This document shows, piece after piece, positions 1-64,000 of a DNA stretch of 64,000 nucleotides; within the stretch, counting starts at the first letter, position 1; every line of letters begins with the position of its first letter. The DNA is taken from the NCBI GenBank assembly GCA_050014195.1, contig JBEKDT010000017.1, positions 1-64,000 on the forward strand. Reading direction: 5' to 3'. The notes under the pieces are model-generated. The model worked only from the letters and a program-made list of their open reading frames with translations, did not search any database and was not told the origin of the DNA. The position numbers and the translations under genes are program-made. The stretch comes from Desulfomonilia bacterium (GTDB taxonomy: Bacteria > Desulfobacterota > Desulfomonilia > UBA1062).

Positions 1-335
1 CAAAAATGGAGATATCTTCCCTTCTGAGCGTATATCGGACATATTAAAGGCAAAGAAGGGGATAATTCGACCCGTTTTCAGAGCGTTGGCTCTTTGTAAA
101 CAAGGGTTTCCGGATGGGCACTAATTAAGCAATCCACAATAAAGATCTGTTACTCATTGTTTTATTGATCACAATTAATGTCCCATTGAGTCGATAAATG
201 TCTAGGAGATTACAAGTATATAATCTGAATAGGCCTTTTCATAACAAACTGGATTATCTAGACTGTTTTGATGTCATTTATATTCTTGATCAGATATCCG
301 ATAAGATATAAACTAAATGAACTAGGAGCATATCC

Positions 336-2078
336 GTGAGAATAGCCGCCACTGTATCGATAGGTATAATCGGAATTATGCTTTTTGCCTGTGGTGGAGG
401 AGGAGGTGGAGGCTCTTCATCTTCGCCCACTTCATTCAGCATATCTGGTACAGTAAGCGGTGCTGTTTCATCCGACGTGTCCATGACCCTGAGTGGCACT
501 AGCTCAGGAACTGTAAAAACAGATGCAAGTGGAAACTATACATTCACTGGACTGGCGAACGGTTCTTACACTATCACCCCATCACTTTCAGGGTATGTAT
601 TCAATCCTGTCAGCGAGGCTGTTAAGATCAACGGAGCCAACATAACCTCAATTAATTTCATAGCTACAGCTAACACAAACCCAACCTATAATATCTCTGG
701 GACAGTGACAGTAAGTAGCGGAGGGGCATTACTGGGTGTGACAGCCACATTATCCGGCAATAATTCAGGAACGGGTACGACAGATGCAAGTGGCAACTAC
801 ACCTTCACTGGATTGACTAATGGATCTTACACGATAACCCCGTCTCTTAAAGGTTATACATTCAATCCTACCAGTATAGCAGTTGTGATTAATGGAGCCA
901 ATGCAACTTCCAATAACTTCACAGCAACACCTGCTCCAACTCCTTCAATCTCAACACAAGGCTCGTTAGATTTTGGGGTTGCTCTTATAGGCGGTTCTTC
1001 ATACCGACAATTACTAATATCGAATACTGGTTTAGGAACTCTTAACATCGGCCAGTTGTCACTGCCGACTGCTTCCTCATTTCATATTACCAAAGATTGT
1101 TCGGGTACGAGCATTCAATCGGGAGGAACCTGCAGTTTGACGCTGAGCTTGACTCCAAACAGTCAAAGCAATTTTAGTGACACGCTCACAATCCCTTCGA
1201 ATGACAGCACAAAAAATCCTCTTAGAGTTACTTTAACTGGTAAAGGACGCGCCCTGAATGCATTAATAAATGGAGTAACAACAGATGGTTCTGTGGTAAA
1301 GCTCCTTGTATCCGTATCAAAGGCGGCAGTCCCAGTTGTTGGATTAATAGACACTTGCTTCACGGTAAAAGAAAACGGTATTCAACAAACTATCAATAAA
1401 TTCATACATCCAATAACCACGCCTATTTCGATTGATCTAGTATTCGATTGTAGTAGTAGTATAAGTATTTCTTCTCAATCCTACATGCAAAATGCAGCCG
1501 ATTCCTTCGTTGCAAAACTGGTGAATGGTGTTGATGAAACTGAGGTGATTAAATTTGCGTTATCAATCGGCGCTAAAACCGATTTTACAACTGACCAAAG
1601 TGTCGTGTTAGCGGCCATTGATGCGCCATATCCAGGGGATACAGGGCTGACGCTTCTCTATGACAGTCTCATCGTCGCCATTGACGATACCGCCCTCCGG
1701 ACCAATAGCCGGCGCGCCATAATTGTATTCTCGGATGGCAACGATGAAGGATCTACCAATACCCTGACCGCTGTTATCGACCGGGCCATTCTAAAAAACG
1801 TCCCGATATTCACAATAACCTATACCAATACAACGTATCCATCAAAGCCCGAAGTCATGCAGCAACTGGCCCAGGAAACGGGAGGCGAGTTTTTCTTGAC
1901 CGCAAGCCCCTCCGAGGTGGCAGGTATTTATGATAAAATTTCACAAATCTTATCTCAGCAATATCTGATTGAGTATGTTTCCTCATCAACTGGCGGCGCC
2001 ACGATTTCTCTGGATGTTGAAGTTGATAACAATGGTGATCTTGGAGAAGCTTCAAAAGAAGCTACGGGCTGTTACTAA
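336..2078 (+). CDS. Surface lipoprotein with two Cna-B/carboxypeptidase-regulatory-like repeats, an Ig-like (ASH/choice-of-anchor D type) domain and a C-terminal VWA domain
   Basis: AGGAG RBS before GTG; lipobox LFAC then Gly/Ser linker; two 87-aa repeats containing TDASGNYTFTGLxNGSYTITPSL; MIDAS residues DCSSS...T...SDG. Confidence 0.8.
   Translation: MRIAATVSIGIIGIMLFACGGGGGGGSSSSPTSFSISGTVSGAVSSDVSMTLSGTSSGTVKTDASGNYTFTGLANGSYTITPSLSGYVFNPVSEAVKINGANITSINFIATANTNPTYNISGTVTVSSGGALLGVTATLSGNNSGTGTTDASGNYTFTGLTNGSYTITPSLKGYTFNPTSIAVVINGANATSNNFTATPAPTPSISTQGSLDFGVALIGGSSYRQLLISNTGLGTLNIGQLSLPTASSFHITKDCSGTSIQSGGTCSLTLSLTPNSQSNFSDTLTIPSNDSTKNPLRVTLTGKGRALNALINGVTTDGSVVKLLVSVSKAAVPVVGLIDTCFTVKENGIQQTINKFIHPITTPISIDLVFDCSSSISISSQSYMQNAADSFVAKLVNGVDETEVIKFALSIGAKTDFTTDQSVVLAAIDAPYPGDTGLTLLYDSLIVAIDDTALRTNSRRAIIVFSDGNDEGSTNTLTAVIDRAILKNVPIFTITYTNTTYPSKPEVMQQLAQETGGEFFLTASPSEVAGIYDKISQILSQQYLIEYVSSSTGGATISLDVEVDNNGDLGEASKEATGCY
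519..869 (+). repeat. Intragenic direct repeat, period 261 bp
   Basis: acagatgcaagtgg...ttcaatcct occurs at 519-608 and again at 780-869. Confidence 0.85.
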
Positions 2079-2493
2079 TAAGTGCATAATAGTGATGTCC
2101 TCAGAAGGGCTTGATTAGGCATTTCCCATAGCTCCAGATCCTTGTCTAATACGCACTTATATTAGTACGGTCATATAGAATAAAAGACGGTGACCTTACC
2201 CCCGAAAACTAGGCCATGTTCATGGCGAGTACAACTTGTGGACGACAACTCCATAGTACACATAACTAAAAGCACAATCCAATCTCACAAAAGCAGAGAT
2301 CTCTGCGATAGATACGTACTTTCTAAAGAGCTCAAAAACCGTTGATCTTGTGCCACCCACACGCTCTGATACAGAGCACCGTTCACCATAGATTTCAAAC
2401 TGAGATCATCAGTCTCTTGTCTTCTCTAAACATGGCGATATCGAAGAGATTTATGCCTTTGTGACATTGAAGTGTACGTATAGACCTTTATCC

Positions 2494-4413
2494 CTATTGT
2501 TCAAAGTATGGATAGCCCCTCAGCCCTTCTTCATACATGTTCATTATTTCCCGGCGTTCCTGGGGCGTGATCAGGTTTTCCCGGATGGCCTGTTCCGCCG
2601 TGGCCCTGAATTGTTTGGTCATGTTTTTCGGTTCGTATTCCACGTATGACAGAACATCGGCCACCGAATCCCCTTCGAGTTCCCTGACAAAGCTGTAGCT
2701 CCCGTCTTCGTGCACACGGATGCTCACCACATTGGTGTCGCCCATAAGATTGTGGAGGTCCCCCAGGGTCTCCTGATAAGCCCCCACCAGAAAGACGCCC
2801 AGGTAATAGTCCTCATTTTCCTTTACCGTATGCAGCGACAAGGCACGGCGGACACCCTGTTTGTCGATGAAATGATCGATTTTCCCATCGGAGTCGCAGG
2901 TGATATCCGCAAGGATGGCGTTTCTCTCCGGCATCTCATCCAGACGGTGCACCGGCATCACCGGGAAAAGATATCCAATGGCCCAGGAATCGGGCAGGGA
3001 CTGAAATACACTGAAATTGGCGTAATAGGTATCGCACAGGGCAGTATCGATATCTATCAGATCCTTGGGTACGACTTTCAGGTTTTTGACATTTTCGCTC
3101 AAGGCCTTGATGATGTTCCAGAATATCTTATCACCCAGGGCACGCTGCCTCATGGTCAGGTCTCCGATTTTGAACATCTGGCGGATCTCATCCCGGTAAT
3201 ACAGGGCGTCATTGTAACACTCCTGGAGATTCCGGACAGTCAACGATTTGAGTACCTCCAGCATGTTCAGGATGACGTCCGGGGTGTCTTCGGGCAATTC
3301 CTTGGGCACAGAATCCGTATCGATGGAACTGGTGTCGAAAATATTGAACAGCAGAACCGAGTAATAAGCCACGGTTGCCCGGCCGGATTCGGTGATGATG
3401 GTGGGGTGAGCGAGGTCGTGTTCATTCAGGATTTCCATGATGGCTTCGATTACGTCGGCGCAGTACTCATCCAGGGTATAGTTACGCGAGTTCAGGTAAT
3501 TGGTGTGGGAGCCGTCATAATCAACAGCTAAGCCGCCGCCCAGATCGAAATAACCCATGGGGGCGCCTTCGAGCACAAGGCCGGCATAAACCCGGCAGGC
3601 TTCCTGTATGGAGGCCCGGATATCCCGGATATTGGGGATCTGGGAGCCCAGATGATAGTGGAGAAGCTGGAGGCAGTCCAGCATATCGACTCTTTTGAGT
3701 TTCTCGATTGCTTCGATGATCTGAAAGAAAGTCAGGCCGAAAATACTCCGGTCTCCGCCGGATTCGGTCCAGTGCCCGCCTGCCTGGGTGGAAAGCTTTA
3801 AACGGACACCCAGAAGGGGTTTTATTCCCAGTGCCTTTGACCGTTCAAGGATAAGGTCCAGCTCTCCCGGCATTTCCAGCACAAAGAAACACTTGAATCC
3901 CATCTTGCAGGCATACAGCCCAAGATCGATGAATTCCCGGTCCTTGTAGCCATTGCATACCAGGCAGGCTTCCTTGTCATCCAGAAAGGACAGGGCCGCG
4001 ATCAGCTCGGCCTTGCTGCCGGCTTCGAGTCCGTGATGATAGAACTTGCCGATGCGGGTGATGGTTTCGATCACCTGTTTCTGCTGGTTCACTTTGATGG
4101 GGTAGACCCCCTTGAATTCCCCCTTGTAATCAAACTTGGCAATGGCGGAGCGGAAACTCTCATGCATTTGGATAATCTGGGAGTCAAGGATGTCTTCGAA
4201 ACGAAGGAGCATGGGCATGTCATACCCACGTGCTCTGATCCCGGATATGATTTCAGGAAGATTGACGGATACATCTTTTCTGTCTCGGAGAGGTGTGACC
4301 ACCACATCCCCTTTTTCAGAGATACTGAAGTATCCGGCTCCCCATTCCCGTATCTGGTACAGCTCAGCGGAATCTTCCACCGTCCATCGTTCCATAGTGT
4401 GTTTCAGGTTCAT
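2494..4413 (-). CDS. speA: Biosynthetic PLP-dependent arginine decarboxylase
   Basis: YPIKVNQ (PLP Lys), GLEAGSKAEL, HLGSQI, DLGGGL, TCDSDG and GAYQETLGDLHNL motifs; 639 aa. Confidence 0.96.
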   Translation of the reverse strand: MNLKHTMERWTVEDSAELYQIREWGAGYFSISEKGDVVVTPLRDRKDVSVNLPEIISGIRARGYDMPMLLRFEDILDSQIIQMHESFRSAIAKFDYKGEFKGVYPIKVNQQKQVIETITRIGKFYHHGLEAGSKAELIAALSFLDDKEACLVCNGYKDREFIDLGLYACKMGFKCFFVLEMPGELDLILERSKALGIKPLLGVRLKLSTQAGGHWTESGGDRSIFGLTFFQIIEAIEKLKRVDMLDCLQLLHYHLGSQIPNIRDIRASIQEACRVYAGLVLEGAPMGYFDLGGGLAVDYDGSHTNYLNSRNYTLDEYCADVIEAIMEILNEHDLAHPTIITESGRATVAYYSVLLFNIFDTSSIDTDSVPKELPEDTPDVILNMLEVLKSLTVRNLQECYNDALYYRDEIRQMFKIGDLTMRQRALGDKIFWNIIKALSENVKNLKVVPKDLIDIDTALCDTYYANFSVFQSLPDSWAIGYLFPVMPVHRLDEMPERNAILADITCDSDGKIDHFIDKQGVRRALSLHTVKENEDYYLGVFLVGAYQETLGDLHNLMGDTNVVSIRVHEDGSYSFVRELEGDSVADVLSYVEYEPKNMTKQFRATAEQAIRENLITPQERREIMNMYEEGLRGYPYFEQ

Positions 4414-4453
4414 AGGTTGCTCCCGTTCTCAATAAAGCCAAGATTTTTTTATT

Positions 4454-5620
4454 TTACCCGAGTCTGCCTTTGAAATCATCGTACCCGAACCGGCGCACGA
4501 CCTCGTAGCGGCCGTCTTCGTGCAGCACTGCGAGATCGGGCAGGGGTGTGCCGTTGAAGGTGTTGTTCTTCACGAAGCTGTACTGGAGCATATCGCCGAA
4601 CACGAGCCTGTCGCCGATCTTCAGGGGCTTTTCGAAGGAGTATTCGCCGATAATGTCGCCGGTCATGCAGGTATTTCCGGCCAGGATGCAGGTGTAGGGC
4701 AGCACTCCGGGCTCGGCTGCGCCGAACAGGGGAGGGGTGTAGGGCACCTCCAGTACGTCGGGCATGTGGCAAGAAGCCGAGGTGTCCAGGACGGCGATGT
4801 CCGTCTCGTTGTGCACGATATCGAGCACCGTGGCAACCAGAAAACCGGCGTCCACTACCAGTCCGCTCCCGGGTTCCAGGATGACCTCCACATGGAAGGC
4901 GGCGCGGAAATCCCGAACCGCTTTGATAAGGGCCTGAACGTCATATCCAGATTTATTGATGAAATGCCCCCCGCCGAAGTTGACTGCCTTGACACGCCTG
5001 ATGTACGGACCGAATTCTTCGGCGATATGGCTGATGAGTCCCACGGACCCGTCAGCAAGTGCTTCGCATAGGGCGTGGGCGTGCAGGATATCGATCTCGT
5101 CCCATGGAAGCTTATCGAGTTCTGCACGGACGACGCCGAAGCGGGAGCCTGGTGAACAAGGGTCATAGAGATGACCGCCCAGCGTTGCCTTTGAATAGCC
5201 GGGGTTGATACGGATGCCGACCTTCTTGTCCGCTCCTGCGGCCCTCACCCTGGGAAGAAAACGTCGGATCTGGTCATGGGAATTGAAGTAGATGTGATCG
5301 CTGATCTTTAATAGTTCACGAAGACTGTCTTCAGTATAGGCCGGTGCATAGACATGCACTTCCTTGCCGAAGATCTCTTTCCCGAGCCGTGCTTCAAAAA
5401 GGCCGCTCGCCGTGGTACCGTCGAGGGAGTCCTTCATGACAGGGAACACGGCGGGCAGGGCGAACGACTTGGTTGCCAGGAGAATCTTGCATCCGGTCTC
5501 TTTTCGTATATGCGCAGCCATAACCATGTTCTTCTTGAGTAGAGCCATGTCCACTACGTAGGCTGGTGTGGTGATCTTGGAGAGTGCTGCCTGGAGAAGA
5601 GGTGGCAGGGCCGTGCTCAT
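4454..5620 (-). CDS. nspC: Carboxynorspermidine/carboxyspermidine decarboxylase
   Basis: TPAYVVD, LLATKSF, ASGLFEARLG, HALCE, NFGGGH, HMPDVLEVPY and FNGTPLP motifs; start moved to ATG 5620, which follows a GGGGAG RBS. Confidence 0.92.
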   Translation of the reverse strand: MSTALPPLLQAALSKITTPAYVVDMALLKKNMVMAAHIRKETGCKILLATKSFALPAVFPVMKDSLDGTTASGLFEARLGKEIFGKEVHVYAPAYTEDSLRELLKISDHIYFNSHDQIRRFLPRVRAAGADKKVGIRINPGYSKATLGGHLYDPCSPGSRFGVVRAELDKLPWDEIDILHAHALCEALADGSVGLISHIAEEFGPYIRRVKAVNFGGGHFINKSGYDVQALIKAVRDFRAAFHVEVILEPGSGLVVDAGFLVATVLDIVHNETDIAVLDTSASCHMPDVLEVPYTPPLFGAAEPGVLPYTCILAGNTCMTGDIIGEYSFEKPLKIGDRLVFGDMLQYSFVKNNTFNGTPLPDLAVLHEDGRYEVVRRFGYDDFKGRLG

Positions 5621-5673
5621 AATGATGCTCCCCTGAAGCGCGCAGTATAACTCGGGGTGAAGAGCCATGAATA

Positions 5674-5744
5674 TGTCATTCCCGCGGAGGCGGGAATCCA
5701 GGGGATATAAAAATTCCTGGGTCCCCGCTTTCGCGAGGACGACA
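5674..5744. repeat. GTCATTCCCGC-type palindromic element (RPE/dRS3-like)
   Basis: tgtcattcccgcggaggcgggaatccagg pairs imperfectly with cctgggtccccgctttcgcgaggacgaca. Confidence 0.75.
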
Positions 5745-5801
5745 GATATAATTCCTGTTTGCTGAAGCCCCCTGGAAAGGCTGTGCTGCAGTCTGGAATC
5801 A

Positions 5802-5882
5802 TGCCATTACGAACGGATGTGAGGAATCTTGGAATGCTCAAAATAGTGCTCATCAAGATTTCTCCCTTCGGTCGAAATGATA
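5802..5882. repeat. Second, degenerate GTCATT-family palindromic element
   Basis: gccattacgaacggatgtgaggaatctt ... aagatttctcccttcggtcgaaatgata. Confidence 0.5.
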
Positions 5883-5902
5883 TAAATCGTGTTGCGACAG
5901 AC

Positions 5903-7114
5903 TCACTTAATGGCAGCGAGTTCCTCATACGCATCCGTACTAAGCTTTTCCGCATGCCAGGGCAGACCCTGCCGGGCGACCTCTTCAAGGAAAGGCTCGG
6001 GGTCAAGCTGCTCGACATTGAACACGCCGTGTCCGATCCAGATCCCTTTCATCATCATCATGGCCCCGGTCATGGCCGGTACGCCGGTGGTGTAGGACAC
6101 GGCCTGGGCGTTCAGCTCGCGGTTGGTTTCGGCATGGTCGCACACATTGTAGAGGATGTACGAAGTCTGCTTGCCGTCTTTCACACCCCGCATAATACAC
6201 CCGATGGATGTCTTCCCTGTGTAGTTCTCGGCCAGGGAGGACGGTTCTGGGAGAAGGTGCTTGAGGAACTGCAGGGGGATGATCTCTACGCCGTTGTACA
6301 TGACCGGGTCGATCCTCGTCATGCCGACATTCTGGAGGACTTCCAGGTGCTTGAGGTAGTTGTCCGAAAAGGTCATCCAGAAGCGGATCTGCTTGAGGCC
6401 TTTTATGTTATTGATCAGGGACTCCTCTTCTTCGTGGTAAATCAGATAGGATTTGCGCGGACCCACGTGCGGGTAATCGATCATGCAGGAGATGCTTAAA
6501 GGGTCGATCTCGATCCATTTGCCTTCTTTCCAGAACTTGCCACGCTGTGTTACTTCCCGGATGTTGATCTCAGGATTGAAGTTGGTGGCAAAGGCCTTGC
6601 CGTGGCTGCCGTCGTTGCAGTCGATGATGTCGATGGTGTCGATCTCATCAAACAGCAAATTCTGTGCATACGCGCAGTAGATGCTGATCACCCCCGGGTC
6701 AAAACCGCAGCCTAAGACCGCCATAATGCCTTTGTCGCGGAAGCGGTCCTGATAAGCCCATTGCCACGTGTAACTGAATTTGGCCTCGTCCTTGGGTTCA
6801 TAATTGGCGGTGTCCAGATAATGTACGCCCGTGGCAAGACAGGCATCCATGATAGGCAGATCCTGATACGGCAGGGCCATGTTAACCACCACATCGGGCC
6901 TGACCTCTTCGATGAGGTGGATAACCTGGGACGCATCGTCCGCATCAACCTGGGAGACGGTGATGGGGGATACGCATTCCTTCTGGATCTTGATGCATTT
7001 GTCATAAGTCCTGGAAGCAAGGTGGATCTTCTTAAAGACGCCTCGGTTCATGGCGCATTTCTTGGCCGCTACCGACCCGGCGGCTCCGGCGCCGATGATG
7101 AGAATGTTGTCCAT
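5903..7114 (-). CDS. Carboxy(nor)spermidine dehydrogenase/synthase (saccharopine dehydrogenase family)
   Basis: IIGAGAAG Rossmann motif, ALPYQDLPIMDACL, YLDTANYEP, GCGFDPG and FATNFNPEINIRE; directly upstream of nspC. Confidence 0.92.
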   Translation of the reverse strand: MDNILIIGAGAAGSVAAKKCAMNRGVFKKIHLASRTYDKCIKIQKECVSPITVSQVDADDASQVIHLIEEVRPDVVVNMALPYQDLPIMDACLATGVHYLDTANYEPKDEAKFSYTWQWAYQDRFRDKGIMAVLGCGFDPGVISIYCAYAQNLLFDEIDTIDIIDCNDGSHGKAFATNFNPEINIREVTQRGKFWKEGKWIEIDPLSISCMIDYPHVGPRKSYLIYHEEEESLINNIKGLKQIRFWMTFSDNYLKHLEVLQNVGMTRIDPVMYNGVEIIPLQFLKHLLPEPSSLAENYTGKTSIGCIMRGVKDGKQTSYILYNVCDHAETNRELNAQAVSYTTGVPAMTGAMMMMKGIWIGHGVFNVEQLDPEPFLEEVARQGLPWHAEKLSTDAYEELAAIK

Positions 7115-7133
7115 GGCTGTGCTCCTATTTGTT

Positions 7134-7961
7134 TTAACTTCTTGCTTTCAACGTGCGGTCAAGGGTTATGAGGCATTCGCGGACCACCTTTGCAGCCACC
7201 ACGGCCGAGACGCCCGTGGGGTCGAGCTGTGGTGCGAGCTCTACTACGTCAAGGCCCACGATGTGCTGTCTCGTTAGGATGGAGGTCAGGATGTTCACGA
7301 GCTCCGGGAACATAAGGCCGCCGGGTTCGGGAGTGCCGGTGCCCGGCAGGACTGACGGGTCCAGAATGTCGAGGTCGCAGTTGAGGTAGCACGGCCTTGT
7401 TCCGGCCCTTAGTGCGATCTGTTCGGGAATGGACTGCAGCTTGACGGCAATTTCATGCTCCTGCTTGGTGCATGATCTAATGCCGATCTGCAGGATGCCC
7501 TCAGGCCCCAGTAGGTCCATCACCCGGCGCATGACGGTGGCGTGGGAGAGCTTCATGCCCAGGTAGTCGTCCCGCAGATCCGCATGGGCGTCCAGGTGGA
7601 TGACCAGCAGGTCCGGAAATTTCTTTTTCACTGCGCTGATTGTCCCCAGGCTCACCAGGTGTTCTCCACCAAGGAGAAATGGGGTCTTGCCATGAGAGAG
7701 AATCTCTCCTGTGAGCTCTTCGATTAGCGTTAACGCAGGAGTCGGGTCGCCGAAAGGGAGCTCCAGGTCGCCCTTATCCATAAAGGAACAGTCTTCCAGG
7801 TCACTATTCAGTGCTGGAGAGAAGGTCTCCAGCCCGTAAGACGCCTCACGGATGGCGCCGGGCCCGAAGCGCGACCCGGGCCGGAAGCTTGTTGTGGAAT
7901 CGAACGGAGCGCCGAAGAGGCATATCCTCCCGTCGGGTTGCGCAGCCATGTAGGTATTCAT
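7134..7961 (-). CDS. speB: Agmatinase
   Basis: PFDSTTSFRPGSRFGP, GGEH, DAHADLRD, DLDILDPS and GTGTPEPGG; probable start ATG 7961. Confidence 0.9.
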   Translation of the reverse strand: MNTYMAAQPDGRICLFGAPFDSTTSFRPGSRFGPGAIREASYGLETFSPALNSDLEDCSFMDKGDLELPFGDPTPALTLIEELTGEILSHGKTPFLLGGEHLVSLGTISAVKKKFPDLLVIHLDAHADLRDDYLGMKLSHATVMRRVMDLLGPEGILQIGIRSCTKQEHEIAVKLQSIPEQIALRAGTRPCYLNCDLDILDPSVLPGTGTPEPGGLMFPELVNILTSILTRQHIVGLDVVELAPQLDPTGVSAVVAAKVVRECLITLDRTLKARS

Positions 7962-8021
7962 AGTGTGCTTTAAGTTTCCCCATCCGAGGGTGTTACTCAT
8001 GGAGCAGCTCATGCCTATGGA

Positions 8022-8118
8022 TCAGTCCCAGAGCACCACCGCAGCAAACGCGGCGCCGCACTCGTTGACGGCATGCTCGGTATGTGATGAAATAGGTGGT
8101 AGGTGTCTTGATAATCAT
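8022..8118 (-). pseudogene. pdaD: Internally deleted pyruvoyl-dependent arginine decarboxylase remnant
   Basis: MIIKTPTTYFIT is joined out of frame to TEHAVNECGAAFAAVVLWD*. Both pieces resemble the termini of PvlArgDC, and the remnant lies inside a polyamine operon. Confidence 0.72.
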
Positions 8119-8141
8119 GTATCTCACGCCCTTCTTGTTCT

Positions 8142-8684
8142 TTAGAAGCTCGGCGGGGCAGAGATCCATAGGATCTTTGCCGTTTTATCCGACTTGTTCT
8201 CAATCCAGTGCTTCTTGTTTGCAGTGTAATAAAAGGAATCGCCTGCCGAGGCCCTGAAAGTATCCTTGCCCACGCTGATGATGATTTTGCCCATCAGGAC
8301 GAACCCGGATTCGTCGCCGTTGTGTGCCCTTTCCTGGTAGGTGCATGCCCCGGGTGAGAGTGTAACCAGGAGGATATCCATTTCCCGGTCCTGGGCACCT
8401 GCAATAAGCACTTCACGTCTGACGCCCGACTCTTCTTCATCTTCAATGCTGACCCGCTGTTTGCGGTTGAACACCACAACGTTCTGGCCCTCCTCTGCGA
8501 AGAATTCGCCGGCATCGGTATCCAATGCATTCAGGATGAGCTCCAAGGTGTCCAGAGAAGGAGACTGGAGATCGCGCTCTAAAAGCGATATGAACCCTTT
8601 TGTGAGGTCGGCCCTGTTGGCAAGTTCTTCCTGGGTAAGACCTTGGGCCAGCCTCAGGTTCTTGATCTTCTCCCCTATGTTCAC
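8142..8684 (-). CDS. XRE-family HTH plus cupin transcriptional regulator (PuuR/PotR-like)
   Basis: IGEKIKNLRLAQGLTQEELANRADLTKGFISLLERDLQSPS HTH; cupin motifs HNGDESGFVLMG and GDSFYY..H. Confidence 0.9.
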   Translation of the reverse strand: MNIGEKIKNLRLAQGLTQEELANRADLTKGFISLLERDLQSPSLDTLELILNALDTDAGEFFAEEGQNVVVFNRKQRVSIEDEEESGVRREVLIAGAQDREMDILLVTLSPGACTYQERAHNGDESGFVLMGKIIISVGKDTFRASAGDSFYYTANKKHWIENKSDKTAKILWISAPPSF

Positions 8685-8815
8685 ATCTCTCTCCCAAGCC
8701 TACTAAAGTGTGTCAAGGAGTTTATTGTAGTAAACAAATTCAACGCGATTCATTATGATAAATGAACCCCTCTGTCAAGAAAAAATTTGAGGGGGTTGAG
8801 GGTGGTGGAAAAAGA

Positions 8816-9586
8816 CTATAATGCTTTGAATTGGTTTTTGACTCTATCGATGCGGCTCACGGGACGGTAAGGGTCGTGTTCATAGACGAGCTGCCATCCT
8901 TTACGGAAGGCTTCATTGAGGATCTTTTTCTTTGTCTCTAAGATCTCCAAGGGATAGAGGTCGTAAGCCATTATGCAGGGCAGGTGCACATGAGCGGCAG
9001 TAGGGATGAGGTCTCCCGGATAGAGTACCTCATCGTCGATGAGGACGCTCATGTGCCCCCGTGTGTGTCCCGGAGTCGCCAGGACTTGAATGCCCTCGGC
9101 TACGGTGCAGGGCGGATCCACCAAGTGCAACTTTTTGCCGAGAAGATCAAGGTCGGCTTTGCGGTAACCCCCCTTGCTCAAGGGGCTCTCGTCGTGGGCG
9201 TCTTCCCATTCCGGGCGAGAGATGATCACCTCGGAAAGAACAGTCATATCCTGGATACCGCCACAGTGGTCAAAGTGGAGATGTGTGCAGATAAGACAGT
9301 CCACCGGTTCTTTGATGAGCCGAACCTGATCAAGGCTGGTGCCGAGGATTTCCCAATCTTTTTTCGTGTAGAGCGACCCAAGGCCGGTATCCACAAGAAA
9401 GAATTTTCCGCCCTTGTGGATTCTAAGGATATTGGTGGCCATGATAATGCGGTTCAGATCATCGGGCGGGAACCACTGCTCCCACATGACCTTGGGTACC
9501 CGGCCGAACATGGTGCCGCCATCCAGCAGAAAGTTGCCGCATTTGATGATCTCAATCGTTGTACCGTGCTTGGTCGTGATTGTCAT
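8816..9586 (-). CDS. MBL-fold metallo-hydrolase
   Basis: LDGGTMFGRVPK, THLHFDHCGG (HxHxDH), TPGHTRGH and GDLIPT; probable start ATG 9586. Confidence 0.88.
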   Translation of the reverse strand: MTITTKHGTTIEIIKCGNFLLDGGTMFGRVPKVMWEQWFPPDDLNRIIMATNILRIHKGGKFFLVDTGLGSLYTKKDWEILGTSLDQVRLIKEPVDCLICTHLHFDHCGGIQDMTVLSEVIISRPEWEDAHDESPLSKGGYRKADLDLLGKKLHLVDPPCTVAEGIQVLATPGHTRGHMSVLIDDEVLYPGDLIPTAAHVHLPCIMAYDLYPLEILETKKKILNEAFRKGWQLVYEHDPYRPVSRIDRVKNQFKAL

Positions 9587-9709
9587 ATCCACACGTGTGC
9601 CCCTATCATGCTGCGGGGTAAATTGTAAAGATAGGGAACCCATGAGAAGATATCTGGCACGGCATTGTTTTTCGCCTGGGTATACCTTATACATGGTGAA
9701 GAAATCGCT

Positions 9710-10654
9710 ATGGGTACAAGAAACATAAGCCATAGGGCATATTACACGGGTAAGTACCACTTGCTGTTCCAGACAGCAGTCATCCTTGCGGGAATGGGCG
9801 GTTTATTCGGTCTGCTCGGTTGGATGATCTTCGGGACAACGGGGTTGGTTTGGGCCCTTCTGGTGGTTTCATTACTCTTCCTTTCAACGCCCAGGGTATC
9901 CCCCTGGATGGTGCTCAAAATGTACAGGGCACGGCAACTTTCATATGATGAAGCCCCCGGACTTTTTGAGATTGTTTCGGATCTCTCCCACAGGGCTGAC
10001 CTTCCGGCTTATCCACTCTTGTACTATGTGCCAAGCCGGATAATGAACGCATTCAGTGTGGGCTCAGCCAAGAGTTCTGCCATTGCAGTGTCAGACGGCA
10101 TCCTTAGATACTTAGATCGGCGTGAGATTTCTGGTGTGCTGGCCCATGAGATAACCCACATCAAGAATAATGATCTCAGGCTCCATGCCCTGGCTGATCT
10201 CATGACAAGGGTTACGAGCACATTTTCATTTCTTGGGCAGGTGCTCATCATTATTTACCTCCCTTTGGCCATGTTCGCAAAGACGGATATCCCGCTTATC
10301 CCGATCCTCCTGCTTATTTTTGCCCCTTCCTTGAGCATGTTGCTCCAACTTGCCCTATCCCGGACACGCGAGTTTGATGCCGATCTTGGGGCTGCAGGGC
10401 TGACAGGTGACCCCATGGGCCTTGCCTCTGCCTTGCAGAAAATGGACCGGCACGAGCGGAGCATCTGGGATTTCGTATATCTACCGGGGCGGAAACAACC
10501 ACATCCGTCATTGTTAAGGACACACCCTCATACGAGGGAACGTCTCGAGAGGCTCTCATCTCTTGCTGGCTATGATGAAAAACACATAATCGATAAAGAT
10601 ACACAAGGTAAGATAGATAACAGTATTTTCCGCCTTGAGCGGATGCATGAATAG
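9710..10654 (+). CDS. M48 zinc metalloprotease, HtpX-like
   Basis: NAF, LAHEITH (HExxH), SRTREFDAD and THP motifs; TM segments. Confidence 0.88.
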   Translation: MGTRNISHRAYYTGKYHLLFQTAVILAGMGGLFGLLGWMIFGTTGLVWALLVVSLLFLSTPRVSPWMVLKMYRARQLSYDEAPGLFEIVSDLSHRADLPAYPLLYYVPSRIMNAFSVGSAKSSAIAVSDGILRYLDRREISGVLAHEITHIKNNDLRLHALADLMTRVTSTFSFLGQVLIIIYLPLAMFAKTDIPLIPILLLIFAPSLSMLLQLALSRTREFDADLGAAGLTGDPMGLASALQKMDRHERSIWDFVYLPGRKQPHPSLLRTHPHTRERLERLSSLAGYDEKHIIDKDTQGKIDNSIFRLERMHE

Positions 10655-10828
10655 AACCCATACAGAGCGTTGTATTGACCAATGGGGTATAGGTGAGATA
10701 AACTCGCTTATCAACACCATACAGCCCGGTTTGACATGAGAGAGCTTTTAATGCTATGTCTTGCCGGACTGTTTTACGAGGTCCTCACGGAAATATTCCA
10801 AGAAATTCAAAGCAAAGGGGAGGAAGGA

Positions 10829-11941
10829 ATGAAGAGATCACTGATATTCTTAATGGCAACCGCTTTCATACTGTTCACTGGTTCGGCCTTTGCGGCCGAT
10901 ACGGTCAAGCTCGGTGTTGCAGGGGCTCACAGCGGAGATCTTGCATCCTACGGGCTGCCTACACTGAATGCAGCGAAGCTCGTGGTGGGTGATGTGAATG
11001 CCAAGGGCGGTGTCCTGGGTAAGAAGGTAGAGATCCTTCCGGCGGACGATGTCTGCAAGCCCGAGGTGGCTGCCAATGTTGCAAGCAAGCTCGTATCCGA
11101 TGGCGCGAATGTCGTACTCGGCCATATCTGCAGCGGCGCTACCAAGGCTGCACTCAATACCTACAAAGAGGCCAAGATCGTGGTCATATCGCCTTCCGCC
11201 ACGAACGTTGACCTTACCAAGAGCGGCGATTATCCGAATTTTTTCCGCACCATATCCCCGGATGATTCCCAGGCAAAACTCGAGGTTGACTTCGCCTTGA
11301 ACAAACTCAAGGTAAAAAAGGTCGCCGTCATCCATGACAAGGGTGACTATGGCAAGGGTCTTGCCGAGTTTGCCAAGGCGGATTTTGAAAAACGGGGCAT
11401 CAATCCTGTGCTGTTTGAAGGTATAACCCCGGGTGCGGTGGACTACTCTGCTATTGTTCAGAAGATCAAGAACTCCGGCGCGGATGCGGTTATCTATGGA
11501 GGATATCATCCTGAGGCAGCAAAGATCGTCAGCGCCATGAAGAAAAAGAAGATGAAGACCTTTTTCATCTCTGATGATGGTGTGAAAGACGATACCTTCA
11601 TCAAGGTCGCCGGCCAGTTTGCCGAGGGCGTCTATGCCACCGGGCCCATGGATACATCCAAGAACCCCATGGCTATAGCAGCCATCGATCAGCACAAAAA
11701 AGTATACGGTTCAGACCCGGGCGCATTCTACCTGAATGCATATGCCGCCACCATATGCCTGCTTCAGGCCATTGATAAGGCCGGATCTACCAATATAGAT
11801 GCAGTATCGAAGGCACTGCGCACCAACTGGTTCGAGACACCGCTTGGCAAAATCAGCTTCGACGAACGCGGCGATGCCAAAGGGATAGGCTTCTCAATGT
11901 ACGAGGTCGAGAAGGGCAAGTATGTTGAGGTCGGCAAGTAA
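10829..11941 (+). CDS. livK: Branched-chain amino acid ABC transporter substrate-binding protein
   Basis: Signal peptide; GHICSGAT, SPSAT, HDKGDYGKGLAE and YGGYHPEAA; first gene of the liv operon. Confidence 0.9.
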   Translation: MKRSLIFLMATAFILFTGSAFAADTVKLGVAGAHSGDLASYGLPTLNAAKLVVGDVNAKGGVLGKKVEILPADDVCKPEVAANVASKLVSDGANVVLGHICSGATKAALNTYKEAKIVVISPSATNVDLTKSGDYPNFFRTISPDDSQAKLEVDFALNKLKVKKVAVIHDKGDYGKGLAEFAKADFEKRGINPVLFEGITPGAVDYSAIVQKIKNSGADAVIYGGYHPEAAKIVSAMKKKKMKTFFISDDGVKDDTFIKVAGQFAEGVYATGPMDTSKNPMAIAAIDQHKKVYGSDPGAFYLNAYAATICLLQAIDKAGSTNIDAVSKALRTNWFETPLGKISFDERGDAKGIGFSMYEVEKGKYVEVGK

Positions 11942-11955
11942 CATATAAAAATCTT

Positions 11956-11988
11956 AGGAAAGGGAGCAGTAAACCTGCTCCCTTTCCT
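11956..11988 (+). terminator. Intra-operonic stem-loop after livK (terminator or mRNA stabiliser)
   Basis: aggaaagggagcag-taaac-ctgctccctttcct forms a perfect 14-bp stem. Confidence 0.65.
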
Positions 11989-12020
11989 TTCCTCATAAGA
12001 GCTTATCATCCAAGGCATAC

Positions 12021-12920
12021 ATGGACTACTTCTTAGAACTCTTCGTCGGCGGACTCACCCGGGGAAGCATTTATGCGCTCATTGCCCTGGGCTATACTAT
12101 GGTCTACGGCATCATCGAGCTGATCAACTTTGCCCACGGAGAGATCTACATGATCGGTGCCTTTACGGCACTGATTGTGGCCAGCGCCCTTTCACTCTTA
12201 GGTATGAGCGGCTGGTCTTTACTTATGCTTGCAGGGGTTATAGCCGTAATATACTCGGCCGCCTATGGATTCACCCTGGAGAAGATCGCTTACAAGCCTT
12301 TACGCAAGGCCCAGAGGCTTTCACCGCTCATCAGCGCCATCGGCATGTCCATCTTTCTGCAGAACTATGTATTATTAGCCCAGACATCCGATTTCCTCTC
12401 GTTCCCTGCGCTTATCAAAGAGTTCTCGTTTATGGAGAATGTCACTATCATGCGCTCCTCAGAACTTGTGATTTTTATTACAACGGCAATAGCTACTATA
12501 CTGCTCAGCCTTTTCATCAAATTTACCCGCATGGGTAAGGCCATGCGCGCCGTGGCCCAGGACAAGACCATGGCAATGCTGTTGGGGGTGAACGTGAACC
12601 GGGTCATCTCCGTTACCTTCATCATCGGAAGCGCCCTGGCAGCGGTAGGCGGTGTGCTCATCTCGTCGCACATCGGGCAAATCAACTTCTATATCGGCTT
12701 TATCGCAGGCATCAAGGCCTTTACCGCAGCCGTATTGGGCGGCATAGGAAGCGTCCCCGGAGCCGTGCTCGGAGGTTTGGTGCTTGGGTGGACCGAGAGC
12801 TTTGCCACAGGCTATGTATCGAGCGACTATGAGGATGTGTTTGCATTCGGTCTGCTTGTGTTCATTCTCATCTTCAGACCCTCAGGCATTCTCGGAAAGA
12901 CCTCTTCGGAAAAGGTGTAG
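12021..12920 (+). CDS. livH: BCAA ABC transporter permease
   Basis: GSIYALIALGYTMVYGIIELINFAHGE and KAFTAAVLGGIG. Confidence 0.95.
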   Translation: MDYFLELFVGGLTRGSIYALIALGYTMVYGIIELINFAHGEIYMIGAFTALIVASALSLLGMSGWSLLMLAGVIAVIYSAAYGFTLEKIAYKPLRKAQRLSPLISAIGMSIFLQNYVLLAQTSDFLSFPALIKEFSFMENVTIMRSSELVIFITTAIATILLSLFIKFTRMGKAMRAVAQDKTMAMLLGVNVNRVISVTFIIGSALAAVGGVLISSHIGQINFYIGFIAGIKAFTAAVLGGIGSVPGAVLGGLVLGWTESFATGYVSSDYEDVFAFGLLVFILIFRPSGILGKTSSEKV

Positions 12921-12931
12921 ATAGATCATCC

Positions 12932-14182
12932 ATGGATACCGACCTGAAGCCTTTTTTGCAGCGTATCCTCAATGAGATACGAAAATCGAGTGCTGTTGCA
13001 CTATGGTTTATGTTTCTTACCTTCCCCATCATGGTCATGAAGGTCAACCCCCTGGATAAGACACTGAAGTGGCGCTGGATGAATATGGTGTATGTGGGTA
13101 TTGGTGCCTTTTTCCTCTCATTTATCTGGCGATACCTTTTAGAGCGCAAGGAGATGGGGGCAGCCAAGGATGAGGCTGAGACCTGGCAGAAGAGGGCAGG
13201 CAAGCTCATCCGGTCGGATAAGCGAATTTCTATACCATGCACGGTCGGCTTAATCATCTTTGCCGTGAGTTTCCCGTTCCTGTTTTCAAGCTACCAGACC
13301 TCCATCATGATCACAGCGCTCATGTATGTGATGCTGGGGTTGGGACTCAACATCGTGGTGGGGCTGGCCGGCCTGCTCGATCTTGGTTATGTGGCCTTTT
13401 ATGCCGTGGGTGCATATTTCTATGCCTTGATGAACCACCATTTCGGGCTTGGTTTCTGGGTGGCCCTGCCGCTGGCAGGGGGCTTGGCAGCCACATTCGG
13501 TATCCTCTTAGGCTTCCCGGTGCTCCGCCTGCGGGGCGACTACCTGGCCATTGTCACCTTGGGCTTTGGTGAGATCATAAGACTTATCCTGGAAAACTGG
13601 AATGAGTTATCCTACGGACCTAGTGGAATTGCCGGGATATCCAGACCGGCTACTTTTGGCATAAATCTGACCCTTCAGCAGCATATGATCTACCTCTATT
13701 ATATCATGATCTGTTTAGTGATCTTTACGATGCTTGTGGTGAGCAGGCTCAGAAATTCCCGGATCGGCAGGGCATGGATAGCTCTTCGTGAAGACGAAGT
13801 GGCCTGCCAGGCCATGGGCATTGACAAGACCAAAACGAAGCTCACGGCCTTTGCCCTGGGGGCAACATGGGCGGGTTTTGTCGGCTGCATCCTGGCTGCC
13901 AAGACCACCTTTATCAACCCGGCAAGCTTCACCTTCATGGAATCGGCCATGATACTGTCTATCGTGGTGCTGGGCGGTATGGGTTCCATTGTGGGGGTGG
14001 TAGTGGGCGCCTTCATCCTTATCCTTCTGCCGGAGTATTTGCGGGCCTTCTCGCAGTACCGCATGCTTGCCTTTGGTGCCAGCATGGTGCTCATCATGGT
14101 ATTCAGGCCCCAGGGCATTATCAGCGGCATTAGGCAGCGCTATGAGTTCCATAAAGGACTCAGTAAGGGAGAGGCGCTATGA
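12932..14182 (+). CDS. livM: BCAA ABC transporter permease
   Basis: GLNIVVGLAGLLDLGYVAFYAVGAY and LRLRGDYLAIVTLGFGEIIR. Confidence 0.95.
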   Translation: MDTDLKPFLQRILNEIRKSSAVALWFMFLTFPIMVMKVNPLDKTLKWRWMNMVYVGIGAFFLSFIWRYLLERKEMGAAKDEAETWQKRAGKLIRSDKRISIPCTVGLIIFAVSFPFLFSSYQTSIMITALMYVMLGLGLNIVVGLAGLLDLGYVAFYAVGAYFYALMNHHFGLGFWVALPLAGGLAATFGILLGFPVLRLRGDYLAIVTLGFGEIIRLILENWNELSYGPSGIAGISRPATFGINLTLQQHMIYLYYIMICLVIFTMLVVSRLRNSRIGRAWIALREDEVACQAMGIDKTKTKLTAFALGATWAGFVGCILAAKTTFINPASFTFMESAMILSIVVLGGMGSIVGVVVGAFILILLPEYLRAFSQYRMLAFGASMVLIMVFRPQGIISGIRQRYEFHKGLSKGEAL

Positions 14183-14976
14183 CAGCCACGATGCCGGTGC
14201 TCGATATCAGAGGACTCACCATGGACTTTGGTGGGCTGCGCGCGCTTGATAACATAAGCATCCAGGTGAACAAAGGTGAGATCGTAGCCTTGATAGGGCC
14301 CAATGGTGCAGGCAAGACGACCTTTTTTAATTGTATCACAGGAATGTACGAGCCCACAAAGGGTGATATGATCATCGCCCCCCCCGGCAAGGCAGAACAG
14401 AGACTCAATAAGCTCAAGCCGAACATAGTAACGGCGCACGGACTGGCGCGAACCTTTCAAAACATAAGGCTCTTCCAGAGGATGACCGTGCTTGAAAACG
14501 TTATGGTTGCCAGGCATTGCAGGACCTTCTCGGGCATTGCAGGCGCCATACTTCGGGACAAGAGGACACAAAGGGAAGAGAACGACATGGTAGAGTTCTC
14601 TTACAAGATGCTCGAGAAAGTTGGCCTGAGCAGATATGTAAACGAGCTGGCCCATGAGCTTCCCTATGGTGCCCAGAGGCGGCTCGAGATAGCCCGGGCA
14701 ATGGCTACCGAGCCGTTTCTGCTCCTGCTGGATGAACCGGCAGCTGGAATGAATCCCAAGGAAACGAGCGAGCTCGACCAGCTTATCACCAAGATCCGGA
14801 ATGAAGAGGGGATAGCCATCCTGCTCATCGAGCATGACATGAAGCTTGTCATGAGTATTTCAGAGAGGATCTATGTGCTGGACTACGGGCAGATGATCGC
14901 CCATGGAACACCGAAAGAGGTCTCGGATAATCCGGATGTGATCAAGGCATATCTGGGGGAGGCCTTTGATGCTTAA
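14179..14976 (+). CDS. livG: BCAA ABC transporter ATP-binding protein
   Basis: GPNGAGKTT, ARTFQNIRLF, LPYGAQRRLEIARA and LLDEPAAG. Confidence 0.95.
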   Translation: MTATMPVLDIRGLTMDFGGLRALDNISIQVNKGEIVALIGPNGAGKTTFFNCITGMYEPTKGDMIIAPPGKAEQRLNKLKPNIVTAHGLARTFQNIRLFQRMTVLENVMVARHCRTFSGIAGAILRDKRTQREENDMVEFSYKMLEKVGLSRYVNELAHELPYGAQRRLEIARAMATEPFLLLLDEPAAGMNPKETSELDQLITKIRNEEGIAILLIEHDMKLVMSISERIYVLDYGQMIAHGTPKEVSDNPDVIKAYLGEAFDA

Positions 14977-15676
14977 GATAAAAAATCTTCACACCTACTA
15001 TGGCGGCATACATGCATTAAAGAGTATTTCTCTGGAGCTTACCCAAGGCGAGATCGTGACCTTGATCGGGGCCAATGGTGCCGGCAAGTCCACGACCCTC
15101 ATGTCCATCTGCGGCATTGTCCCGCCGCGCTACGGTGAGATCCACTTCATGGGCCAGCCTATCCAGAATATGAACCCGGACAAGATATTTGCACTCGGCA
15201 TCGTGCAGGTCCCGGAGGGCAGGAGGATATTCCCCCAATTAACAGTCACGGAAAATCTTGATATGGGGGCATACCTCAGGAAGGACAAGGCAGGCATCAA
15301 ACAGGATATGGACTATATCTTCAATCTCTTCCCGCGCCTGGCCGAACGGCGCCACCAGTTCGGAGGAACACTAAGCGGCGGCGAGCAGCAGATGCTCGCC
15401 ATATCGCGCGGGCTCATGAGCAGGCCTAAGCTGCTGCTGCTCGACGAGCCGTCGCTGGGCCTGGCGCCGGTGCTCGTACAACTTATCTTCGAGACGATCC
15501 AAAAAATCAATAGAGAGAACAAGACCACGATCTTCCTTGTTGAACAGAACGCAAACATGGCGCTTCGCATAGCGCACCGCGGCTATGTCATGGAGAGTGG
15601 CACCATTGCACTTGAGGACTCCGCATCAAATTTGCTGAAGAGCGAGAAGATCAAGGCGGCGTATTTGGGGTTGTAA
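14969..15676 (+). CDS. livF: BCAA ABC transporter ATP-binding protein
   Basis: GANGAGKST, VPEGRRIF, LSGGEQQMLAI and DEPSLGLAP. Confidence 0.95.
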   Translation: MLKIKNLHTYYGGIHALKSISLELTQGEIVTLIGANGAGKSTTLMSICGIVPPRYGEIHFMGQPIQNMNPDKIFALGIVQVPEGRRIFPQLTVTENLDMGAYLRKDKAGIKQDMDYIFNLFPRLAERRHQFGGTLSGGEQQMLAISRGLMSRPKLLLLDEPSLGLAPVLVQLIFETIQKINRENKTTIFLVEQNANMALRIAHRGYVMESGTIALEDSASNLLKSEKIKAAYLGL

Positions 15677-15685
15677 ATGTTGCTT

Positions 15686-15854
15686 GTAGGAGCGGCTTCA
15701 GCCGCGATTTTTTCCTAATCATGATCACATGATGATCGCACCTGAAGATGCTCCTACAGATGTTGTATTACCCACCGCGGTGTACAAGCGGATTTGTCCG
15801 CGACTGACATGAAGTGATCGCGAGAAACATAATCGCCATTAAAATCGCTCCTAC
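15686..15854. repeat. Cluster of four 22-bp GTAG-family REP elements (two inverted doublets, REPIN-like)
   Basis: gtaggagcggcttcagccgcga 15686-15707; inverse copy 15736-15757; gtacaagcggatttgtccgcga 15782-15803; inverse copy 15833-15854. Confidence 0.8.
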
Positions 15855-15914
15855 GAATGCAGTCCATTCCCCGTTCGATTTGCTTTTGAATGCCGCATAC
15901 GTTATGATTGCTGA

Positions 15915-16358
15915 ATGATGCGAAACAATAAGCTGCCGCCGGACATTCTTGATAAAATCCCGTCCTTGATCGGGAAGCTTCAGGATATCGACTCCATTGA
16001 TGCGCTTTATCTTTTCGGAAGCGCGGCAAAGAAAAACCTGAAACCATTGAGCGACATTGATATTGCAGTTCTCATTAGTGATGAGCTTAACAAAGATGAG
16101 ATTGAAAGCATCAAGCTTGCATTAATAGGATTGATAGCAGGTACACTTTCGACCGAGGAGTTTGACCTGGTAATTCTCAACGATGCCCCCATCAGATTTT
16201 CATATATTATTTTGAAGGATGGGGATCTGGTTTTTGTGAAGAATGAAAGTCACCTCATAGAGTTCCGGGAAAAGGTTGTGAAATATTACCTGGATTTTTC
16301 ATACTATCTCAAGAAGTTCAACAAGGCGTTTCTTGATGGGGTGGGGTACCATGGATGA
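15915..16358 (+). CDS. mntA: Minimal nucleotidyltransferase antitoxin (type VII TA)
   Basis: LFGS-x10-DID motif (LFGSAAKKNLKPLSDIDIAV) and DLVILNDAP; overlaps the downstream HEPN gene. Confidence 0.9.
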   Translation: MMRNNKLPPDILDKIPSLIGKLQDIDSIDALYLFGSAAKKNLKPLSDIDIAVLISDELNKDEIESIKLALIGLIAGTLSTEEFDLVILNDAPIRFSYIILKDGDLVFVKNESHLIEFREKVVKYYLDFSYYLKKFNKAFLDGVGYHG

Positions 16359-16785
16359 AAAGATTATGGAATGCCTTAAGCTTTTGAAGCGGTATGTCCA
16401 TTATCTTCAGAACATATCAAAAGCTGAGAAGGACAGATTTGTCGATGATTATCTGCTAAGAGGCAGTGCCGAGAGGTATCTTCAGCTTGCAATAGAATGC
16501 TGTATAAATATTGGCAACAGGCTCCTCTCCATATTGCAGATGAAGACACCGGTAAAGACACCGGAGACTTATGGAGATATCTTCCGTGAGATGGCACACC
16601 TGGATATTATACCAACGGATTTTCTGGATATCATCATCAACATGGTCAGGTTCAGGAACAGGATTGTTCATATGTACTGGGATGTGGACCCTGCCCAGCT
16701 TTACGATATACTTCAGGAACACCTTGTTGATTTTGACAGATTCAGCGAGCATGTCATCGATTATCTGAACACAGCGAAAATATAA
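16351..16785 (+). CDS. hepT: HEPN/DUF86 RNase toxin
   Basis: AERYLQLAIECCINI; RNRIVH (Rx4H) followed by MYW, the Tyr position modified by MntA in characterised pairs. Confidence 0.9.
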   Translation: MDEKIMECLKLLKRYVHYLQNISKAEKDRFVDDYLLRGSAERYLQLAIECCINIGNRLLSILQMKTPVKTPETYGDIFREMAHLDIIPTDFLDIIINMVRFRNRIVHMYWDVDPAQLYDILQEHLVDFDRFSEHVIDYLNTAKI

Positions 16786-16798
16786 AAGCCTCCCCCCC

Positions 16799-16877
16799 GT
16801 AGGAGCGATTTTAGTCGCGATTCACCCAAGACCATAGCATCTCCCATGCCGCATTGTAGGGTCGGCTTTAGCAGCGA
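16799..16877. repeat. Two GTAG-family REP elements
   Basis: gtaggagcgattttagtcgcga 16799-16820 and gtagggtcggctttagcagcga 16856-16877. Confidence 0.75.
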
Positions 16878-16940
16878 TTTTTTCCATCACCGGGGGAGGG
16901 CATGGGTAATGGGGATGTCCCAGTTTATTGATATTCTATC

Positions 16941-17263
16941 TCAATGAACCATATTCGCTAGTAACAGCTCTACCTTTTTCACAAATCTAACAGCAAATTC
17001 AAATGCCTGAGCAGCTTCGTCTTTCGATATCAATCCGGTTACTTCATAGATGACCCCGTGTCTTTTGCTCCGCATCTTTTCAAAGAGGTAGATTTCATCC
17101 TTGAATGACTCACCAGGGTAGTCTCTGCAATAAGTACGACGGTCTTGTGTTGTGCCGGTCCGGAGGCCGGTTGGAAACCTTTGGCAAACATAAGTGCATG
17201 CGTTGCCTGAAGAATGGCATTGTATGCCATGCTGAATGCCCAGTTCGAATCTGTAGTGGCCAT
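16941..17263 (-). pseudogene. Frameshifted HEPN-domain gene
   Basis: WAFSMAYNAILQATHALMFAKGF...HKTVV in one frame continues after a shift near 17110 as FKDEIYLFEKMRSKRHGVIYEVTGLISKDEAAQAFEFAVRFV...H*. Confidence 0.72.
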
Positions 17264-17398
17264 GGTATGCGTCTGCCCAATTAAAGATCGTTGGGTCTAA
17301 AGTAACCGGGAGAAGCAGGATGTCTTAAAGACGATCAGGAAGGAGCTTAAAAATCTCTTCCCTGCCGGATAGTAAAAATTTAGAAGGAAATTCTCTCT

Positions 17399-18757
17399 TC
17401 ATTTTGTAACGGTAATGCCGTGCTTCTTGATAAGATCATGCAGGGTCGGCCTGCTTACATCGAGATCTTGAGCGGCCTTGGATATGTTACCTCTATAGCG
17501 TGTAAGGGCGTACCTTATGGCTGAGATTTCAGCCGAATCACGGAATTCTTTGAGAGTTTTCATAGCTTCATCTTTCTCCGTATCGCCAAGGTCAATGTCC
17601 TGAAGCTGGATGTAGTCACCCTCGGCCATTACCACGGCGCGTTTGATCCTGTTCTGCATCTCACGGATGTTGCCCTGCCAGTCATGCATCATCATGGCCT
17701 CTATGGCGGCGGTACTGAATCCTTTGAATCTCGGGCCGATCTCCTTGCTGTATGTATCCAGGAAGTATCTTGCCAGTACCGGGATGTCGTCGGGTCTATC
17801 CTTGAGTGCGGGCATAATAAGGGGAACCACATTGAGCCGGTAGTAAAGATCTTCTCTGAAACGGCGATCCTCCACAGCCTTCTTGAGGTCTACATTGGTG
17901 ACGGCGATCACCCGTGCATCTATTGAAAGGGGTTCCTTACCACCGATCCGGTCAATAGTACCCTCCTGGATAAACCTCAGGAGCTTTACCTGGAGCTGCA
18001 ATGGGAGGTCGCCTATCTCATCGAACACTGCGGTGCCGCCCTGGGCCCTCTCCACTTTACCGATTTGACGGGCATGCGCCCCGGTGAATGATCCTTTTTC
18101 GTGGCCGAATAGCTCGCTCTCCAGCAAATTCTCCGGGATGGAGCCACAGTCGATGATAACCAGCGGCATCTCGGATCGGTCGCTCATGGCATGGATGGCC
18201 TGTGCAAGTCGCTCCTTACCCGTGCCGCTCTCACCCTGGATGAGAACCGGGTAGTCGGTGCGCGCAACCTTCTTGGCCTGCTCGAACAGATCCATCATGG
18301 GCTGTGAGGTGGCCACCATACCGTGAAACTGGAATTCTCCGGAAACCATGCACTGAAGCTCGGATACCTGACTCTCCAGCCGGGACAAATAAACCGCCCT
18401 CTTGATTACGATTCTGAGCTCCTCAAGGTCCACTGGTTTGGTGTGGTAGTCGTATGCACCAAGCGAAACGGCCTTGACGGCATTGTTTTTGTCAGTGTTA
18501 CCGGTGATCACGATGACCTTCGTGTGAGCCTTTTTTCCGATGATTTCCTCGAAGAGCCTTAAACCTTCTTCGGCGCTGTCCGGATACGGCGGAAGTCCAA
18601 GATCCAAGAGTACCACCAAAGGGCTCTCGGTGTTGAGGGTATCCATCGCATCTGCGGCATTTTCAGCAACATAGACATCATAAGTATCGCTCAAGCCCCA
18701 CTTAAGCTGCTTTGCCATACTTGCTTCATCCTCAATGATCAGTATCTTTTCCTTCAT
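17399..18757 (-). CDS. prsR: PEP-CTERM-box sigma-54 response regulator
   Basis: REC domain LLDLGLPP, AAA+ GESGTGKE and GSFTGA, Fis HTH; next to prsK in an exosortase locus. Confidence 0.9.
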   Translation of the reverse strand: MKEKILIIEDEASMAKQLKWGLSDTYDVYVAENAADAMDTLNTESPLVVLLDLGLPPYPDSAEEGLRLFEEIIGKKAHTKVIVITGNTDKNNAVKAVSLGAYDYHTKPVDLEELRIVIKRAVYLSRLESQVSELQCMVSGEFQFHGMVATSQPMMDLFEQAKKVARTDYPVLIQGESGTGKERLAQAIHAMSDRSEMPLVIIDCGSIPENLLESELFGHEKGSFTGAHARQIGKVERAQGGTAVFDEIGDLPLQLQVKLLRFIQEGTIDRIGGKEPLSIDARVIAVTNVDLKKAVEDRRFREDLYYRLNVVPLIMPALKDRPDDIPVLARYFLDTYSKEIGPRFKGFSTAAIEAMMMHDWQGNIREMQNRIKRAVVMAEGDYIQLQDIDLGDTEKDEAMKTLKEFRDSAEISAIRYALTRYRGNISKAAQDLDVSRPTLHDLIKKHGITVTK

Positions 18758-18832
18758 AATTTTAAGCCTCTGGTGCTCAGTCATTTTTGCTATGGATAAT
18801 GGATATCCTAAAGCGCCCAATAACAGCGTGGT

Positions 18833-20899
18833 CTAACCCTTGGATCCAACAGGGAGAAGCCATATTGCCATGGTAACTCCATGTTCCTGATTCGGCTTCA
18901 CATCGATTTTTGCCCCGAGTTGGTCGGCCATGTTCTTTACCTGCCACAGCCCGAGTCCTGTGCCTTTCTTCTTTGTAGTTTGGAATGGTTTGAATAGCTT
19001 CTCCCGGATATACTCATCCGTCATCCCAACACCATTGTCAGTAATGGAGATGAATGGTAAATTTTCCCCTATACGGGCGGTGATTGTTATCATCCCGTCA
19101 TTTCCAACTGCTTCAGTTGCGTTCACGATAATATTCTCCAGGATCTTTTCAAGGACATCCGGGTCGGTTCTCATCTCGCAGGCACTTTCATAATCACGTT
19201 TGAGCTCGATTCCTTCCAATCTGGGTCTGAGCCGGTCAAGGAGATTGTCAAGGAATGGACCGATATTGAGGGTCTTCAGGTGGATTTCCTGAGGTTCCGG
19301 GATGGCCTGAAGCTTATTCATGACCTTGTCGATCCGGGCAAGGGCATCGGAGATGGTTTCCAGCATGTCATGACGGAATTCCGCCTGGTTCATATGTCTT
19401 GGGGCATTCTGGAGGATAAGAGAGAGGTGACCTGCTGCGTTCTTGAGGTCATGGAGGACGGTTGCAGACATACGGTTATAGGTGTCAATCTCTTTGTTTT
19501 CGGCAATCCTCTTGGCATAGCGTGCACTCATGAGGGCGGCGCTTGACTGCGATGCTACCGCACTCAGCAGGTCGATATCATCCTGGCCGTAGGGTGTACC
19601 CGGGTTCTCCTGGCCGATAGCAATAAACCCTATCATGGTTCCTGCCGTCATACCTACGGCGAGCTCCAGCTTATTCCGGTCAATGAAGTCGCGGTGATTC
19701 TTTACAATCTCCTCCCAAGTAGTGTCGTGTGTCTTGCATGGTGTTCTCTTCAAATAATAGGGGTTATTCCCAAGGTAAGTGATAATGGGGTGGTCATCTC
19801 TGATGAATTCGTCTCCGGAGGCGTCAGGAAAGGAAAAGGCGCGCCTGTAAACTGATCCTTCAAGCAGCCAAATGGAAAGTTCCCTGATATACATGCTGTC
19901 GAGGATCACTTGCGATGTAACGTGGATAATCTGTCTCTCGTTAAAGGCAATCGACAGGTATCCGCTTAGCTCTATCCATTCTTTTCGATAATCGTACTTG
20001 TTAGAGAAGAAGTGCGTGTTGATGAAGAATCTTATGCGATTCCTAGCTTCTTGTGAGAGGATCAATATGGAAAGAAAAATGAGTGAGAGAAAAACAATAA
20101 ATCCCATGGTCGCCAATGATAGCTTTAAACCAAACTGCCCGATCCATATGAGTACCAGCCCCGTGAAGAGAAGGTATGTGCCGATACTGATAAAGGTGAT
20201 GGAATGATAAACCACATAACGTGATACGAAGATATCCATCTCGAAGAGCTTAAAACGGATGGAAAAGAAGATGAGGAATGTGACACCCACGAGGGTGATC
20301 AGAGAGCATAGTATAAGTATGTCGTTGGTTATGGAGTTGGTGCTGAGGCGGTATATGGAGGCCATACACAGGGATGCCCCTATTGATATAGAGCCCAATG
20401 CAGGATACTTGAGAATCCTCCTGCTGGCACCTTCTGAAGATCTGAGGATGTTCTCCATAATCCAGATAAATGCAATTGCACCCAATATGAGCAGCAAAGA
20501 CTGGATACGGCCGAGCCAGTCAATGATCACTACTCTATTAAGGGTTATATCTGCATAGGCTTCCGGGTAGATGAAAAGCGTAAGTCCGTAGAGTGCACAG
20601 ATCAGGGTGAGTCCACGCCGTGTCCAGATAACGAGGTGGGCCCTTCTTGATATGTTCTTCTCCATGAGAATAACAGAAACGATAAAAAAGCTGATGGATG
20701 CCAGTTCAAAGAATGATGCGGCTTGGAGTGCTGATAAAGACTCGCTGAGATAATAAGTAAGATGACAGATCTCAATGGCTGCAATGGAGATTAGGCCGCA
20801 CGCAATGGCCTTTCCGTGTGCGGCTCCGCTGCGGGATAGAATGACCACCCCTCCCAGCAGACTCACCAGTGCAGTTATTCCATAGAAAAACAGAATCAT
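18833..20899 (-). CDS. prsK: XrtA/PEP-CTERM system histidine kinase
   Basis: Multi-TM N-terminus, HFFSNKYDYRKEW, GAF region, HDLKN H-box, DNGVGM and GTGLGL. Confidence 0.9.
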   Translation of the reverse strand: MILFFYGITALVSLLGGVVILSRSGAAHGKAIACGLISIAAIEICHLTYYLSESLSALQAASFFELASISFFIVSVILMEKNISRRAHLVIWTRRGLTLICALYGLTLFIYPEAYADITLNRVVIIDWLGRIQSLLLILGAIAFIWIMENILRSSEGASRRILKYPALGSISIGASLCMASIYRLSTNSITNDILILCSLITLVGVTFLIFFSIRFKLFEMDIFVSRYVVYHSITFISIGTYLLFTGLVLIWIGQFGLKLSLATMGFIVFLSLIFLSILILSQEARNRIRFFINTHFFSNKYDYRKEWIELSGYLSIAFNERQIIHVTSQVILDSMYIRELSIWLLEGSVYRRAFSFPDASGDEFIRDDHPIITYLGNNPYYLKRTPCKTHDTTWEEIVKNHRDFIDRNKLELAVGMTAGTMIGFIAIGQENPGTPYGQDDIDLLSAVASQSSAALMSARYAKRIAENKEIDTYNRMSATVLHDLKNAAGHLSLILQNAPRHMNQAEFRHDMLETISDALARIDKVMNKLQAIPEPQEIHLKTLNIGPFLDNLLDRLRPRLEGIELKRDYESACEMRTDPDVLEKILENIIVNATEAVGNDGMITITARIGENLPFISITDNGVGMTDEYIREKLFKPFQTTKKKGTGLGLWQVKNMADQLGAKIDVKPNQEHGVTMAIWLLPVGSKG

Positions 20900-20943
20900 A
20901 ATCTGCCTTTATCATCATCAAGTGTAGCAGAGATCTGACAAAT

Positions 20944-20960
20944 TGTCGAAAAAATTAACA
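20944..20960. promoter_or_regulatory. Putative PrsR-binding PEP-CTERM box upstream of prsK
   Basis: tgtcgaaaaaattaaca (TGT-N11-ACA), same form as the boxes at 59971, 60074 and 60939. Confidence 0.55.
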
Positions 20961-21048
20961 GTTGGACACATTACTGACCAAAATAACTCCAAATTCTAAT
21001 TTGAGACAAGACAAATCAATACGTTAGCCATACGATAAGCGATTTTCC

Positions 21049-21525
21049 GTAAATGCGTACCTCACCGGATGGATCGGCTATTTTGGGTATTTCGAAGCAA
21101 CATCAGTCTTGCGGGACCTTGATAGCTGGATCAGGCATCGTCTGCGCTGTGTGCAATGGAAACAATGGAAGGTATACAAAAGAGCTACATATGTGCTGAG
21201 GAGATAGTACCGACCAGCAAAATAAGTTTTTCATGCGCTTGAGTGGGATCGCCAACGGGGTTATACTTGGATTACATCATCGGCCGAAACGTTTTGCAAT
21301 TGGCTCTATTATACAACATTACGCAACATAAGTGCGGCCGTCACATAAACCATCTTATGTGCTGCAGCACATAAGATGGTTTAACGCTCCTAGTCCGGTT
21401 CTGCGAGGGGCGGGGAACAACGTTGGTATGGTTGTAATAGTGTGGCACCGCTGGGAAACCAGGCGAAAACGGAGAAGACAAATTTCAACCTGCAACCATC
21501 GGAGAACCCCGTCTACTCTCCTAAT
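21049..21525 (+). mobile_element. Group II intron 3' remnant (maturase X-domain fragment plus partial domain V/VI)
   Basis: VNAYLTGWIGYFGYFEATSVLRDLDSWIRHRLRCVQWKQWK, then gtccggttctgcgagggg...ccccgtctactct intron-end-like RNA. Confidence 0.78.
21346..21383. repeat. Perfect 38-bp palindrome with no spacer
   Basis: taaaccatcttatgtgctg|cagcacataagatggttta equals its own reverse complement. Confidence 0.95.
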
Positions 21526-21841
21526 CGGGGATGCACAATTGTGATAACAGTCCGTCTATTTCATTTACAAGATATTGGGGTTGGTGGAGCTAACCGCCCG
21601 CCCCCCTAAACTTTTAATGTATTTCTTAGGAAATCTTCCGATAAGATAGTTAGTTAACAAATCCTAAATAATAGGGTTTCAACATGAAGACGGAGTATAA
21701 CGTTTTTAATGATAGAAGAAATAATCTTAGAAAAACTTACAAGGCATTCGAAAAAGAATTGGTAATTAGTATATCTCAAATATCAAACCCCAAAAGGTGG
21801 ATGTGGCTTGGTTATAAGGGAGATGTTTTAACTTTAGCTTG

Positions 21842-22234
21842 ATGAAAAAATCATTAGAAGATAATCTCTTAATCCCCTCAAACTTCTGTGAAGAGGTCAA
21901 TGAAGTCGTTCGTGAGCGACGGAGAGAGAAACGGAAAAAGGTCAATATATCAATCTCGATCAAGTTGGGGAATTTGTTCAGTGGACATGGTATCACAAAA
22001 GATATCAGCAAGCATGGCCTCCATCTTAAATCTCTCCAGATCATCAGATACTATAGTAACATCCAATTCAAAGACTTAACCGGATTCTTAATCCGGGTCA
22101 TGATACCCTCTGAAGGTATAACGATTAATGGTGTGATTGACTGGGTGGACCTGAAAAATGGCGAAGGGGCAATCAGCATCTTGAGCACCTCCGATGACAA
22201 CCGCTGGCAGAAACTCTGTGAACAGGCGCAATAG
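21842..22234 (+). CDS. Stand-alone PilZ-domain protein
   Basis: RxxxR (RREKR) and DxSxxG (DISKHG) motifs. Confidence 0.7.
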   Translation: MKKSLEDNLLIPSNFCEEVNEVVRERRREKRKKVNISISIKLGNLFSGHGITKDISKHGLHLKSLQIIRYYSNIQFKDLTGFLIRVMIPSEGITINGVIDWVDLKNGEGAISILSTSDDNRWQKLCEQAQ

Positions 22235-22452
22235 GAAAGAATGTTCTTATTTCTCTCTCTATTTTTGTCTCCCTTCTTAAAGTAGGATTGAGATTCCTTC
22301 GATTTCATCTTGTTTTTATGATGCCTGGAAACTGAAGATCTTGGTAATGTTTTCCTTAGAGTCTTTTCAAATCCTCTGGCATCGAGGAGTCATTTAGGCT
22401 GCCGTGACCGCCTTGGTCTCCAAGAGCAAGGGTACCTTCTTCAGCGGTTCAC

Positions 22453-24756
22453 TTACTTCTTCAGTCCTGATTGGAGCTTTGCGAGTAATTCTAACGCCTG
22501 CTGTTTCTCTGGGAACTGTTTTTTACTACTGGTCGATTTCATCAGGTACTGCACAGCCTCTTTGCCTCTCCCAAGGTCCACCAAGGCCAACGCTGTGTGA
22601 TAGAGAATAGTCGGGTCGTCCGGGTCGTCCTCCTTCAGTTTTTCCAGTGCCAGCTGGAATTGGCCTAGTGCATTCTCGGGTAGGCCCTTCTTGAGATAGA
22701 CATAACCCAGGGTATCAGCAATCCTTGGGTCCTCAGGGTACATATCCTTGGCGGTTTGGGCATATTTCAGCGCATTCTCAAGGTCTTCCTTTTTTCCACT
22801 CTCTGCGAGAAGCCACGCCATATTATTTGCAGCAAGAGCATTTTTAGGGTTCTTATCGAGGATATACTGATAGTACTTTTTCGCATTGTCGGTTTTTCCC
22901 ACCTGTTGATTAAGAAGTGCGAGCATATTGGCGGCTTGAAGATCATCAGGATTCTTTTTTAAAATCTTTTCATATTCATCAAGGGCATCTTTCAACATAT
23001 TGTTTCGGGCGTAGAATTGTCCCAATGCATGATAAAGCGGAGGTTTGCCAGGTTCCATGCCAATAGCCTTTTTGATTTCAGCAAGTGCCTCACTTTTCTT
23101 TCCCGATTCTTCAAACAGTGCTGACAAAATCATGTGGCATCCCGAAGATTCTGCTTTTGAACAAATACCGTTTAACCTTGTGATGGCCTCCTGCAGGCCG
23201 ATGTTTCCAGGTGCAGTGTAGGCATATAACGCAAGCGCCTCATCATTTCGCGGATAGAGGGTGATGGCCCGTTCAGCAATAGCATAGGCATTCTTCTTGT
23301 CTTTTTGACTAAGTAAATACTGTATCTGTGCATGGAGGGTTATCCACTCATTCGGAACAACCTCTTTGAGAGATTGAATATAAGCCGATGCATCCTTTGA
23401 ATCGGAGGTTCTGAGTGCTGAGAGCGCTCCGATATACATAATATCAGGGGTCTTAACTGAGTGCTTGACAAAGAGATTGGTCTCTGAGAGGGCATCCTTG
23501 AATTGTCCCTGGAGGAAATAGATCTTTGCCATCATTTCATGGAGTTGAATATTCCGATCATTTTTCTTTAGAGCATTCTCAACAAGCTCCTTCGCCTTCT
23601 TCACATCACCTTTCAGAAGGTACGCCTGGGCTGCGGTTGATGCAACCATTGGATGTTCTGGGGCAATTTTCAAAGGTTGAGCCATCATCTCGATGGCCTT
23701 GGTGCTGTCTTTTTCCCCTAGGAATATCTGAGTAAGAAGGATTTTTGATTGGATATCTTCGGGATCTTTTTGCACTGTCTCAGTGAGGAGCTTTTTTGCT
23801 TGTGCGACATCATTTTTTTCCAGGAGTATCTGTGCAATTTGGGTGCGTACCTGCGTAGTGTCCTTTAGCTCGCGGGCCTTCTGGGCAGCCTTCAAGGCTC
23901 CATCCAGATCGCGATTCTGATGGAGTATTGATGACTCAAGAAGATAAGGTTCAGGGCTGGTAGGATATTTTATCTTCATGGTAGACAGCTGGCTATGGTA
24001 AAGGGCATCCATCTTGTGACGGGCATAAAACACGGTCAACTCAATGCCTGTATTTAAATTTCCATCTGAAACCCGATATGCCTCCTCAGCCCATTTTTTT
24101 GCATTGTTGATATCATTCATAAATGCATAGATATTGCTCGCCAAAAAACGTATTCTGGTAGATTTGGGGAAGAGGGCACATGCCTTTAAGACCAGGGCAA
24201 GAGCATCCTCACTCTTCCCCACGGTCATGTACATTTGGATTGTGTCAAAATACATGTCCTCTGTTGGGCTGGATGACTTTATCAGTTCCTCCATGACCTT
24301 GATACCCTGCTCCCTTTTACCGCCCATAAATTGAGATTGAGCGAGGATCTTTTTTGCCAGGGTATTTTTCGGGTCTTTCCCGAGAATGGCATATGCTTGC
24401 TTCTCCGCCATGTCGTATTTCTTTGCAAGAAGGAGCATGGAAGCAAGGTATTCTTGGGCCTTCACATTTTTGGGATCAGCTGTAGAGGCCTTGAAGAAAG
24501 CCACATAAGCCTCCCTTGGGCGGTTGAGTTTGAGCTGAGCCTCACCTAGGCTGACGAGAGTCTTCGCATCGTCAGGGGCTATCTTCAGAGCATTCTGATA
24601 TTGGATGGCCGCCTCGGCATACTTCTTCTGAGTAACATATTTTTGTGCACTGGTGAGATAATCGTGCCGCTTTTGTTCCGGGCTTTTAATGCATCCGACA
24701 AGAGCGACCACCAAGAACATCATAACAAGCACATGGAAAAGATTAGATCTCCTCAT
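22453..24756 (-). CDS. TPR-repeat lipoprotein, PrsT-like
   Basis: Lipobox LVGC, many TPRs, AANNMAWLLAE and ADTLGYVYLKKG C-terminal repeats; near prsK/prsR. Confidence 0.8.
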   Translation of the reverse strand: MRRSNLFHVLVMMFLVVALVGCIKSPEQKRHDYLTSAQKYVTQKKYAEAAIQYQNALKIAPDDAKTLVSLGEAQLKLNRPREAYVAFFKASTADPKNVKAQEYLASMLLLAKKYDMAEKQAYAILGKDPKNTLAKKILAQSQFMGGKREQGIKVMEELIKSSSPTEDMYFDTIQMYMTVGKSEDALALVLKACALFPKSTRIRFLASNIYAFMNDINNAKKWAEEAYRVSDGNLNTGIELTVFYARHKMDALYHSQLSTMKIKYPTSPEPYLLESSILHQNRDLDGALKAAQKARELKDTTQVRTQIAQILLEKNDVAQAKKLLTETVQKDPEDIQSKILLTQIFLGEKDSTKAIEMMAQPLKIAPEHPMVASTAAQAYLLKGDVKKAKELVENALKKNDRNIQLHEMMAKIYFLQGQFKDALSETNLFVKHSVKTPDIMYIGALSALRTSDSKDASAYIQSLKEVVPNEWITLHAQIQYLLSQKDKKNAYAIAERAITLYPRNDEALALYAYTAPGNIGLQEAITRLNGICSKAESSGCHMILSALFEESGKKSEALAEIKKAIGMEPGKPPLYHALGQFYARNNMLKDALDEYEKILKKNPDDLQAANMLALLNQQVGKTDNAKKYYQYILDKNPKNALAANNMAWLLAESGKKEDLENALKYAQTAKDMYPEDPRIADTLGYVYLKKGLPENALGQFQLALEKLKEDDPDDPTILYHTALALVDLGRGKEAVQYLMKSTSSKKQFPEKQQALELLAKLQSGLKK

Positions 24757-24895
24757 AAACCCTCCATTCAGAATTAACGCATCAATATTATGAATATTCC
24801 AATATCATAGTTGATCATGGAGGGAAAGTGCCCAGTACTCCTCGCCGGTCTCCCGAAGCACTAGGATCTATGGTTTCATCTCCCAACTTCATATC

Positions 24896-25170
24896 CAACA
24901 AGGCATTCCTTGATGTGGTGGGGTACCATGGATGAACAGATCATGGAATACCTTCAGCTTCTGAATTGTTATATATATTATCTTCAGGAGATATCGAAAG
25001 CTGAGAAGGACAGATTTGTCGATGATTACCTGTTAAGAGGCAGTGCCGAGAGGTATCTTCAGCTTGCAATAGAATGCTGTATAAAAATTGGTAATAGACT
25101 CCTCTCCATGATTATCTGAACACAGCGAAAATATAAAAGCCTCCCCCCGTCGGAGCGACTACAGCCGCGA
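24896..25170 (+). pseudogene. Duplicated, internally deleted hepT copy with mntA tail and flanking REP
   Basis: Similar to ~16319-16532, then jumps to 16759-16820. The residual ORF 24928-25119 lacks the Rx4H motif. Confidence 0.88.
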
Positions 25171-25177
25171 CTACAAT

Positions 25178-26128
25178 TTACTCGCGAACTTTCAACCTGA
25201 AATTATCAAAATATGCCGTTCTTGGTTCCTTTAACTTATAAGTAAAGATACAGATATTAGTTATTTCAGCCAAATCCATTGTACGTCCTTTGGGCGACCT
25301 CATTATATCCATAATATCAATGCTTATGTGATTAGGCCCGGGGAGAAGCTGAAAGCCTTTATTGAACCTGTCAGTATACTCATTATTATGTTCTTTGTCA
25401 TTGACCCGTACAGTGATTTTAAGGGGTGAAGATCCTTCCAGGAAGACATCGAAGGCAAGTCTCTTGTAGCCTCGCCAGTCATGCTGCAGATAATTCATTG
25501 ACATGCCGGGGTACTCACCTGGATGAAAGAAGACTTTAAGGGAATATTCCCCATCGGTTGGATGGAGCTTAGTACGGACTGAATCACTTTCACTGTTTGT
25601 CCACCTTGACATCTCAAAATATGTTTCGGATGAGCTCAAAAGAGGAAAATTCATTTCCATTTCCCAGGTGTCAAGGGTTGCTGCAAAGATGGGGTATGCC
25701 CGCATGATCATGAGTACAAATGCTATGCTTCTCATCAGTACTATATTTTTATGACTGGCGCTTTTTGGGAATGAATGGGAAAAAATGAGGAAGACGGCTG
25801 CTCCAAGGGAGTCAGTAAGGATGTCTCCCACTCTGAAGTAGCGGTATGGGATGAATGCCTGGATGCATTCAGTGAGTGCTCCAATAAAGGTTGTTATTGT
25901 CCATACCTTGATGTATAGATTTTTTTGTCTGATCTGCCATTTCCCATTGTTTAGAACCCAGAAGGTCACAAGGGCAATCACCCCGAACAACAGGAGGTGT
26001 CCAAAGCTTAAAATAGCATCAATAATACGTGAATCGGAATCCCCGAAGTTATTGAAGAGAAGGAATGAAGTGATGGCAGCAGTGAAAAGAATAACAAAAA
26101 AAGGCCTAGGTTTTAAGAATGTCTCCAT
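25178..26128 (-). CDS. VanZ-family membrane protein with a C-terminal carbohydrate-binding-like domain
   Basis: GHLLLFG, ECIQAFIPYRYFRVGDILTDSLGA (VanZ); C-terminal YPG...DWRGYKRLAFDV...YFDNFRL, jelly-roll-like. Confidence 0.75.
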   Translation of the reverse strand: METFLKPRPFFVILFTAAITSFLLFNNFGDSDSRIIDAILSFGHLLLFGVIALVTFWVLNNGKWQIRQKNLYIKVWTITTFIGALTECIQAFIPYRYFRVGDILTDSLGAAVFLIFSHSFPKSASHKNIVLMRSIAFVLMIMRAYPIFAATLDTWEMEMNFPLLSSSETYFEMSRWTNSESDSVRTKLHPTDGEYSLKVFFHPGEYPGMSMNYLQHDWRGYKRLAFDVFLEGSSPLKITVRVNDKEHNNEYTDRFNKGFQLLPGPNHISIDIMDIMRSPKGRTMDLAEITNICIFTYKLKEPRTAYFDNFRLKVRE

Positions 26129-26345
26129 CGTGTAGCTTTACTTGAGGATAGGCACGACGCGCAACAAAAACAAACATATGCTTATATTTAAAGATATTCT
26201 TGACTTACATGAGAAAATCTTAATCATTTCTTTATCAAGTTTGAGTTGAATAATGACGAGGATCTATTATATCTAAGCTTCTAATTGATAACCTTTTTGA
26301 ATACGAAGTATTGTTATCATTATTTTCACCCACTATGGCGGAGCT

Positions 26346-27434
26346 GTGCATAGCTTTATAGAATCAGGCAGAGTTTCTGAAAACAACACACCAATGTATC
26401 GGCTGGCAGAAGAGAAGGATGCCCTTTCATGGGATATGTTCGCGCTTTCACAACAGGAGGCCGGCCCGTATCATCTCTATGCTTGGAGACGCGCTGTTGA
26501 ATCGGCCTATGGACACAAGGTGTACTATGTTATTGCCGAGGATCATGGAGGAACGGTCCAGGGTATACTCCCCCTTATCCTCGTGAAGCCCCCGCTGATG
26601 AAAGGGCGGCTCGTATCGCTACCTTTCTGCGATTACGGCGGGGTCATTGCAGCCGATGAAGGCATAAAAAATGCGTTATATCACTATGCATGTGGCCTCT
26701 CAGAATCACTCAATGCAGGGCTCGAACTGCGTTCCAGAATAACGGAGCCAGGGCTGAGCACGGAGAACCGGCTCAGGGAATTTACCCACAAGGTACGGAT
26801 GGTGCTCGATCTCCCGGAGAATTCGGAAGCCCTGTGGAACAGCTTCAAGTCAAAGCTGAGGAGCCAGATAAAAAAACCCCAGAAGGATGGCTTTGAGTTT
26901 ACTATTGGGTCCGCGGATCTTGTGAATGACTTCTACCGGGTCTTCTCAACCAACATGCATGATCTCGGCTCGCCTGTTCATTCAAGGGCATGGATTGAAG
27001 CCGTGGTGCGTTGTTATGGCACGAGGGCCCACGTGGGAGTCATCTATGCCGGGAACAAGCCTGTGGCAGGCGGCATCATCCTTGAGGGAAATGGAATAAT
27101 GGGCATACCCTGGGCCTCGACCCTGAACAAATACAACAGTTCAAGCCCGAATATGCTCCTGTACTGGGGCTTCCTCGCATATGCATGCGACCATGGATTC
27201 AAGTGCTTCGACTTCGGCAGGTCATCACCGGGGGAGGGAACATACAGATTCAAGGAACAGTGGGGGGCTGTCCCGTGCCTCCTGCACTGGTACAAAGACG
27301 GTATTACCGCAGGTCCGATGCAAGGAGATGCCTCAGGCAGGATACGGCCCATGATCGAAAAGATCTGGGCTCGCATGCCCCAGAGGGTTGCAGACACCAT
27401 CGGCCCCATGGTCAGGAGATTTATCACCCTTTAA
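26346..27434 (+). CDS. FemAB-family XrtA/PEP-CTERM-associated protein
   Basis: LVSLPFCDYGG, LRSQIKK, PNMLLYW, FDFGRS and FKEQWGA. Confidence 0.88.
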   Translation: MHSFIESGRVSENNTPMYRLAEEKDALSWDMFALSQQEAGPYHLYAWRRAVESAYGHKVYYVIAEDHGGTVQGILPLILVKPPLMKGRLVSLPFCDYGGVIAADEGIKNALYHYACGLSESLNAGLELRSRITEPGLSTENRLREFTHKVRMVLDLPENSEALWNSFKSKLRSQIKKPQKDGFEFTIGSADLVNDFYRVFSTNMHDLGSPVHSRAWIEAVVRCYGTRAHVGVIYAGNKPVAGGIILEGNGIMGIPWASTLNKYNSSSPNMLLYWGFLAYACDHGFKCFDFGRSSPGEGTYRFKEQWGAVPCLLHWYKDGITAGPMQGDASGRIRPMIEKIWARMPQRVADTIGPMVRRFITL

Positions 27435-27451
27435 ATAAGTGGATTGATCGA

Positions 27452-28615
27452 GTGGCATATTCCCGAACATTCGATATACTTTCTCCCTGGTATCCGCCTG
27501 CAGAGGCGGCCTTACCGGTGTCGACCATTATCAGGTCGGCCCTTTGGGGTGGAGATGACTTTACCCTGGGGATCAGGAAATATCTCAACACAAGAGTTTG
27601 CGTTCTGGGCATCAGCGGCAGGGCGCTCCTGAGTCAGCTGCTCATAGCCTTGAAGGGCAAGGTGGATTCCAAAAGGAAACAGGTGTTGATACCGGGCTAC
27701 ACCTGTTATTCCGTGGCCGCCTCGGTGGTTAGGGCAGGGTTGAGTATCGCCTGCTATGACCTGAATTCCCAAACCTTCGAACCAGATATGGAATCCGTTC
27801 ATGCCATGGCCGGGCCTGAAACTCTGGCTATCATCGGCCAGCACCTCTTCGGGATCCCCGCACCTATGGAAGGCCTCATGTCGGCTGCAAGGCGCATTGG
27901 GGCATACCTCATTGAGGATGCGGCCCAGGGGCTTGGTGGAACGCTCCGAGGGAAACCGCTCGGGACCTTGGGCGACTTTGGGTTTTTCAGTTTTGGACGG
28001 GGCAAGCCGCTGCCTTTGGGTACTGGCGGAGCACTGGTGGGTGATCCGGAGATGCTGAGATCATTGGTCCTGGAACAAGGTGATTTCGGGTACCTGAGCC
28101 TGCTCATTACTGCATTAACCCGTATGCTTTCGAATAAGAGGGTCTATGGTATCCTTGAGGCATTGCCCCTTGGGCTTGGGAAGACCATATTCGATCCTGA
28201 ATTTCCCATTGAGGGCATGCCGCGGGTTGTACAGAGACTGGGTGCGAGCTTTCTGAACGATATCGAAACGCTCAACAGTCACAGATATGCCGTGGCACAG
28301 ACCTATCACGAGGTGATCGGCAATTCAATTACCCCGGGAGATCATCCCGGAGCCCGGGCCGTTTATACGAGGTATCCTGTGATGGCGGGCAGGGATGCTC
28401 TACCGAAAACCCTGTTCAGGCTTGGAGTGAGGCGCATGTATCCGAAGGCGATCATGGATGAGCCTGCCATAAAACCCTATTGTGTGCCCGGCAACGTATC
28501 CACCTCAGGGGCATCCATGATGGCCGAAAGGCTTATCACGCTGCCCACCCACAGTGCCATCTCGCACGAGGTAGCACGAGACATAGCACTGAAGGTGAGA
28601 GAGGCATATCAGTGA
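27452..28615 (+). CDS. DegT/DnrJ/EryC1/StrS family PLP aminotransferase
   Basis: IPGYTCYSV, IEDAAQ, SFGRGKPL (PLP Lys) and ITLPTH; start uncertain, GTG 27452 chosen to avoid a long overlap. Confidence 0.8.
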   Translation: MAYSRTFDILSPWYPPAEAALPVSTIIRSALWGGDDFTLGIRKYLNTRVCVLGISGRALLSQLLIALKGKVDSKRKQVLIPGYTCYSVAASVVRAGLSIACYDLNSQTFEPDMESVHAMAGPETLAIIGQHLFGIPAPMEGLMSAARRIGAYLIEDAAQGLGGTLRGKPLGTLGDFGFFSFGRGKPLPLGTGGALVGDPEMLRSLVLEQGDFGYLSLLITALTRMLSNKRVYGILEALPLGLGKTIFDPEFPIEGMPRVVQRLGASFLNDIETLNSHRYAVAQTYHEVIGNSITPGDHPGARAVYTRYPVMAGRDALPKTLFRLGVRRMYPKAIMDEPAIKPYCVPGNVSTSGASMMAERLITLPTHSAISHEVARDIALKVREAYQ

Positions 28616-29742
28616 CAGCACTCTTCTGGGGCTCGATCATGGGTGTTGTCTATGCCTATTTCGGCTACCCTGCTGTGCTGTCCCTGATATCACTCTTCAG
28701 AAAGCCCAAGGAAGTGCATGGTGATAAGGTGTCCCATCCCAGGGTGACCCTGATCATTACAGCCCACAATGAGGAAAAGAGGATAGACAGGAAAATTCAA
28801 AACACCCTTAAGATAGATTACCCCAGGGACAAGCTGGAGGTACTCTTTGCATCGGATGCATCCACCGATGCCACCGATGAGATCGTAAGTCAATATGCAC
28901 ACAAGGGGATCGGCCTGGTCAGGGCCCCTCAAAGGAGAGGCAAGGAGTTTGCCCAGAAATGCGCCATAGAAAAGGCCACAGGTGATATCATCGTGTTTTC
29001 GGATGTGGCCACCGTGATCGAGCAGGATGGAATCTCAAAGATCGTGTCCAATTTCGCAGACCCAACGGTGGGTTGTGTGAGCAGCGAAGACAGGTTCATC
29101 GACGAGAAAGGGAACGTGAGCGGTGAAGGGGCCTATGTGCATTACGAGATGTGGCTTCGCTCCCTTGAGACGAAGGTGAATTCCGTGGTGGGCCTGAGCG
29201 GGTCGTTCTTCGCCGCCCGAGCAGAGGTATGCAGGGACTGGCCCACAAACATACCCAGCGACTTCAACACACTCCTCAATTCCATCCGCAGGGGTTTCAG
29301 GGGGGTCACCGATCCGAGCAGCGTCGGCATTTATACCAATATCAAGGATGAAAAGAGAGAGCTTGACCGGAAGGTGAGGACCATAACCAGGGGGATTTCA
29401 GCCTTCATGGAGAACGTCGAGCTTATGAATCCTCTGCGTTATGGGATTTTTTCCTGGCAGCTTTTCTCGCACAAACTCATGCGATGGTTAGTGCCCTGGT
29501 TCCTTATTATTGCGATCTTCGCTCACTTTGGTCTCTCCGTGCGTAGTCGTTTCTACCGTGCATTGCTTATACCTCATGCGTGTTTTTATATCCTGGCAGT
29601 TTTGGGCTCATTGACTTCTTCATGTTCAGTATTTGTAAAAATACCCTTCTATTTCATCCAGGTGAACCGTGCCATAGCCATGGCCTGGATAAAATTCATG
29701 AAGGGCGAGCGATTTGTTACCTGGACACCCTCGGCGAGATGA
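28612..29742 (+). CDS. Family 2 glycosyltransferase
   Basis: IITAHNEE, SDASTD, VFSD and GEGAYVHYE; GTG overlaps the upstream stop. Confidence 0.9.
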   Translation: MTALFWGSIMGVVYAYFGYPAVLSLISLFRKPKEVHGDKVSHPRVTLIITAHNEEKRIDRKIQNTLKIDYPRDKLEVLFASDASTDATDEIVSQYAHKGIGLVRAPQRRGKEFAQKCAIEKATGDIIVFSDVATVIEQDGISKIVSNFADPTVGCVSSEDRFIDEKGNVSGEGAYVHYEMWLRSLETKVNSVVGLSGSFFAARAEVCRDWPTNIPSDFNTLLNSIRRGFRGVTDPSSVGIYTNIKDEKRELDRKVRTITRGISAFMENVELMNPLRYGIFSWQLFSHKLMRWLVPWFLIIAIFAHFGLSVRSRFYRALLIPHACFYILAVLGSLTSSCSVFVKIPFYFIQVNRAIAMAWIKFMKGERFVTWTPSAR

Positions 29743-29859
29743 ATTGATCTTGAAAATATATGTTATGGTTCTATTGCTCAAAAAGGATAAGACCGATATA
29801 AGAACAGTAGGGAGGAAAGATGTATTATCCCTTGCCCAACTCAAATAAGGCCGGAGTCT

Positions 29860-30726
29860 ATGAGTAATTCTTCTGAAAGAGAAACATTCGAAAATTCAAA
29901 AAAACATCTGCTGCTCTGGGGTCTGCTCACCCTGAGCTTCATTGCGTGCTATTACACAACATTTATGTGGCTGAATTACAAATACCAGGGGCAGGATTCC
30001 TACTACTCTCACGGCTACCTCATACCTTTTGTCACTGCTTACCTCATTTACCTGAAGCGTAACGAAATAAGAGAAGCACCTGTCGGGAGTTCTTCTTGGG
30101 GCCTCGGGGTTATAGTGCTTGCACTGGTGATCCGCATCTTCGGGGCCCTGGGAGACATCAACTTTGCTTCCGGTTTCTCCATAGTGCTCTATTGCTTTGG
30201 GTGTTCATTATTCTTGTTGGGCTCCCAGATAACGAAGATATTGGCCTTCCCGCTGTTATTCCTCGTGTTCATGTGCCCCATCCCCGAAGCCTATATAAAC
30301 ATCATCGCCCTGCCATCCAAGTCGATTGCAACAAGCTTGGCCTTGTTCATCATGGATATTTTCAGGGTCCCTTATATCAGGGAGGGTTTCATTGTTCATC
30401 TCGCCCAAGCCACCTTCGTGGTTGGCACGCCATGCAACGGTATGCGGTCTCTCATATCCTTTGCCGCCCTCGGCGTACTGATGCTCTACCTGTTCCGGGC
30501 ATCGTTATGGAAGAAGATCATCTTCCTGGCTATGATTCCCCCACTTGCGGTGTTGCTTAACGGGGCTCGCATTGCCCTGCTGCTCTGGATCGCATATGCA
30601 TATGGTGAAAAGGCCGCCTCCCCTGAGAGCTACCTCCATGATGGGTCGGGGCTTTTGGTCTTCATAATCGGGTTTGTAACGATGATGTTCTTGGTGAGGA
30701 AGATCAATGAACAGAAGAATAGTTAA
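29860..30726 (+). CDS. Exosortase (EpsH/Xrt family)
   Basis: YYSHGYLIP, catalytic Cys (PCNGMRSL), Arg (NGARI) and His (YLHD); multi-TM. Confidence 0.92.
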   Translation: MSNSSERETFENSKKHLLLWGLLTLSFIACYYTTFMWLNYKYQGQDSYYSHGYLIPFVTAYLIYLKRNEIREAPVGSSSWGLGVIVLALVIRIFGALGDINFASGFSIVLYCFGCSLFLLGSQITKILAFPLLFLVFMCPIPEAYINIIALPSKSIATSLALFIMDIFRVPYIREGFIVHLAQATFVVGTPCNGMRSLISFAALGVLMLYLFRASLWKKIIFLAMIPPLAVLLNGARIALLLWIAYAYGEKAASPESYLHDGSGLLVFIIGFVTMMFLVRKINEQKNS

Positions 30727-31354
30727 TTTTGTTGTAGTGATTGTCCTGACCCTCATCGCTGCAGGGCTCGTGAGTGCAGCGAAAAATACTGGCCCAATAA
30801 AGAACAAACACTTTTTCGATTTCCCCCTTGTCATTGGTGATTGGACAGGCAGGGAAATACCCATGAGTGATTATGTGTACAAAGGCATTGAGACACCATA
30901 CCTGTTTCTCCGAGATTACAGCTCGCCACGTTATCAGAATCCTGTGAATCTCTCCATCGTCTGGTTCGACGACACCAACGTTGCCTTCCATGCCCCTGAA
31001 GCATGCCTCGGCGGGGTGAGCAACGAAGTGAAAGAAGAAGGTACCCTGAGTGTCAAGCTGGACAGAGAATATGAAATAAGAAAGTTTATCACGAACCTTG
31101 GGAGTATCGATTATCTGGTTATTTACTTTTTCGATGTGGATGGATTTATCACCACAAGCCAGTCCGATATACGCATGCAGGTGCTCTCCAAGAGGCTGCT
31201 TTTCCGCAGGGCAAGCGCATCTTTCATCCGCCTCATGGCGCCGGTCCGGGCAAACGAGCAGGAGACTTTGATACCCCTTCTGGATTTTTTACGGGTAATG
31301 TACCCCCTTGTTCCCGAGTATATGTATACAAAAGCAGCCATGCGCACACGATAA
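30707..31354 (+). CDS. epsI: Exosortase-associated EpsI family protein
   Basis: FPLVIGDWTG and HAPEACL; overlaps the exosortase stop. Confidence 0.85.
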   Translation: MNRRIVNFVVVIVLTLIAAGLVSAAKNTGPIKNKHFFDFPLVIGDWTGREIPMSDYVYKGIETPYLFLRDYSSPRYQNPVNLSIVWFDDTNVAFHAPEACLGGVSNEVKEEGTLSVKLDREYEIRKFITNLGSIDYLVIYFFDVDGFITTSQSDIRMQVLSKRLLFRRASASFIRLMAPVRANEQETLIPLLDFLRVMYPLVPEYMYTKAAMRTR

Positions 31355-31387
31355 CCCCTGTTATGAGGTGCATATGGATGATGGCAT

Positions 31388-31520
31388 GAAACCTTTGCAT
31401 AACCCACTGGCCTTTAGACGTAGATCTGGAGCTGAAATCTAGCCGCAAACGCTATTAAACTATTGATATTAATTATGATAAGTGGTATTCTTTCTGCATC
31501 ATTACATATGCAAAGGTCTT
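31388..31520. mobile_element. MITE-like element with IS5/IS1106-like terminal inverted repeats
   Basis: gaaacctttgcata ... tatgcaaaggtctt; interior homologous to 50448-50563. Confidence 0.7.
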
Positions 31521-31712
31521 GTATTATCTGAATTAAGGGTCTGGTCGTGCAGGGTGAGATGGATAGAGTACAGGAACAGCTCGGAATGGTGTTCAAACCC
31601 CCGTTCCTGCTCCGATTACTGACCATCCTGACTGGTTCCTTGATGAAATCCGCATTGCCCTCTATCGGTTCTTGAAAATGGAAAGAACACTAATGTCTGG
31701 AGAACGAAAACC

Positions 31713-32279
31713 ATGAACATTCTGTATACTCTGCTACAAAAGACATACCATAGGTTCAGAAGGATAAAGACAGAGAAATATTTCCAGAGTCTCATCGCCC
31801 GGGGGCTCACCATCGGTGAAGGCTGCATATTGCCGGATATCGAGAGTGTGTACTGGGATGTATCACATTGTTACCTGATTTCCATCGGAAATCACTGTGG
31901 CATCGCCTCCAATGTCCGGTTTATTGCCCATGACGGCAGCACAAAACTGTTTCTGGATTATACGAAGTTCGCCAGGATAGAGGTGAAAGACAACACTATG
32001 ATAGGCGATTCAGCCATGATCCTCCCCGGGGTGACCATCGGCCCCAACTCCATCGTTGCAGCCGGCGCGGTGGTCACCAAAGATGTGCCCCCCAATACCA
32101 TCGTGGCAGGAAACCCAGTAAGGGTCATCGCAAAGCTGGATGAGTATCTGGCAAAGATCGAGGCCATAAGGAAAGGGAAAAAGGTCTTTGACGAAAGCTA
32201 TTACATCGAGAATCTCACGGAAGAAAAGAAGAGAGAACTCCTCGACTCCATAGGCCCCAACTTCGGATTGATCATATAA
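31713..32279 (+). CDS. Hexapeptide-repeat acyltransferase
   Basis: IGDSAMILPGVTIGPNSIVAAGAVVTKDVPPNTIVAGNP. Confidence 0.9.
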   Translation: MNILYTLLQKTYHRFRRIKTEKYFQSLIARGLTIGEGCILPDIESVYWDVSHCYLISIGNHCGIASNVRFIAHDGSTKLFLDYTKFARIEVKDNTMIGDSAMILPGVTIGPNSIVAAGAVVTKDVPPNTIVAGNPVRVIAKLDEYLAKIEAIRKGKKVFDESYYIENLTEEKKRELLDSIGPNFGLII

Positions 32280-32311
32280 ATAAATTCCCCCAAGTACATA
32301 TAAAAGGACTC

Positions 32312-33337
32312 ATGAGTTATCACATAGAAATAACAGAAAATCCTGCCGGATATAAAGACCAGATCATCCGCATGTGGCAGGAATACCTGCCAGACACCAT
32401 GCCGGAACGCTACGAGTGGCTTAACATTGGCAGCCCTGCCGGCAAGGCCTGGTGGTTTCTTGCCCTGGATGACCAGTCAAAGATTCTTCTCGGTTTCATA
32501 ACCCTCCTGCCGAGGCAGATTATCTGGAAGGGAGAGAAGCTGCTTTCCGGCATCATGGGTGATTTTGTGGTGGATAAGCCGCACCGGGGCTTCGGACTGG
32601 GGTTACAGCTCCCGCGGCATGCCTTGGATAAGGCGCTCGAGCTCGGGTTCAGCCTGATATACGTGATCCCGTACTATGGATCCATCAAACATTTCGAGCG
32701 GGCGGGGTTAAGACACAAGATCCGCCTTCGCTGGCTCATCAAGCCCCTGGATTTCCGTCGGTACGTGAGGAATCCCATTGCAGCGCGAACATTGAATATC
32801 GCGGCGCTCCTCTTCGACCGGGTCAGTCAGTCACTGTTTCTGAACCCGTTTGTGCTCAGGGGCAGCTATTTTGAAGAGGTAGAAAGCATCGGGCATGATT
32901 TCGATAACTTCTGGGCGAAACTAAAAAACGGGAGAGATGACATCCTTGGCAGTCGGGATTCCCGGTATCTCACCTGGAGATACCTGCAGAATCCGCTGAT
33001 GAAGTTCCAGGTGCTCACTTTCAGGCAACGAGCTTCAGAAGATCTGCTGGGGTATGTGATATTCACCATCAATGGTGGCAAGCTGGATGTTTATGATATT
33101 CAATACCTGCAGAAGAAGGTTAAATATCTCCTTGTCCAGAAGTTGATCCGGATTGCCAAAAGAGAAAGATGTGAAGCCGTGTACATCCTTTTATCAGCTG
33201 GCGACAATGCACTCTCAACCCTGAAAGTATTCGGGTTCATCCCCAGCGAGGGAAAAAATCCCCTGTGCTATGCTGCAATGGATCCGGAATTGAACCTCGA
33301 CACCTGGCGGTTTTTCCAGGGTGACCGGAATGTATGA
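32312..33337 (+). CDS. GNAT-family N-acyltransferase (tandem GNAT fold)
   Basis: DFVVDKPHRGFGLG acyl-CoA motif; RDSRYLTWRY. Confidence 0.8.
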   Translation: MSYHIEITENPAGYKDQIIRMWQEYLPDTMPERYEWLNIGSPAGKAWWFLALDDQSKILLGFITLLPRQIIWKGEKLLSGIMGDFVVDKPHRGFGLGLQLPRHALDKALELGFSLIYVIPYYGSIKHFERAGLRHKIRLRWLIKPLDFRRYVRNPIAARTLNIAALLFDRVSQSLFLNPFVLRGSYFEEVESIGHDFDNFWAKLKNGRDDILGSRDSRYLTWRYLQNPLMKFQVLTFRQRASEDLLGYVIFTINGGKLDVYDIQYLQKKVKYLLVQKLIRIAKRERCEAVYILLSAGDNALSTLKVFGFIPSEGKNPLCYAAMDPELNLDTWRFFQGDRNV

Positions 33338-33367
33338 ACACAAGGAAAGGGAATTTTAATCTCAGCC

Positions 33368-33405
33368 GGGTTAATTCCTCGCAGCTTGCTGCGGGGTAAT
33401 TCATT
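33368..33405. repeat. GCAGCTTGCTGC-type palindromic REP-like element
   Basis: gggttaattcctcgcagcttgctgcggggtaattca; related copies at 50575-50657. Confidence 0.65.
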
Positions 33406-33436
33406 GGATGCCTTTTCCAGGGGGAAGCTCAGGGTC

Positions 33437-33692
33437 ATGATCCTTGCCTCCGGGGATCTCTGGGCAGGGGCCGAGGCGGTTGTGTACGAGCTGTGCTCGG
33501 GCCTGAAAGATCATGCCCTGGTGGAGGTCACGGCAGCGTTCCTGAATGAAGGCGTCCTGGCCGGCCAGACTCATGGAGGACAGGCTAGCAGCCAGGTCGA
33601 TGGGGATGCAGGCCTGGCAGAAGATCGAACGGGAATTTTTATCACGAAAAATGGTGCAGGACTATTATGAGCTCTACACCTCTCTATTCTGA
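33437..33692 (+). pseudogene. Internally deleted GT4 glycosyltransferase
   Basis: N-terminus ASGDLWAGAEAVVYEL (compare the 45960 gene, ISGDLWAGAEVQ) is joined out of frame to the GT4-type tail LMEDRLAARSMGMQAWQKIEREFLSRKMVQDYYELY. Confidence 0.8.
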
Positions 33693-33701
33693 GGGAAATC
33701 G

Positions 33702-34817
33702 ATGACCAATCGAAGATACACCTTGATGCAGGTAACCCACGACCTCGATATCGGCGGTCTTCAGCAGGTTGTGGTCAATATCTGCAAGTCCATTAACAGG
33801 GAGAAGTTCGATGTCTCGGTACTCTGTCTGAGAAACCTGGGGGCCTATGTCCCGGAAGTAGAGGGCCTGGGGTTGAAGGTGCACTTTATTCCTCAGAAAG
33901 AATCAGGTGTGGATTATTTTTCCTTTGTGAAGGCTGCAGAGGTTTTCAAAAGGGAAAACGTGGAGATCATCCACACCCACAACACCCAGCCTTTGATAGA
34001 CGGTACCCTGGGCGCTCTTCTCTCAGGCGTGAAAACCATCGTCCATACCGATCATGCCAGGAATTTTCCTGATAAGAAGCGCTACATGTTCGCAGAGTGG
34101 TGTATGTCGCATCTGGTATATAAAATGGTGGGAGTATCCGATCACACTGTAGCCAATCTAAGGAAATATGAAAGGATCCCCCATAAAAAATTAACCACCA
34201 TTCCCAATGGAATTGATGGTGGAAAATATCAAGTATCTATCGACAAAAACAGGAAAAGGAAAGAACTTGGCATTCCCCACGATGGCCCTATTATTGGGTT
34301 GGGTGTACGGATCGCCGAGCAGAAAGGCATCACCTATCTTTTACACGCCATGCCCGCTATCCTGAAGCGGTTTCCCGATCTCTCCCTGGTCATTGCCGGT
34401 GATGGCAATCTTGTGGAGGCATTGAAGCAGGAGGCAAGGGAGTTGAACATCGACAGCCATGTGTTTTTTGTTGGGCCCCGCCTCGATATGCCGGAGCTTC
34501 TCAAGCTGTTTCATCTCTATGTGCTCCCCTCGCTGTGGGAAGGCCTTCCCATGGTGCTGCTGGAGGCCATGGCAGCCGGTTGCCCTATCGTGGCCACCCA
34601 TGTGGGAGGCAACGCCCAGGCCATAACAGATGGATACAACGGGACCCTGATCGAGTCGCGGAATCCACAAAAACTGGCTGAAGGAGTGGTGGACCTTCTT
34701 TGTCGGGAAGATCTAAGAGAAAAGTACATTCGTAACGGTCTCCAGGTTTTTAGGGACAGATTCAGTGCGGATATCATGACGCGGCGGTATGAGGAGCTAT
34801 ATCTTAGAAAAGGATGA
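33702..34817 (+). CDS. Family 4 glycosyltransferase
   Basis: GGLQQVV, IPNGID and EGLPMVLLEAMAAG. Confidence 0.93.
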   Translation: MTNRRYTLMQVTHDLDIGGLQQVVVNICKSINREKFDVSVLCLRNLGAYVPEVEGLGLKVHFIPQKESGVDYFSFVKAAEVFKRENVEIIHTHNTQPLIDGTLGALLSGVKTIVHTDHARNFPDKKRYMFAEWCMSHLVYKMVGVSDHTVANLRKYERIPHKKLTTIPNGIDGGKYQVSIDKNRKRKELGIPHDGPIIGLGVRIAEQKGITYLLHAMPAILKRFPDLSLVIAGDGNLVEALKQEARELNIDSHVFFVGPRLDMPELLKLFHLYVLPSLWEGLPMVLLEAMAAGCPIVATHVGGNAQAITDGYNGTLIESRNPQKLAEGVVDLLCREDLREKYIRNGLQVFRDRFSADIMTRRYEELYLRKG

Positions 34818-34832
34818 GGGAGTTTTTTCTCA

Positions 34833-36032
34833 ATGTTAAAAACAGAGGTAGGCACGAAAAGAAGAATCCTCTATATCGAATCGAACACGGATGGAACCAT
34901 CGGCGGCTCCTATTATAGTCTCCTGTATCTCCTGGAAGGGTTGAACAAAGAGCTCTATGAGCCGCACGTGCTCTTCTGCCAAGATAACATCCTGGTACCC
35001 AGATTTAAGGAGGTGGCGGAAGAGGTCATTGTGCATAATTATGACCCTTCAGGCAGTAATCCGTTCAATTCCTGGAAGGCCATCCCGAGATTCATGAAGC
35101 ACATCGTTCTGAAACAGCTGGAATTGCGGAAGATCATCAAAAGGGTCAGGCCCGACCTTGTTCACCTGAATAATACCTATGCAGCAAACCACGAATGGAT
35201 GCTGGCATGTCGCCTCAACAATATCAGGATCGTGGCTCACGACCGCGGAACCAGGCCCCCTTCAACATGGCAGACGAGAGTTTTCATCCGCTTCTTGGAG
35301 GCTACGATATCCGTTAGCGAAGCGTATAAAAATATAGTAATTGAGCAGGGGCTAAAACCCAAAAGAATCAGAAGGGTATACAATGGGCTGGACGCCGAAA
35401 AGTTAAAAAAATATCGTTCGATACAAGACAGGCGCAAGGTCAGGGAAAGCCTAGGAATAAATGAGAACACCATCCTCGTGGGTATGGTGGGGAACATTGA
35501 TTACTGGAAAGGCCAGTTGGTTTTCATCAAGGCCATGGATATTTTGGTCAAGGAGAATAGGGATATTCATGGAGTAATCATTGGGAAAACCGCAATTGGC
35601 GCAGAAAGTTATGAACAGGAAATTCAACAATTTCTTAATGATAAAAAGATCACGGGTAAAGTGAATCTGTTGGGGTTCAGACAAGATATCCCGCAACTTT
35701 TAAATGCAATGGACATATTTGTTCATGCCTCTGTGGAACCGGAGCCCTTTGGGAGGGTGATTTTAGAGGCAATGGCCATGGCAAAACCCATCGTAGCCAC
35801 AAAATCTGGAGGTACCTTAGAACAAATAGAGCATGAACATTCGGGCTTGTTAGTTCCTATGGGCGATCATCAGTCTATGGCTAATGCGATTAAAAAATAT
35901 ACAACTGATATGAAATGGGCGAATAGCATCGGCGATAATGCCTTAGAAAGATTAAATGGATTTTTTTCTATAGCAAATATGGTGAAGGGCGTTGAAGACG
36001 TTTACGAAGAGATATTCGACTCCAGGAAATAG
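34833..36032 (+). CDS. Family 4 glycosyltransferase
   Basis: VYNGLD, WKGQ and EPFGRVILEAMA. Confidence 0.93.
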   Translation: MLKTEVGTKRRILYIESNTDGTIGGSYYSLLYLLEGLNKELYEPHVLFCQDNILVPRFKEVAEEVIVHNYDPSGSNPFNSWKAIPRFMKHIVLKQLELRKIIKRVRPDLVHLNNTYAANHEWMLACRLNNIRIVAHDRGTRPPSTWQTRVFIRFLEATISVSEAYKNIVIEQGLKPKRIRRVYNGLDAEKLKKYRSIQDRRKVRESLGINENTILVGMVGNIDYWKGQLVFIKAMDILVKENRDIHGVIIGKTAIGAESYEQEIQQFLNDKKITGKVNLLGFRQDIPQLLNAMDIFVHASVEPEPFGRVILEAMAMAKPIVATKSGGTLEQIEHEHSGLLVPMGDHQSMANAIKKYTTDMKWANSIGDNALERLNGFFSIANMVKGVEDVYEEIFDSRK

Positions 36033-36066
36033 AAAGCTGAGCTGAGCATCAAAGTTTCTCAACACT

Positions 36067-37509
36067 ATGTCTGTTGAAATGAAAGCAGCTAAAGGCGCCA
36101 CCTGGCTGGCCATATTCCAGTTTACCGGCCAGGTCGTCTCATGGGTGGCCACTGTTATTGTGGCGCGGATCCTTGTCCCCGCTGACTATGGGTTAATGGA
36201 GATGGCCACCCTTATCACCGGCTATGCATTCATCTTTAACGAGCTCGGGCTCGGGCAGGCCATCATCCAGAGCCCCACCGCATCAGAGGGTCAACTATCC
36301 TCGGTCTTCTGGTTTTCGATGCTGTTGAGTCTCTTCTTTGCCCTGTTCGCCGTGGTCATTGCATACCCGACTGCCCTCATTTTCAATGAACCCCGGGTTA
36401 TTCCATTGACACAGACAACATCGATCCTGTTTATCCTTTCAGGCCTGCAGATTGTTCCCCAGTCCCTGTTAAACAAGGAGATGAAGTTCCGAAGCAGCGG
36501 CTATATCTATATGATGGGGGTTCTGGTTTCATGCATATGCATGGTCATAATTGCCACATTGGGCGGTGGTGTATGGACCCTTATTTGGGGGCACATTATC
36601 AGGAGCTTCACACAAATGGTTCTTGTTTATTATACCACTGGGTGGCGACCGAAATTTTCTTTTCATTTTCAGGAGGCGAGACAGTTCATACACTTCGGGG
36701 TATTGGTGGCGATCGGAAGGTCTCTGTTTTATGTATATCAAAAGTCCGATAAGTTTTTTGCAGGCAGGGCCTGGCCGGCGCAATCACTAGGTCTTTACAC
36801 CCTTGCCCTGCAGCTTGCCATGATCCCGACAGACAAGATTGTCACCATCATCAACCAGGTTTCATACTCTGCATTCGCAGCCCTTCAGTATGAAAAGGAG
36901 AGGTTCAATGCATTGTATTTAAATATTTCAAAAATTACCGCAACGTTGGTTTTTCCGATTTTCTGTGGGGGATTCTTAGTTGGTGATGACCTGATCAGGG
37001 TACTCCTTACTAAACAATGGTACCCCATGATTCCCCTGTTCCGGTACCTGTGCCTGGTACAGATTTTTGTTGCAATGAGCGCAGTGAATGGATTCGTTCA
37101 TTCAGCCATGGGAAGACCCGGGAGGAATTTGATCTTAAATGCAACCCTGGTCGCATTCATGCCGATATCGTTTTATTTTGCAGTACAGTATGGATTGAAC
37201 GCTATCCTGGTGCCCTGGTTTACGATATACCTGATCATTAATTGTGCATGGTTGCTTTATTCATTACAGAAGACTGAAATACCCGTGGTTTCATACCTGA
37301 ATTCAATTAAGATCCCCTTTATGGCTACTGCAATAATGTTATTCGCAATTATCCTGGTGGAACATGGCTTGGGAATTCTCTATCCTTACCTGCCAATATA
37401 CGGGTCATTTGCAATTGATGTGCTTGTTGGTACAGCAGTGTACGTGTTCTTTCTCTGGAAAATTGACGGTGACCTGGTGAGAATGTTGAGAATGTTGGTG
37501 AAAAGATAA
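36067..37509 (+). CDS. Wzx-type polysaccharide flippase (WzxC/PST family)
   Basis: ARILVPADYGL, ELGLGQAIIQ and LGLYTLA; about 12-14 TMs. Confidence 0.88.
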   Translation: MSVEMKAAKGATWLAIFQFTGQVVSWVATVIVARILVPADYGLMEMATLITGYAFIFNELGLGQAIIQSPTASEGQLSSVFWFSMLLSLFFALFAVVIAYPTALIFNEPRVIPLTQTTSILFILSGLQIVPQSLLNKEMKFRSSGYIYMMGVLVSCICMVIIATLGGGVWTLIWGHIIRSFTQMVLVYYTTGWRPKFSFHFQEARQFIHFGVLVAIGRSLFYVYQKSDKFFAGRAWPAQSLGLYTLALQLAMIPTDKIVTIINQVSYSAFAALQYEKERFNALYLNISKITATLVFPIFCGGFLVGDDLIRVLLTKQWYPMIPLFRYLCLVQIFVAMSAVNGFVHSAMGRPGRNLILNATLVAFMPISFYFAVQYGLNAILVPWFTIYLIINCAWLLYSLQKTEIPVVSYLNSIKIPFMATAIMLFAIILVEHGLGILYPYLPIYGSFAIDVLVGTAVYVFFLWKIDGDLVRMLRMLVKR

Positions 37510-37527
37510 CGACTGAGGAGATTGTCT

Positions 37528-38700
37528 ATGCGTCCGGTTCGATTGCTCTTTCTTGGTGGTGGCCCTATGATGCCCACCACGCAACCTATGGAGATGCTGA
37601 AACATGAATACTTCAGCAAATATTTCAGTGGCGATATCATCACGTCCATTATACACCCCAAACACAAGGTGATAAAATCCATCGGCAATTTTCAATATCA
37701 TCCGTTTGTGGTTTCAGGAAACACCCTGGTGAAAAACATTAAATTGATAGCAATCTATATCAACAAAGCTTTGGAGATGTATCGAAGAAATGGAAAGTAC
37801 GATGTTATTATTGCGCCCAATCCATTGCTTACCGGTTTGATCGCCTTGTTAGTAGGCAAGATAATTGGTGCTCGTGTAATCATTGAGGTGAACGGCAATT
37901 TTGAATCTGCATTCAAATATGGGAGAAAAGGGGAGATTACACCAGCCCGCATTGAGTCGTTGAAGGAGATATATTCCAGGATAACCATTCCTTTTATCCT
38001 GAAGAGAGCCGATATGGTTAAGCTTGTGTCAGATAACCAGTTGAAGCCCTTCAATATCAAACCAGATTCTATTCGGAGAAGCTCTTTCCCTAATTTTGTT
38101 CCAATTAAAAAGTTTATTGAAAGCCAGAAGAGCGATAAAAAGTATATTCTATTATTAGGGTATCCATGGTATTTGAAGGGGGTGGATCTACTCATAAAGG
38201 CATTCAATATGATAACAGTTGAATTCCCTGAATATCAACTAAAGGTTGTCGGTTGGTGTCCTGAGGGAAAGGAATATTATGAATCATTGGCAGGTAACAA
38301 TTCAAGAATAGAATTATGTGATCCCGTGTATTATGAAAGCGTGATCCCTTTAATGGCAGAATGTTCCCTGTATGTTCTTGCATCTCGGACAGACGCCTCA
38401 CCACGGGTTTTGAGGGAGGCCATGGCATGCAGAAAACCGATAATCGCATCAAACATCGATGGGGTGCCGGATTTAATTAAAGACGGGTATAATGGCCTGT
38501 TATTTGAAAAAGAAAACATTGATGATCTTGCGGAGAAATTGAAGCTTCTTCTGGAAAATAAGGAATTGGCAGACACATTGGCTGAAAATGGTTTTCACTA
38601 TGTACAGGAAAACCTATCAGAAGAGTGTTACATAAATAATTACAGGAAAATGATTGATGAATGCTTATCAATTCATTGCGCTAATGAGATTCAAATATGA
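37528..38700 (+). CDS. Family 4 glycosyltransferase
   Basis: KGVDLLIKAF and DASPRVLREAMAC. Confidence 0.88.
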   Translation: MRPVRLLFLGGGPMMPTTQPMEMLKHEYFSKYFSGDIITSIIHPKHKVIKSIGNFQYHPFVVSGNTLVKNIKLIAIYINKALEMYRRNGKYDVIIAPNPLLTGLIALLVGKIIGARVIIEVNGNFESAFKYGRKGEITPARIESLKEIYSRITIPFILKRADMVKLVSDNQLKPFNIKPDSIRRSSFPNFVPIKKFIESQKSDKKYILLLGYPWYLKGVDLLIKAFNMITVEFPEYQLKVVGWCPEGKEYYESLAGNNSRIELCDPVYYESVIPLMAECSLYVLASRTDASPRVLREAMACRKPIIASNIDGVPDLIKDGYNGLLFEKENIDDLAEKLKLLLENKELADTLAENGFHYVQENLSEECYINNYRKMIDECLSIHCANEIQI

Positions 38701-39770
38701 AACGGGGGAATATACCCGAGTTTGATGTAATGAGGGCTGTGGCCATACTGATCATACTCTTTCACCACCTTCCAGAGCACAGTGCTAATTTCTATAATCT
38801 ACATTCCTTTGGCCTGAATGACTTCTCTTATGTAAATGTTCTGAATAGATATTTTGCCCTTGGTATCTTTATATTCATTTCTGGTTTCGTATTGTCAAAA
38901 ACAAACAGAGGGTTAGAAACAAGCAAGGGGGTGAGGAACTTTATCGTAAAGAGATATATTAGGATTATTCCATTATATCTTATTGCATTTTTGATGTTTT
39001 TAAAAATATTCGGCAATCTCCTAGCCCCCATGACCCCTTTTTCTTTCATAGTACATATCCTCGGCCTACAAATACTCTTTGCTTCTAAATATTGTGAGCC
39101 GGTCTTTACTCTATGGTTTGTTGGTCTTATTATGGCATATTATTTCGTGTTTGTAGTACTTGAGAGATTTGGCAAACAAATGATATCCCTATTAACATTG
39201 TCCATTATCATTCCCCTAATCAGTATTCTATTGATCTATTACTTCGGTATTATAGATAAAAATTTTGTTTTGTATTTCGGGGTATTCATCGCCGGTATCA
39301 TCTGTGCCAAATATGATATTCTTGATAAGATCAAAACATACCATATAGGGCTGGGAGTGGTTGCTTTTCTGGTTTCAACATATACTTATTCTTTTTTCAT
39401 CTATCCTGCGATCACAGTTCAAGGTGCTAAACCAAGTTTGTTCTCTAATATAGGATTAGCTGCATTTCTCCTTACAAATATAATAATGCTGTCAACTGTT
39501 CTTATTGCATATAAATTGGCAAGGTGTATTGTTGGTACTGGGCATTATCATCTCCTGAAAATGATTTCATATGCTTCATATTCAATATTCTTGTTTCACA
39601 GACCGCTGTGGTGGCTTATGGCTTTAATATACACCCCAGAGAATAGTCTATTCCGGATTGCTTATATGATCCTGCTTGGTATTCCCATCATTATTGGGTG
39701 TTCCTATTATATTCAGAAGGGATATGATACGTATCCAGCAAAATATTTATCCAAACTCCTAATAAATTAG
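38697..39770 (+). CDS. Acyltransferase 3 family (OafA-like) membrane O-acyltransferase
   Basis: DVMRAVAILIILFHH, FIFISGF, KRYIRIIPLY and SYSIFLFH. Confidence 0.88.
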   Translation: MKRGNIPEFDVMRAVAILIILFHHLPEHSANFYNLHSFGLNDFSYVNVLNRYFALGIFIFISGFVLSKTNRGLETSKGVRNFIVKRYIRIIPLYLIAFLMFLKIFGNLLAPMTPFSFIVHILGLQILFASKYCEPVFTLWFVGLIMAYYFVFVVLERFGKQMISLLTLSIIIPLISILLIYYFGIIDKNFVLYFGVFIAGIICAKYDILDKIKTYHIGLGVVAFLVSTYTYSFFIYPAITVQGAKPSLFSNIGLAAFLLTNIIMLSTVLIAYKLARCIVGTGHYHLLKMISYASYSIFLFHRPLWWLMALIYTPENSLFRIAYMILLGIPIIIGCSYYIQKGYDTYPAKYLSKLLIN

Positions 39771-39828
39771 ACCGTATTCATAATCACAAAAATCAGTTAC
39801 AACGGCTATCGATAGTTTAAATAATATC

Positions 39829-41124
39829 ATGACAAACATTACAGCATCAGATCGAGACGAATATACTATTTGGTTTTATCTGTTAATATTGTACTTGGTG
39901 TTCGATTATGGAAGGATTCATGATACGTTACATCTCGGATTCGCAAGGCCCTTGCTGATACTTATTCTGATATTCATTGTAATGATCATACAGAGTGGCC
40001 GGTTGTTTGATCTAAAAAATAAACAGGTAAAGTTGCTATGGATGTTTATCCTGCTTACCGCCCTGTATGTCCCTTTTGCACGGAACAATTTTTTTGCATA
40101 CGAAACCACAAAAACCATGTTTCTCTACATGACGTTCGTAATCTCAACCATCATCTGCATAAACTCCATCGAACGCTTGAAGAAGATGATGTTTTTCTGT
40201 GTATTAATTATGGCATATATCTCGATCTATGCCATAACCCACAATGGGCATGGGCCCGGAAACTACTTTCTGGATGAGAACGATCTGTCCCTGTATATCA
40301 ACATATGGATCCCTTTTTGTTATTTCCTATTTTTTGCTGAACAGAACAAGACTAAAAAGATACTCTACGCCGCATCAATGGCCCTGGGCCTGATGGCCAT
40401 CGTAGTTTCATTCTCCCGGGGCGGATTTGTCGGGTTGATTGCAGCATCTCTTGCTATATGGCTATTTAGTTATCGGAAGTTTATATCAATGATCATCATA
40501 GCCTTGATGTTTCTCCTGGTTTCTCTTTTCAGCAGCCATTTGCCTTCGGATACATCATCTGTGCCAGTCAGTAGGCATCATGCCGGTCATACGTTTTGGG
40601 ATGAAATGGCGACAATATCTGATACTGGCGAGTCAACTAATAAAGAGAGAATTGAGTCCTGGAAATCTGCGTGGAACATGTTTCTGGCCCATCCACTTGG
40701 GGTTGGTGGTAACAACTTTCCTATGCGGTTTTCAGAGTACCAGACCAATTACTTCAAACGGGGCATGTGGGGACGGGAAGCCCATTCTTTATGGTTTACC
40801 CTGATTACGGAGCTTGGTATCGGGGGTATTATCATTTTTAGTTTGTTGCTCTATTACAATATCCGAGATATCTTCTTTTTGAAAAATATGGATTCTCAGG
40901 TGCAGAACCAGGACACAATCTATCTGAAACATGTCGGCCCCGCATTCATAGCCTCGCTGGCAGGGTTTTTTGCTTCAGCCACATTTCTCTCCGTGCTCTA
41001 CTACGCACATTACTGGTACATGACAGGGTTCATTGTCGCTGCAGCCAATATTGCCAAGCAGATGGAGGCAAACGAGGGAGGCTATTCGACACAATACAAA
41101 CCAATCTCGGGAATCGATCAATAA
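39829..41124 (+). CDS. O-antigen ligase/Wzy-like polymerase
   Basis: DENDL, SFSRGGFVGL, HPLGVG and AHSLW; multi-TM. Confidence 0.85.
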   Translation: MTNITASDRDEYTIWFYLLILYLVFDYGRIHDTLHLGFARPLLILILIFIVMIIQSGRLFDLKNKQVKLLWMFILLTALYVPFARNNFFAYETTKTMFLYMTFVISTIICINSIERLKKMMFFCVLIMAYISIYAITHNGHGPGNYFLDENDLSLYINIWIPFCYFLFFAEQNKTKKILYAASMALGLMAIVVSFSRGGFVGLIAASLAIWLFSYRKFISMIIIALMFLLVSLFSSHLPSDTSSVPVSRHHAGHTFWDEMATISDTGESTNKERIESWKSAWNMFLAHPLGVGGNNFPMRFSEYQTNYFKRGMWGREAHSLWFTLITELGIGGIIIFSLLLYYNIRDIFFLKNMDSQVQNQDTIYLKHVGPAFIASLAGFFASATFLSVLYYAHYWYMTGFIVAAANIAKQMEANEGGYSTQYKPISGIDQ

Positions 41125-42143
41125 TGAACATGTTGAAAAAACTTGTCTCTATTTACTTTAAGTATTACCCCAAAACGTTTATTTTCTGCTACCACAGGGT
41201 CATTCCCGAATCAATTGCACAGGCTCAGTTGGTACACAGGGCGCTCTTTGTTACACCGGAAACTTTCGAAAACCAAATAAAATGGATGTTGCAACACGGT
41301 AAGATCATAAGTCCTGATGAGTTGTATCAATATACATCCCGTATGCGATTTATCATTACATTTGATGATGGATGGAAGGATAATTATACCTATGCTGTAA
41401 AGATTATGAAAAAATATAATATTGCTTCTACTTTTTTTATCACCACCGGAAATATTGATGATCGTGAACTTTTCTGGTCAGAAAATATCGGATTCTTGAT
41501 AGCTGATGCTTTAAAAGCAAGCAGTCAAGAGCATGTAATAACAGTAATGAAGCACCTTATTCGTGATATTATCCATGAATATAATCTCCAGGGAAAATTA
41601 TATGTGAATGAGAAATCGAAGAATGTATATTATATTTTAGATAGATTCATTGAGCATGCCAAGTATTTATCTGCCAACGAAAGGAAAATGATGTGTCTTA
41701 CATTATGTAAAAATTTGAATATAAGTTACCATAATGAAGGAGAAATAAATTTACTCAGCTGGAATGAAATAGCATCAATGGCAGAAGAAGGCCATAAATT
41801 CGGATCGCACACACATACACATGAGTTATTAGATAGAGTTGATAACAGTATTATTGATTACGAATTAAAGCAGTCAAAATTCATATTAGAAAAAAAATTA
41901 GGGAAAGAGATTGATATGTTTTCTTATCCAAATGGAAATTACTTGAGAATATATATTCAAGAGAGTTTGAGGAGACATGGATTTAGGTACGCATTCACCT
42001 TGGGGGCTCAAGCCTTTCAATACAACGAAAGGTATCTAATACCCCGAGCTATACTGTTTGAAGACATATCTAGGTCTATGGATAGATATATTTTAAAATA
42101 TATGTTAATTAATAGAACCAAGTCAATATGGAGAAAGAACTGA
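41124..42143 (+). CDS. Polysaccharide deacetylase (NodB/CE4)
   Basis: YHRV, ITFDDGWKDNY, GSHTHTH and FSYPNG. Confidence 0.9.
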   Translation: MNMLKKLVSIYFKYYPKTFIFCYHRVIPESIAQAQLVHRALFVTPETFENQIKWMLQHGKIISPDELYQYTSRMRFIITFDDGWKDNYTYAVKIMKKYNIASTFFITTGNIDDRELFWSENIGFLIADALKASSQEHVITVMKHLIRDIIHEYNLQGKLYVNEKSKNVYYILDRFIEHAKYLSANERKMMCLTLCKNLNISYHNEGEINLLSWNEIASMAEEGHKFGSHTHTHELLDRVDNSIIDYELKQSKFILEKKLGKEIDMFSYPNGNYLRIYIQESLRRHGFRYAFTLGAQAFQYNERYLIPRAILFEDISRSMDRYILKYMLINRTKSIWRKN

Positions 42144-42305
42144 AAGATCAATTGTGTGTGGAATGATGCAAGAACAACAATATGTTGAAATAGTTAACCT
42201 TGAATCTCAAGTGTGATTAAAGGCCATGTTACAAAATTGGTAGAGTCTGGCACAATAATGCAATTCTTGTTTGTGTGTTTTTTGAAATTACAATGGGTTA
42301 AAATT

Positions 42306-42321
42306 TGGTATGCCTTCTGCA
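42306..42321 (+). promoter_or_regulatory. Candidate sigma-54 (-24/-12) promoter
   Basis: tGGtatgccttctGCa has GG-N10-GC spacing and lies about 37 bp before the ATG at 42358. Confidence 0.5.
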
Positions 42322-42357
42322 AGTAAGCTTAAATATCTTCAGAATGGAGGATAAGAG

Positions 42358-44166
42358 ATGACATTAACTATTAAATATAGCTCAGTAGTATTGTTTTTAG
42401 CTTTATTTTTTTCAACTGTCCAAGCAGCGAACCTCTATGTAGATCGTGGAGGCCATCAAGCTACTTGGGATGGCACGAATGGGCACACCTATACATGCTC
42501 TCAGGGGACAGGAAAAGGTTACTCCACAATCCATGCAGCGGTTACAGCTATGGCTAGTGGCGATGATGTTTATATCCGAGGAGGGACTTACAATGAAAAC
42601 GAAATATATCTCGGAAGTAGCGTTAGTGGGACATCGGGAAAATATTCTTCAATTCAGTCCTATCCAGGTGAATGGGCTATAATAGACGCTCAATACGCAG
42701 GTACGGGGAATAATCGTTCTGTGATTTGGTATGCTCAACCTGTATCTTATATCAAGTTTGAGCGTCTTGAGATTACAGGTGGTGGTGAGGCTGTACCTAC
42801 TACTACGAACTTATATGGGGCGGGGATCATGTTATATGGGGCCTCTCATATAACCATGCGCTATCTGTATATACATGACAATTATGCAATGACGAACGTA
42901 GGCGCATCAGCCGGCATTCACCTGGCAAACGGCGGCGGTAATGGCGGCGGTTCCAACATAATCATAGAGTATTGTTACTTGAAAGGTAATGGCAATCCTC
43001 TCCCGCCGGGAAATGCGAATGCCAATAGAAATACAGCTAATGCCCAGATTGCTATTTATTCTGACTATATATATGGTACAGCACCAGTAAACTTAACCAC
43101 TTGTACACATAATAATATAATCAGATATAATCTTCTGGACGGATCTGCTGCCACTGGGGGTAATGCCTTTATAGGCTTTATGCACAAGGCATCACAAAGG
43201 CTGACTGGGTGGACTTATGGAGAAACCGGGAACGCAGCAGACTATACCCCTAATGATACCACTGGTCGCCCATATGGGGACGACATCGAACACAATATAA
43301 TAATAAATTCCCCAGAGGGTATGCGGCTCCAGCAAGATTATGTCCAAGCACATCATAACATAATGGACCTTACCATTGGAACCGATCTCCCTGGTCCCGC
43401 AGTAGAAACCAGAGACTTTTCCTCCGATGCTAGAGGACTAGATCAGGGTGTGCTGTATAACAATACGATCCTAGCCGGTGGTCAATACGGTTTTTCTATC
43501 TTGGTTCCTGCCTATCACTGGGACTGCAATACCAATGGAACATCTGTTCTTTATGATTATACAACAGTCCTTAATAATATAATTGGCAACACGGCATCGA
43601 CTGCAGTTAATGGAGTAAACGCGCTAGTTCTCGGTTCTGGGGAATATAACAATAACTGCACTGGGACTCAGCCCATTACCCGTGCTTCAAATCCAAGTCC
43701 TGTATCATCGACGGCGTGGCGCCAGAATTTCAGCCGGAACCTCTTTTATAATTGCGCGAATCCGGCTTTTTCTATAGGACAAACATCCTATCCACCATCC
43801 CAGCTTGTATCTTTGGGTGTGGCGGATTATGTGTGGGCTTCAAGCTCTTCGCCTTTCGTCGGAAGTTCGAGAATGAACAAATACATAACCATGGGCAGCT
43901 ATGCCCTTGATGGGAGCCATACGATAGCCAATGGGGGTCTTGGCGGGAGTCATCCGTATCTTTCAGGCGTGACATTACCATCCTATGTGGGGGCCGTAAA
44001 TCCAAATGACAACTCATGGGTAGCGGGGGTACTTGGCCTCAATGCAACCTATTTTATAAGTGCCGTAGGTGGAAGCGTTCCGGCATGGATTGAGGGCGGT
44101 GGAGGTTCAGTACCATCAACTCCTCCAACAACACCAACAGGCCTCAGTATAAAAATTATCGAGTAA
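42358..44166 (+). CDS. Secreted right-handed parallel beta-helix protein (polysaccharide lyase-like) with Pro-rich C-terminal tail
   Basis: Signal peptide ending VQA; GDDVYIRGGTYNE, IQSYPGEWAIIDA and repeated NIIxYN/HN turns; tail GGGGSVPSTPPTTPTGLSIKIIE. Confidence 0.75.
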   Translation: MTLTIKYSSVVLFLALFFSTVQAANLYVDRGGHQATWDGTNGHTYTCSQGTGKGYSTIHAAVTAMASGDDVYIRGGTYNENEIYLGSSVSGTSGKYSSIQSYPGEWAIIDAQYAGTGNNRSVIWYAQPVSYIKFERLEITGGGEAVPTTTNLYGAGIMLYGASHITMRYLYIHDNYAMTNVGASAGIHLANGGGNGGGSNIIIEYCYLKGNGNPLPPGNANANRNTANAQIAIYSDYIYGTAPVNLTTCTHNNIIRYNLLDGSAATGGNAFIGFMHKASQRLTGWTYGETGNAADYTPNDTTGRPYGDDIEHNIIINSPEGMRLQQDYVQAHHNIMDLTIGTDLPGPAVETRDFSSDARGLDQGVLYNNTILAGGQYGFSILVPAYHWDCNTNGTSVLYDYTTVLNNIIGNTASTAVNGVNALVLGSGEYNNNCTGTQPITRASNPSPVSSTAWRQNFSRNLFYNCANPAFSIGQTSYPPSQLVSLGVADYVWASSSSPFVGSSRMNKYITMGSYALDGSHTIANGGLGGSHPYLSGVTLPSYVGAVNPNDNSWVAGVLGLNATYFISAVGGSVPAWIEGGGGSVPSTPPTTPTGLSIKIIE

Positions 44167-44192
44167 ATCACAAGAAAATTTAAAGAACTCCC

Positions 44193-44508
44193 ATGACTGA
44201 ATGGTCACAACGAGGGATGAAAATTAGGGATTGAAGGTCATGGATCATCCCTCCAATATGAAGTCAACAGTCATTCATAAAGGAGGGAATCCATGACCAA
44301 GCGGAAAGATAGTACGGTAATTGAGGGAATTCATCCTGCGTGTTGTGGGCTTGATGTTCACAAGGAAAGCGTTTCTGCCTGCCTGCTGTATCCCGGAAGA
44401 AAAAGTGTTCAGGAAAGTGAGCTTCGATTGTTCGGAACGTATCTCGATGATATGTATGAGGTGCATTTGGCTACATTCCATCTTTTTCATTCAGTGAAGC
44501 AAAGATGA
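44193..44508 (+). mobile_element. IS110-family remnant: structured left non-coding end plus N-terminal transposase fragment
   Basis: CCGLDVHKESVSAC (first DEDD Asp) in a truncated ORF at 44293-44508; nested inverted repeats at 44193-44274. Confidence 0.75.
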
Positions 44509-44816
44509 TCATAGTACACTGGGTCAGTGATTATAATACCGACCCTCCTAACCAGGAGTGCAGCGATTACTCCCTGGCCAGCCAAAAGGGAAGATTAATC
44601 GCATTATTGGTATTAATCCCAGGAAAGTTATTACAATATCTTGAAATGTATTCGAGGTAATATTTGAAAAGCCTCCTGAGAAGTCCTAGAAACAATTGGT
44701 ATATACATGCATCGCTAATTGCTCGACAAGGTATTCAGAGAATTCTCCCATGGTCGGGTATTTCTTGATCTCGTTGAGAAAATCTAAAATTATCTAATGA
44801 AAGGGATCATTGTGTA

Positions 44817-45956
44817 ATGAAGAAAGTCATGATTGTTTTTGGCACAAGACCGGAAGCAATAAAACTTTGCCCCTTGGTGATAGCTCTGAAAAGAATTAAT
44901 GAGAATTTCAAAGTGATAACGTGTGTAACGGCCCAGCATAGAGAGATGCTTGACCAAGTCCTTGGTCTCTTTCATATAAGCCCCGAGTTTGACCTCAACC
45001 TCATGAAGAGCAATCAGACTCTGTTCCAGATCACAGTGAGCGTTCTCACCCAACTCCATGAGATTCTTAGCAGGGAGCCTATAGACATGATGATTGTGCA
45101 GGGCGACACTACGACCACGTTTGCCGCAGCGCTCTGTGCATACTACCACAAGATATCCATCGGCCATGTAGAAGCTGGCCTCCGTACATGGAATAAGTAT
45201 TCCCCATACCCAGAAGAGATGAACAGAAAACTCACGACCGGGCTTGCAGATCTTCACTTTGCACCAACGAAAAATAATAGTGAGAATCTTCTTGCCGAAG
45301 GGGTCCCGGAGGAAAGGATTATTGTCACCGGCAATACGGTCATTGACGCGCTTCTCTGGGTTAGGGAGAAGATACGCAACGAAAGGAAGGAATTCCAGGA
45401 ACTGAATGGAATTGACTTCACGAAGCGAATTGTACTTGTGACAGGCCACAGGAGAGAGAGCTTCGGACAGGGTATTGTTAATATCTGCAATGCCCTTAAG
45501 GACATTGCTTTTAGAAACCAAGATATCGAAATAGTATACCCGGTTCACCTAAATCCAAATGTATGGGAGCCAGTGAATTCCATTCTATCCGGTATTGGTA
45601 ATATAAAGCTGATTGAGCCGTTGGACTATGAGCCTTTTGTTCTTCTCATGGATAAGTCATATCTAATCATTTCGGATTCCGGTGGCATACAGGAGGAGGC
45701 ACCATCACTAGGAAAGCCAGTGTTGGTGACACGCGACAAGACTGAACGTCCAGAGGCTCTAGCTACAGGGGCTGTCAAACTTATAGGCACGTCCAGGGAA
45801 AGGATCGTTACACAGGCACAGCAGCTCCTCGACGATCCTGAGACATATAAGCGTATGTCTATTATTCAAAATCCATATGGTGATGGCTATGCATGTGAGA
45901 GGATCATTGGAGCTATAAGCAACTATTTCTCGTTGCATAACGAATCATTATTATAG
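44817..45956 (+). CDS. wecB: UDP-N-acetylglucosamine 2-epimerase (non-hydrolysing)
   Basis: FGTRPEAIK, QGDTTT, HVEAGLRT, HRRESFG and DSGGIQEEAP. Confidence 0.96.
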   Translation: MKKVMIVFGTRPEAIKLCPLVIALKRINENFKVITCVTAQHREMLDQVLGLFHISPEFDLNLMKSNQTLFQITVSVLTQLHEILSREPIDMMIVQGDTTTTFAAALCAYYHKISIGHVEAGLRTWNKYSPYPEEMNRKLTTGLADLHFAPTKNNSENLLAEGVPEERIIVTGNTVIDALLWVREKIRNERKEFQELNGIDFTKRIVLVTGHRRESFGQGIVNICNALKDIAFRNQDIEIVYPVHLNPNVWEPVNSILSGIGNIKLIEPLDYEPFVLLMDKSYLIISDSGGIQEEAPSLGKPVLVTRDKTERPEALATGAVKLIGTSRERIVTQAQQLLDDPETYKRMSIIQNPYGDGYACERIIGAISNYFSLHNESLL

Positions 45957-45959
45957 CAA

Positions 45960-47066
45960 ATGAATGTACTCCATATAATATCGGGAGACCTATGGGCAGG
46001 GGCTGAGGTTCAAGCAAATTCACTTGTTCTTTCATTAGCAAAGATTGAGAATTTTAACTTGCATGTTATTACCTTTAATAAGGGTATACTTGCTTTAAAA
46101 CTGCATAGAGAAGGCATACCAGTTACCATTTTTGATGAGAATAAGCATTCAATGATCGCCTTGATTTTAGGATGTTTACAGGTAATGAAGACCTTTCAAC
46201 CTGATATTGTACATGTTCATGGATTCAAGGAGAATCTCTTGGGAGGAATTGCTGCTAGGCTTGTTCAAGACAGGGTTATGATACGAACCCATCATGGTAA
46301 GGGTATGATCGGTTCCACGCAAAAATATAACATGATTGAGCGCTTCAATGCTAACTTTCTAACAAATAAAATTATTGCAGTTTCTCATGATCTCAAGAGG
46401 TTCCTGCAGGAGCACGGGCTTCCTGCTCCAAAGATCACGGTTATACATAATGGTATAGAAGTGCATACCTCTGTCAATGATAAGATAATTAAGAAACTAT
46501 GTGTGGAGTTGGGAATACCTGATGATATGAAGATTATAGGCACTGTGGGGAGACTTGTCCCCATAAAAGATCATAAGACTTTTCTGTTTGGCGCAAAATT
46601 GATTTTGGAGAGCGAACCCAATGTAAGATTTGTGATTGTTGGTGATGGACCTCTGATGGCTGAGCTTAAAAAACAGTCCTATGAACTCGATATAGCGACA
46701 CATGTATGTTTCACAGGATTCAGGGAAGATACGGATATCCTACTAAACATGTTTGATGTGTTCTGCCTTACATCAATTCATGAAGGAATTCCCATGGCTC
46801 TACTCGAGGCCATGAGCCTTGGAAAACCCATTGTGGCCACACGTGTCGGTGGAATAAGTGAAGTGATTGATGATAATGGCAGTGGATTGCTGATTGACTC
46901 TGAAAATCCCCAATCTTTCGCTGATGCATGCATCAAAGTCCTGCGAGATAAAAACCTTAGGGCATCCCTTTCCGAACGAGCCGTTTCAGTGGTGAAGGAA
47001 AAATTTACCTTGGATGTTACTGTAAGGTTAACTCAAGATCTATACCGGAGGGTTGTACAATCATGA
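45960..47066 (+). CDS. Family 4 glycosyltransferase
   Basis: SGDLWAGAE, IHNGI, VGRLVPIK and EGIPMALLEAM. Confidence 0.93.
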   Translation: MNVLHIISGDLWAGAEVQANSLVLSLAKIENFNLHVITFNKGILALKLHREGIPVTIFDENKHSMIALILGCLQVMKTFQPDIVHVHGFKENLLGGIAARLVQDRVMIRTHHGKGMIGSTQKYNMIERFNANFLTNKIIAVSHDLKRFLQEHGLPAPKITVIHNGIEVHTSVNDKIIKKLCVELGIPDDMKIIGTVGRLVPIKDHKTFLFGAKLILESEPNVRFVIVGDGPLMAELKKQSYELDIATHVCFTGFREDTDILLNMFDVFCLTSIHEGIPMALLEAMSLGKPIVATRVGGISEVIDDNGSGLLIDSENPQSFADACIKVLRDKNLRASLSERAVSVVKEKFTLDVTVRLTQDLYRRVVQS

Positions 47067-48259
47067 ACATCCTCTATATCTGGGATGCAGATTACCCTTG
47101 GGATGTCCGGGTGGAGAAGATCTGTTCAACCTTGGCTAGTCATGGTCATAAAGTTCATATTGCTGCAAGGAACCTTAAAAGACTCCCGGAATATGAGATC
47201 AGTTCTGATCTGATGATCCATCGACTCAAAGCATGGCAAAATGCGAGAATGAATTATTTACTCTCGTTCCCTGCTTTTTTTAACCCAGTCTGGAGCCATT
47301 TCCTTGACAGGATCATCGGAGACAATGGTATTGATATTATCATCGTCCGCGACCTCCCCATGGCCATCGCAGGAATTTGGGCAGGAAAGCGCCACAACAT
47401 TCCTGTTATCTTTGATATGGCAGAAGATTATGTTGCCATGGTATGGGATATCTGGAGAGCAAGGAAGTTTCAAGCGCTGAACTTTCTGGTAAGGAACCCC
47501 TATCTTGCAAAGCTCGTTGAAAATTACGTCTTCAAGAAGTCTGATCAAATTCTTGTTGTTGTAGAGGAGGCAAGAGACCTTGTCATTGCAAGAGGCGTGA
47601 TGCCTGAAAAGGTGACAATAGTTGGCAACACTCCTGTCTTGGATGATTTCATTCAGGCCGATGTTGTTTCAAATGAAATTATTGATCAGATACGAAGCAG
47701 GCACTCTGTCATTTATACCGGAGGCATCCAAATGGGCAGGGGAATACAGGTGGTCTTCGATGCCATACCCGAGATTGTAAAGGAGATAGCCGATTTCCTT
47801 TTTGTGATTGTGGGAGATGGATATGCAACACCAATACTTAAAGAGATGATGAGGGAAAAAAAAGTTCAGGACCATGTACTTTGGGTTGGCTGGGTTGACC
47901 ATAAGTTTATTTTTGATTACATCAGAGCCTGCAAGGCAGGTATAATTCCTCATTTTACATCTGATCATGTGCACACAACAATCCCGAACAAAATATTTGA
48001 CTACATGGGATTAGGTTTACCGGTGGTTTCCTCTGATGCTGTACCTATGAAGAGGATTCTGGAACAGGAGATATGCGGTGTTACTTTTAAGAGTGGTGAC
48101 CCAATAGAATTAGGAAGAGCTATCGTAAGTACATATATGTCTGATGTTAACTATGGGATGAATGGAATCAGTGCAGTAAAAGAAAAATATAATTGGGCGG
48201 AAGATAAAGATAGATTACTTAAGGTTATATCAAGCATAAAAAAGAAGAAGTTCAATTGA
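47063..48259 (+). CDS. Family 4 glycosyltransferase
   Basis: YPWDVRVEK, YTGGIQMGRG and PNKIFDYM. Confidence 0.9.
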   Translation: MNILYIWDADYPWDVRVEKICSTLASHGHKVHIAARNLKRLPEYEISSDLMIHRLKAWQNARMNYLLSFPAFFNPVWSHFLDRIIGDNGIDIIIVRDLPMAIAGIWAGKRHNIPVIFDMAEDYVAMVWDIWRARKFQALNFLVRNPYLAKLVENYVFKKSDQILVVVEEARDLVIARGVMPEKVTIVGNTPVLDDFIQADVVSNEIIDQIRSRHSVIYTGGIQMGRGIQVVFDAIPEIVKEIADFLFVIVGDGYATPILKEMMREKKVQDHVLWVGWVDHKFIFDYIRACKAGIIPHFTSDHVHTTIPNKIFDYMGLGLPVVSSDAVPMKRILEQEICGVTFKSGDPIELGRAIVSTYMSDVNYGMNGISAVKEKYNWAEDKDRLLKVISSIKKKKFN

Positions 48260-48339
48260 TAAAATCATGACATCAATAAGACGAGGTTTCTATTGTTGAT
48301 ATTCAAGTTACTTTATTATCATGAAACAAATGAGGATTT

Positions 48340-48529
48340 GAAACCTTTGCACAACCCGGATAATTTGAGGTTTTTAAAAAATAATGCCATAAAGACTGTC
48401 AGAGAACAGTATTCAATTGATACAACCATTAGTAAACTCATCTCACTGTATGGTGACTGAATATTGGCTTATCCAGATATACAGTATGACTATGTTGATA
48501 CCATTCCGATATTATTACGCAAAGGCCTT
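48340..48529. mobile_element. TIR-bounded element enclosing a GT4 C-terminal fragment
   Basis: gaaacctttgcacaa ... ttacgcaaaggcctt; interior reads NAIKTVREQYSIDTTISKLISLYGD* (to 48460). Confidence 0.5.
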
Positions 48530-48654
48530 ATGTGACATTAAGCCGAATGATGGACTGGAAAGGGTCGTTAAGCGAATGAAATGATCAAGATTCAGAAATG
48601 GGAATTCGAAGTACAAAAGATTCTCGCTAATTGACCGGGAAAGTCGAAGAACCA

Positions 48655-50175
48655 ATGCGTGTTAAGAATTGGGAAATGAAAGAGCAATCAGATACCGTGG
48701 AGGTATCCGCAGATGTAGACGGCTTTCGCCTGTGGTTCCGATCACCAAAGTCCTATCCAGTTTCAAGAACAGGCGATCCCTTCCTGGCATCCGCGCTTCT
48801 TCCGGCGATGCGCCAAGGAGAGAAGCTTGAGTTTGACCCACGCCTGCCCGTTTCCCCGAAGTTACTGAGAAATGCTTTTGTGCTCCAGGAAATTTTCCAT
48901 TCCTGGAATCCTGAAGAATTGAGAATGATCCCCGTCAGCGCTAAGACATCACCTGCCGAGCCGCTTAATACTGGCGCCATGTCCTTCTTCTCGGGAGGCG
49001 TGGACAGCATGTACACTTTTCTGAAGCGTAAGAATGAGCTCAGCCATGTGGTTAATATATATGGATTCGATTTCTTCTTCAACAGCGGGGATGCCTCGAC
49101 ATTCTCGGTTGCTGACCTCAAAGACTTGGCGCATTTCGCATGGAAGCTGATGTTACCGGTTGGCCCGGTGTCTGCCTACTTAAAGGGCATGCTCTCGAAA
49201 ACAACGCTGCAAACTCTATCAAATTACGTAGATTCGGGCTCAGATCCAGGAGCAGTGGAAACAAGTCTGGTAGAGGATCTTAACAAGATCATCTCCGGGC
49301 AGTTGATCTACGACAGAAAGCGCTTTGCGGGTGTCAACTTGCGGCCGCAAACAAGACATTTTATGTCGCGGGACCTGAAGGGAGAGGACCTGAGCGGCCT
49401 GAACCGGCTTCTTCTGGAGGACGCTTATCCACGTGAAATATCGGGAAAGTATAATGGAGCCTACCAGACGGCCATCGAGCGCAACACCTGCTTCGTTCAA
49501 AGCTTTGGGAAGACCCTCGTCCCTGTCGAGAATAATCATTATGCTTTTGGATATCGCTACAATCTGAGTAGAAATTTAACACAGGGAAGTGCCTTGGCCA
49601 GTGTCGCGCTTCTCCTTGGGTTTCCTCAAGTCTATGTGCCATCTGCTTATACTTACAGGCAGCTATGTCCTTTGGGTTCGCACCCGCTGACGGATGGGCT
49701 ATGGTCGAATGAATGTGTAGAAATCATACACGATGGCTGCGAGGCGGGACGGACAGATAAGCTCAAGATGATATGCGAATGCGAATCAGCTCTTACGAAT
49801 TTAAGGGTCTGCTTCGATAATGTGAATATCAATTGTGGAAAGTGTGCAAAGTGTTTGCGCACAATGATGCCCCTAAAATTGCTTCGTGCCTCTGCCGCCC
49901 CTTTCCCAACTCTTCCTTCCCTCAAAGTAATTCGGAAAAGCCGTATCTCTGATGATATCGAAACGAGCTTCTTCAAGGAGACGGTCGACCTTGCTTTGCA
50001 GACAGGAGACCAAGAAATGCGGTATGCTTTATGCGCATGTATGAAAAGGAATGAACTATTAAAGCTCCTAATAGATCTCGATAAGGTGCTCCTGGGGGGA
50101 TTCATCAAGCGTGCATATCGAAGAATAGTGCCTGGTATAGGGATCCGTCGAATTGATACTACCCCGAGAGATTGA
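48655..50175 (+). CDS. PP-loop (adenine nucleotide alpha-hydrolase-like) protein of polysaccharide clusters, with an apparent inserted domain
   Basis: FFSGGVDS, GSHPLTD, RTDKL, LRVC and NCGKCAKCLRT; about 113 extra aa at 49102-49440. Confidence 0.7.
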   Translation: MRVKNWEMKEQSDTVEVSADVDGFRLWFRSPKSYPVSRTGDPFLASALLPAMRQGEKLEFDPRLPVSPKLLRNAFVLQEIFHSWNPEELRMIPVSAKTSPAEPLNTGAMSFFSGGVDSMYTFLKRKNELSHVVNIYGFDFFFNSGDASTFSVADLKDLAHFAWKLMLPVGPVSAYLKGMLSKTTLQTLSNYVDSGSDPGAVETSLVEDLNKIISGQLIYDRKRFAGVNLRPQTRHFMSRDLKGEDLSGLNRLLLEDAYPREISGKYNGAYQTAIERNTCFVQSFGKTLVPVENNHYAFGYRYNLSRNLTQGSALASVALLLGFPQVYVPSAYTYRQLCPLGSHPLTDGLWSNECVEIIHDGCEAGRTDKLKMICECESALTNLRVCFDNVNINCGKCAKCLRTMMPLKLLRASAAPFPTLPSLKVIRKSRISDDIETSFFKETVDLALQTGDQEMRYALCACMKRNELLKLLIDLDKVLLGGFIKRAYRRIVPGIGIRRIDTTPRD

Positions 50176-50447
50176 GCAGGATTTTCAGCTGGTATGTTGT
50201 TGGCTGCATGGCCTCTGCTTTGCAAAATTGCATGAATGAAGGGGGAGTCCTTCCTGTGATCAATTTGGACTTGATCGCTATGAGCCTACCACCACTTGAG
50301 GCCCTTGAACAATTCCCATTGTGGCAAAACTTGGTTAGGAGCTGATATTCGACAATAATGGCATTTAATCCAATGATATCATTGCATTAAAATTGATATA
50401 TTTTCTCTATCTTGAAATTCATGGGGAGTGCTGGAATGGGATATAAG

Positions 50448-50563
50448 GAAACTTTTGCACAGCTCACCGGTGATTAGACGCAGATTTGGAGCTGATAATC
50501 TGTGATAACAGCAATTATCCAATTGATATTATTAATGATAACTGGTAGTCTTACTTATCATTT
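50448..50563. mobile_element. Partial second copy of the 31388 MITE
   Basis: gaaacttttgcacagctcacc...ttagacgcagatttggagctga...ttgatattattaatgataactggta aligns by eye to 31388-31503. Confidence 0.7.
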
Positions 50564-50574
50564 AATCTCGTTTA

Positions 50575-50657
50575 GGGTTAATTCCCACGCTGCTTGCTGC
50601 GAAGGCATATTCTTTATAAAAAAATTTGAACCCTATAGCTTGCTGCAGGGTAGTTCA
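50575..50657. repeat. GCTTGCTGC-type REP-like doublet
   Basis: gggttaattcccacgctgcttgctgcg ... ccctatagcttgctgcagggtagttca. Confidence 0.6.
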
Positions 50658-50678
50658 AAATGAAACAATTGAGGACTT

Positions 50679-52433
50679 ATGAAAAAATTTACATTTAATC
50701 TGTTTCACGGGCAGAAGCCCTCCAATAATCAGGAATTTATAAAATGTTTCCCTACCTGGTGGTACTATACTGAAGGAATACCTGTAAAAGCAGGTGACTT
50801 AAATGGAAATGCTAAGTGGCTTCTGGCGGGTCGGCTCTTAAATGATCAGGATCCGAGTAAAATTATAGATTATTTTTATAGGCGACGTGATTACGAGTAT
50901 CTATATCAAATTGATGGCCAGTTCATTTTTATTCTGTATTTTGAGAATGATGGAAGCGTTGAGATATATCGCGACCGTATTGGTACATTCCCAATTGCAT
51001 ATGCACAAGGTCGAAATGGTATTGCCATATCTGTAGATATTAATGACGTAAAGGATATGACCGGTATAGTTCCTTCACCATCAACCGGTATCTTTGAACA
51101 ATGGCCATTATATCGCAAAACATTTGCACCGGTTTCACCATTTTATGAAATTCATACCCTTGCCCCGGAGCATTCTTTACGTATCACAGGCTCTTCTTTT
51201 AATGAGATCAGTCACCCCATGTGTTTCCCTACTGAAGAAGAATATCCTGATATGAATATATCGAGCCAGGTCTTAGGTGACGTACTTTCACGATCGATCC
51301 AGAAGAGAATTGAGATTTCAAAGAGAATGGGGGTCTTTCTCAGCGGGGGGAATGATTCCAGTTTGATTGTGGCAATTGTTAGAAAGTTCTATTTAAAAAA
51401 ACTGAGAACACTCTTTGTCACATTTGAAGATAACCCTAGGGATTATGGTCATCATGCCCAGGAGGTAGCCGACAGGTTCGGCACCGATCATTCTTCTGTC
51501 ACATTGAGCCCGAGAGACTATGTTGGAGTCTGGGCAGACACGATTAAAGTGCTGCAAACGCCTGTTCCTATGCCGTGTCATATAGGGATTCATCATGCCT
51601 TAAAAATGCTTTCAGGTGATGTTGATTTGATGATTGATGGCGATGGTGCTGATACGGTTTTTGGAAGCTCAATATGGCCAGAGATGATATTTTTATCACG
51701 TATTAATAGATTTATCCCAACATACCTGAAAGATGGTATCGGAAGATTGGCACATTCAATGTCTTGTAATACGACCATAGTGCGAATAGCGGAGATGATT
51801 AAGACGGCCCTTAATTCTTCTCTCTATGAATACCCCCATGTAAATGCAGCAATGATTTCTGAAAGTGAATTCAATCAGATCTTTCTAAGAGGTGACTGGC
51901 AACAGGCAGTTCATTTCAGACAAGGCTTCGCAAGGGGTGATTTCTATAAAGGATTGTTTTCTTATCTTATGTTGCATGGTATACCGGAAGATCTCGCCAC
52001 CACTGTCCGCTTGGGTTTGTCGCAGGGCATTTTCTTTGCGTATCCTTTCTTGGATTATGGTTTATTGCAGGCATCAATGCGATTGCCCAATAAACATCGG
52101 TATCATTACCGCATCCGTAAGGCGCCTTTGAAAAAATATTCTTTGAATTATTTCGACAAGGATTTCGTATATAAACCAAAGGAAGGTTTCGGTGTTCCTC
52201 TTGCTTCATGGTTCACGAAGAAAGAATTTGAGCCTTTCCTGATGCTGCCTCTCGAAGAGCGCAGCTTAAAACGTGGGTGGTGGAAGGAACTCGAGTTAAA
52301 GAGGATAATAGATTTGCACCGGAGGGGAGAGGGCAATGACAGTTCAGCAGAGGCTATACCATGGATTGTAATCAATTTGGAATTATGGGCTCGTATATGT
52401 ATCGATGGGGATTCTCCGAGTCAGTATAAATAA
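50679..52433 (+). CDS. Asparagine synthetase (AsnB)-like amide ligase with degenerate glutaminase domain
   Basis: LSGGNDSS, GDGADTVFG, YPFLD and KPKEGFGVPL; no N-terminal Cys. Confidence 0.85.
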   Translation: MKKFTFNLFHGQKPSNNQEFIKCFPTWWYYTEGIPVKAGDLNGNAKWLLAGRLLNDQDPSKIIDYFYRRRDYEYLYQIDGQFIFILYFENDGSVEIYRDRIGTFPIAYAQGRNGIAISVDINDVKDMTGIVPSPSTGIFEQWPLYRKTFAPVSPFYEIHTLAPEHSLRITGSSFNEISHPMCFPTEEEYPDMNISSQVLGDVLSRSIQKRIEISKRMGVFLSGGNDSSLIVAIVRKFYLKKLRTLFVTFEDNPRDYGHHAQEVADRFGTDHSSVTLSPRDYVGVWADTIKVLQTPVPMPCHIGIHHALKMLSGDVDLMIDGDGADTVFGSSIWPEMIFLSRINRFIPTYLKDGIGRLAHSMSCNTTIVRIAEMIKTALNSSLYEYPHVNAAMISESEFNQIFLRGDWQQAVHFRQGFARGDFYKGLFSYLMLHGIPEDLATTVRLGLSQGIFFAYPFLDYGLLQASMRLPNKHRYHYRIRKAPLKKYSLNYFDKDFVYKPKEGFGVPLASWFTKKEFEPFLMLPLEERSLKRGWWKELELKRIIDLHRRGEGNDSSAEAIPWIVINLELWARICIDGDSPSQYK

Positions 52434-52500
52434 AATATGGAAGATAATTATAAAAAATCTTAAGTAGATACAAGGACTGCTTCTAGAAAAGGTAGATAAA

Positions 52501-53637
52501 ATGAAGATTGGTATTATACGAACTTCGCATAAGGAAAATGAACGTCGTGTCCCGATATATCCGGAACACTTACCATGGATTGACCTTGAGTTGAGGAAAC
52601 ATCTTGTTTTCGAGAGTAATTATGGGCAGGATTATGGCTTTTCAGATGAATATTTTATTCGACATCAATCAAGTTTGTCTGACCGCCAGGGACTATTTAA
52701 GACATGTGATATGTTAATTCTACCGAAACCTATTCTTCAAGATTATGAACAGATGAAGGAATTTCAGACAATATGGGGATGGCATCATTGTGTCCAGGGT
52801 AGGAAAATTTCCCAGGCAGCAATTGATCGAAAATTGACTTTGATTGCCTGGGAGGCCATGCACCAATGGAGTAAAGGCGGAGAACGCCTTATGCACTCTT
52901 TTTATAAAAACAATGAAATAGCTGGTTACTCTGCTGTTCTACACGTCTTGGAGTTGCTGGGTGTTGATGGGCACTATGGACCGAGGAAAAATGTTATTAT
53001 TATTGGATACGGTTCAGTCAGTCGCGGAGCAATCTATGCTCTTCAGGGAAGAGGATACAATAATATTCATGTCTATACCCGACGCCCAGTACATTTAGTA
53101 GCAGATCAGAATCCCGATGTGTATTATCATCATCTAGAAGTTGCACCAAATGGTCAGATGTTTGGGGTCCATAATGATAGATCAAGACGTCCTTTCGTTG
53201 AAGAACTTGCTGAAGCAGATATTATCTGCAATGGTATTCTTCAGGATACAGATAATCCTCTGATATTTGTAGATGAAAAAAATATTGATCTTCTAAAACC
53301 TCGGTCTGTAATTATTGATATCAGTTGCGATGAGGGTATGGGCTTTTCTTTTGCACGTCCAACGACATTTAAAGACCCCATTTTTTCAGTAGGACAAAAT
53401 ATCACTTACTATTCCGTTGACCATATTCCATCTTATCTTTGGAATGCGGCCTCAAGGGAAATTTCAAGAGTTGTGCTATCTTTTCTGCCGATTTTAGCCG
53501 GGGGAATTCAATCCTGGTGTGAATGTGAGACTGTTAAAAAAGCCATTGAGATACGTAATGGCGTTATACAAAACCCCAAAATACTGTCATTTCAGAATCG
53601 ACAAGAGGAATATCCACACCTAGAAGTAATTACATAA
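52501..53637 (+). CDS. N5-(carboxyethyl)ornithine synthase-like protein (AlaDH/PNT family opine synthase)
   Basis: SHKENERRVPIYP, WGWHHCVQ, NNEIAGY, IGYGSVSRGA, DISCDEGMGF and VDHIPS. Confidence 0.8.
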   Translation: MKIGIIRTSHKENERRVPIYPEHLPWIDLELRKHLVFESNYGQDYGFSDEYFIRHQSSLSDRQGLFKTCDMLILPKPILQDYEQMKEFQTIWGWHHCVQGRKISQAAIDRKLTLIAWEAMHQWSKGGERLMHSFYKNNEIAGYSAVLHVLELLGVDGHYGPRKNVIIIGYGSVSRGAIYALQGRGYNNIHVYTRRPVHLVADQNPDVYYHHLEVAPNGQMFGVHNDRSRRPFVEELAEADIICNGILQDTDNPLIFVDEKNIDLLKPRSVIIDISCDEGMGFSFARPTTFKDPIFSVGQNITYYSVDHIPSYLWNAASREISRVVLSFLPILAGGIQSWCECETVKKAIEIRNGVIQNPKILSFQNRQEEYPHLEVIT

Positions 53638-53748
53638 TAATGTGTTAACATCCCCAATAATAACCATATTTGATGCTATTGGGTGTCTCGCTGAAGACCA
53701 TTCTTTTGCATCATACAAAATAGGGAATTAAGCAGTAGCCAAAGATAT

Positions 53749-55086
53749 ATGCATCCATTCATAGCCAAACATCTCATTTATTATCCAATCCAGCTCCTTA
53801 GGGGCCAGATAGTCAGAAGATATAAACACCGGGTTATCTCCTGCCAAATTGCACCTACCAAAGTGATTTATGAAATCCGTGATAAGAAGATATGTGACCT
53901 GATCAAGTATGCCTATAACTATATTCCCTACTATCGTGAAAAATTTGATGAGCGAGATATTAATCCAGACCGGATCAAAGGATTTAATGATCTGTCATGT
54001 CTTCCAATACTGTCTAAGCTTGATATTTTGACTAATGAACATAATCTCATTTCACACAATTGTAGCCAAAAACTGTATACCAGAAAAACCAGCGGATCGA
54101 CCGGAATGACCCTCCACTTTCAGAAAGAGGCCAGGGCACTGGCGCTCAATGATGCCGTCATGTACCGCTGCTATGCATGGTATGGTATCGATATCGGGGA
54201 TAAACAAGTTAGGTTCTGGGGGGTGCCGGTAGACCCCGCTCTGAGACGAAGGGAAAAGGTCAAAGACTTCATCCTAAACAGGATCAGGATCTCGGCTTTC
54301 GATATCTCCGAGCAATCCTGTCTGGCGCAGTACCAGAGAATAAAGCGGTTTAGGCCGGCATATTTTTACGGTTATACTACCGCCATCTACGGTTTCTGCT
54401 CCTTTGCACAGAAGCTCGGCCTTGACCTTAATACACTTGGTCTGAGGGCCGTCATCTGCACTGCTGAGAAGATGTACCCGCATCATCAGGATCTTTTCGA
54501 TAAGGTGTTCAAATGCCCTGTGGTTGATGAATACGGTTCCAGCGAGAACGGCATCATCGCCTTCCAGTGTAAAGAGGGGAGCATGCATGTGATGGCGGAT
54601 CATCTGGCCGTTGAATTTGTAGATGAAGCCGGGCAGAGGGTTAAACCCGGCGAGCTTGGAAGGATTGTTATAACGGATCTCAATGGATACGCCATGCCCC
54701 TTATACGGTATGAGATAGGCGATATGGGAAGGTATACGGAACAAGCATGTTCATGTGGAGTAACTTTGCCGGTGATGGACATCATTGAAGGGCGCAAAGA
54801 GGATTTCATCCGGACCCGGGAAGGAAAGCTCATCCATGCGGCCTACCTCTGTTATACCCTGAAGGATGACGCCGTCCATGAATTCAAAATGTATCAGAAG
54901 GATCTCAACAGGTTTCTTGTCCAGATAGTCAAATCGAATAAGTTTAATGCAGACTCCCAGAAGAAGCTCGAACATAAACTCAGGACAGCCCTGGGGGATA
55001 GCGTAGTTTTTGAGTTCCAGTTTCTGGAAAGGATTCCGAGAGAGGCATCAGGCAAGCTCAGATATTTCATCTCTGAAATCCGGTAA
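53749..55086 (+). CDS. Phenylacetate-CoA ligase family adenylate-forming protein (CapK-like)
   Basis: KTSGSTG, EYGSSENG, MPLIRYEIGD, GRKED and SGKLR. Confidence 0.88.
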   Translation: MHPFIAKHLIYYPIQLLRGQIVRRYKHRVISCQIAPTKVIYEIRDKKICDLIKYAYNYIPYYREKFDERDINPDRIKGFNDLSCLPILSKLDILTNEHNLISHNCSQKLYTRKTSGSTGMTLHFQKEARALALNDAVMYRCYAWYGIDIGDKQVRFWGVPVDPALRRREKVKDFILNRIRISAFDISEQSCLAQYQRIKRFRPAYFYGYTTAIYGFCSFAQKLGLDLNTLGLRAVICTAEKMYPHHQDLFDKVFKCPVVDEYGSSENGIIAFQCKEGSMHVMADHLAVEFVDEAGQRVKPGELGRIVITDLNGYAMPLIRYEIGDMGRYTEQACSCGVTLPVMDIIEGRKEDFIRTREGKLIHAAYLCYTLKDDAVHEFKMYQKDLNRFLVQIVKSNKFNADSQKKLEHKLRTALGDSVVFEFQFLERIPREASGKLRYFISEIR

Positions 55087-55202
55087 CGATTACAGAGAAT
55101 AATCCAGCAGGCAAAAGGCATAACCTGATAATCATATAAAAAGCTCAACAAGGCCATTGCGGATGACGTTCAAGAAGGAAAAAAGAGGAGCAGGGAACCG
55201 CG

Positions 55203-55472
55203 ATGGAATTGTATGCCGGATTGGATCTGCATTCACAGTACACCTACATTGGAGTGCTTGAGAAAGGGAGTATGAGGAAGGTGTTTCAGATGAGGGTATC
55301 GAATGAACTGCAGAGGATTATCTCTGCACTGGAGCCATTCAGAAATGAGCTCCAAGGTATTGCGATAGAGAGTACTTTCAATTGTTACTGGCTTGTGGAT
55401 GGGCTTATGGGTAGAGGGCAAAAGGGGAAAATCGGGCAGCAGATACAGCTCGAATTCATGGTGTTTGAATGA
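55203..55472 (+). mobile_element. IS110-family transposase N-terminal remnant
   Basis: LYAGLDLHS...IAIESTFNCYWLVDGLM, then similarity is lost. Confidence 0.8.
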
Positions 55473-55688
55473 AGAATGAACCTAAATCACCAGATCCGAT
55501 CCTGACCTGGAAATATGCAAAGGTCTCGTATGGAGTGTGGGAATACCACCGGAAAGAGCAGATAATGGAGGAAATAGGCAGTAAACTAAGCTTTATTTCT
55601 TGAGATTTTCATGAAAAAAGCACCAATCAGTTTCCTCCGATTCCTTTCTTGTCCTTGTGCAAAGGTCTCTGTATGGAGAACATCTCAA

Positions 55689-56783
55689 ATGGACAGTGAA
55701 ATTTATGATAGATATTCAATCGAAGTGGATAGCATAGGAGCAGAAGAATGGAACACTGTGCTCAGAGTATTCTCTGATGCGTCTATATTTCAAACATATG
55801 AGTATGGGGTCGAAAATTGGGGAAAGAACCATCTTAGTCATATAGTATTAAGAAAGGATAATGATATAGTGGCTGCTTCCCAAGTCTGGGTGGTAGAACT
55901 CCCGATTTTAAAATGTGGTTTTGCCCATATTCCGTGGGGCCCCATGTGGAAATGCAAAAATCGAGAAAGAGATGTACAGACTGTTAGAATGATGCTTAGA
56001 GCGCTAAGAGATGAGTATGTGGAAAAGAGAGGACTTCTGCTGAGGTTAAGGGGTTACTCGGTATCGGGTACGGATGAAGGCAATGAAGTTATTCAACAGT
56101 TGAGCGAAGAAGGATTTACGTTCCAAAAGAGGGAAGCCGCATATCGTACGTATCGAATTAATCTGACCAAGAGTTTGGAAGAACTGCGTACTAAGTTTAA
56201 AGGAAACTGGCGGAGAGATTTAATCAAGGCAGAGAGACAAGATCTAGAGATAGAAATAGGGAATAGTGTTTCCATGTTAGTGGTATTTTCAGAGATATAT
56301 AAAGATATGGTTAGGAGAAAAGGCTTTAAAGAGTATGTTGCAGACATGAACAAATACATCGAAATGCAGAGAAGGTATCGGGATGATTTGAAGATGAATA
56401 TCTTTTTATGTAAGCATGAGGGAACTTATGTAGCTGGCGCTGTTGTTCCGGCAATAGGTGATACGGGGATGTATTTATTAGGGGCAACGAGTACTATATG
56501 TTTTGAAAAGAAATTACTTGCTTCTCACCTGATCCAGTGGCGAGTTCTCAGTTGCTTGAAATCAAATGGATTCCGATACTATGACTTACGTGGAGGGATC
56601 GATGGTGACATGGAGGGAGTTAGGCATTTCAAAAGCGGTCTTTCTGGGGAGGAGATTCACTACATAGGTTCGTATGAGTGTTCTCATAGAGTGTTAAGTG
56701 AGGTTGCCGTACGTACTGGTGAACATATTCAAAGAATGAAAGCCGGTCTACAAAATTTTGTGTGGAAGTTAGCAAGTAAATAA
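55689..56783 (+). CDS. FemAB/GNAT family peptidyl/acyltransferase
   Basis: SIFQTYEYG, GPMW, WRRDLIKAER, YDLRGG and GVRHFKSG; start at ATG 55689 after GGAG. Confidence 0.82.
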   Translation: MDSEIYDRYSIEVDSIGAEEWNTVLRVFSDASIFQTYEYGVENWGKNHLSHIVLRKDNDIVAASQVWVVELPILKCGFAHIPWGPMWKCKNRERDVQTVRMMLRALRDEYVEKRGLLLRLRGYSVSGTDEGNEVIQQLSEEGFTFQKREAAYRTYRINLTKSLEELRTKFKGNWRRDLIKAERQDLEIEIGNSVSMLVVFSEIYKDMVRRKGFKEYVADMNKYIEMQRRYRDDLKMNIFLCKHEGTYVAGAVVPAIGDTGMYLLGATSTICFEKKLLASHLIQWRVLSCLKSNGFRYYDLRGGIDGDMEGVRHFKSGLSGEEIHYIGSYECSHRVLSEVAVRTGEHIQRMKAGLQNFVWKLASK

Positions 56784-56874
56784 GCAGATCTTTGAAGTCA
56801 ATAGCTCTGATAGTGGCCTGGCAATGTCGCTTTCCTGGAAATAATCGTACTATTCGAGAGGATAAGTTAAACCT

Positions 56875-58578
56875 ATGAAAGGGCGTATTACATTCGGTTA
56901 CCCCGATGATACGAAAGATGTTATTGTTCGCCTTCAGGGAGAGATATGGTCGATCCAAGGACAGTCAACTCAGGGCATGGATATTCTTGAGCGGATTAAA
57001 ATTGAATACTTGAATAAAGGAGTTGCTCTATTTGAAAAATTAGATGGATCATTTTCTCTTGTCATCGAAGATCATCAAAAAATGAAACTCTTTCTTGTAC
57101 GAGACAAGCTCGGCACTATTCCTCTGTATCACGCAAAAAAAAGATGTACATTTACCTGGGGCAATCTCATAAGTGATATCCTTTCTGACCTGGAAATTGA
57201 AACGTCAGCCAATCATGATGTAATTCATGAATACTTAGTGTTTCGTTATGTTAGCGGGAGGAATACTCTTTTTCAAGGAATTCATGAGCTTTTACCGGCA
57301 CATTATCTAGAGGTTGACCTTAGAAAAGGAGAAGTAGAGGAAAAGCAGTATTGGGATATTCCTTATCCCTGTAAATCTGAAATGATTAAAGATAATGATG
57401 AAACCTGTGTCGATAAAATAGAAGAGATTCTAATACGTATTCTCAAAAGAACTTTAAGTAAGAATTGTCGCTATGGAATCATGTTGAGCGGTGGGCTTGA
57501 TTCAAGCCTGATAGCAGCTCTTGCGTCAAAACATGTTAATCATGGTTTCCCAACATTCTTTATAGGATTTACAGATTATGAGAGTGATCGCTCTCATGAT
57601 GCCCAAATGGTAGCAGAAACATATCATATGATCCATTCAAATTTCTATGTTAACTCAAAACAGTATGCTGAAGGTCTTATAGAAGCAATCAGAACCAACG
57701 AGGAACCACTTAACCATCCCGGTCATGTAGGAAGGGTTCTTTTCGATTCTCATACAAAAGATAAAGTTGATGCTCTCCTTATGGGAGAAGGAGTCGATAC
57801 AATGTTTTGTGGGGCAAAGGCTTACCCACTTCTTAAATATGGTTATATGTTCAATCCATTCAGGAAATTAACTAGGAGAATATTTTCATTGATAGACCCA
57901 GAAATAATTCCCGACTCACATAAGCGGTACTACACAAAGATAAGAGATGCATTTGTCATGAATGCTGATGAGTATATGATCCGAACTTTTGCAGCGGCAG
58001 AATTTCAAGAGGCAAGTGATCTATTGGAGCTTGAGGCTGATATGAGCTATCTTAACTATTATAAAAGCTTTATATCTGAATGTACGAGAGAAAATGTTCT
58101 TGAGAAATACCTTATGCTCAATCAGCACACATTTATAGTTGAAGTACTGAATTCTGATGCAAAGTATAGAGAATTAAACCAAATAATTAATTATTATCCA
58201 TTCCTGGATGTCGAATTACTATCGTTTTCAAATCACATTCCATTTAAAATACGGACCAAGGGGTTCACGGGAAAATATCTCATCAAGAAACTCGCTGAGA
58301 GATATTTTTCCAAGCATTTCATATATCAGCAAAAAGAGGGCTTTGGTGTGCCTTTGAAGACCTACTTCCAGGATCCAGAGAGTATGGGGAGATATTTTGA
58401 CCTCCTTTTGGAGAAGAGGACAATGGAAAGAGGAATTTTTAAAAGGAGAGAACTCTCTAATTTTGTTGAAGGATTTCGGAAAGGCGAAATGCCTTCTGAG
58501 AGTTATGAGTCTTTGCTCTGGACTGCAATTAACCTTGAGTTATGGTACAGGATTTTTATCGATAGGAATGGTGTATGA
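56875..58578 (+). CDS. Second AsnB-like amide ligase lacking the glutaminase N-terminus
   Basis: RDKLGTIPLY, LSGGLDSS, GEGVDTMF, YPFLD and KEGFGVPL; an in-frame stop at 56863-56865 rules out an upstream Cys start. Confidence 0.85.
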   Translation: MKGRITFGYPDDTKDVIVRLQGEIWSIQGQSTQGMDILERIKIEYLNKGVALFEKLDGSFSLVIEDHQKMKLFLVRDKLGTIPLYHAKKRCTFTWGNLISDILSDLEIETSANHDVIHEYLVFRYVSGRNTLFQGIHELLPAHYLEVDLRKGEVEEKQYWDIPYPCKSEMIKDNDETCVDKIEEILIRILKRTLSKNCRYGIMLSGGLDSSLIAALASKHVNHGFPTFFIGFTDYESDRSHDAQMVAETYHMIHSNFYVNSKQYAEGLIEAIRTNEEPLNHPGHVGRVLFDSHTKDKVDALLMGEGVDTMFCGAKAYPLLKYGYMFNPFRKLTRRIFSLIDPEIIPDSHKRYYTKIRDAFVMNADEYMIRTFAAAEFQEASDLLELEADMSYLNYYKSFISECTRENVLEKYLMLNQHTFIVEVLNSDAKYRELNQIINYYPFLDVELLSFSNHIPFKIRTKGFTGKYLIKKLAERYFSKHFIYQQKEGFGVPLKTYFQDPESMGRYFDLLLEKRTMERGIFKRRELSNFVEGFRKGEMPSESYESLLWTAINLELWYRIFIDRNGV

Positions 58579-58598
58579 CCAAGGTTAATGGAGGTTGA

Positions 58599-59750
58599 AT
58601 GTACACGAATCCTCAGAAATTGGGAATTATTAAACCACTCAGTCACATGAATGAACTTTTCAAAATCGAGGATATGTGGAGAAATATATATGAAACGGTA
58701 TCTCCTAATTCAATTTTTATTTCTTTTGACTATATTATGCTGTGGTATAATTGCTTTGCTAGGCCCGAGCAGGTGAGGGTCTATCCAGCATATGAAGGTG
58801 ATAAAATTATAGGTTATCTTCCATTAATATTAAATAAAAAAGGGCCATTTCGGTTTCTGTCAAGCCTTACCAATCTACATTGCTTTCACCCTGCTGCACT
58901 AATTGCTGAAGGTTATGAAGAGACATTTTCTAACAGTTGCTTGCACGCAATATTTTCAGATAAATGCGGCTGGGATGTTTTTCAATACCGTAGCGGCTAC
59001 TCCTTCCAATATGGTCTAAGTTTGAGCATACTAAGTCCATTAGCCTATCACTTCAAAGAAATCAAACTACCAACATATTCTATGCTTATACCAGGTTCTT
59101 TTGAAGAATATTTCAATAAGCATCTATCCCCTCAAATGCGTAAAAATGCAAAAAGCTCAAAAAAAAGGCTACAAACAGTTCCCTCATATAGATTTTGCCA
59201 CTATACAGGAGATGATGCTGTTGCATCATGGCCTACGTTTCTATCGATTGAAGATTCTGGGTGGAAGGGAGTAAAAGGTTCATCATTAAAGAAGCTTCCT
59301 CAGAACTATCATTCATATTATGTAGGCCTCATCGATATGTTATCTAAAAATAACCAGTTACACATGTATTTTCTCGAAATCAATGGCCACCCTGTTGCGG
59401 GTACATTCTGTTATGTGGATCAAGATGTGTTTCACGCTTGGAAGGCCGGATACGTAGAAGAATTTTCCTCGCTCTCTCCCTCAACCCTGCTCTTACTTTA
59501 TATCATAGAAGATCTCAATACTAATTTTCCAATGGTGAAACGTCTGCACATGTTTCCTGGTGATTTTGGCTATAAACACCGTTATGTTAACGAAGAATCT
59601 TTTTATTCTGAAGTCGTCTTGTACGATAGAACAATTCTCGGAAGTTCCGCACATATTCTTTCCCCGATAAAACAAAGAGTTGAGCTACTTCCAGGTATGT
59701 CTGCTGCCATTGGGTTTATTAGAAAGCATTTTTTTAGAGATGATGATTAA
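58599..59750 (+). CDS. GNAT family protein, CelD/BcsL type
   Basis: IEDSGWKG, KAGYVEEFSSLSPS and GDFGYK. Confidence 0.82.
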   Translation: MYTNPQKLGIIKPLSHMNELFKIEDMWRNIYETVSPNSIFISFDYIMLWYNCFARPEQVRVYPAYEGDKIIGYLPLILNKKGPFRFLSSLTNLHCFHPAALIAEGYEETFSNSCLHAIFSDKCGWDVFQYRSGYSFQYGLSLSILSPLAYHFKEIKLPTYSMLIPGSFEEYFNKHLSPQMRKNAKSSKKRLQTVPSYRFCHYTGDDAVASWPTFLSIEDSGWKGVKGSSLKKLPQNYHSYYVGLIDMLSKNNQLHMYFLEINGHPVAGTFCYVDQDVFHAWKAGYVEEFSSLSPSTLLLLYIIEDLNTNFPMVKRLHMFPGDFGYKHRYVNEESFYSEVVLYDRTILGSSAHILSPIKQRVELLPGMSAAIGFIRKHFFRDDD

Positions 59751-59970
59751 CCATACAACGCAATGTGTGATTTGAGAAGTGTACCGCTCCTTATCTATTC
59801 CCTGAACTGAGCCCAGGAAAATAGAGACAGACAGAGATCAATCATCGTAATATCCAGTGTGTAAACATTCTGATCCAATTACCCCGAAGGATTTTCCGGT
59901 ATAAAGCGATGCCTGCCTGCCAAGGCTTCGCTTAGGTTATTTCGATTAATGAGAACATCTTGATTTAGGC

Positions 59971-60090
59971 TGTCGGGAATCTTTACAATTCTAAATTTAT
60001 CATCTTTATTTATGAATATCAAACACATATAAGCTATTATACCAACGAATTAATTAAAATTAATTCATAAAATTGTCGAAATACTTTACA
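59971..60090. promoter_or_regulatory. Two PrsR-type PEP-CTERM enhancer boxes
   Basis: tgtcgggaatctttaca 59971-59987 and tgtcgaaatactttaca 60074-60090, upstream of the PEP-CTERM gene. Confidence 0.75.
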
Positions 60091-60155
60091 CAAATACTCC
60101 GATATTTATCTTGTCTGGAGTAATTAAAGCTTGTAAATCAAAGAGATACGTTAAT

Positions 60156-60171
60156 TGGCATTAATATTGTA
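60156..60171 (+). promoter_or_regulatory. Sigma-54 promoter candidate for the PEP-CTERM gene
   Basis: tGGcattaatattGTa has GG-N10-G(T), a GC to GT variant, and lies downstream of the enhancer boxes. Confidence 0.6.
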
Positions 60172-60205
60172 TAACTATCATTAATAAAAATATACAGGAG
60201 GTCAT

Positions 60206-60838
60206 ATGAAAAAAACTTTCATGACAATCGCAGCACTTTTTATTGTGCTCGGATTCACAGCATCAGTAGGAGCAACTACAATTCAAATTGTCGGCAGCTA
60301 TTCGACTCTGGATTCGCTGACCTTCACTCTTCTTGGCCACACCTACCACGACCAGTTGGTGGGTGAGTTTAATCTCCTTATCGATAGCAAGCCGGAAACA
60401 GGATATTGTGTTGACTTGGGTCATCTTTTATATGTTCCCAGCGGACCCTTTAATGTAAACCTTACTAGCGATCTGACCGATGAGGGCGATGTCCCCAACG
60501 GGTATGAAGCAGCATGGTTGTGGAACTATGTGGGTGATGCTCTAGATAAGGACCATAGAGCAGCGTTGCAGTTGGCAATATGGGATGTTGTGTTTGGGCC
60601 GGTTACCGGTATCTCCGAGCCGGCAGTCGCCGCAGAATACAATGCTTACTTAGCAGATCTTGCATTATATAGCTCATTTAATGGTGCAGGGTATGCTATT
60701 GCTGAACTAGGTGACCTACGCACACCATACCAGGATCTGCTGGTAAAAACCCCCGCCCCCGTTCCTGAGCCCATGACACTGTTGCTTCTCGGGTCAGGTC
60801 TTCTCGGACTGGCAGGATTCAGAAGGAAGATGAAATAG
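60206..60838 (+). CDS. PEP-CTERM sorting-domain protein with predicted Cys-Gln thioester domain
   Basis: Signal peptide; YCVD, LQLAIW and YQDLL; C-terminus VPEPMTLLLLGSGLLGLAGFRRKMK. Confidence 0.92.
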   Translation: MKKTFMTIAALFIVLGFTASVGATTIQIVGSYSTLDSLTFTLLGHTYHDQLVGEFNLLIDSKPETGYCVDLGHLLYVPSGPFNVNLTSDLTDEGDVPNGYEAAWLWNYVGDALDKDHRAALQLAIWDVVFGPVTGISEPAVAAEYNAYLADLALYSSFNGAGYAIAELGDLRTPYQDLLVKTPAPVPEPMTLLLLGSGLLGLAGFRRKMK

Positions 60839-60865
60839 TAATACAACATATTGACTGGGTTTCAG

Positions 60866-60900
60866 AGGCAGGGCCATTGAAAGGCCCTGCCTTTTTATTT
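60866..60900 (+). terminator. Rho-independent terminator
   Basis: aggcagggcc / ggccctgcct stem followed by ttttattt. Confidence 0.85.
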
Positions 60901-60938
60901 ATTAGGATATCTTGTTCAAATATTTAAATTTTGATAAC

Positions 60939-60955
60939 TGTCGATATTCTTTACA
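60939..60955. promoter_or_regulatory. Orphan PEP-CTERM box
   Basis: tgtcgatattctttaca. Confidence 0.55.
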
Positions 60956-61046
60956 GTCAGATATATGAGAATCAATCCCATTCATGCTTTTATATGAACT
61001 GTAGATAACTGCGGTGCGCGATATAAATCTCAGATGACACTTTTAG

Positions 61047-61188
61047 GAGACCTTTGTATAACCCTATGTCAGTCATTGCGAGCGTAGCGAAGCAATCCCT
61101 GCATCTTGGCACATTCTAGGTTTGTCGAGATTGCCATGTCGCCTTTGGTTCCTCGCAATGACCGATTAGTAGGCTTTGCAAAGGTTTC
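61047..61188. mobile_element. TIR-bounded MITE enclosing a GTCATTGCGAG-type palindrome
   Basis: gagacctttgtata ... tttgcaaaggtttc; inside is gtcattgcgagcgtagcgaagcaatc ... gattgccatgtcgcctttggttcctcgcaatgac. Confidence 0.72.
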
Positions 61189-61315
61189 AATAGGGAGATG
61201 ACCAACCTGATGTTTTCATCGGGATTGGTCATCATTCTTTATAGGAGCTATTTTAGACGCGATGTGGTGGTGGGGAAGGCCTTGTGCCCGCCCTTTCTTT
61301 ATTGTCACGCCATGA

Positions 61316-61337
61316 TCGCGAATAAATTCGCTCCTAC
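61316..61337 (-). repeat. GTAG-family REP
   Basis: Reverse complement reads gtaggagcgaatttattcgcga. Confidence 0.7.
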
Positions 61338-61396
61338 GGGGTGGTAGGGAATGCCGGGTGTAGATCATAGAATGAAGTCAGTCCCTTGCAGCACGA

Positions 61397-62026
61397 TTAC
61401 TTTTTATATCGCTTCAACAATATGTTTACACTATATTTATTCAAGAAATATACCTTTACTAAAAGTAAGATAGGTTTAGCTCCAAGTTTTTGCTTGAACC
61501 TCATTGCGGATATATTGAAGTATTCGGTTATACTATAGATCTTATAACAACCCATTCCATGGAGATGTTTATAAAACTGAAGTCTAAGATATGGTGCTAT
61601 GCCCCTACCTCGGTACTCCTCTACTGTAAGAGCATTGGACAGATATGCTTCATCATGGTCCAACAGAAAAGGATAAAGGTTTGAATCACACTCCCGTGTA
61701 TTACACCACATATGTGCGATAATACGAGTCCCGCACATAAGGCCAAGGCATAACCACCCTCTTTCCAACCTCTCCAGCAGTATCTCCTCTGTCTCCTTTA
61801 CACCGGGTGTCTCTGATACCTGTTTCATATCTAAAGATCCCAGTAAGAGCAGATTAAATTCATCTGCATTCATCTTAATGCTGATGGCAGAGTGTGTAAG
61901 TGATCCGAGTCCTTCCTCCATCACATAAAAAGGCACTATACGGACCAATGACTTGGATATGTCATAGAGAGATTGTAGTAAAGAATGCTTATTAATAAAT
62001 TCTTTTGTTCTGAATAAAGGGTTCAT
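61397..62026 (-). CDS. GNAT family N-acyltransferase
   Basis: EAYLSNALTVEEYRGRGIAPYLR and NISAMRFKQKLG; start at ATG 62026. Confidence 0.85.
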   Translation of the reverse strand: MNPLFRTKEFINKHSLLQSLYDISKSLVRIVPFYVMEEGLGSLTHSAISIKMNADEFNLLLLGSLDMKQVSETPGVKETEEILLERLERGWLCLGLMCGTRIIAHMWCNTRECDSNLYPFLLDHDEAYLSNALTVEEYRGRGIAPYLRLQFYKHLHGMGCYKIYSITEYFNISAMRFKQKLGAKPILLLVKVYFLNKYSVNILLKRYKK

Positions 62027-62030
62027 AATT

Positions 62031-62864
62031 CTATATCTGAAGGATCTCCCTTGCCTCATGCGGTGAATAAGGGCTGAAGCCCATTGCCTTTGCAATGGTC
62101 ACCACTCGTTTTACCAACGAATAATTCGTAGCAAGCTTACTCCTATCGCTATCGAACCATATATTATCTTCCAACCCCACTCTCACACCACCTCCTGATA
62201 TGATGGAGATTACATTCATCTTGAGCTGGGAATTTCCTATCCCACCTACAGACCAGACAGAATGTTCAGGTAATTCCCTTACCATAAGGCCGAGATGAAG
62301 TATATCTGCTTGAGCACAGGCAATGTTTCCCAGGATCAGGTTAAAATAATATGGAGGTTCAATAAGGTCTTTATTTATTAGGTACTTTGCATAATTAATC
62401 ATGCCAAGGTCAAAGGCTTCAAGTTCTGGCTTAATCCTCTCTTTCATCATCTTCGCCGCAAGGGCTTGAATCATGTCCGGAGTGCTGATGCTTGCCTGCT
62501 TATTAAAATTTAGTGAGCTTAAGGTGAGGCTGGCAAAATCCGGCTTTAGCTCACCTTTAAGATCGAGGCAGTCTGATCTTTGTTCAAATGCATTAAAATC
62601 TCTTCCGCTTGTTGAAACCCCTAAAATCAGATCCTTATTTCTCTGCCGTATCCCATGGATAATTTCTCCATAAATCTCTTTTTTATAAGTTACTCTGCCT
62701 GTTTCGGGGTCCCTTGCATGAAGATGCACCATGCTTGCACCGAGAGTAGCAATATCAAGTACCTCTTGGACGATATCACCTGGGGTTAAAGCAATATGTG
62801 GTGTCATTTCTTTGGTAGGGATCATGCCTGTTGGGGTGAAATTTAATATAAACTTATTTGACAT
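62031..62864 (-). CDS. Beta-keto acid cleavage enzyme (BKACE/DUF849, Kce-like)
   Basis: PTGMIPTKEMTPHI, HLHARD, SLTLSSLNF, PELEAFDLGM and RVGLEDNI. Confidence 0.9.
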   Translation of the reverse strand: MSNKFILNFTPTGMIPTKEMTPHIALTPGDIVQEVLDIATLGASMVHLHARDPETGRVTYKKEIYGEIIHGIRQRNKDLILGVSTSGRDFNAFEQRSDCLDLKGELKPDFASLTLSSLNFNKQASISTPDMIQALAAKMMKERIKPELEAFDLGMINYAKYLINKDLIEPPYYFNLILGNIACAQADILHLGLMVRELPEHSVWSVGGIGNSQLKMNVISIISGGGVRVGLEDNIWFDSDRSKLATNYSLVKRVVTIAKAMGFSPYSPHEAREILQI

Positions 62865-63115
62865 ATGCCACCGCCATCGCAGACAATTCTTTTATTACTA
62901 TCAAGCCAATTGCAAAACTCGCAGTTTGCGATAATATTGCAATAAGCCTGATAACTAATTGAAGATATGAAGACAAAACTCTATTCTTTTTGTGTAGAGC
63001 AAAAAGAAAGGAGTAAAGATGAGCAATCTCTTCGACATCTAGCATACCACATAGGCGATACTTTTTCCATTTTAACAGTAACGGCACACGATATGCTGAT
63101 TGCAATGAAGCATGC

Positions 63116-64000
63116 TTATCCCCTTCCGATGCCGAAATAGGTAAACCCGTGTGAATGCATCTCAGGTGGATTGAGTATGTTTCTCCCGTCAAAGATTACA
63201 GGGCGCTTCAAGAGATCTTTCATGCGCTTGATGTCCGGGCTCTTGAACATGTTCCATTCGGTGATAATGGCCAGGGCATCGGACCCTTCAATGGCTGCGT
63301 AATGGTCATGCGCATATGTGATCCTCTCACCGAGAATCCGTCGTGCATTCTCTTTTCCCTCGGGATCGAAGGCCTTTACTGTTATGCCCTGAGACAAGAG
63401 CGCTTCGATAATATCAAGAGCAGGTGATTCACGCACATCATCGGTCTTGGGCTTGAAGGTGAGGCCCCAGATTGCGATTGTGATCTTGTTGAGATCCTCA
63501 CCATGGAAGAAGTTGATTATCTTCTGGGCAAAGTAGCGCTTCTGCCGCTGGTTTGCACGCCAAGTCGCCTCACAGATCTCTAGGGTATGATCATTGCTCT
63601 TTGCAGTTGCAATAAGGGCCTGAACATCTTTAGGGAAACATGAACCTCCAAACCCAGGCCCGGCAAGGAGGAAACGTGGGCCAATACGATCATCCGTGCC
63701 CATACCCTCCCTTACGAGGTCGATATTCGCACCGAGCTTATCACAGAGGATGGCAAGCTCGTTGATAAAGGATACCTTGGTAGCCAGGAAGCAGTTGGAT
63801 GCGTACTTGGTGAGTTCCGCGCTTCTGATGTCCATTACGATAATGGGATTGTTCGTCGTCTTGATGAAAGGGCTATAGAGCTCCTTGAGGATCTCGGCAG
63901 TGCGGACGTTGTCTGTGCCGATGATCACCCGGTCAGGCCGCATGAAGTCCTGGATGGCATTGCCTTCCTTGAGAAATTCCGGGTTGGACACCATGTCGAA
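63116..64000 (-). CDS. ugd: UDP-glucose/GDP-mannose 6-dehydrogenase, 5' end beyond the window
   Basis: SNPEFLKEG, AELTKYASN, GFGGSCFPKD, FKPKTDDVRESP and FDGRN. Confidence 0.93.
   Translation of the reverse strand, partial: FDMVSNPEFLKEGNAIQDFMRPDRVIIGTDNVRTAEILKELYSPFIKTTNNPIIVMDIRSAELTKYASNCFLATKVSFINELAILCDKLGANIDLVREGMGTDDRIGPRFLLAGPGFGGSCFPKDVQALIATAKSNDHTLEICEATWRANQRQKRYFAQKIINFFHGEDLNKITIAIWGLTFKPKTDDVRESPALDIIEALLSQGITVKAFDPEGKENARRILGERITYAHDHYAAIEGSDALAIITEWNMFKSPDIKRMKDLLKRPVIFDGRNILNPPEMHSHGFTYFGIGRG

What the first reader, a model, noticed from the sequence alone, without database searches (positions are those of the whole stretch)
50679..58578. Glutaminase-dead AsnB ligases beside an opine synthase suggest opine amidation of uronic acids
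Seen: both AsnB-like proteins keep the SGGxDSS synthetase motif but lack the N-terminal catalytic Cys, and the first is directly followed by an N5-(carboxyethyl)ornithine synthase-like gene. ugd is in the locus. Established: class II glutaminase activity needs the N-terminal Cys, and uronic acid amides of carboxyethyl-lysine occur in some Proteus and Providencia O-antigens. Inference: pyruvate plus Orn/Lys gives an opine that is ligated to the EPS carboxylate.
Basis: partly seen in the sequence, partly recalled or inferred. Interest (0 to 1): 0.72.

Follow-up and report, generated by a model that had tools for sequence, protein, structure and literature searches.

The report
Opine-synthase plus amide-ligase exopolysaccharide cassette
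Inside an exopolysaccharide gene cluster sit two asparagine-synthetase-like enzymes that cannot use glutamine, one of them paired with a reductase related to carboxyethyl-ornithine synthase, and this reductase is found next to amide-forming ligases in many other bacteria, which makes them candidate genes for attaching an unusual amino acid to a sugar polymer.

Summary
Both AsnB-like proteins (50679-52433, 56875-58578) keep the SGGxDSS PP-loop, lack the Cys2 nucleophile, and belong to small families in which this loss is conserved. The gene after the first one (52501-53637) is not an ordinary alanine dehydrogenase: it scores 61 bits against a cut-off of 392, and the genome has a true AlaDH elsewhere. 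It groups with lactococcal carboxyethyl-ornithine synthase, although identity is only 25%.

New evidence comes from 80 genome loci that hold this reductase. In 22 of them an ATP-dependent carboxylate-amine ligase gene lies beside it. Four unrelated ligase types occur: TupA-like ATP-grasp, RimK-like ATP-grasp, QueC-like PP-loop and AsnB-like. Nearly all sit in one clade, in polysaccharide loci. All 3 AsnB1-family loci with DNA context have the reductase adjacent.

The general idea, an amine-donor synthase plus an amide ligase decorating the EPS, is therefore supported.
- pyruvate plus Orn/Lys as substrates;
- a uronic acid as acceptor;
- any role for the second AsnB-like protein.

This scan had already noted TupA-like/CEOS-like pairs on other DNA (e1-4514849, and two phage notes).

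The parts
48631..50175 (+). QueC-like PP-loop protein (514 aa, FFSGGVDS motif); probable third member of the cassette
   Evidence: No Pfam or NCBIfam hit and no PDB sequence hit. tblastn finds homologues (44-66% identity) within about 600 nt of the dehydrogenase gene in 8 other loci: L007, L008, L009, L011, L012, L014, L061, L079.
50679..52433 (+). AsnB1: Cys2-less asparagine-synthetase-like adenylating enzyme, the proposed amide ligase
   Evidence: PF00733 only; PP-loop SGGNDSS and KPKEGFG motifs invariant in 13 of 13 family members. Small family of about 49 clusters, then a gap to ordinary AsnB. Model pLDDT 87.8 with a two-domain AsnB fold.
52501..53637 (+). CEOS-like AlaDH/PNT-family reductase (378 aa), the proposed N-carboxyalkyl amino acid (opine) synthase
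   Evidence: PF05222 + PF01262. alaDH model 61.3 bits against a cut-off of 391.85. Groups with lactococcal CEOS, SH-aLRT 99. R16, K76, H96, D273 and D277 are conserved. Model pLDDT 85.
53749..55086 (+). PaaK/F390-synthetase-like adenylating ligase; role unresolved
   Evidence: NCBIfam hits all far below cut-off (best 126 bits against 300); PF00501.
55611..56783 (+). FemAB-family protein; role unresolved
   Evidence: PF02388, E 9.7e-15.
56875..58578 (+). AsnB2: second Cys2-less AsnB-like protein, with a deletion of about 55 residues in the glutaminase domain
   Evidence: Best PDB sequence hit is TsnB9 hydroxyamidotransferase 7ylz, with query residue 3 aligned to chain residue 70.
58599..59750 (+). 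GNAT (Acetyltransf_6, FemAB-like) protein; role unresolved
   Evidence: PF13480, E 1.2e-20.
60206..60838 (+). PEP-CTERM sorting-signal protein, last gene of the + strand run
   Evidence: PF07589 and TIGR02595; followed by a terminator-like hairpin.
60864..60894 (+). Terminator-like hairpin (12 pairs, 8 GC) followed by a T run
   Evidence: The number of such sites in the region is not above shuffles, so this single site is only suggestive.
63116..64000 (-). Partial UDP-glucose 6-dehydrogenase (ugd), cut by the window end
   Evidence: TIGR03026 295.6 bits against a cut-off of 189.8.
29860..30726 (+). Exosortase (EpsH), which marks the cluster as an XrtA/PEP-CTERM-type EPS locus (context)
   Evidence: PF09721, E 1.4e-57. 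Followed by DUF3485/EpsI, five GT4 genes, a flippase, Wzy_C, a deacetylase and a UDP-GlcNAc 2-epimerase.

Best explanation
The genes 48631-53637 (QueC-like PP-loop protein, Cys-less AsnB1, CEOS-like reductase) form a decoration cassette within an exosortase-type exopolysaccharide cluster.

Proposed mechanism:
1. The reductase condenses a 2-oxo acid (most likely pyruvate) with an amino group of an amino acid, probably using NADPH, to give an N-carboxyalkyl amino acid (an opine).
2. AsnB1 has no glutaminase nucleophile but an intact adenylation site. It adenylates a carboxylate, most likely the C6 carboxylate of a uronic acid in the repeat unit, and the free amino group of the opine attacks to form an amide.
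3. The order could be reversed: the amino acid is ligated first and carboxyalkylated afterwards.

What is shown: gene content, loss of Cys2, retention of the catalytic motifs, and the recurrent pairing of this reductase clade with four kinds of carboxylate-amine ligase in polysaccharide loci.

What is inferred: the reaction type, the substrates, the acceptor and the order of steps.

AsnB2, the PaaK-like ligase and the two FemAB-fold proteins probably add further amide-linked groups, but nothing links them to the reductase.
For: 1. Of 80 genome loci holding a 51-68% identical reductase, 19 have a ligase-type gene within 400 nt by ORF and HMM labelling: TupA-like ATP-grasp in 9, RimK-like ATP-grasp in 4, QueC-like in 4, AsnB-like in 4; some loci have two. 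tblastn adds L008, L011 and L079, all QueC-like, giving 22 of 80.
2. In the tree, clade A (20 rows plus nothing else, including the window; SH-aLRT 93) holds 18 ligase-adjacent rows. Clade B (54 rows, mostly Bacteroidota by record title) holds 1.
3. tblastn hits to this window's glycosyltransferases, flippase, epimerase, deacetylase, Ugd or exosortase occur in 15 loci, all among L003-L025 plus L061, and in none of the remaining loci. Pfam shows Wzy_C, Polysacc_synt_3, GT1, GT2 and DegT beside the pair.
4. All 3 AsnB1-family loci with DNA context have the reductase directly adjacent: the window, L017 (an AsnB1-like gene on each side) and the metagenome contig L086.
5. An E. coli plasmid capsule-type locus carries wza-wzb-wzc, a RimK-like ATP-grasp gene overlapping the CEOS-like gene, a flippase, GTs, an NAD-dependent epimerase and a nucleotide-sugar dehydrogenase.
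6. A TupA-like ATP-grasp domain, Cj1438C, is reported to form an amide at the C6 carboxylate of GlcA (PMC11800379, passages).
7. The reductase keeps the residues that align with AlaDH's catalytic Arg/Lys/His/Asp. With lactococcal CEOS, and not with AlaDH, it shares the YKN..AGY motif, the absence of a 12-residue loop, and RR/RK in place of the NAD-type Asp.
8. Uronic-acid amides of carboxyethyl-lysine exist in nature (PMC10609480).
Against: - Identity to the characterised lactococcal CEOS is only about 25%, no better than to AlaDH. The name CEOS on relatives is automatic annotation.
- The uronic-acid link is thin. The window's ugd is partial, on the other strand and beyond a terminator-like site. 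An NDP-sugar dehydrogenase lies within 30 kb on the same contig in only 2 of 5 clade-A genomes checked.
- Every solved Cys-less AsnB-superfamily enzyme among the nearest structures (beta-lactam synthetase, carbapenam synthetase) makes an intramolecular amide (chemistry recalled).
- Clade B of the same reductase family (54 rows) shows almost no ligase or polysaccharide context, so the family is not tied to polysaccharides as a whole.
- The three Dechloromonas/Azonexus 'AsnB-like' neighbours are very divergent and lack a canonical SGGxDS.
- Only 80 of the 458 relatives found were examined.
- Gene neighbourhood is not biochemistry.
Confidence: 0.5

Rival explanations
1. Same cassette, opposite direction. 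The ligase adenylates a carboxylate of the opine (or of an ordinary amino acid) and N-acylates an amino sugar of the repeat unit, as with the alanopine carried on Qui4N in Providencia alcalifaciens O35.
For: - A DegT-type aminotransferase gene lies in the same cluster at 27185-28615, and DegT occurs near the pair in L012.
- The review PMC10609480 lists N-(1-carboxyethyl)alanyl on Qui4N.
- ugd is only loosely linked.
Against: - The characterised TupA-like enzyme activates the sugar's carboxylate, not the amine donor's (PMC11800379).
- RimK/LysX-type ATP-grasps also add the amino group of an incoming amino acid to an existing carboxylate (family names; chemistry recalled).
- The E. coli plasmid locus carries a nucleotide-sugar dehydrogenase plus an epimerase, and no aminotransferase is listed.
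Confidence: 0.17
2. The Cys-less AsnB-like proteins are simply ammonia-dependent amidotransferases that turn uronic acids into uronamides. The dehydrogenase beside AsnB1 then has an unrelated or merely supportive role.
For: - AsnB-type synthetase domains can use free ammonia when the glutaminase site is inactive (recalled enzymology of E. coli AsnB).
- PP-loop and KEGFG motifs are intact.
- AsnB2 shows no conserved link to the dehydrogenase.
Against: - AsnB1-family genes are adjacent to the dehydrogenase in 3 of 3 loci with context.
- The same dehydrogenase clade pairs with three other ligase folds, which is hard to explain without a functional coupling.
- The exosortase-associated amidotransferase model TIGR03108 is far from matched: 108.6 and 179.2 bits against a cut-off of 816.9.
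Confidence: 0.13
3. AsnB1 cyclises the dehydrogenase's product, or another small molecule, to a lactam in the way beta-lactam synthetase and carbapenam synthetase do. The product would be a soluble metabolite, not an EPS decoration.
For: - The nearest solved folds include carbapenam synthetase and beta-lactam synthetase: Foldseek E 2.7e-19 and 8.3e-19, TM 0.55-0.71. CarA also appears by sequence, E 1.8e-8.
- Both of those enzymes lack the Cys nucleophile, and the substrate of beta-lactam synthetase is a carboxyethyl amino acid (recalled).
Against: - TsnB9, human ASNS and AsnB match about as well, so the fold does not discriminate.
- The pair lies on the same strand between glycosyltransferase, flippase and Wzy genes in many loci.
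- The interchangeable partners include ATP-grasp enzymes whose characterised relatives, as far as I recall, join two separate molecules.
Confidence: 0.07
4. The block modifies a peptide or protein, for example PEP-CTERM proteins or a lasso-type peptide, and not the polysaccharide.
For: - Weak matches to the lasso-peptide cyclase model NF033535 (26.2 and 97.5 bits).
- FemAB-fold proteins and a PEP-CTERM protein gene lie in the same run.
Against: - The lasso model's cut-off is 525 bits.
- I did not look for a precursor peptide gene and none came to notice.
- The pairing with polysaccharide assembly genes recurs in loci with no exosortase hit.
Confidence: 0.05

Closest known systems
Cj1438 C-terminal domain (TupA-like ATP-grasp amidoligase of the Campylobacter jejuni HS:2 capsule)
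   Same: It performs ATP-dependent amide formation on the C6 carboxylate of a glucuronic acid residue of a surface polysaccharide (PMC11800379, passages). TupA-like ATP-grasp genes (PF14305) are the commonest neighbour of this reductase clade: 9 of 80 loci within 400 nt.
   Different: The window itself has no TupA-like gene; AsnB1 and a QueC-like protein occupy that place. According to that paper's abstract the Campylobacter amine donors are not opines, and no CEOS-like gene is described there.
N5-(L-1-carboxyethyl)-L-ornithine synthase (CEOS, EC 1.5.1.24) of Lactococcus lactis
   Same: Same AlaDH/PNT fold family. It groups with the window's family to the exclusion of AlaDH (SH-aLRT 99). The two share the YKN..AGY motif, a loop deletion, a GxGxVxxGA dinucleotide-binding motif and basic residues at the NADP-discriminating position.
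   Different: Only about 25% identity. The window's family is about 65 residues longer, with an internal insertion and a C-terminal extension. The lactococcal gene sits on plasmids without a ligase or polysaccharide genes nearby. The substrates of the window's enzyme are unknown.
Beta-lactam synthetase, carbapenam synthetase and TsnB9 (AsnB-superfamily enzymes that do not make asparagine)
   Same: Two-domain AsnB fold, PP-loop adenylation of a carboxylate, and an amide formed with something other than glutamine-derived ammonia. They are the nearest solved structures to AsnB1 and AsnB2.
   Different: Sequence identity is 13-16%. BLS and CarA act intramolecularly on small molecules in antibiotic pathways (recalled). 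AsnB1 and AsnB2 lie in an EPS cluster and form their own small families.
XrtA/PEP-CTERM system amidotransferase (TIGR03108) and ordinary AsnB (TIGR01536)
   Same: Asn_synthase domain and a setting in an exosortase EPS locus.
   Different: Scores are far below the cut-offs: 108.6 and 179.2 against 816.9, and 119.7 and 191.8 against 267.1. The Cys2 glutaminase nucleophile is absent.
Uronic-acid amides of N-epsilon-(1-carboxyethyl)lysine in Providencia and Proteus O-antigens (a known structure, with no genes assigned in the papers I could search)
   Same: This is the end product the proposed cassette would make (PMC10609480).
   Different: There are no chemical data for this organism. I could not test whether those enterobacteria carry this gene pair.

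Membership tests
Class II glutamine-dependent asparagine synthetase (AsnB, TIGR01536) | N-terminal Cys2 nucleophile of the Ntn glutaminase domain | tested here: not met
   AsnB1 starts MKKFTF and AsnB2 starts MKGRITF. Both ORFs are maximal and there is no MCG ORF upstream. 13 of 13 AsnB1 relatives and 8 of 8 AsnB2-family rows with complete N-termini lack it.
Class II glutamine-dependent asparagine synthetase (AsnB, TIGR01536) | Whole-protein score at or above the curated cut-off (267.1 bits) | tested here: not met
   119.7 bits (AsnB1) and 191.8 bits (AsnB2); both matches start at model position 109.
Class II glutamine-dependent asparagine synthetase (AsnB, TIGR01536) | PP-loop SGGxDS and the conserved K-E-x-F motif of the synthetase domain | tested here: met
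   S222 G223 G224 D226 S227 S228 and K501 E502 G503 are invariant in A2. S205 G206 G207 D209 S210 and K487 G489 F490 are invariant in A3.
XrtA/PEP-CTERM system amidotransferase (TIGR03108) | Score at or above 816.9 bits | tested here: not met
   108.6 and 179.2 bits.
Alanine dehydrogenase (TIGR00518) | Score at or above 391.85 bits | tested here: not met
   61.3 bits. The genome's other paralogue, L002, scores 532.2 bits.
AlaDH/PNT superfamily 2-oxo-acid reductases | Both Pfam domains, plus residues aligned with the catalytic Arg, Lys, His and Asp of AlaDH | tested here: met
   PF05222 and PF01262. R16, K76, H96, D273 and D277 are invariant in A1 and align with the corresponding AlaDH and CEOS residues. 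That these residues are catalytic in AlaDH is recalled, not tested.
N5-(carboxyethyl)ornithine synthase (EC 1.5.1.24) | Close sequence kinship to the characterised lactococcal enzyme | tested here: inconclusive
   It is sister to 4 lactococcal-type CEOS rows with SH-aLRT 99 on a quick LG+G4 tree with long branches, and shares motifs with them. Identity is only about 25%, and NCBIfam returned no CEOS model for it or for the lactococcal protein.
N5-(carboxyethyl)ornithine synthase (EC 1.5.1.24) | NADPH-dependent condensation of pyruvate with the side-chain amine of Orn or Lys | not testable with these tools
   Needs an enzyme assay.
Lasso-peptide isopeptide cyclase (NF033535) | Score at or above 525 bits | tested here: not met
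   26.2 and 97.5 bits.
Beta-lactam / carbapenam synthetase type | Intramolecular lactam formation on a small-molecule substrate | not testable with these tools
   Fold similarity only: TM 0.55-0.71, no better than to ASNS or TsnB9.

The most novel reading that the evidence does not exclude
One conserved clade of CEOS-like reductases defines a mobile 'opine-amide' decoration module for surface polysaccharides. The module has been assembled independently with at least four unrelated ATP-dependent ligase folds (TupA-like and RimK-like ATP-grasp, QueC-like PP-loop, Cys-less AsnB) in bacteria whose record titles name at least eight phylum-level groups, and on E. coli plasmids. AsnB1 would then be the first AsnB-superfamily enzyme shown to ligate a free amino-acid derivative to a glycan. 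The module would also supply the missing genes for the carboxyethyl-lysine uronamides long known from Proteus and Providencia chemistry.
Probability: 0.33. Interest if true: 0.75.

Novelty: new variant of a known kind. Interest (0 to 1): 0.6.

Why it matters
Amide-linked amino acids on uronic acids change the charge, the antigenicity and the phage or antibody recognition of bacterial surface polymers. The enzymes are known for very few cases. In the papers I could search, none is known for opine-type substituents:
- one search found 0 papers;
- one search found 0 papers;
- one search found 7 papers, none on polysaccharides judging by title and abstract start;
- the Proteus gene-cluster paper is silent on the matter.

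A gene pair that predicts this decoration from sequence would improve the reading of capsule, O-antigen and EPS loci. It would give a directly testable assignment: two or three proteins, cheap substrates, an NADPH read-out. It would also extend the AsnB superfamily to a new kind of intermolecular ligation.

Tried and rejected
- Ordinary alanine dehydrogenase: rejected. The protein scores 61 bits against a cut-off of 392, and a true AlaDH lies elsewhere in the genome.
- Truncated pseudogenes or mis-called starts for the AsnB-like genes: rejected.
- A conserved AsnB/dehydrogenase pair across the whole dehydrogenase family: not found. The first tblastn at E 1e-8 gave an AsnB hit within 10 kb in only 2 of 80 loci. 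This led to the wider ligase pattern.
- A metagenome scan with the AsnB1 alignment: its peptide patterns were too general. 79 of the 80 returned loci were ordinary AsnB at 20-27% identity, and only L086 was a family member.
- AsnB1 searched in 400 other genomes of the window's phylum and in 400 of L017's phylum: no match at E 1e-70 in those searched. No further contexts were gained.
- Linking ugd to the pair: weak, 2 of 5 genomes.
- PDB sequence searches with a TupA-like neighbour and with the QueC-like protein: no hits.
- Fold searches did not discriminate. The reductase model is closest to AlaDH structures because no CEOS structure came up. The AsnB1 model matches TsnB9, CarA, BLS and ASNS about equally.
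- The promoter scan was at chance level: 38 sites against 36.1 in shuffles.
- My ORF caller picked a wrong overlapping frame in L011 and L079, so their QueC-like neighbours are known from tblastn only.
- Rows left out of the tree: family members not in BLAST cluster 0, or shorter than 340 aa, including L011, L018, L020 and L079.

Full report
WHAT IS THERE. The window from about 17 kb to 61 kb is an exosortase (XrtA/PEP-CTERM-type) exopolysaccharide cluster. It holds, in order:
- a sigma-54 response regulator and a histidine kinase on the minus strand, and a TPR protein;
- a FemAB/Acetyltransf_6 protein, a DegT aminotransferase and a GT2;
- exosortase EpsH (29860-30726) and DUF3485/EpsI;
- acetyltransferases, five GT4 genes, a Polysacc_synt_3 flippase, an Acyl_transf_3 protein, a Wzy_C protein, a polysaccharide deacetylase and a UDP-GlcNAc 2-epimerase.

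The finding covers the distal part of this same-strand run:
- AsnB1, 50679-52433;
- an AlaDH/PNT-family reductase, 52501-53637;
- a PaaK-like adenylating ligase, 53749-55086;
- a FemAB-family protein, 55611-56783;
- AsnB2, 56875-58578;
- an Acetyltransf_6 GNAT, 58599-59750;
- a PEP-CTERM protein, 60206-60838, followed by a terminator-like hairpin at 60864-60894.

A partial ugd lies on the other strand at the very end of the window.

Both AsnB-like proteins have a full Asn_synthase domain (PF00733, E about 1e-44). They match the AsnB model only from position 109 of 517 and stay under its cut-off. Their ORFs cannot be extended upstream, and the gap before AsnB1 holds no MCG-initiated ORF.

The loss of the nucleophile is a family trait.
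- AsnB1 belongs to a family of about 49 protein clusters at 39% identity or more. All are about 583 aa and carry PF00733 with at most a weak remnant of a glutaminase domain. They are separated by a large gap (E 1e-105 to 1e-35) from ordinary AsnB.
- In an alignment of 13 members none has Cys2, while SGGxDSS, KPKEGFGVP and many other positions are invariant.
- AsnB2 has only about eight close relatives. The eight rows with complete N-termini lack the MCG start and a block of about 55 residues that ordinary AsnB rows possess.
- Its best solved relative is the hydroxyamidotransferase TsnB9, with query residue 3 aligned to chain residue 70.
- An AlphaFold model of AsnB1 is confident (pLDDT 87.8). 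It keeps the two-domain fold and lies about equally near TsnB9, carbapenam synthetase, beta-lactam synthetase and asparagine synthetases.

THE DEHYDROGENASE. The 378-aa protein has both AlaDH/PNT domains but scores 61 bits on the alanine dehydrogenase model, whose cut-off is 392. The genome encodes a genuine AlaDH elsewhere (532 bits).

It belongs to a large, well conserved family (58-89% identical relatives). Sources label that family automatically as either 'alanine dehydrogenase' or 'N5-(carboxyethyl)ornithine synthase'.

Against the lactococcal plasmid genes annotated as CEOS, identity is only about 25%, no higher than against AlaDH. Two lines of evidence nevertheless place it with CEOS.
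- A maximum-likelihood tree of 74 family rows, 4 lactococcal-type CEOS, 4 AlaDH and one PntA as root puts the family with CEOS, to the exclusion of AlaDH, at SH-aLRT 99. This was a quick search with long branches, so it should be treated with care.
- The alignment shows features shared by the family and CEOS but not AlaDH: a YKN..AGY motif, the absence of a 12-residue loop, a GxGxVxxGA dinucleotide motif, and Arg-Arg/Arg-Lys where AlaDH has the Asp typical of NAD-specific Rossmann folds. The positions aligned with AlaDH's Arg, Lys, His and Asp are kept (the roles of these residues are recalled knowledge).

The model (pLDDT 85) matches AlaDH structures best (TM 0.75-0.8). No CEOS structure appeared in the library.

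THE DECISIVE COMPARATIVE RESULT. I fetched 80 genome loci encoding 51-68% identical relatives (458 relatives were found and 80 kept) and asked what lies next to them.

A direct tblastn found AsnB within 10 kb in only 2 loci. Clustering and Pfam annotation of the neighbours, followed by HMM labelling, showed a wider rule. In 19 loci a gene for an ATP-dependent carboxylate-amine ligase lies within 400 nt:
- TupA-like ATP-grasp (PF14305) in 9;
- a RimK/LysX-like ATP-grasp in 4;
- homologues of this window's QueC-like protein in 4;
- AsnB-like proteins in 4.

Several loci have two ligases flanking the reductase. tblastn adds three more QueC-like cases that my ORF caller missed (L008, L011, L079), giving 22 of 80.

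On the tree these cases fall almost wholly in one clade. Clade A has 20 rows, including the window, and 18 are ligase-adjacent (19 with L008). Clade B has 54 rows, mostly Bacteroidota by record title, and only one is ligase-adjacent.

Clade-A loci are polysaccharide loci. tblastn hits to this window's glycosyltransferases, flippase, epimerase, deacetylase, Ugd or exosortase occur in 15 loci, all among L003-L025 and L061, and in none of the others. Pfam finds Wzy_C, flippases, GT1, GT2 and DegT around the pair.

The record titles of clade A name Sedimentisphaerales, Verrucomicrobia, Latescibacterota, Ignavibacteriota, Acidobacteriota/Aminicenantes, Syntrophobacteraceae, 'Eubacteriales', Betaproteobacteria and Bacteroidales. 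The pairing has therefore been built repeatedly with non-homologous ligases.

The one ligase-adjacent clade-B row is an E. coli plasmid. There the CEOS-like gene overlaps a RimK-like ATP-grasp gene inside a wza-wzb-wzc capsule-type locus that also has a flippase, GTs, an NAD-dependent epimerase and a nucleotide-sugar dehydrogenase, all flanked by IS91 copies. The pair occurs in 2 of 5426 complete E. coli genomes, both times on plasmids.

ASNB1 IN PARTICULAR. The AsnB1 family is rare. It was not found at E 1e-70 in 400 other genomes of the window's phylum, nor in 400 of the phylum of L017. Every family locus for which I have DNA has the reductase directly adjacent:
- the window;
- L017, an Acidobacteriota MAG with an AsnB1-like gene on each side and synteny with this window's GT and epimerase genes;
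- the metagenome contig L086, where AsnB1-like ends at 5204 and the reductase starts at 5268.

The three Dechloromonas/Azonexus neighbours labelled AsnB-like are very divergent. They lack Cys2 and also a canonical SGGxDS, so I give them little weight.

The QueC-like gene 500 nt upstream of AsnB1 is probably part of the module. A QueC-like gene accompanies the reductase together with a second ligase in L007, L009, L012, L061 and, 3 kb away, L017.

MECHANISM, AND HOW FAR IT IS SHOWN.

Shown:
- a conserved, catalytically equipped reductase clade related to CEOS;
- conserved glutaminase-dead but adenylation-competent AsnB-like proteins;
- non-random physical coupling of the reductase to amide ligases in polysaccharide loci.

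Established elsewhere:
- a TupA-like ATP-grasp domain amidates the C6 carboxylate of GlcA in a capsule (PMC11800379, passages);
- uronic acids amidated with amino acids, including N-epsilon-(1-carboxyethyl)lysine, occur in O-antigens (PMC10609480, passages).

Inferred:
- the reductase makes an N-carboxyalkyl amino acid;
- AsnB1, in the place other genomes give to an ATP-grasp enzyme, adenylates a glycan carboxylate and couples the two;
- the QueC-like enzyme performs a second ATP-dependent step on a carboxylate.

Not established:
- which 2-oxo acid and which amino acid are used;
- whether carboxyalkylation precedes or follows ligation;
- whether the acceptor is a uronic acid. Here ugd is only loosely linked, and NDP-sugar dehydrogenase genes lie within 30 kb in 2 of 5 clade-A genomes checked. 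A DegT aminotransferase in the cluster keeps an amino-sugar acceptor possible.

AsnB2, the PaaK-like ligase and the two FemAB-fold proteins do not accompany the pair elsewhere.

COMPARISON WITH WHAT IS KNOWN, AND NOVELTY. The system works like the Campylobacter glucuronamide pathway (an amine-donor synthase plus an ATP-dependent amidoligase in a capsule locus), but with a different donor enzyme and, here, a different ligase fold. It is not a member of:
- AsnB proper;
- the exosortase-associated amidotransferase family;
- AlaDH;
- the lasso cyclases.
Each of these fails a defining test, as listed in the membership table.

I found no paper tying a CEOS-like enzyme to polysaccharide decoration. 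'Carboxyethyl ornithine synthase' gave 0 papers. 'Opine dehydrogenase' with polysaccharide, uronic acid and amide gave 0. 'Ornithine synthase' with carboxyethyl gave 7, none on this subject judging by title and abstract start. The one with a cell-surface heading merely lists the KO number.

This scan's own earlier notes reached the same reading for a TupA-like/CEOS-like pair in a Clostridia capsule locus (e1-4514849) and reported ATP-grasp/CEOS-like pairs in large phages (e1-5322257, e1-5642906). I saw those notes only after my own census, and I tested the bacterial pattern independently. I did not test the phage ones.

VERDICT. It is a new variant of a known kind of system, of moderate to high interest, and directly testable.

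Noticed in passing
window 62031-62864 (-) and 61397-62095 (-): A beta-keto acid cleavage enzyme (BKACE, PF05853, E 6.9e-79) overlaps a GNAT gene by about 65 nt, between the EPS operon and ugd. Its best NCBIfam match is 3-keto-5-aminohexanoate cleavage enzyme, 233 bits against a cut-off of 382. Its closest named relative is a lysine-fermentation enzyme. Whether it bears on a lysine-derived substituent is unknown.
   Followed up: no
window 42358-44166 (+): A 602-aa protein with a signal-peptide-like N-terminus and Gly/Asn-rich repeats has no Pfam hit at E 1e-5. It lies in the middle of the EPS genes and may be a beta-helix polysaccharide lyase or depolymerase.
   Followed up: no
window 26346-27434 and 27185-28615 (+): The FemAB/Acetyltransf_6 ORF and the DegT ORF overlap by 250 nt as called, and the DegT domain starts only at residue 126. 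The true DegT start is probably further downstream.
   Followed up: no
L009 and L010 (one Syntrophobacteraceae contig, JBEKMB010000025.1): Two copies of the CEOS-like gene lie about 16 kb apart on one contig, each followed by a TupA-like ATP-grasp gene. One also has a short (386 aa) QueC-like gene upstream.
   Followed up: partly
L008:11222-12717 and 14261-15319: The QueC-like gene next to the reductase in this Acidobacteriota MAG is matched in several pieces in different frames, as if frameshifted or mis-assembled. A second partial copy lies nearby.
   Followed up: no
L083 (E. coli plasmid NZ_AP027746.1, 162112-181212): The capsule-type locus with the ATP-grasp/CEOS-like pair is bracketed by two identical IS91-family transposase genes (WP_000948429.1), which suggests a composite mobile unit.
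   Followed up: no
L077:179-1573 (Phycisphaerae MAG): In this clade-B locus a saccharopine dehydrogenase-family gene (PF16653/PF03435) lies directly upstream of the CEOS-like gene and a peptidyl-arginine deiminase-type gene downstream. This hints at free amino-acid or polyamine metabolism for clade B.
   Followed up: no
QueC-like family, e.g. L009:8733-9893, L012:6580-7737, L061:8629-9786: The QueC-like neighbours come in a long form (about 507-533 aa) and a short form (about 385 aa). The short form lacks roughly residues 150-275 of the window's protein.
   Followed up: no
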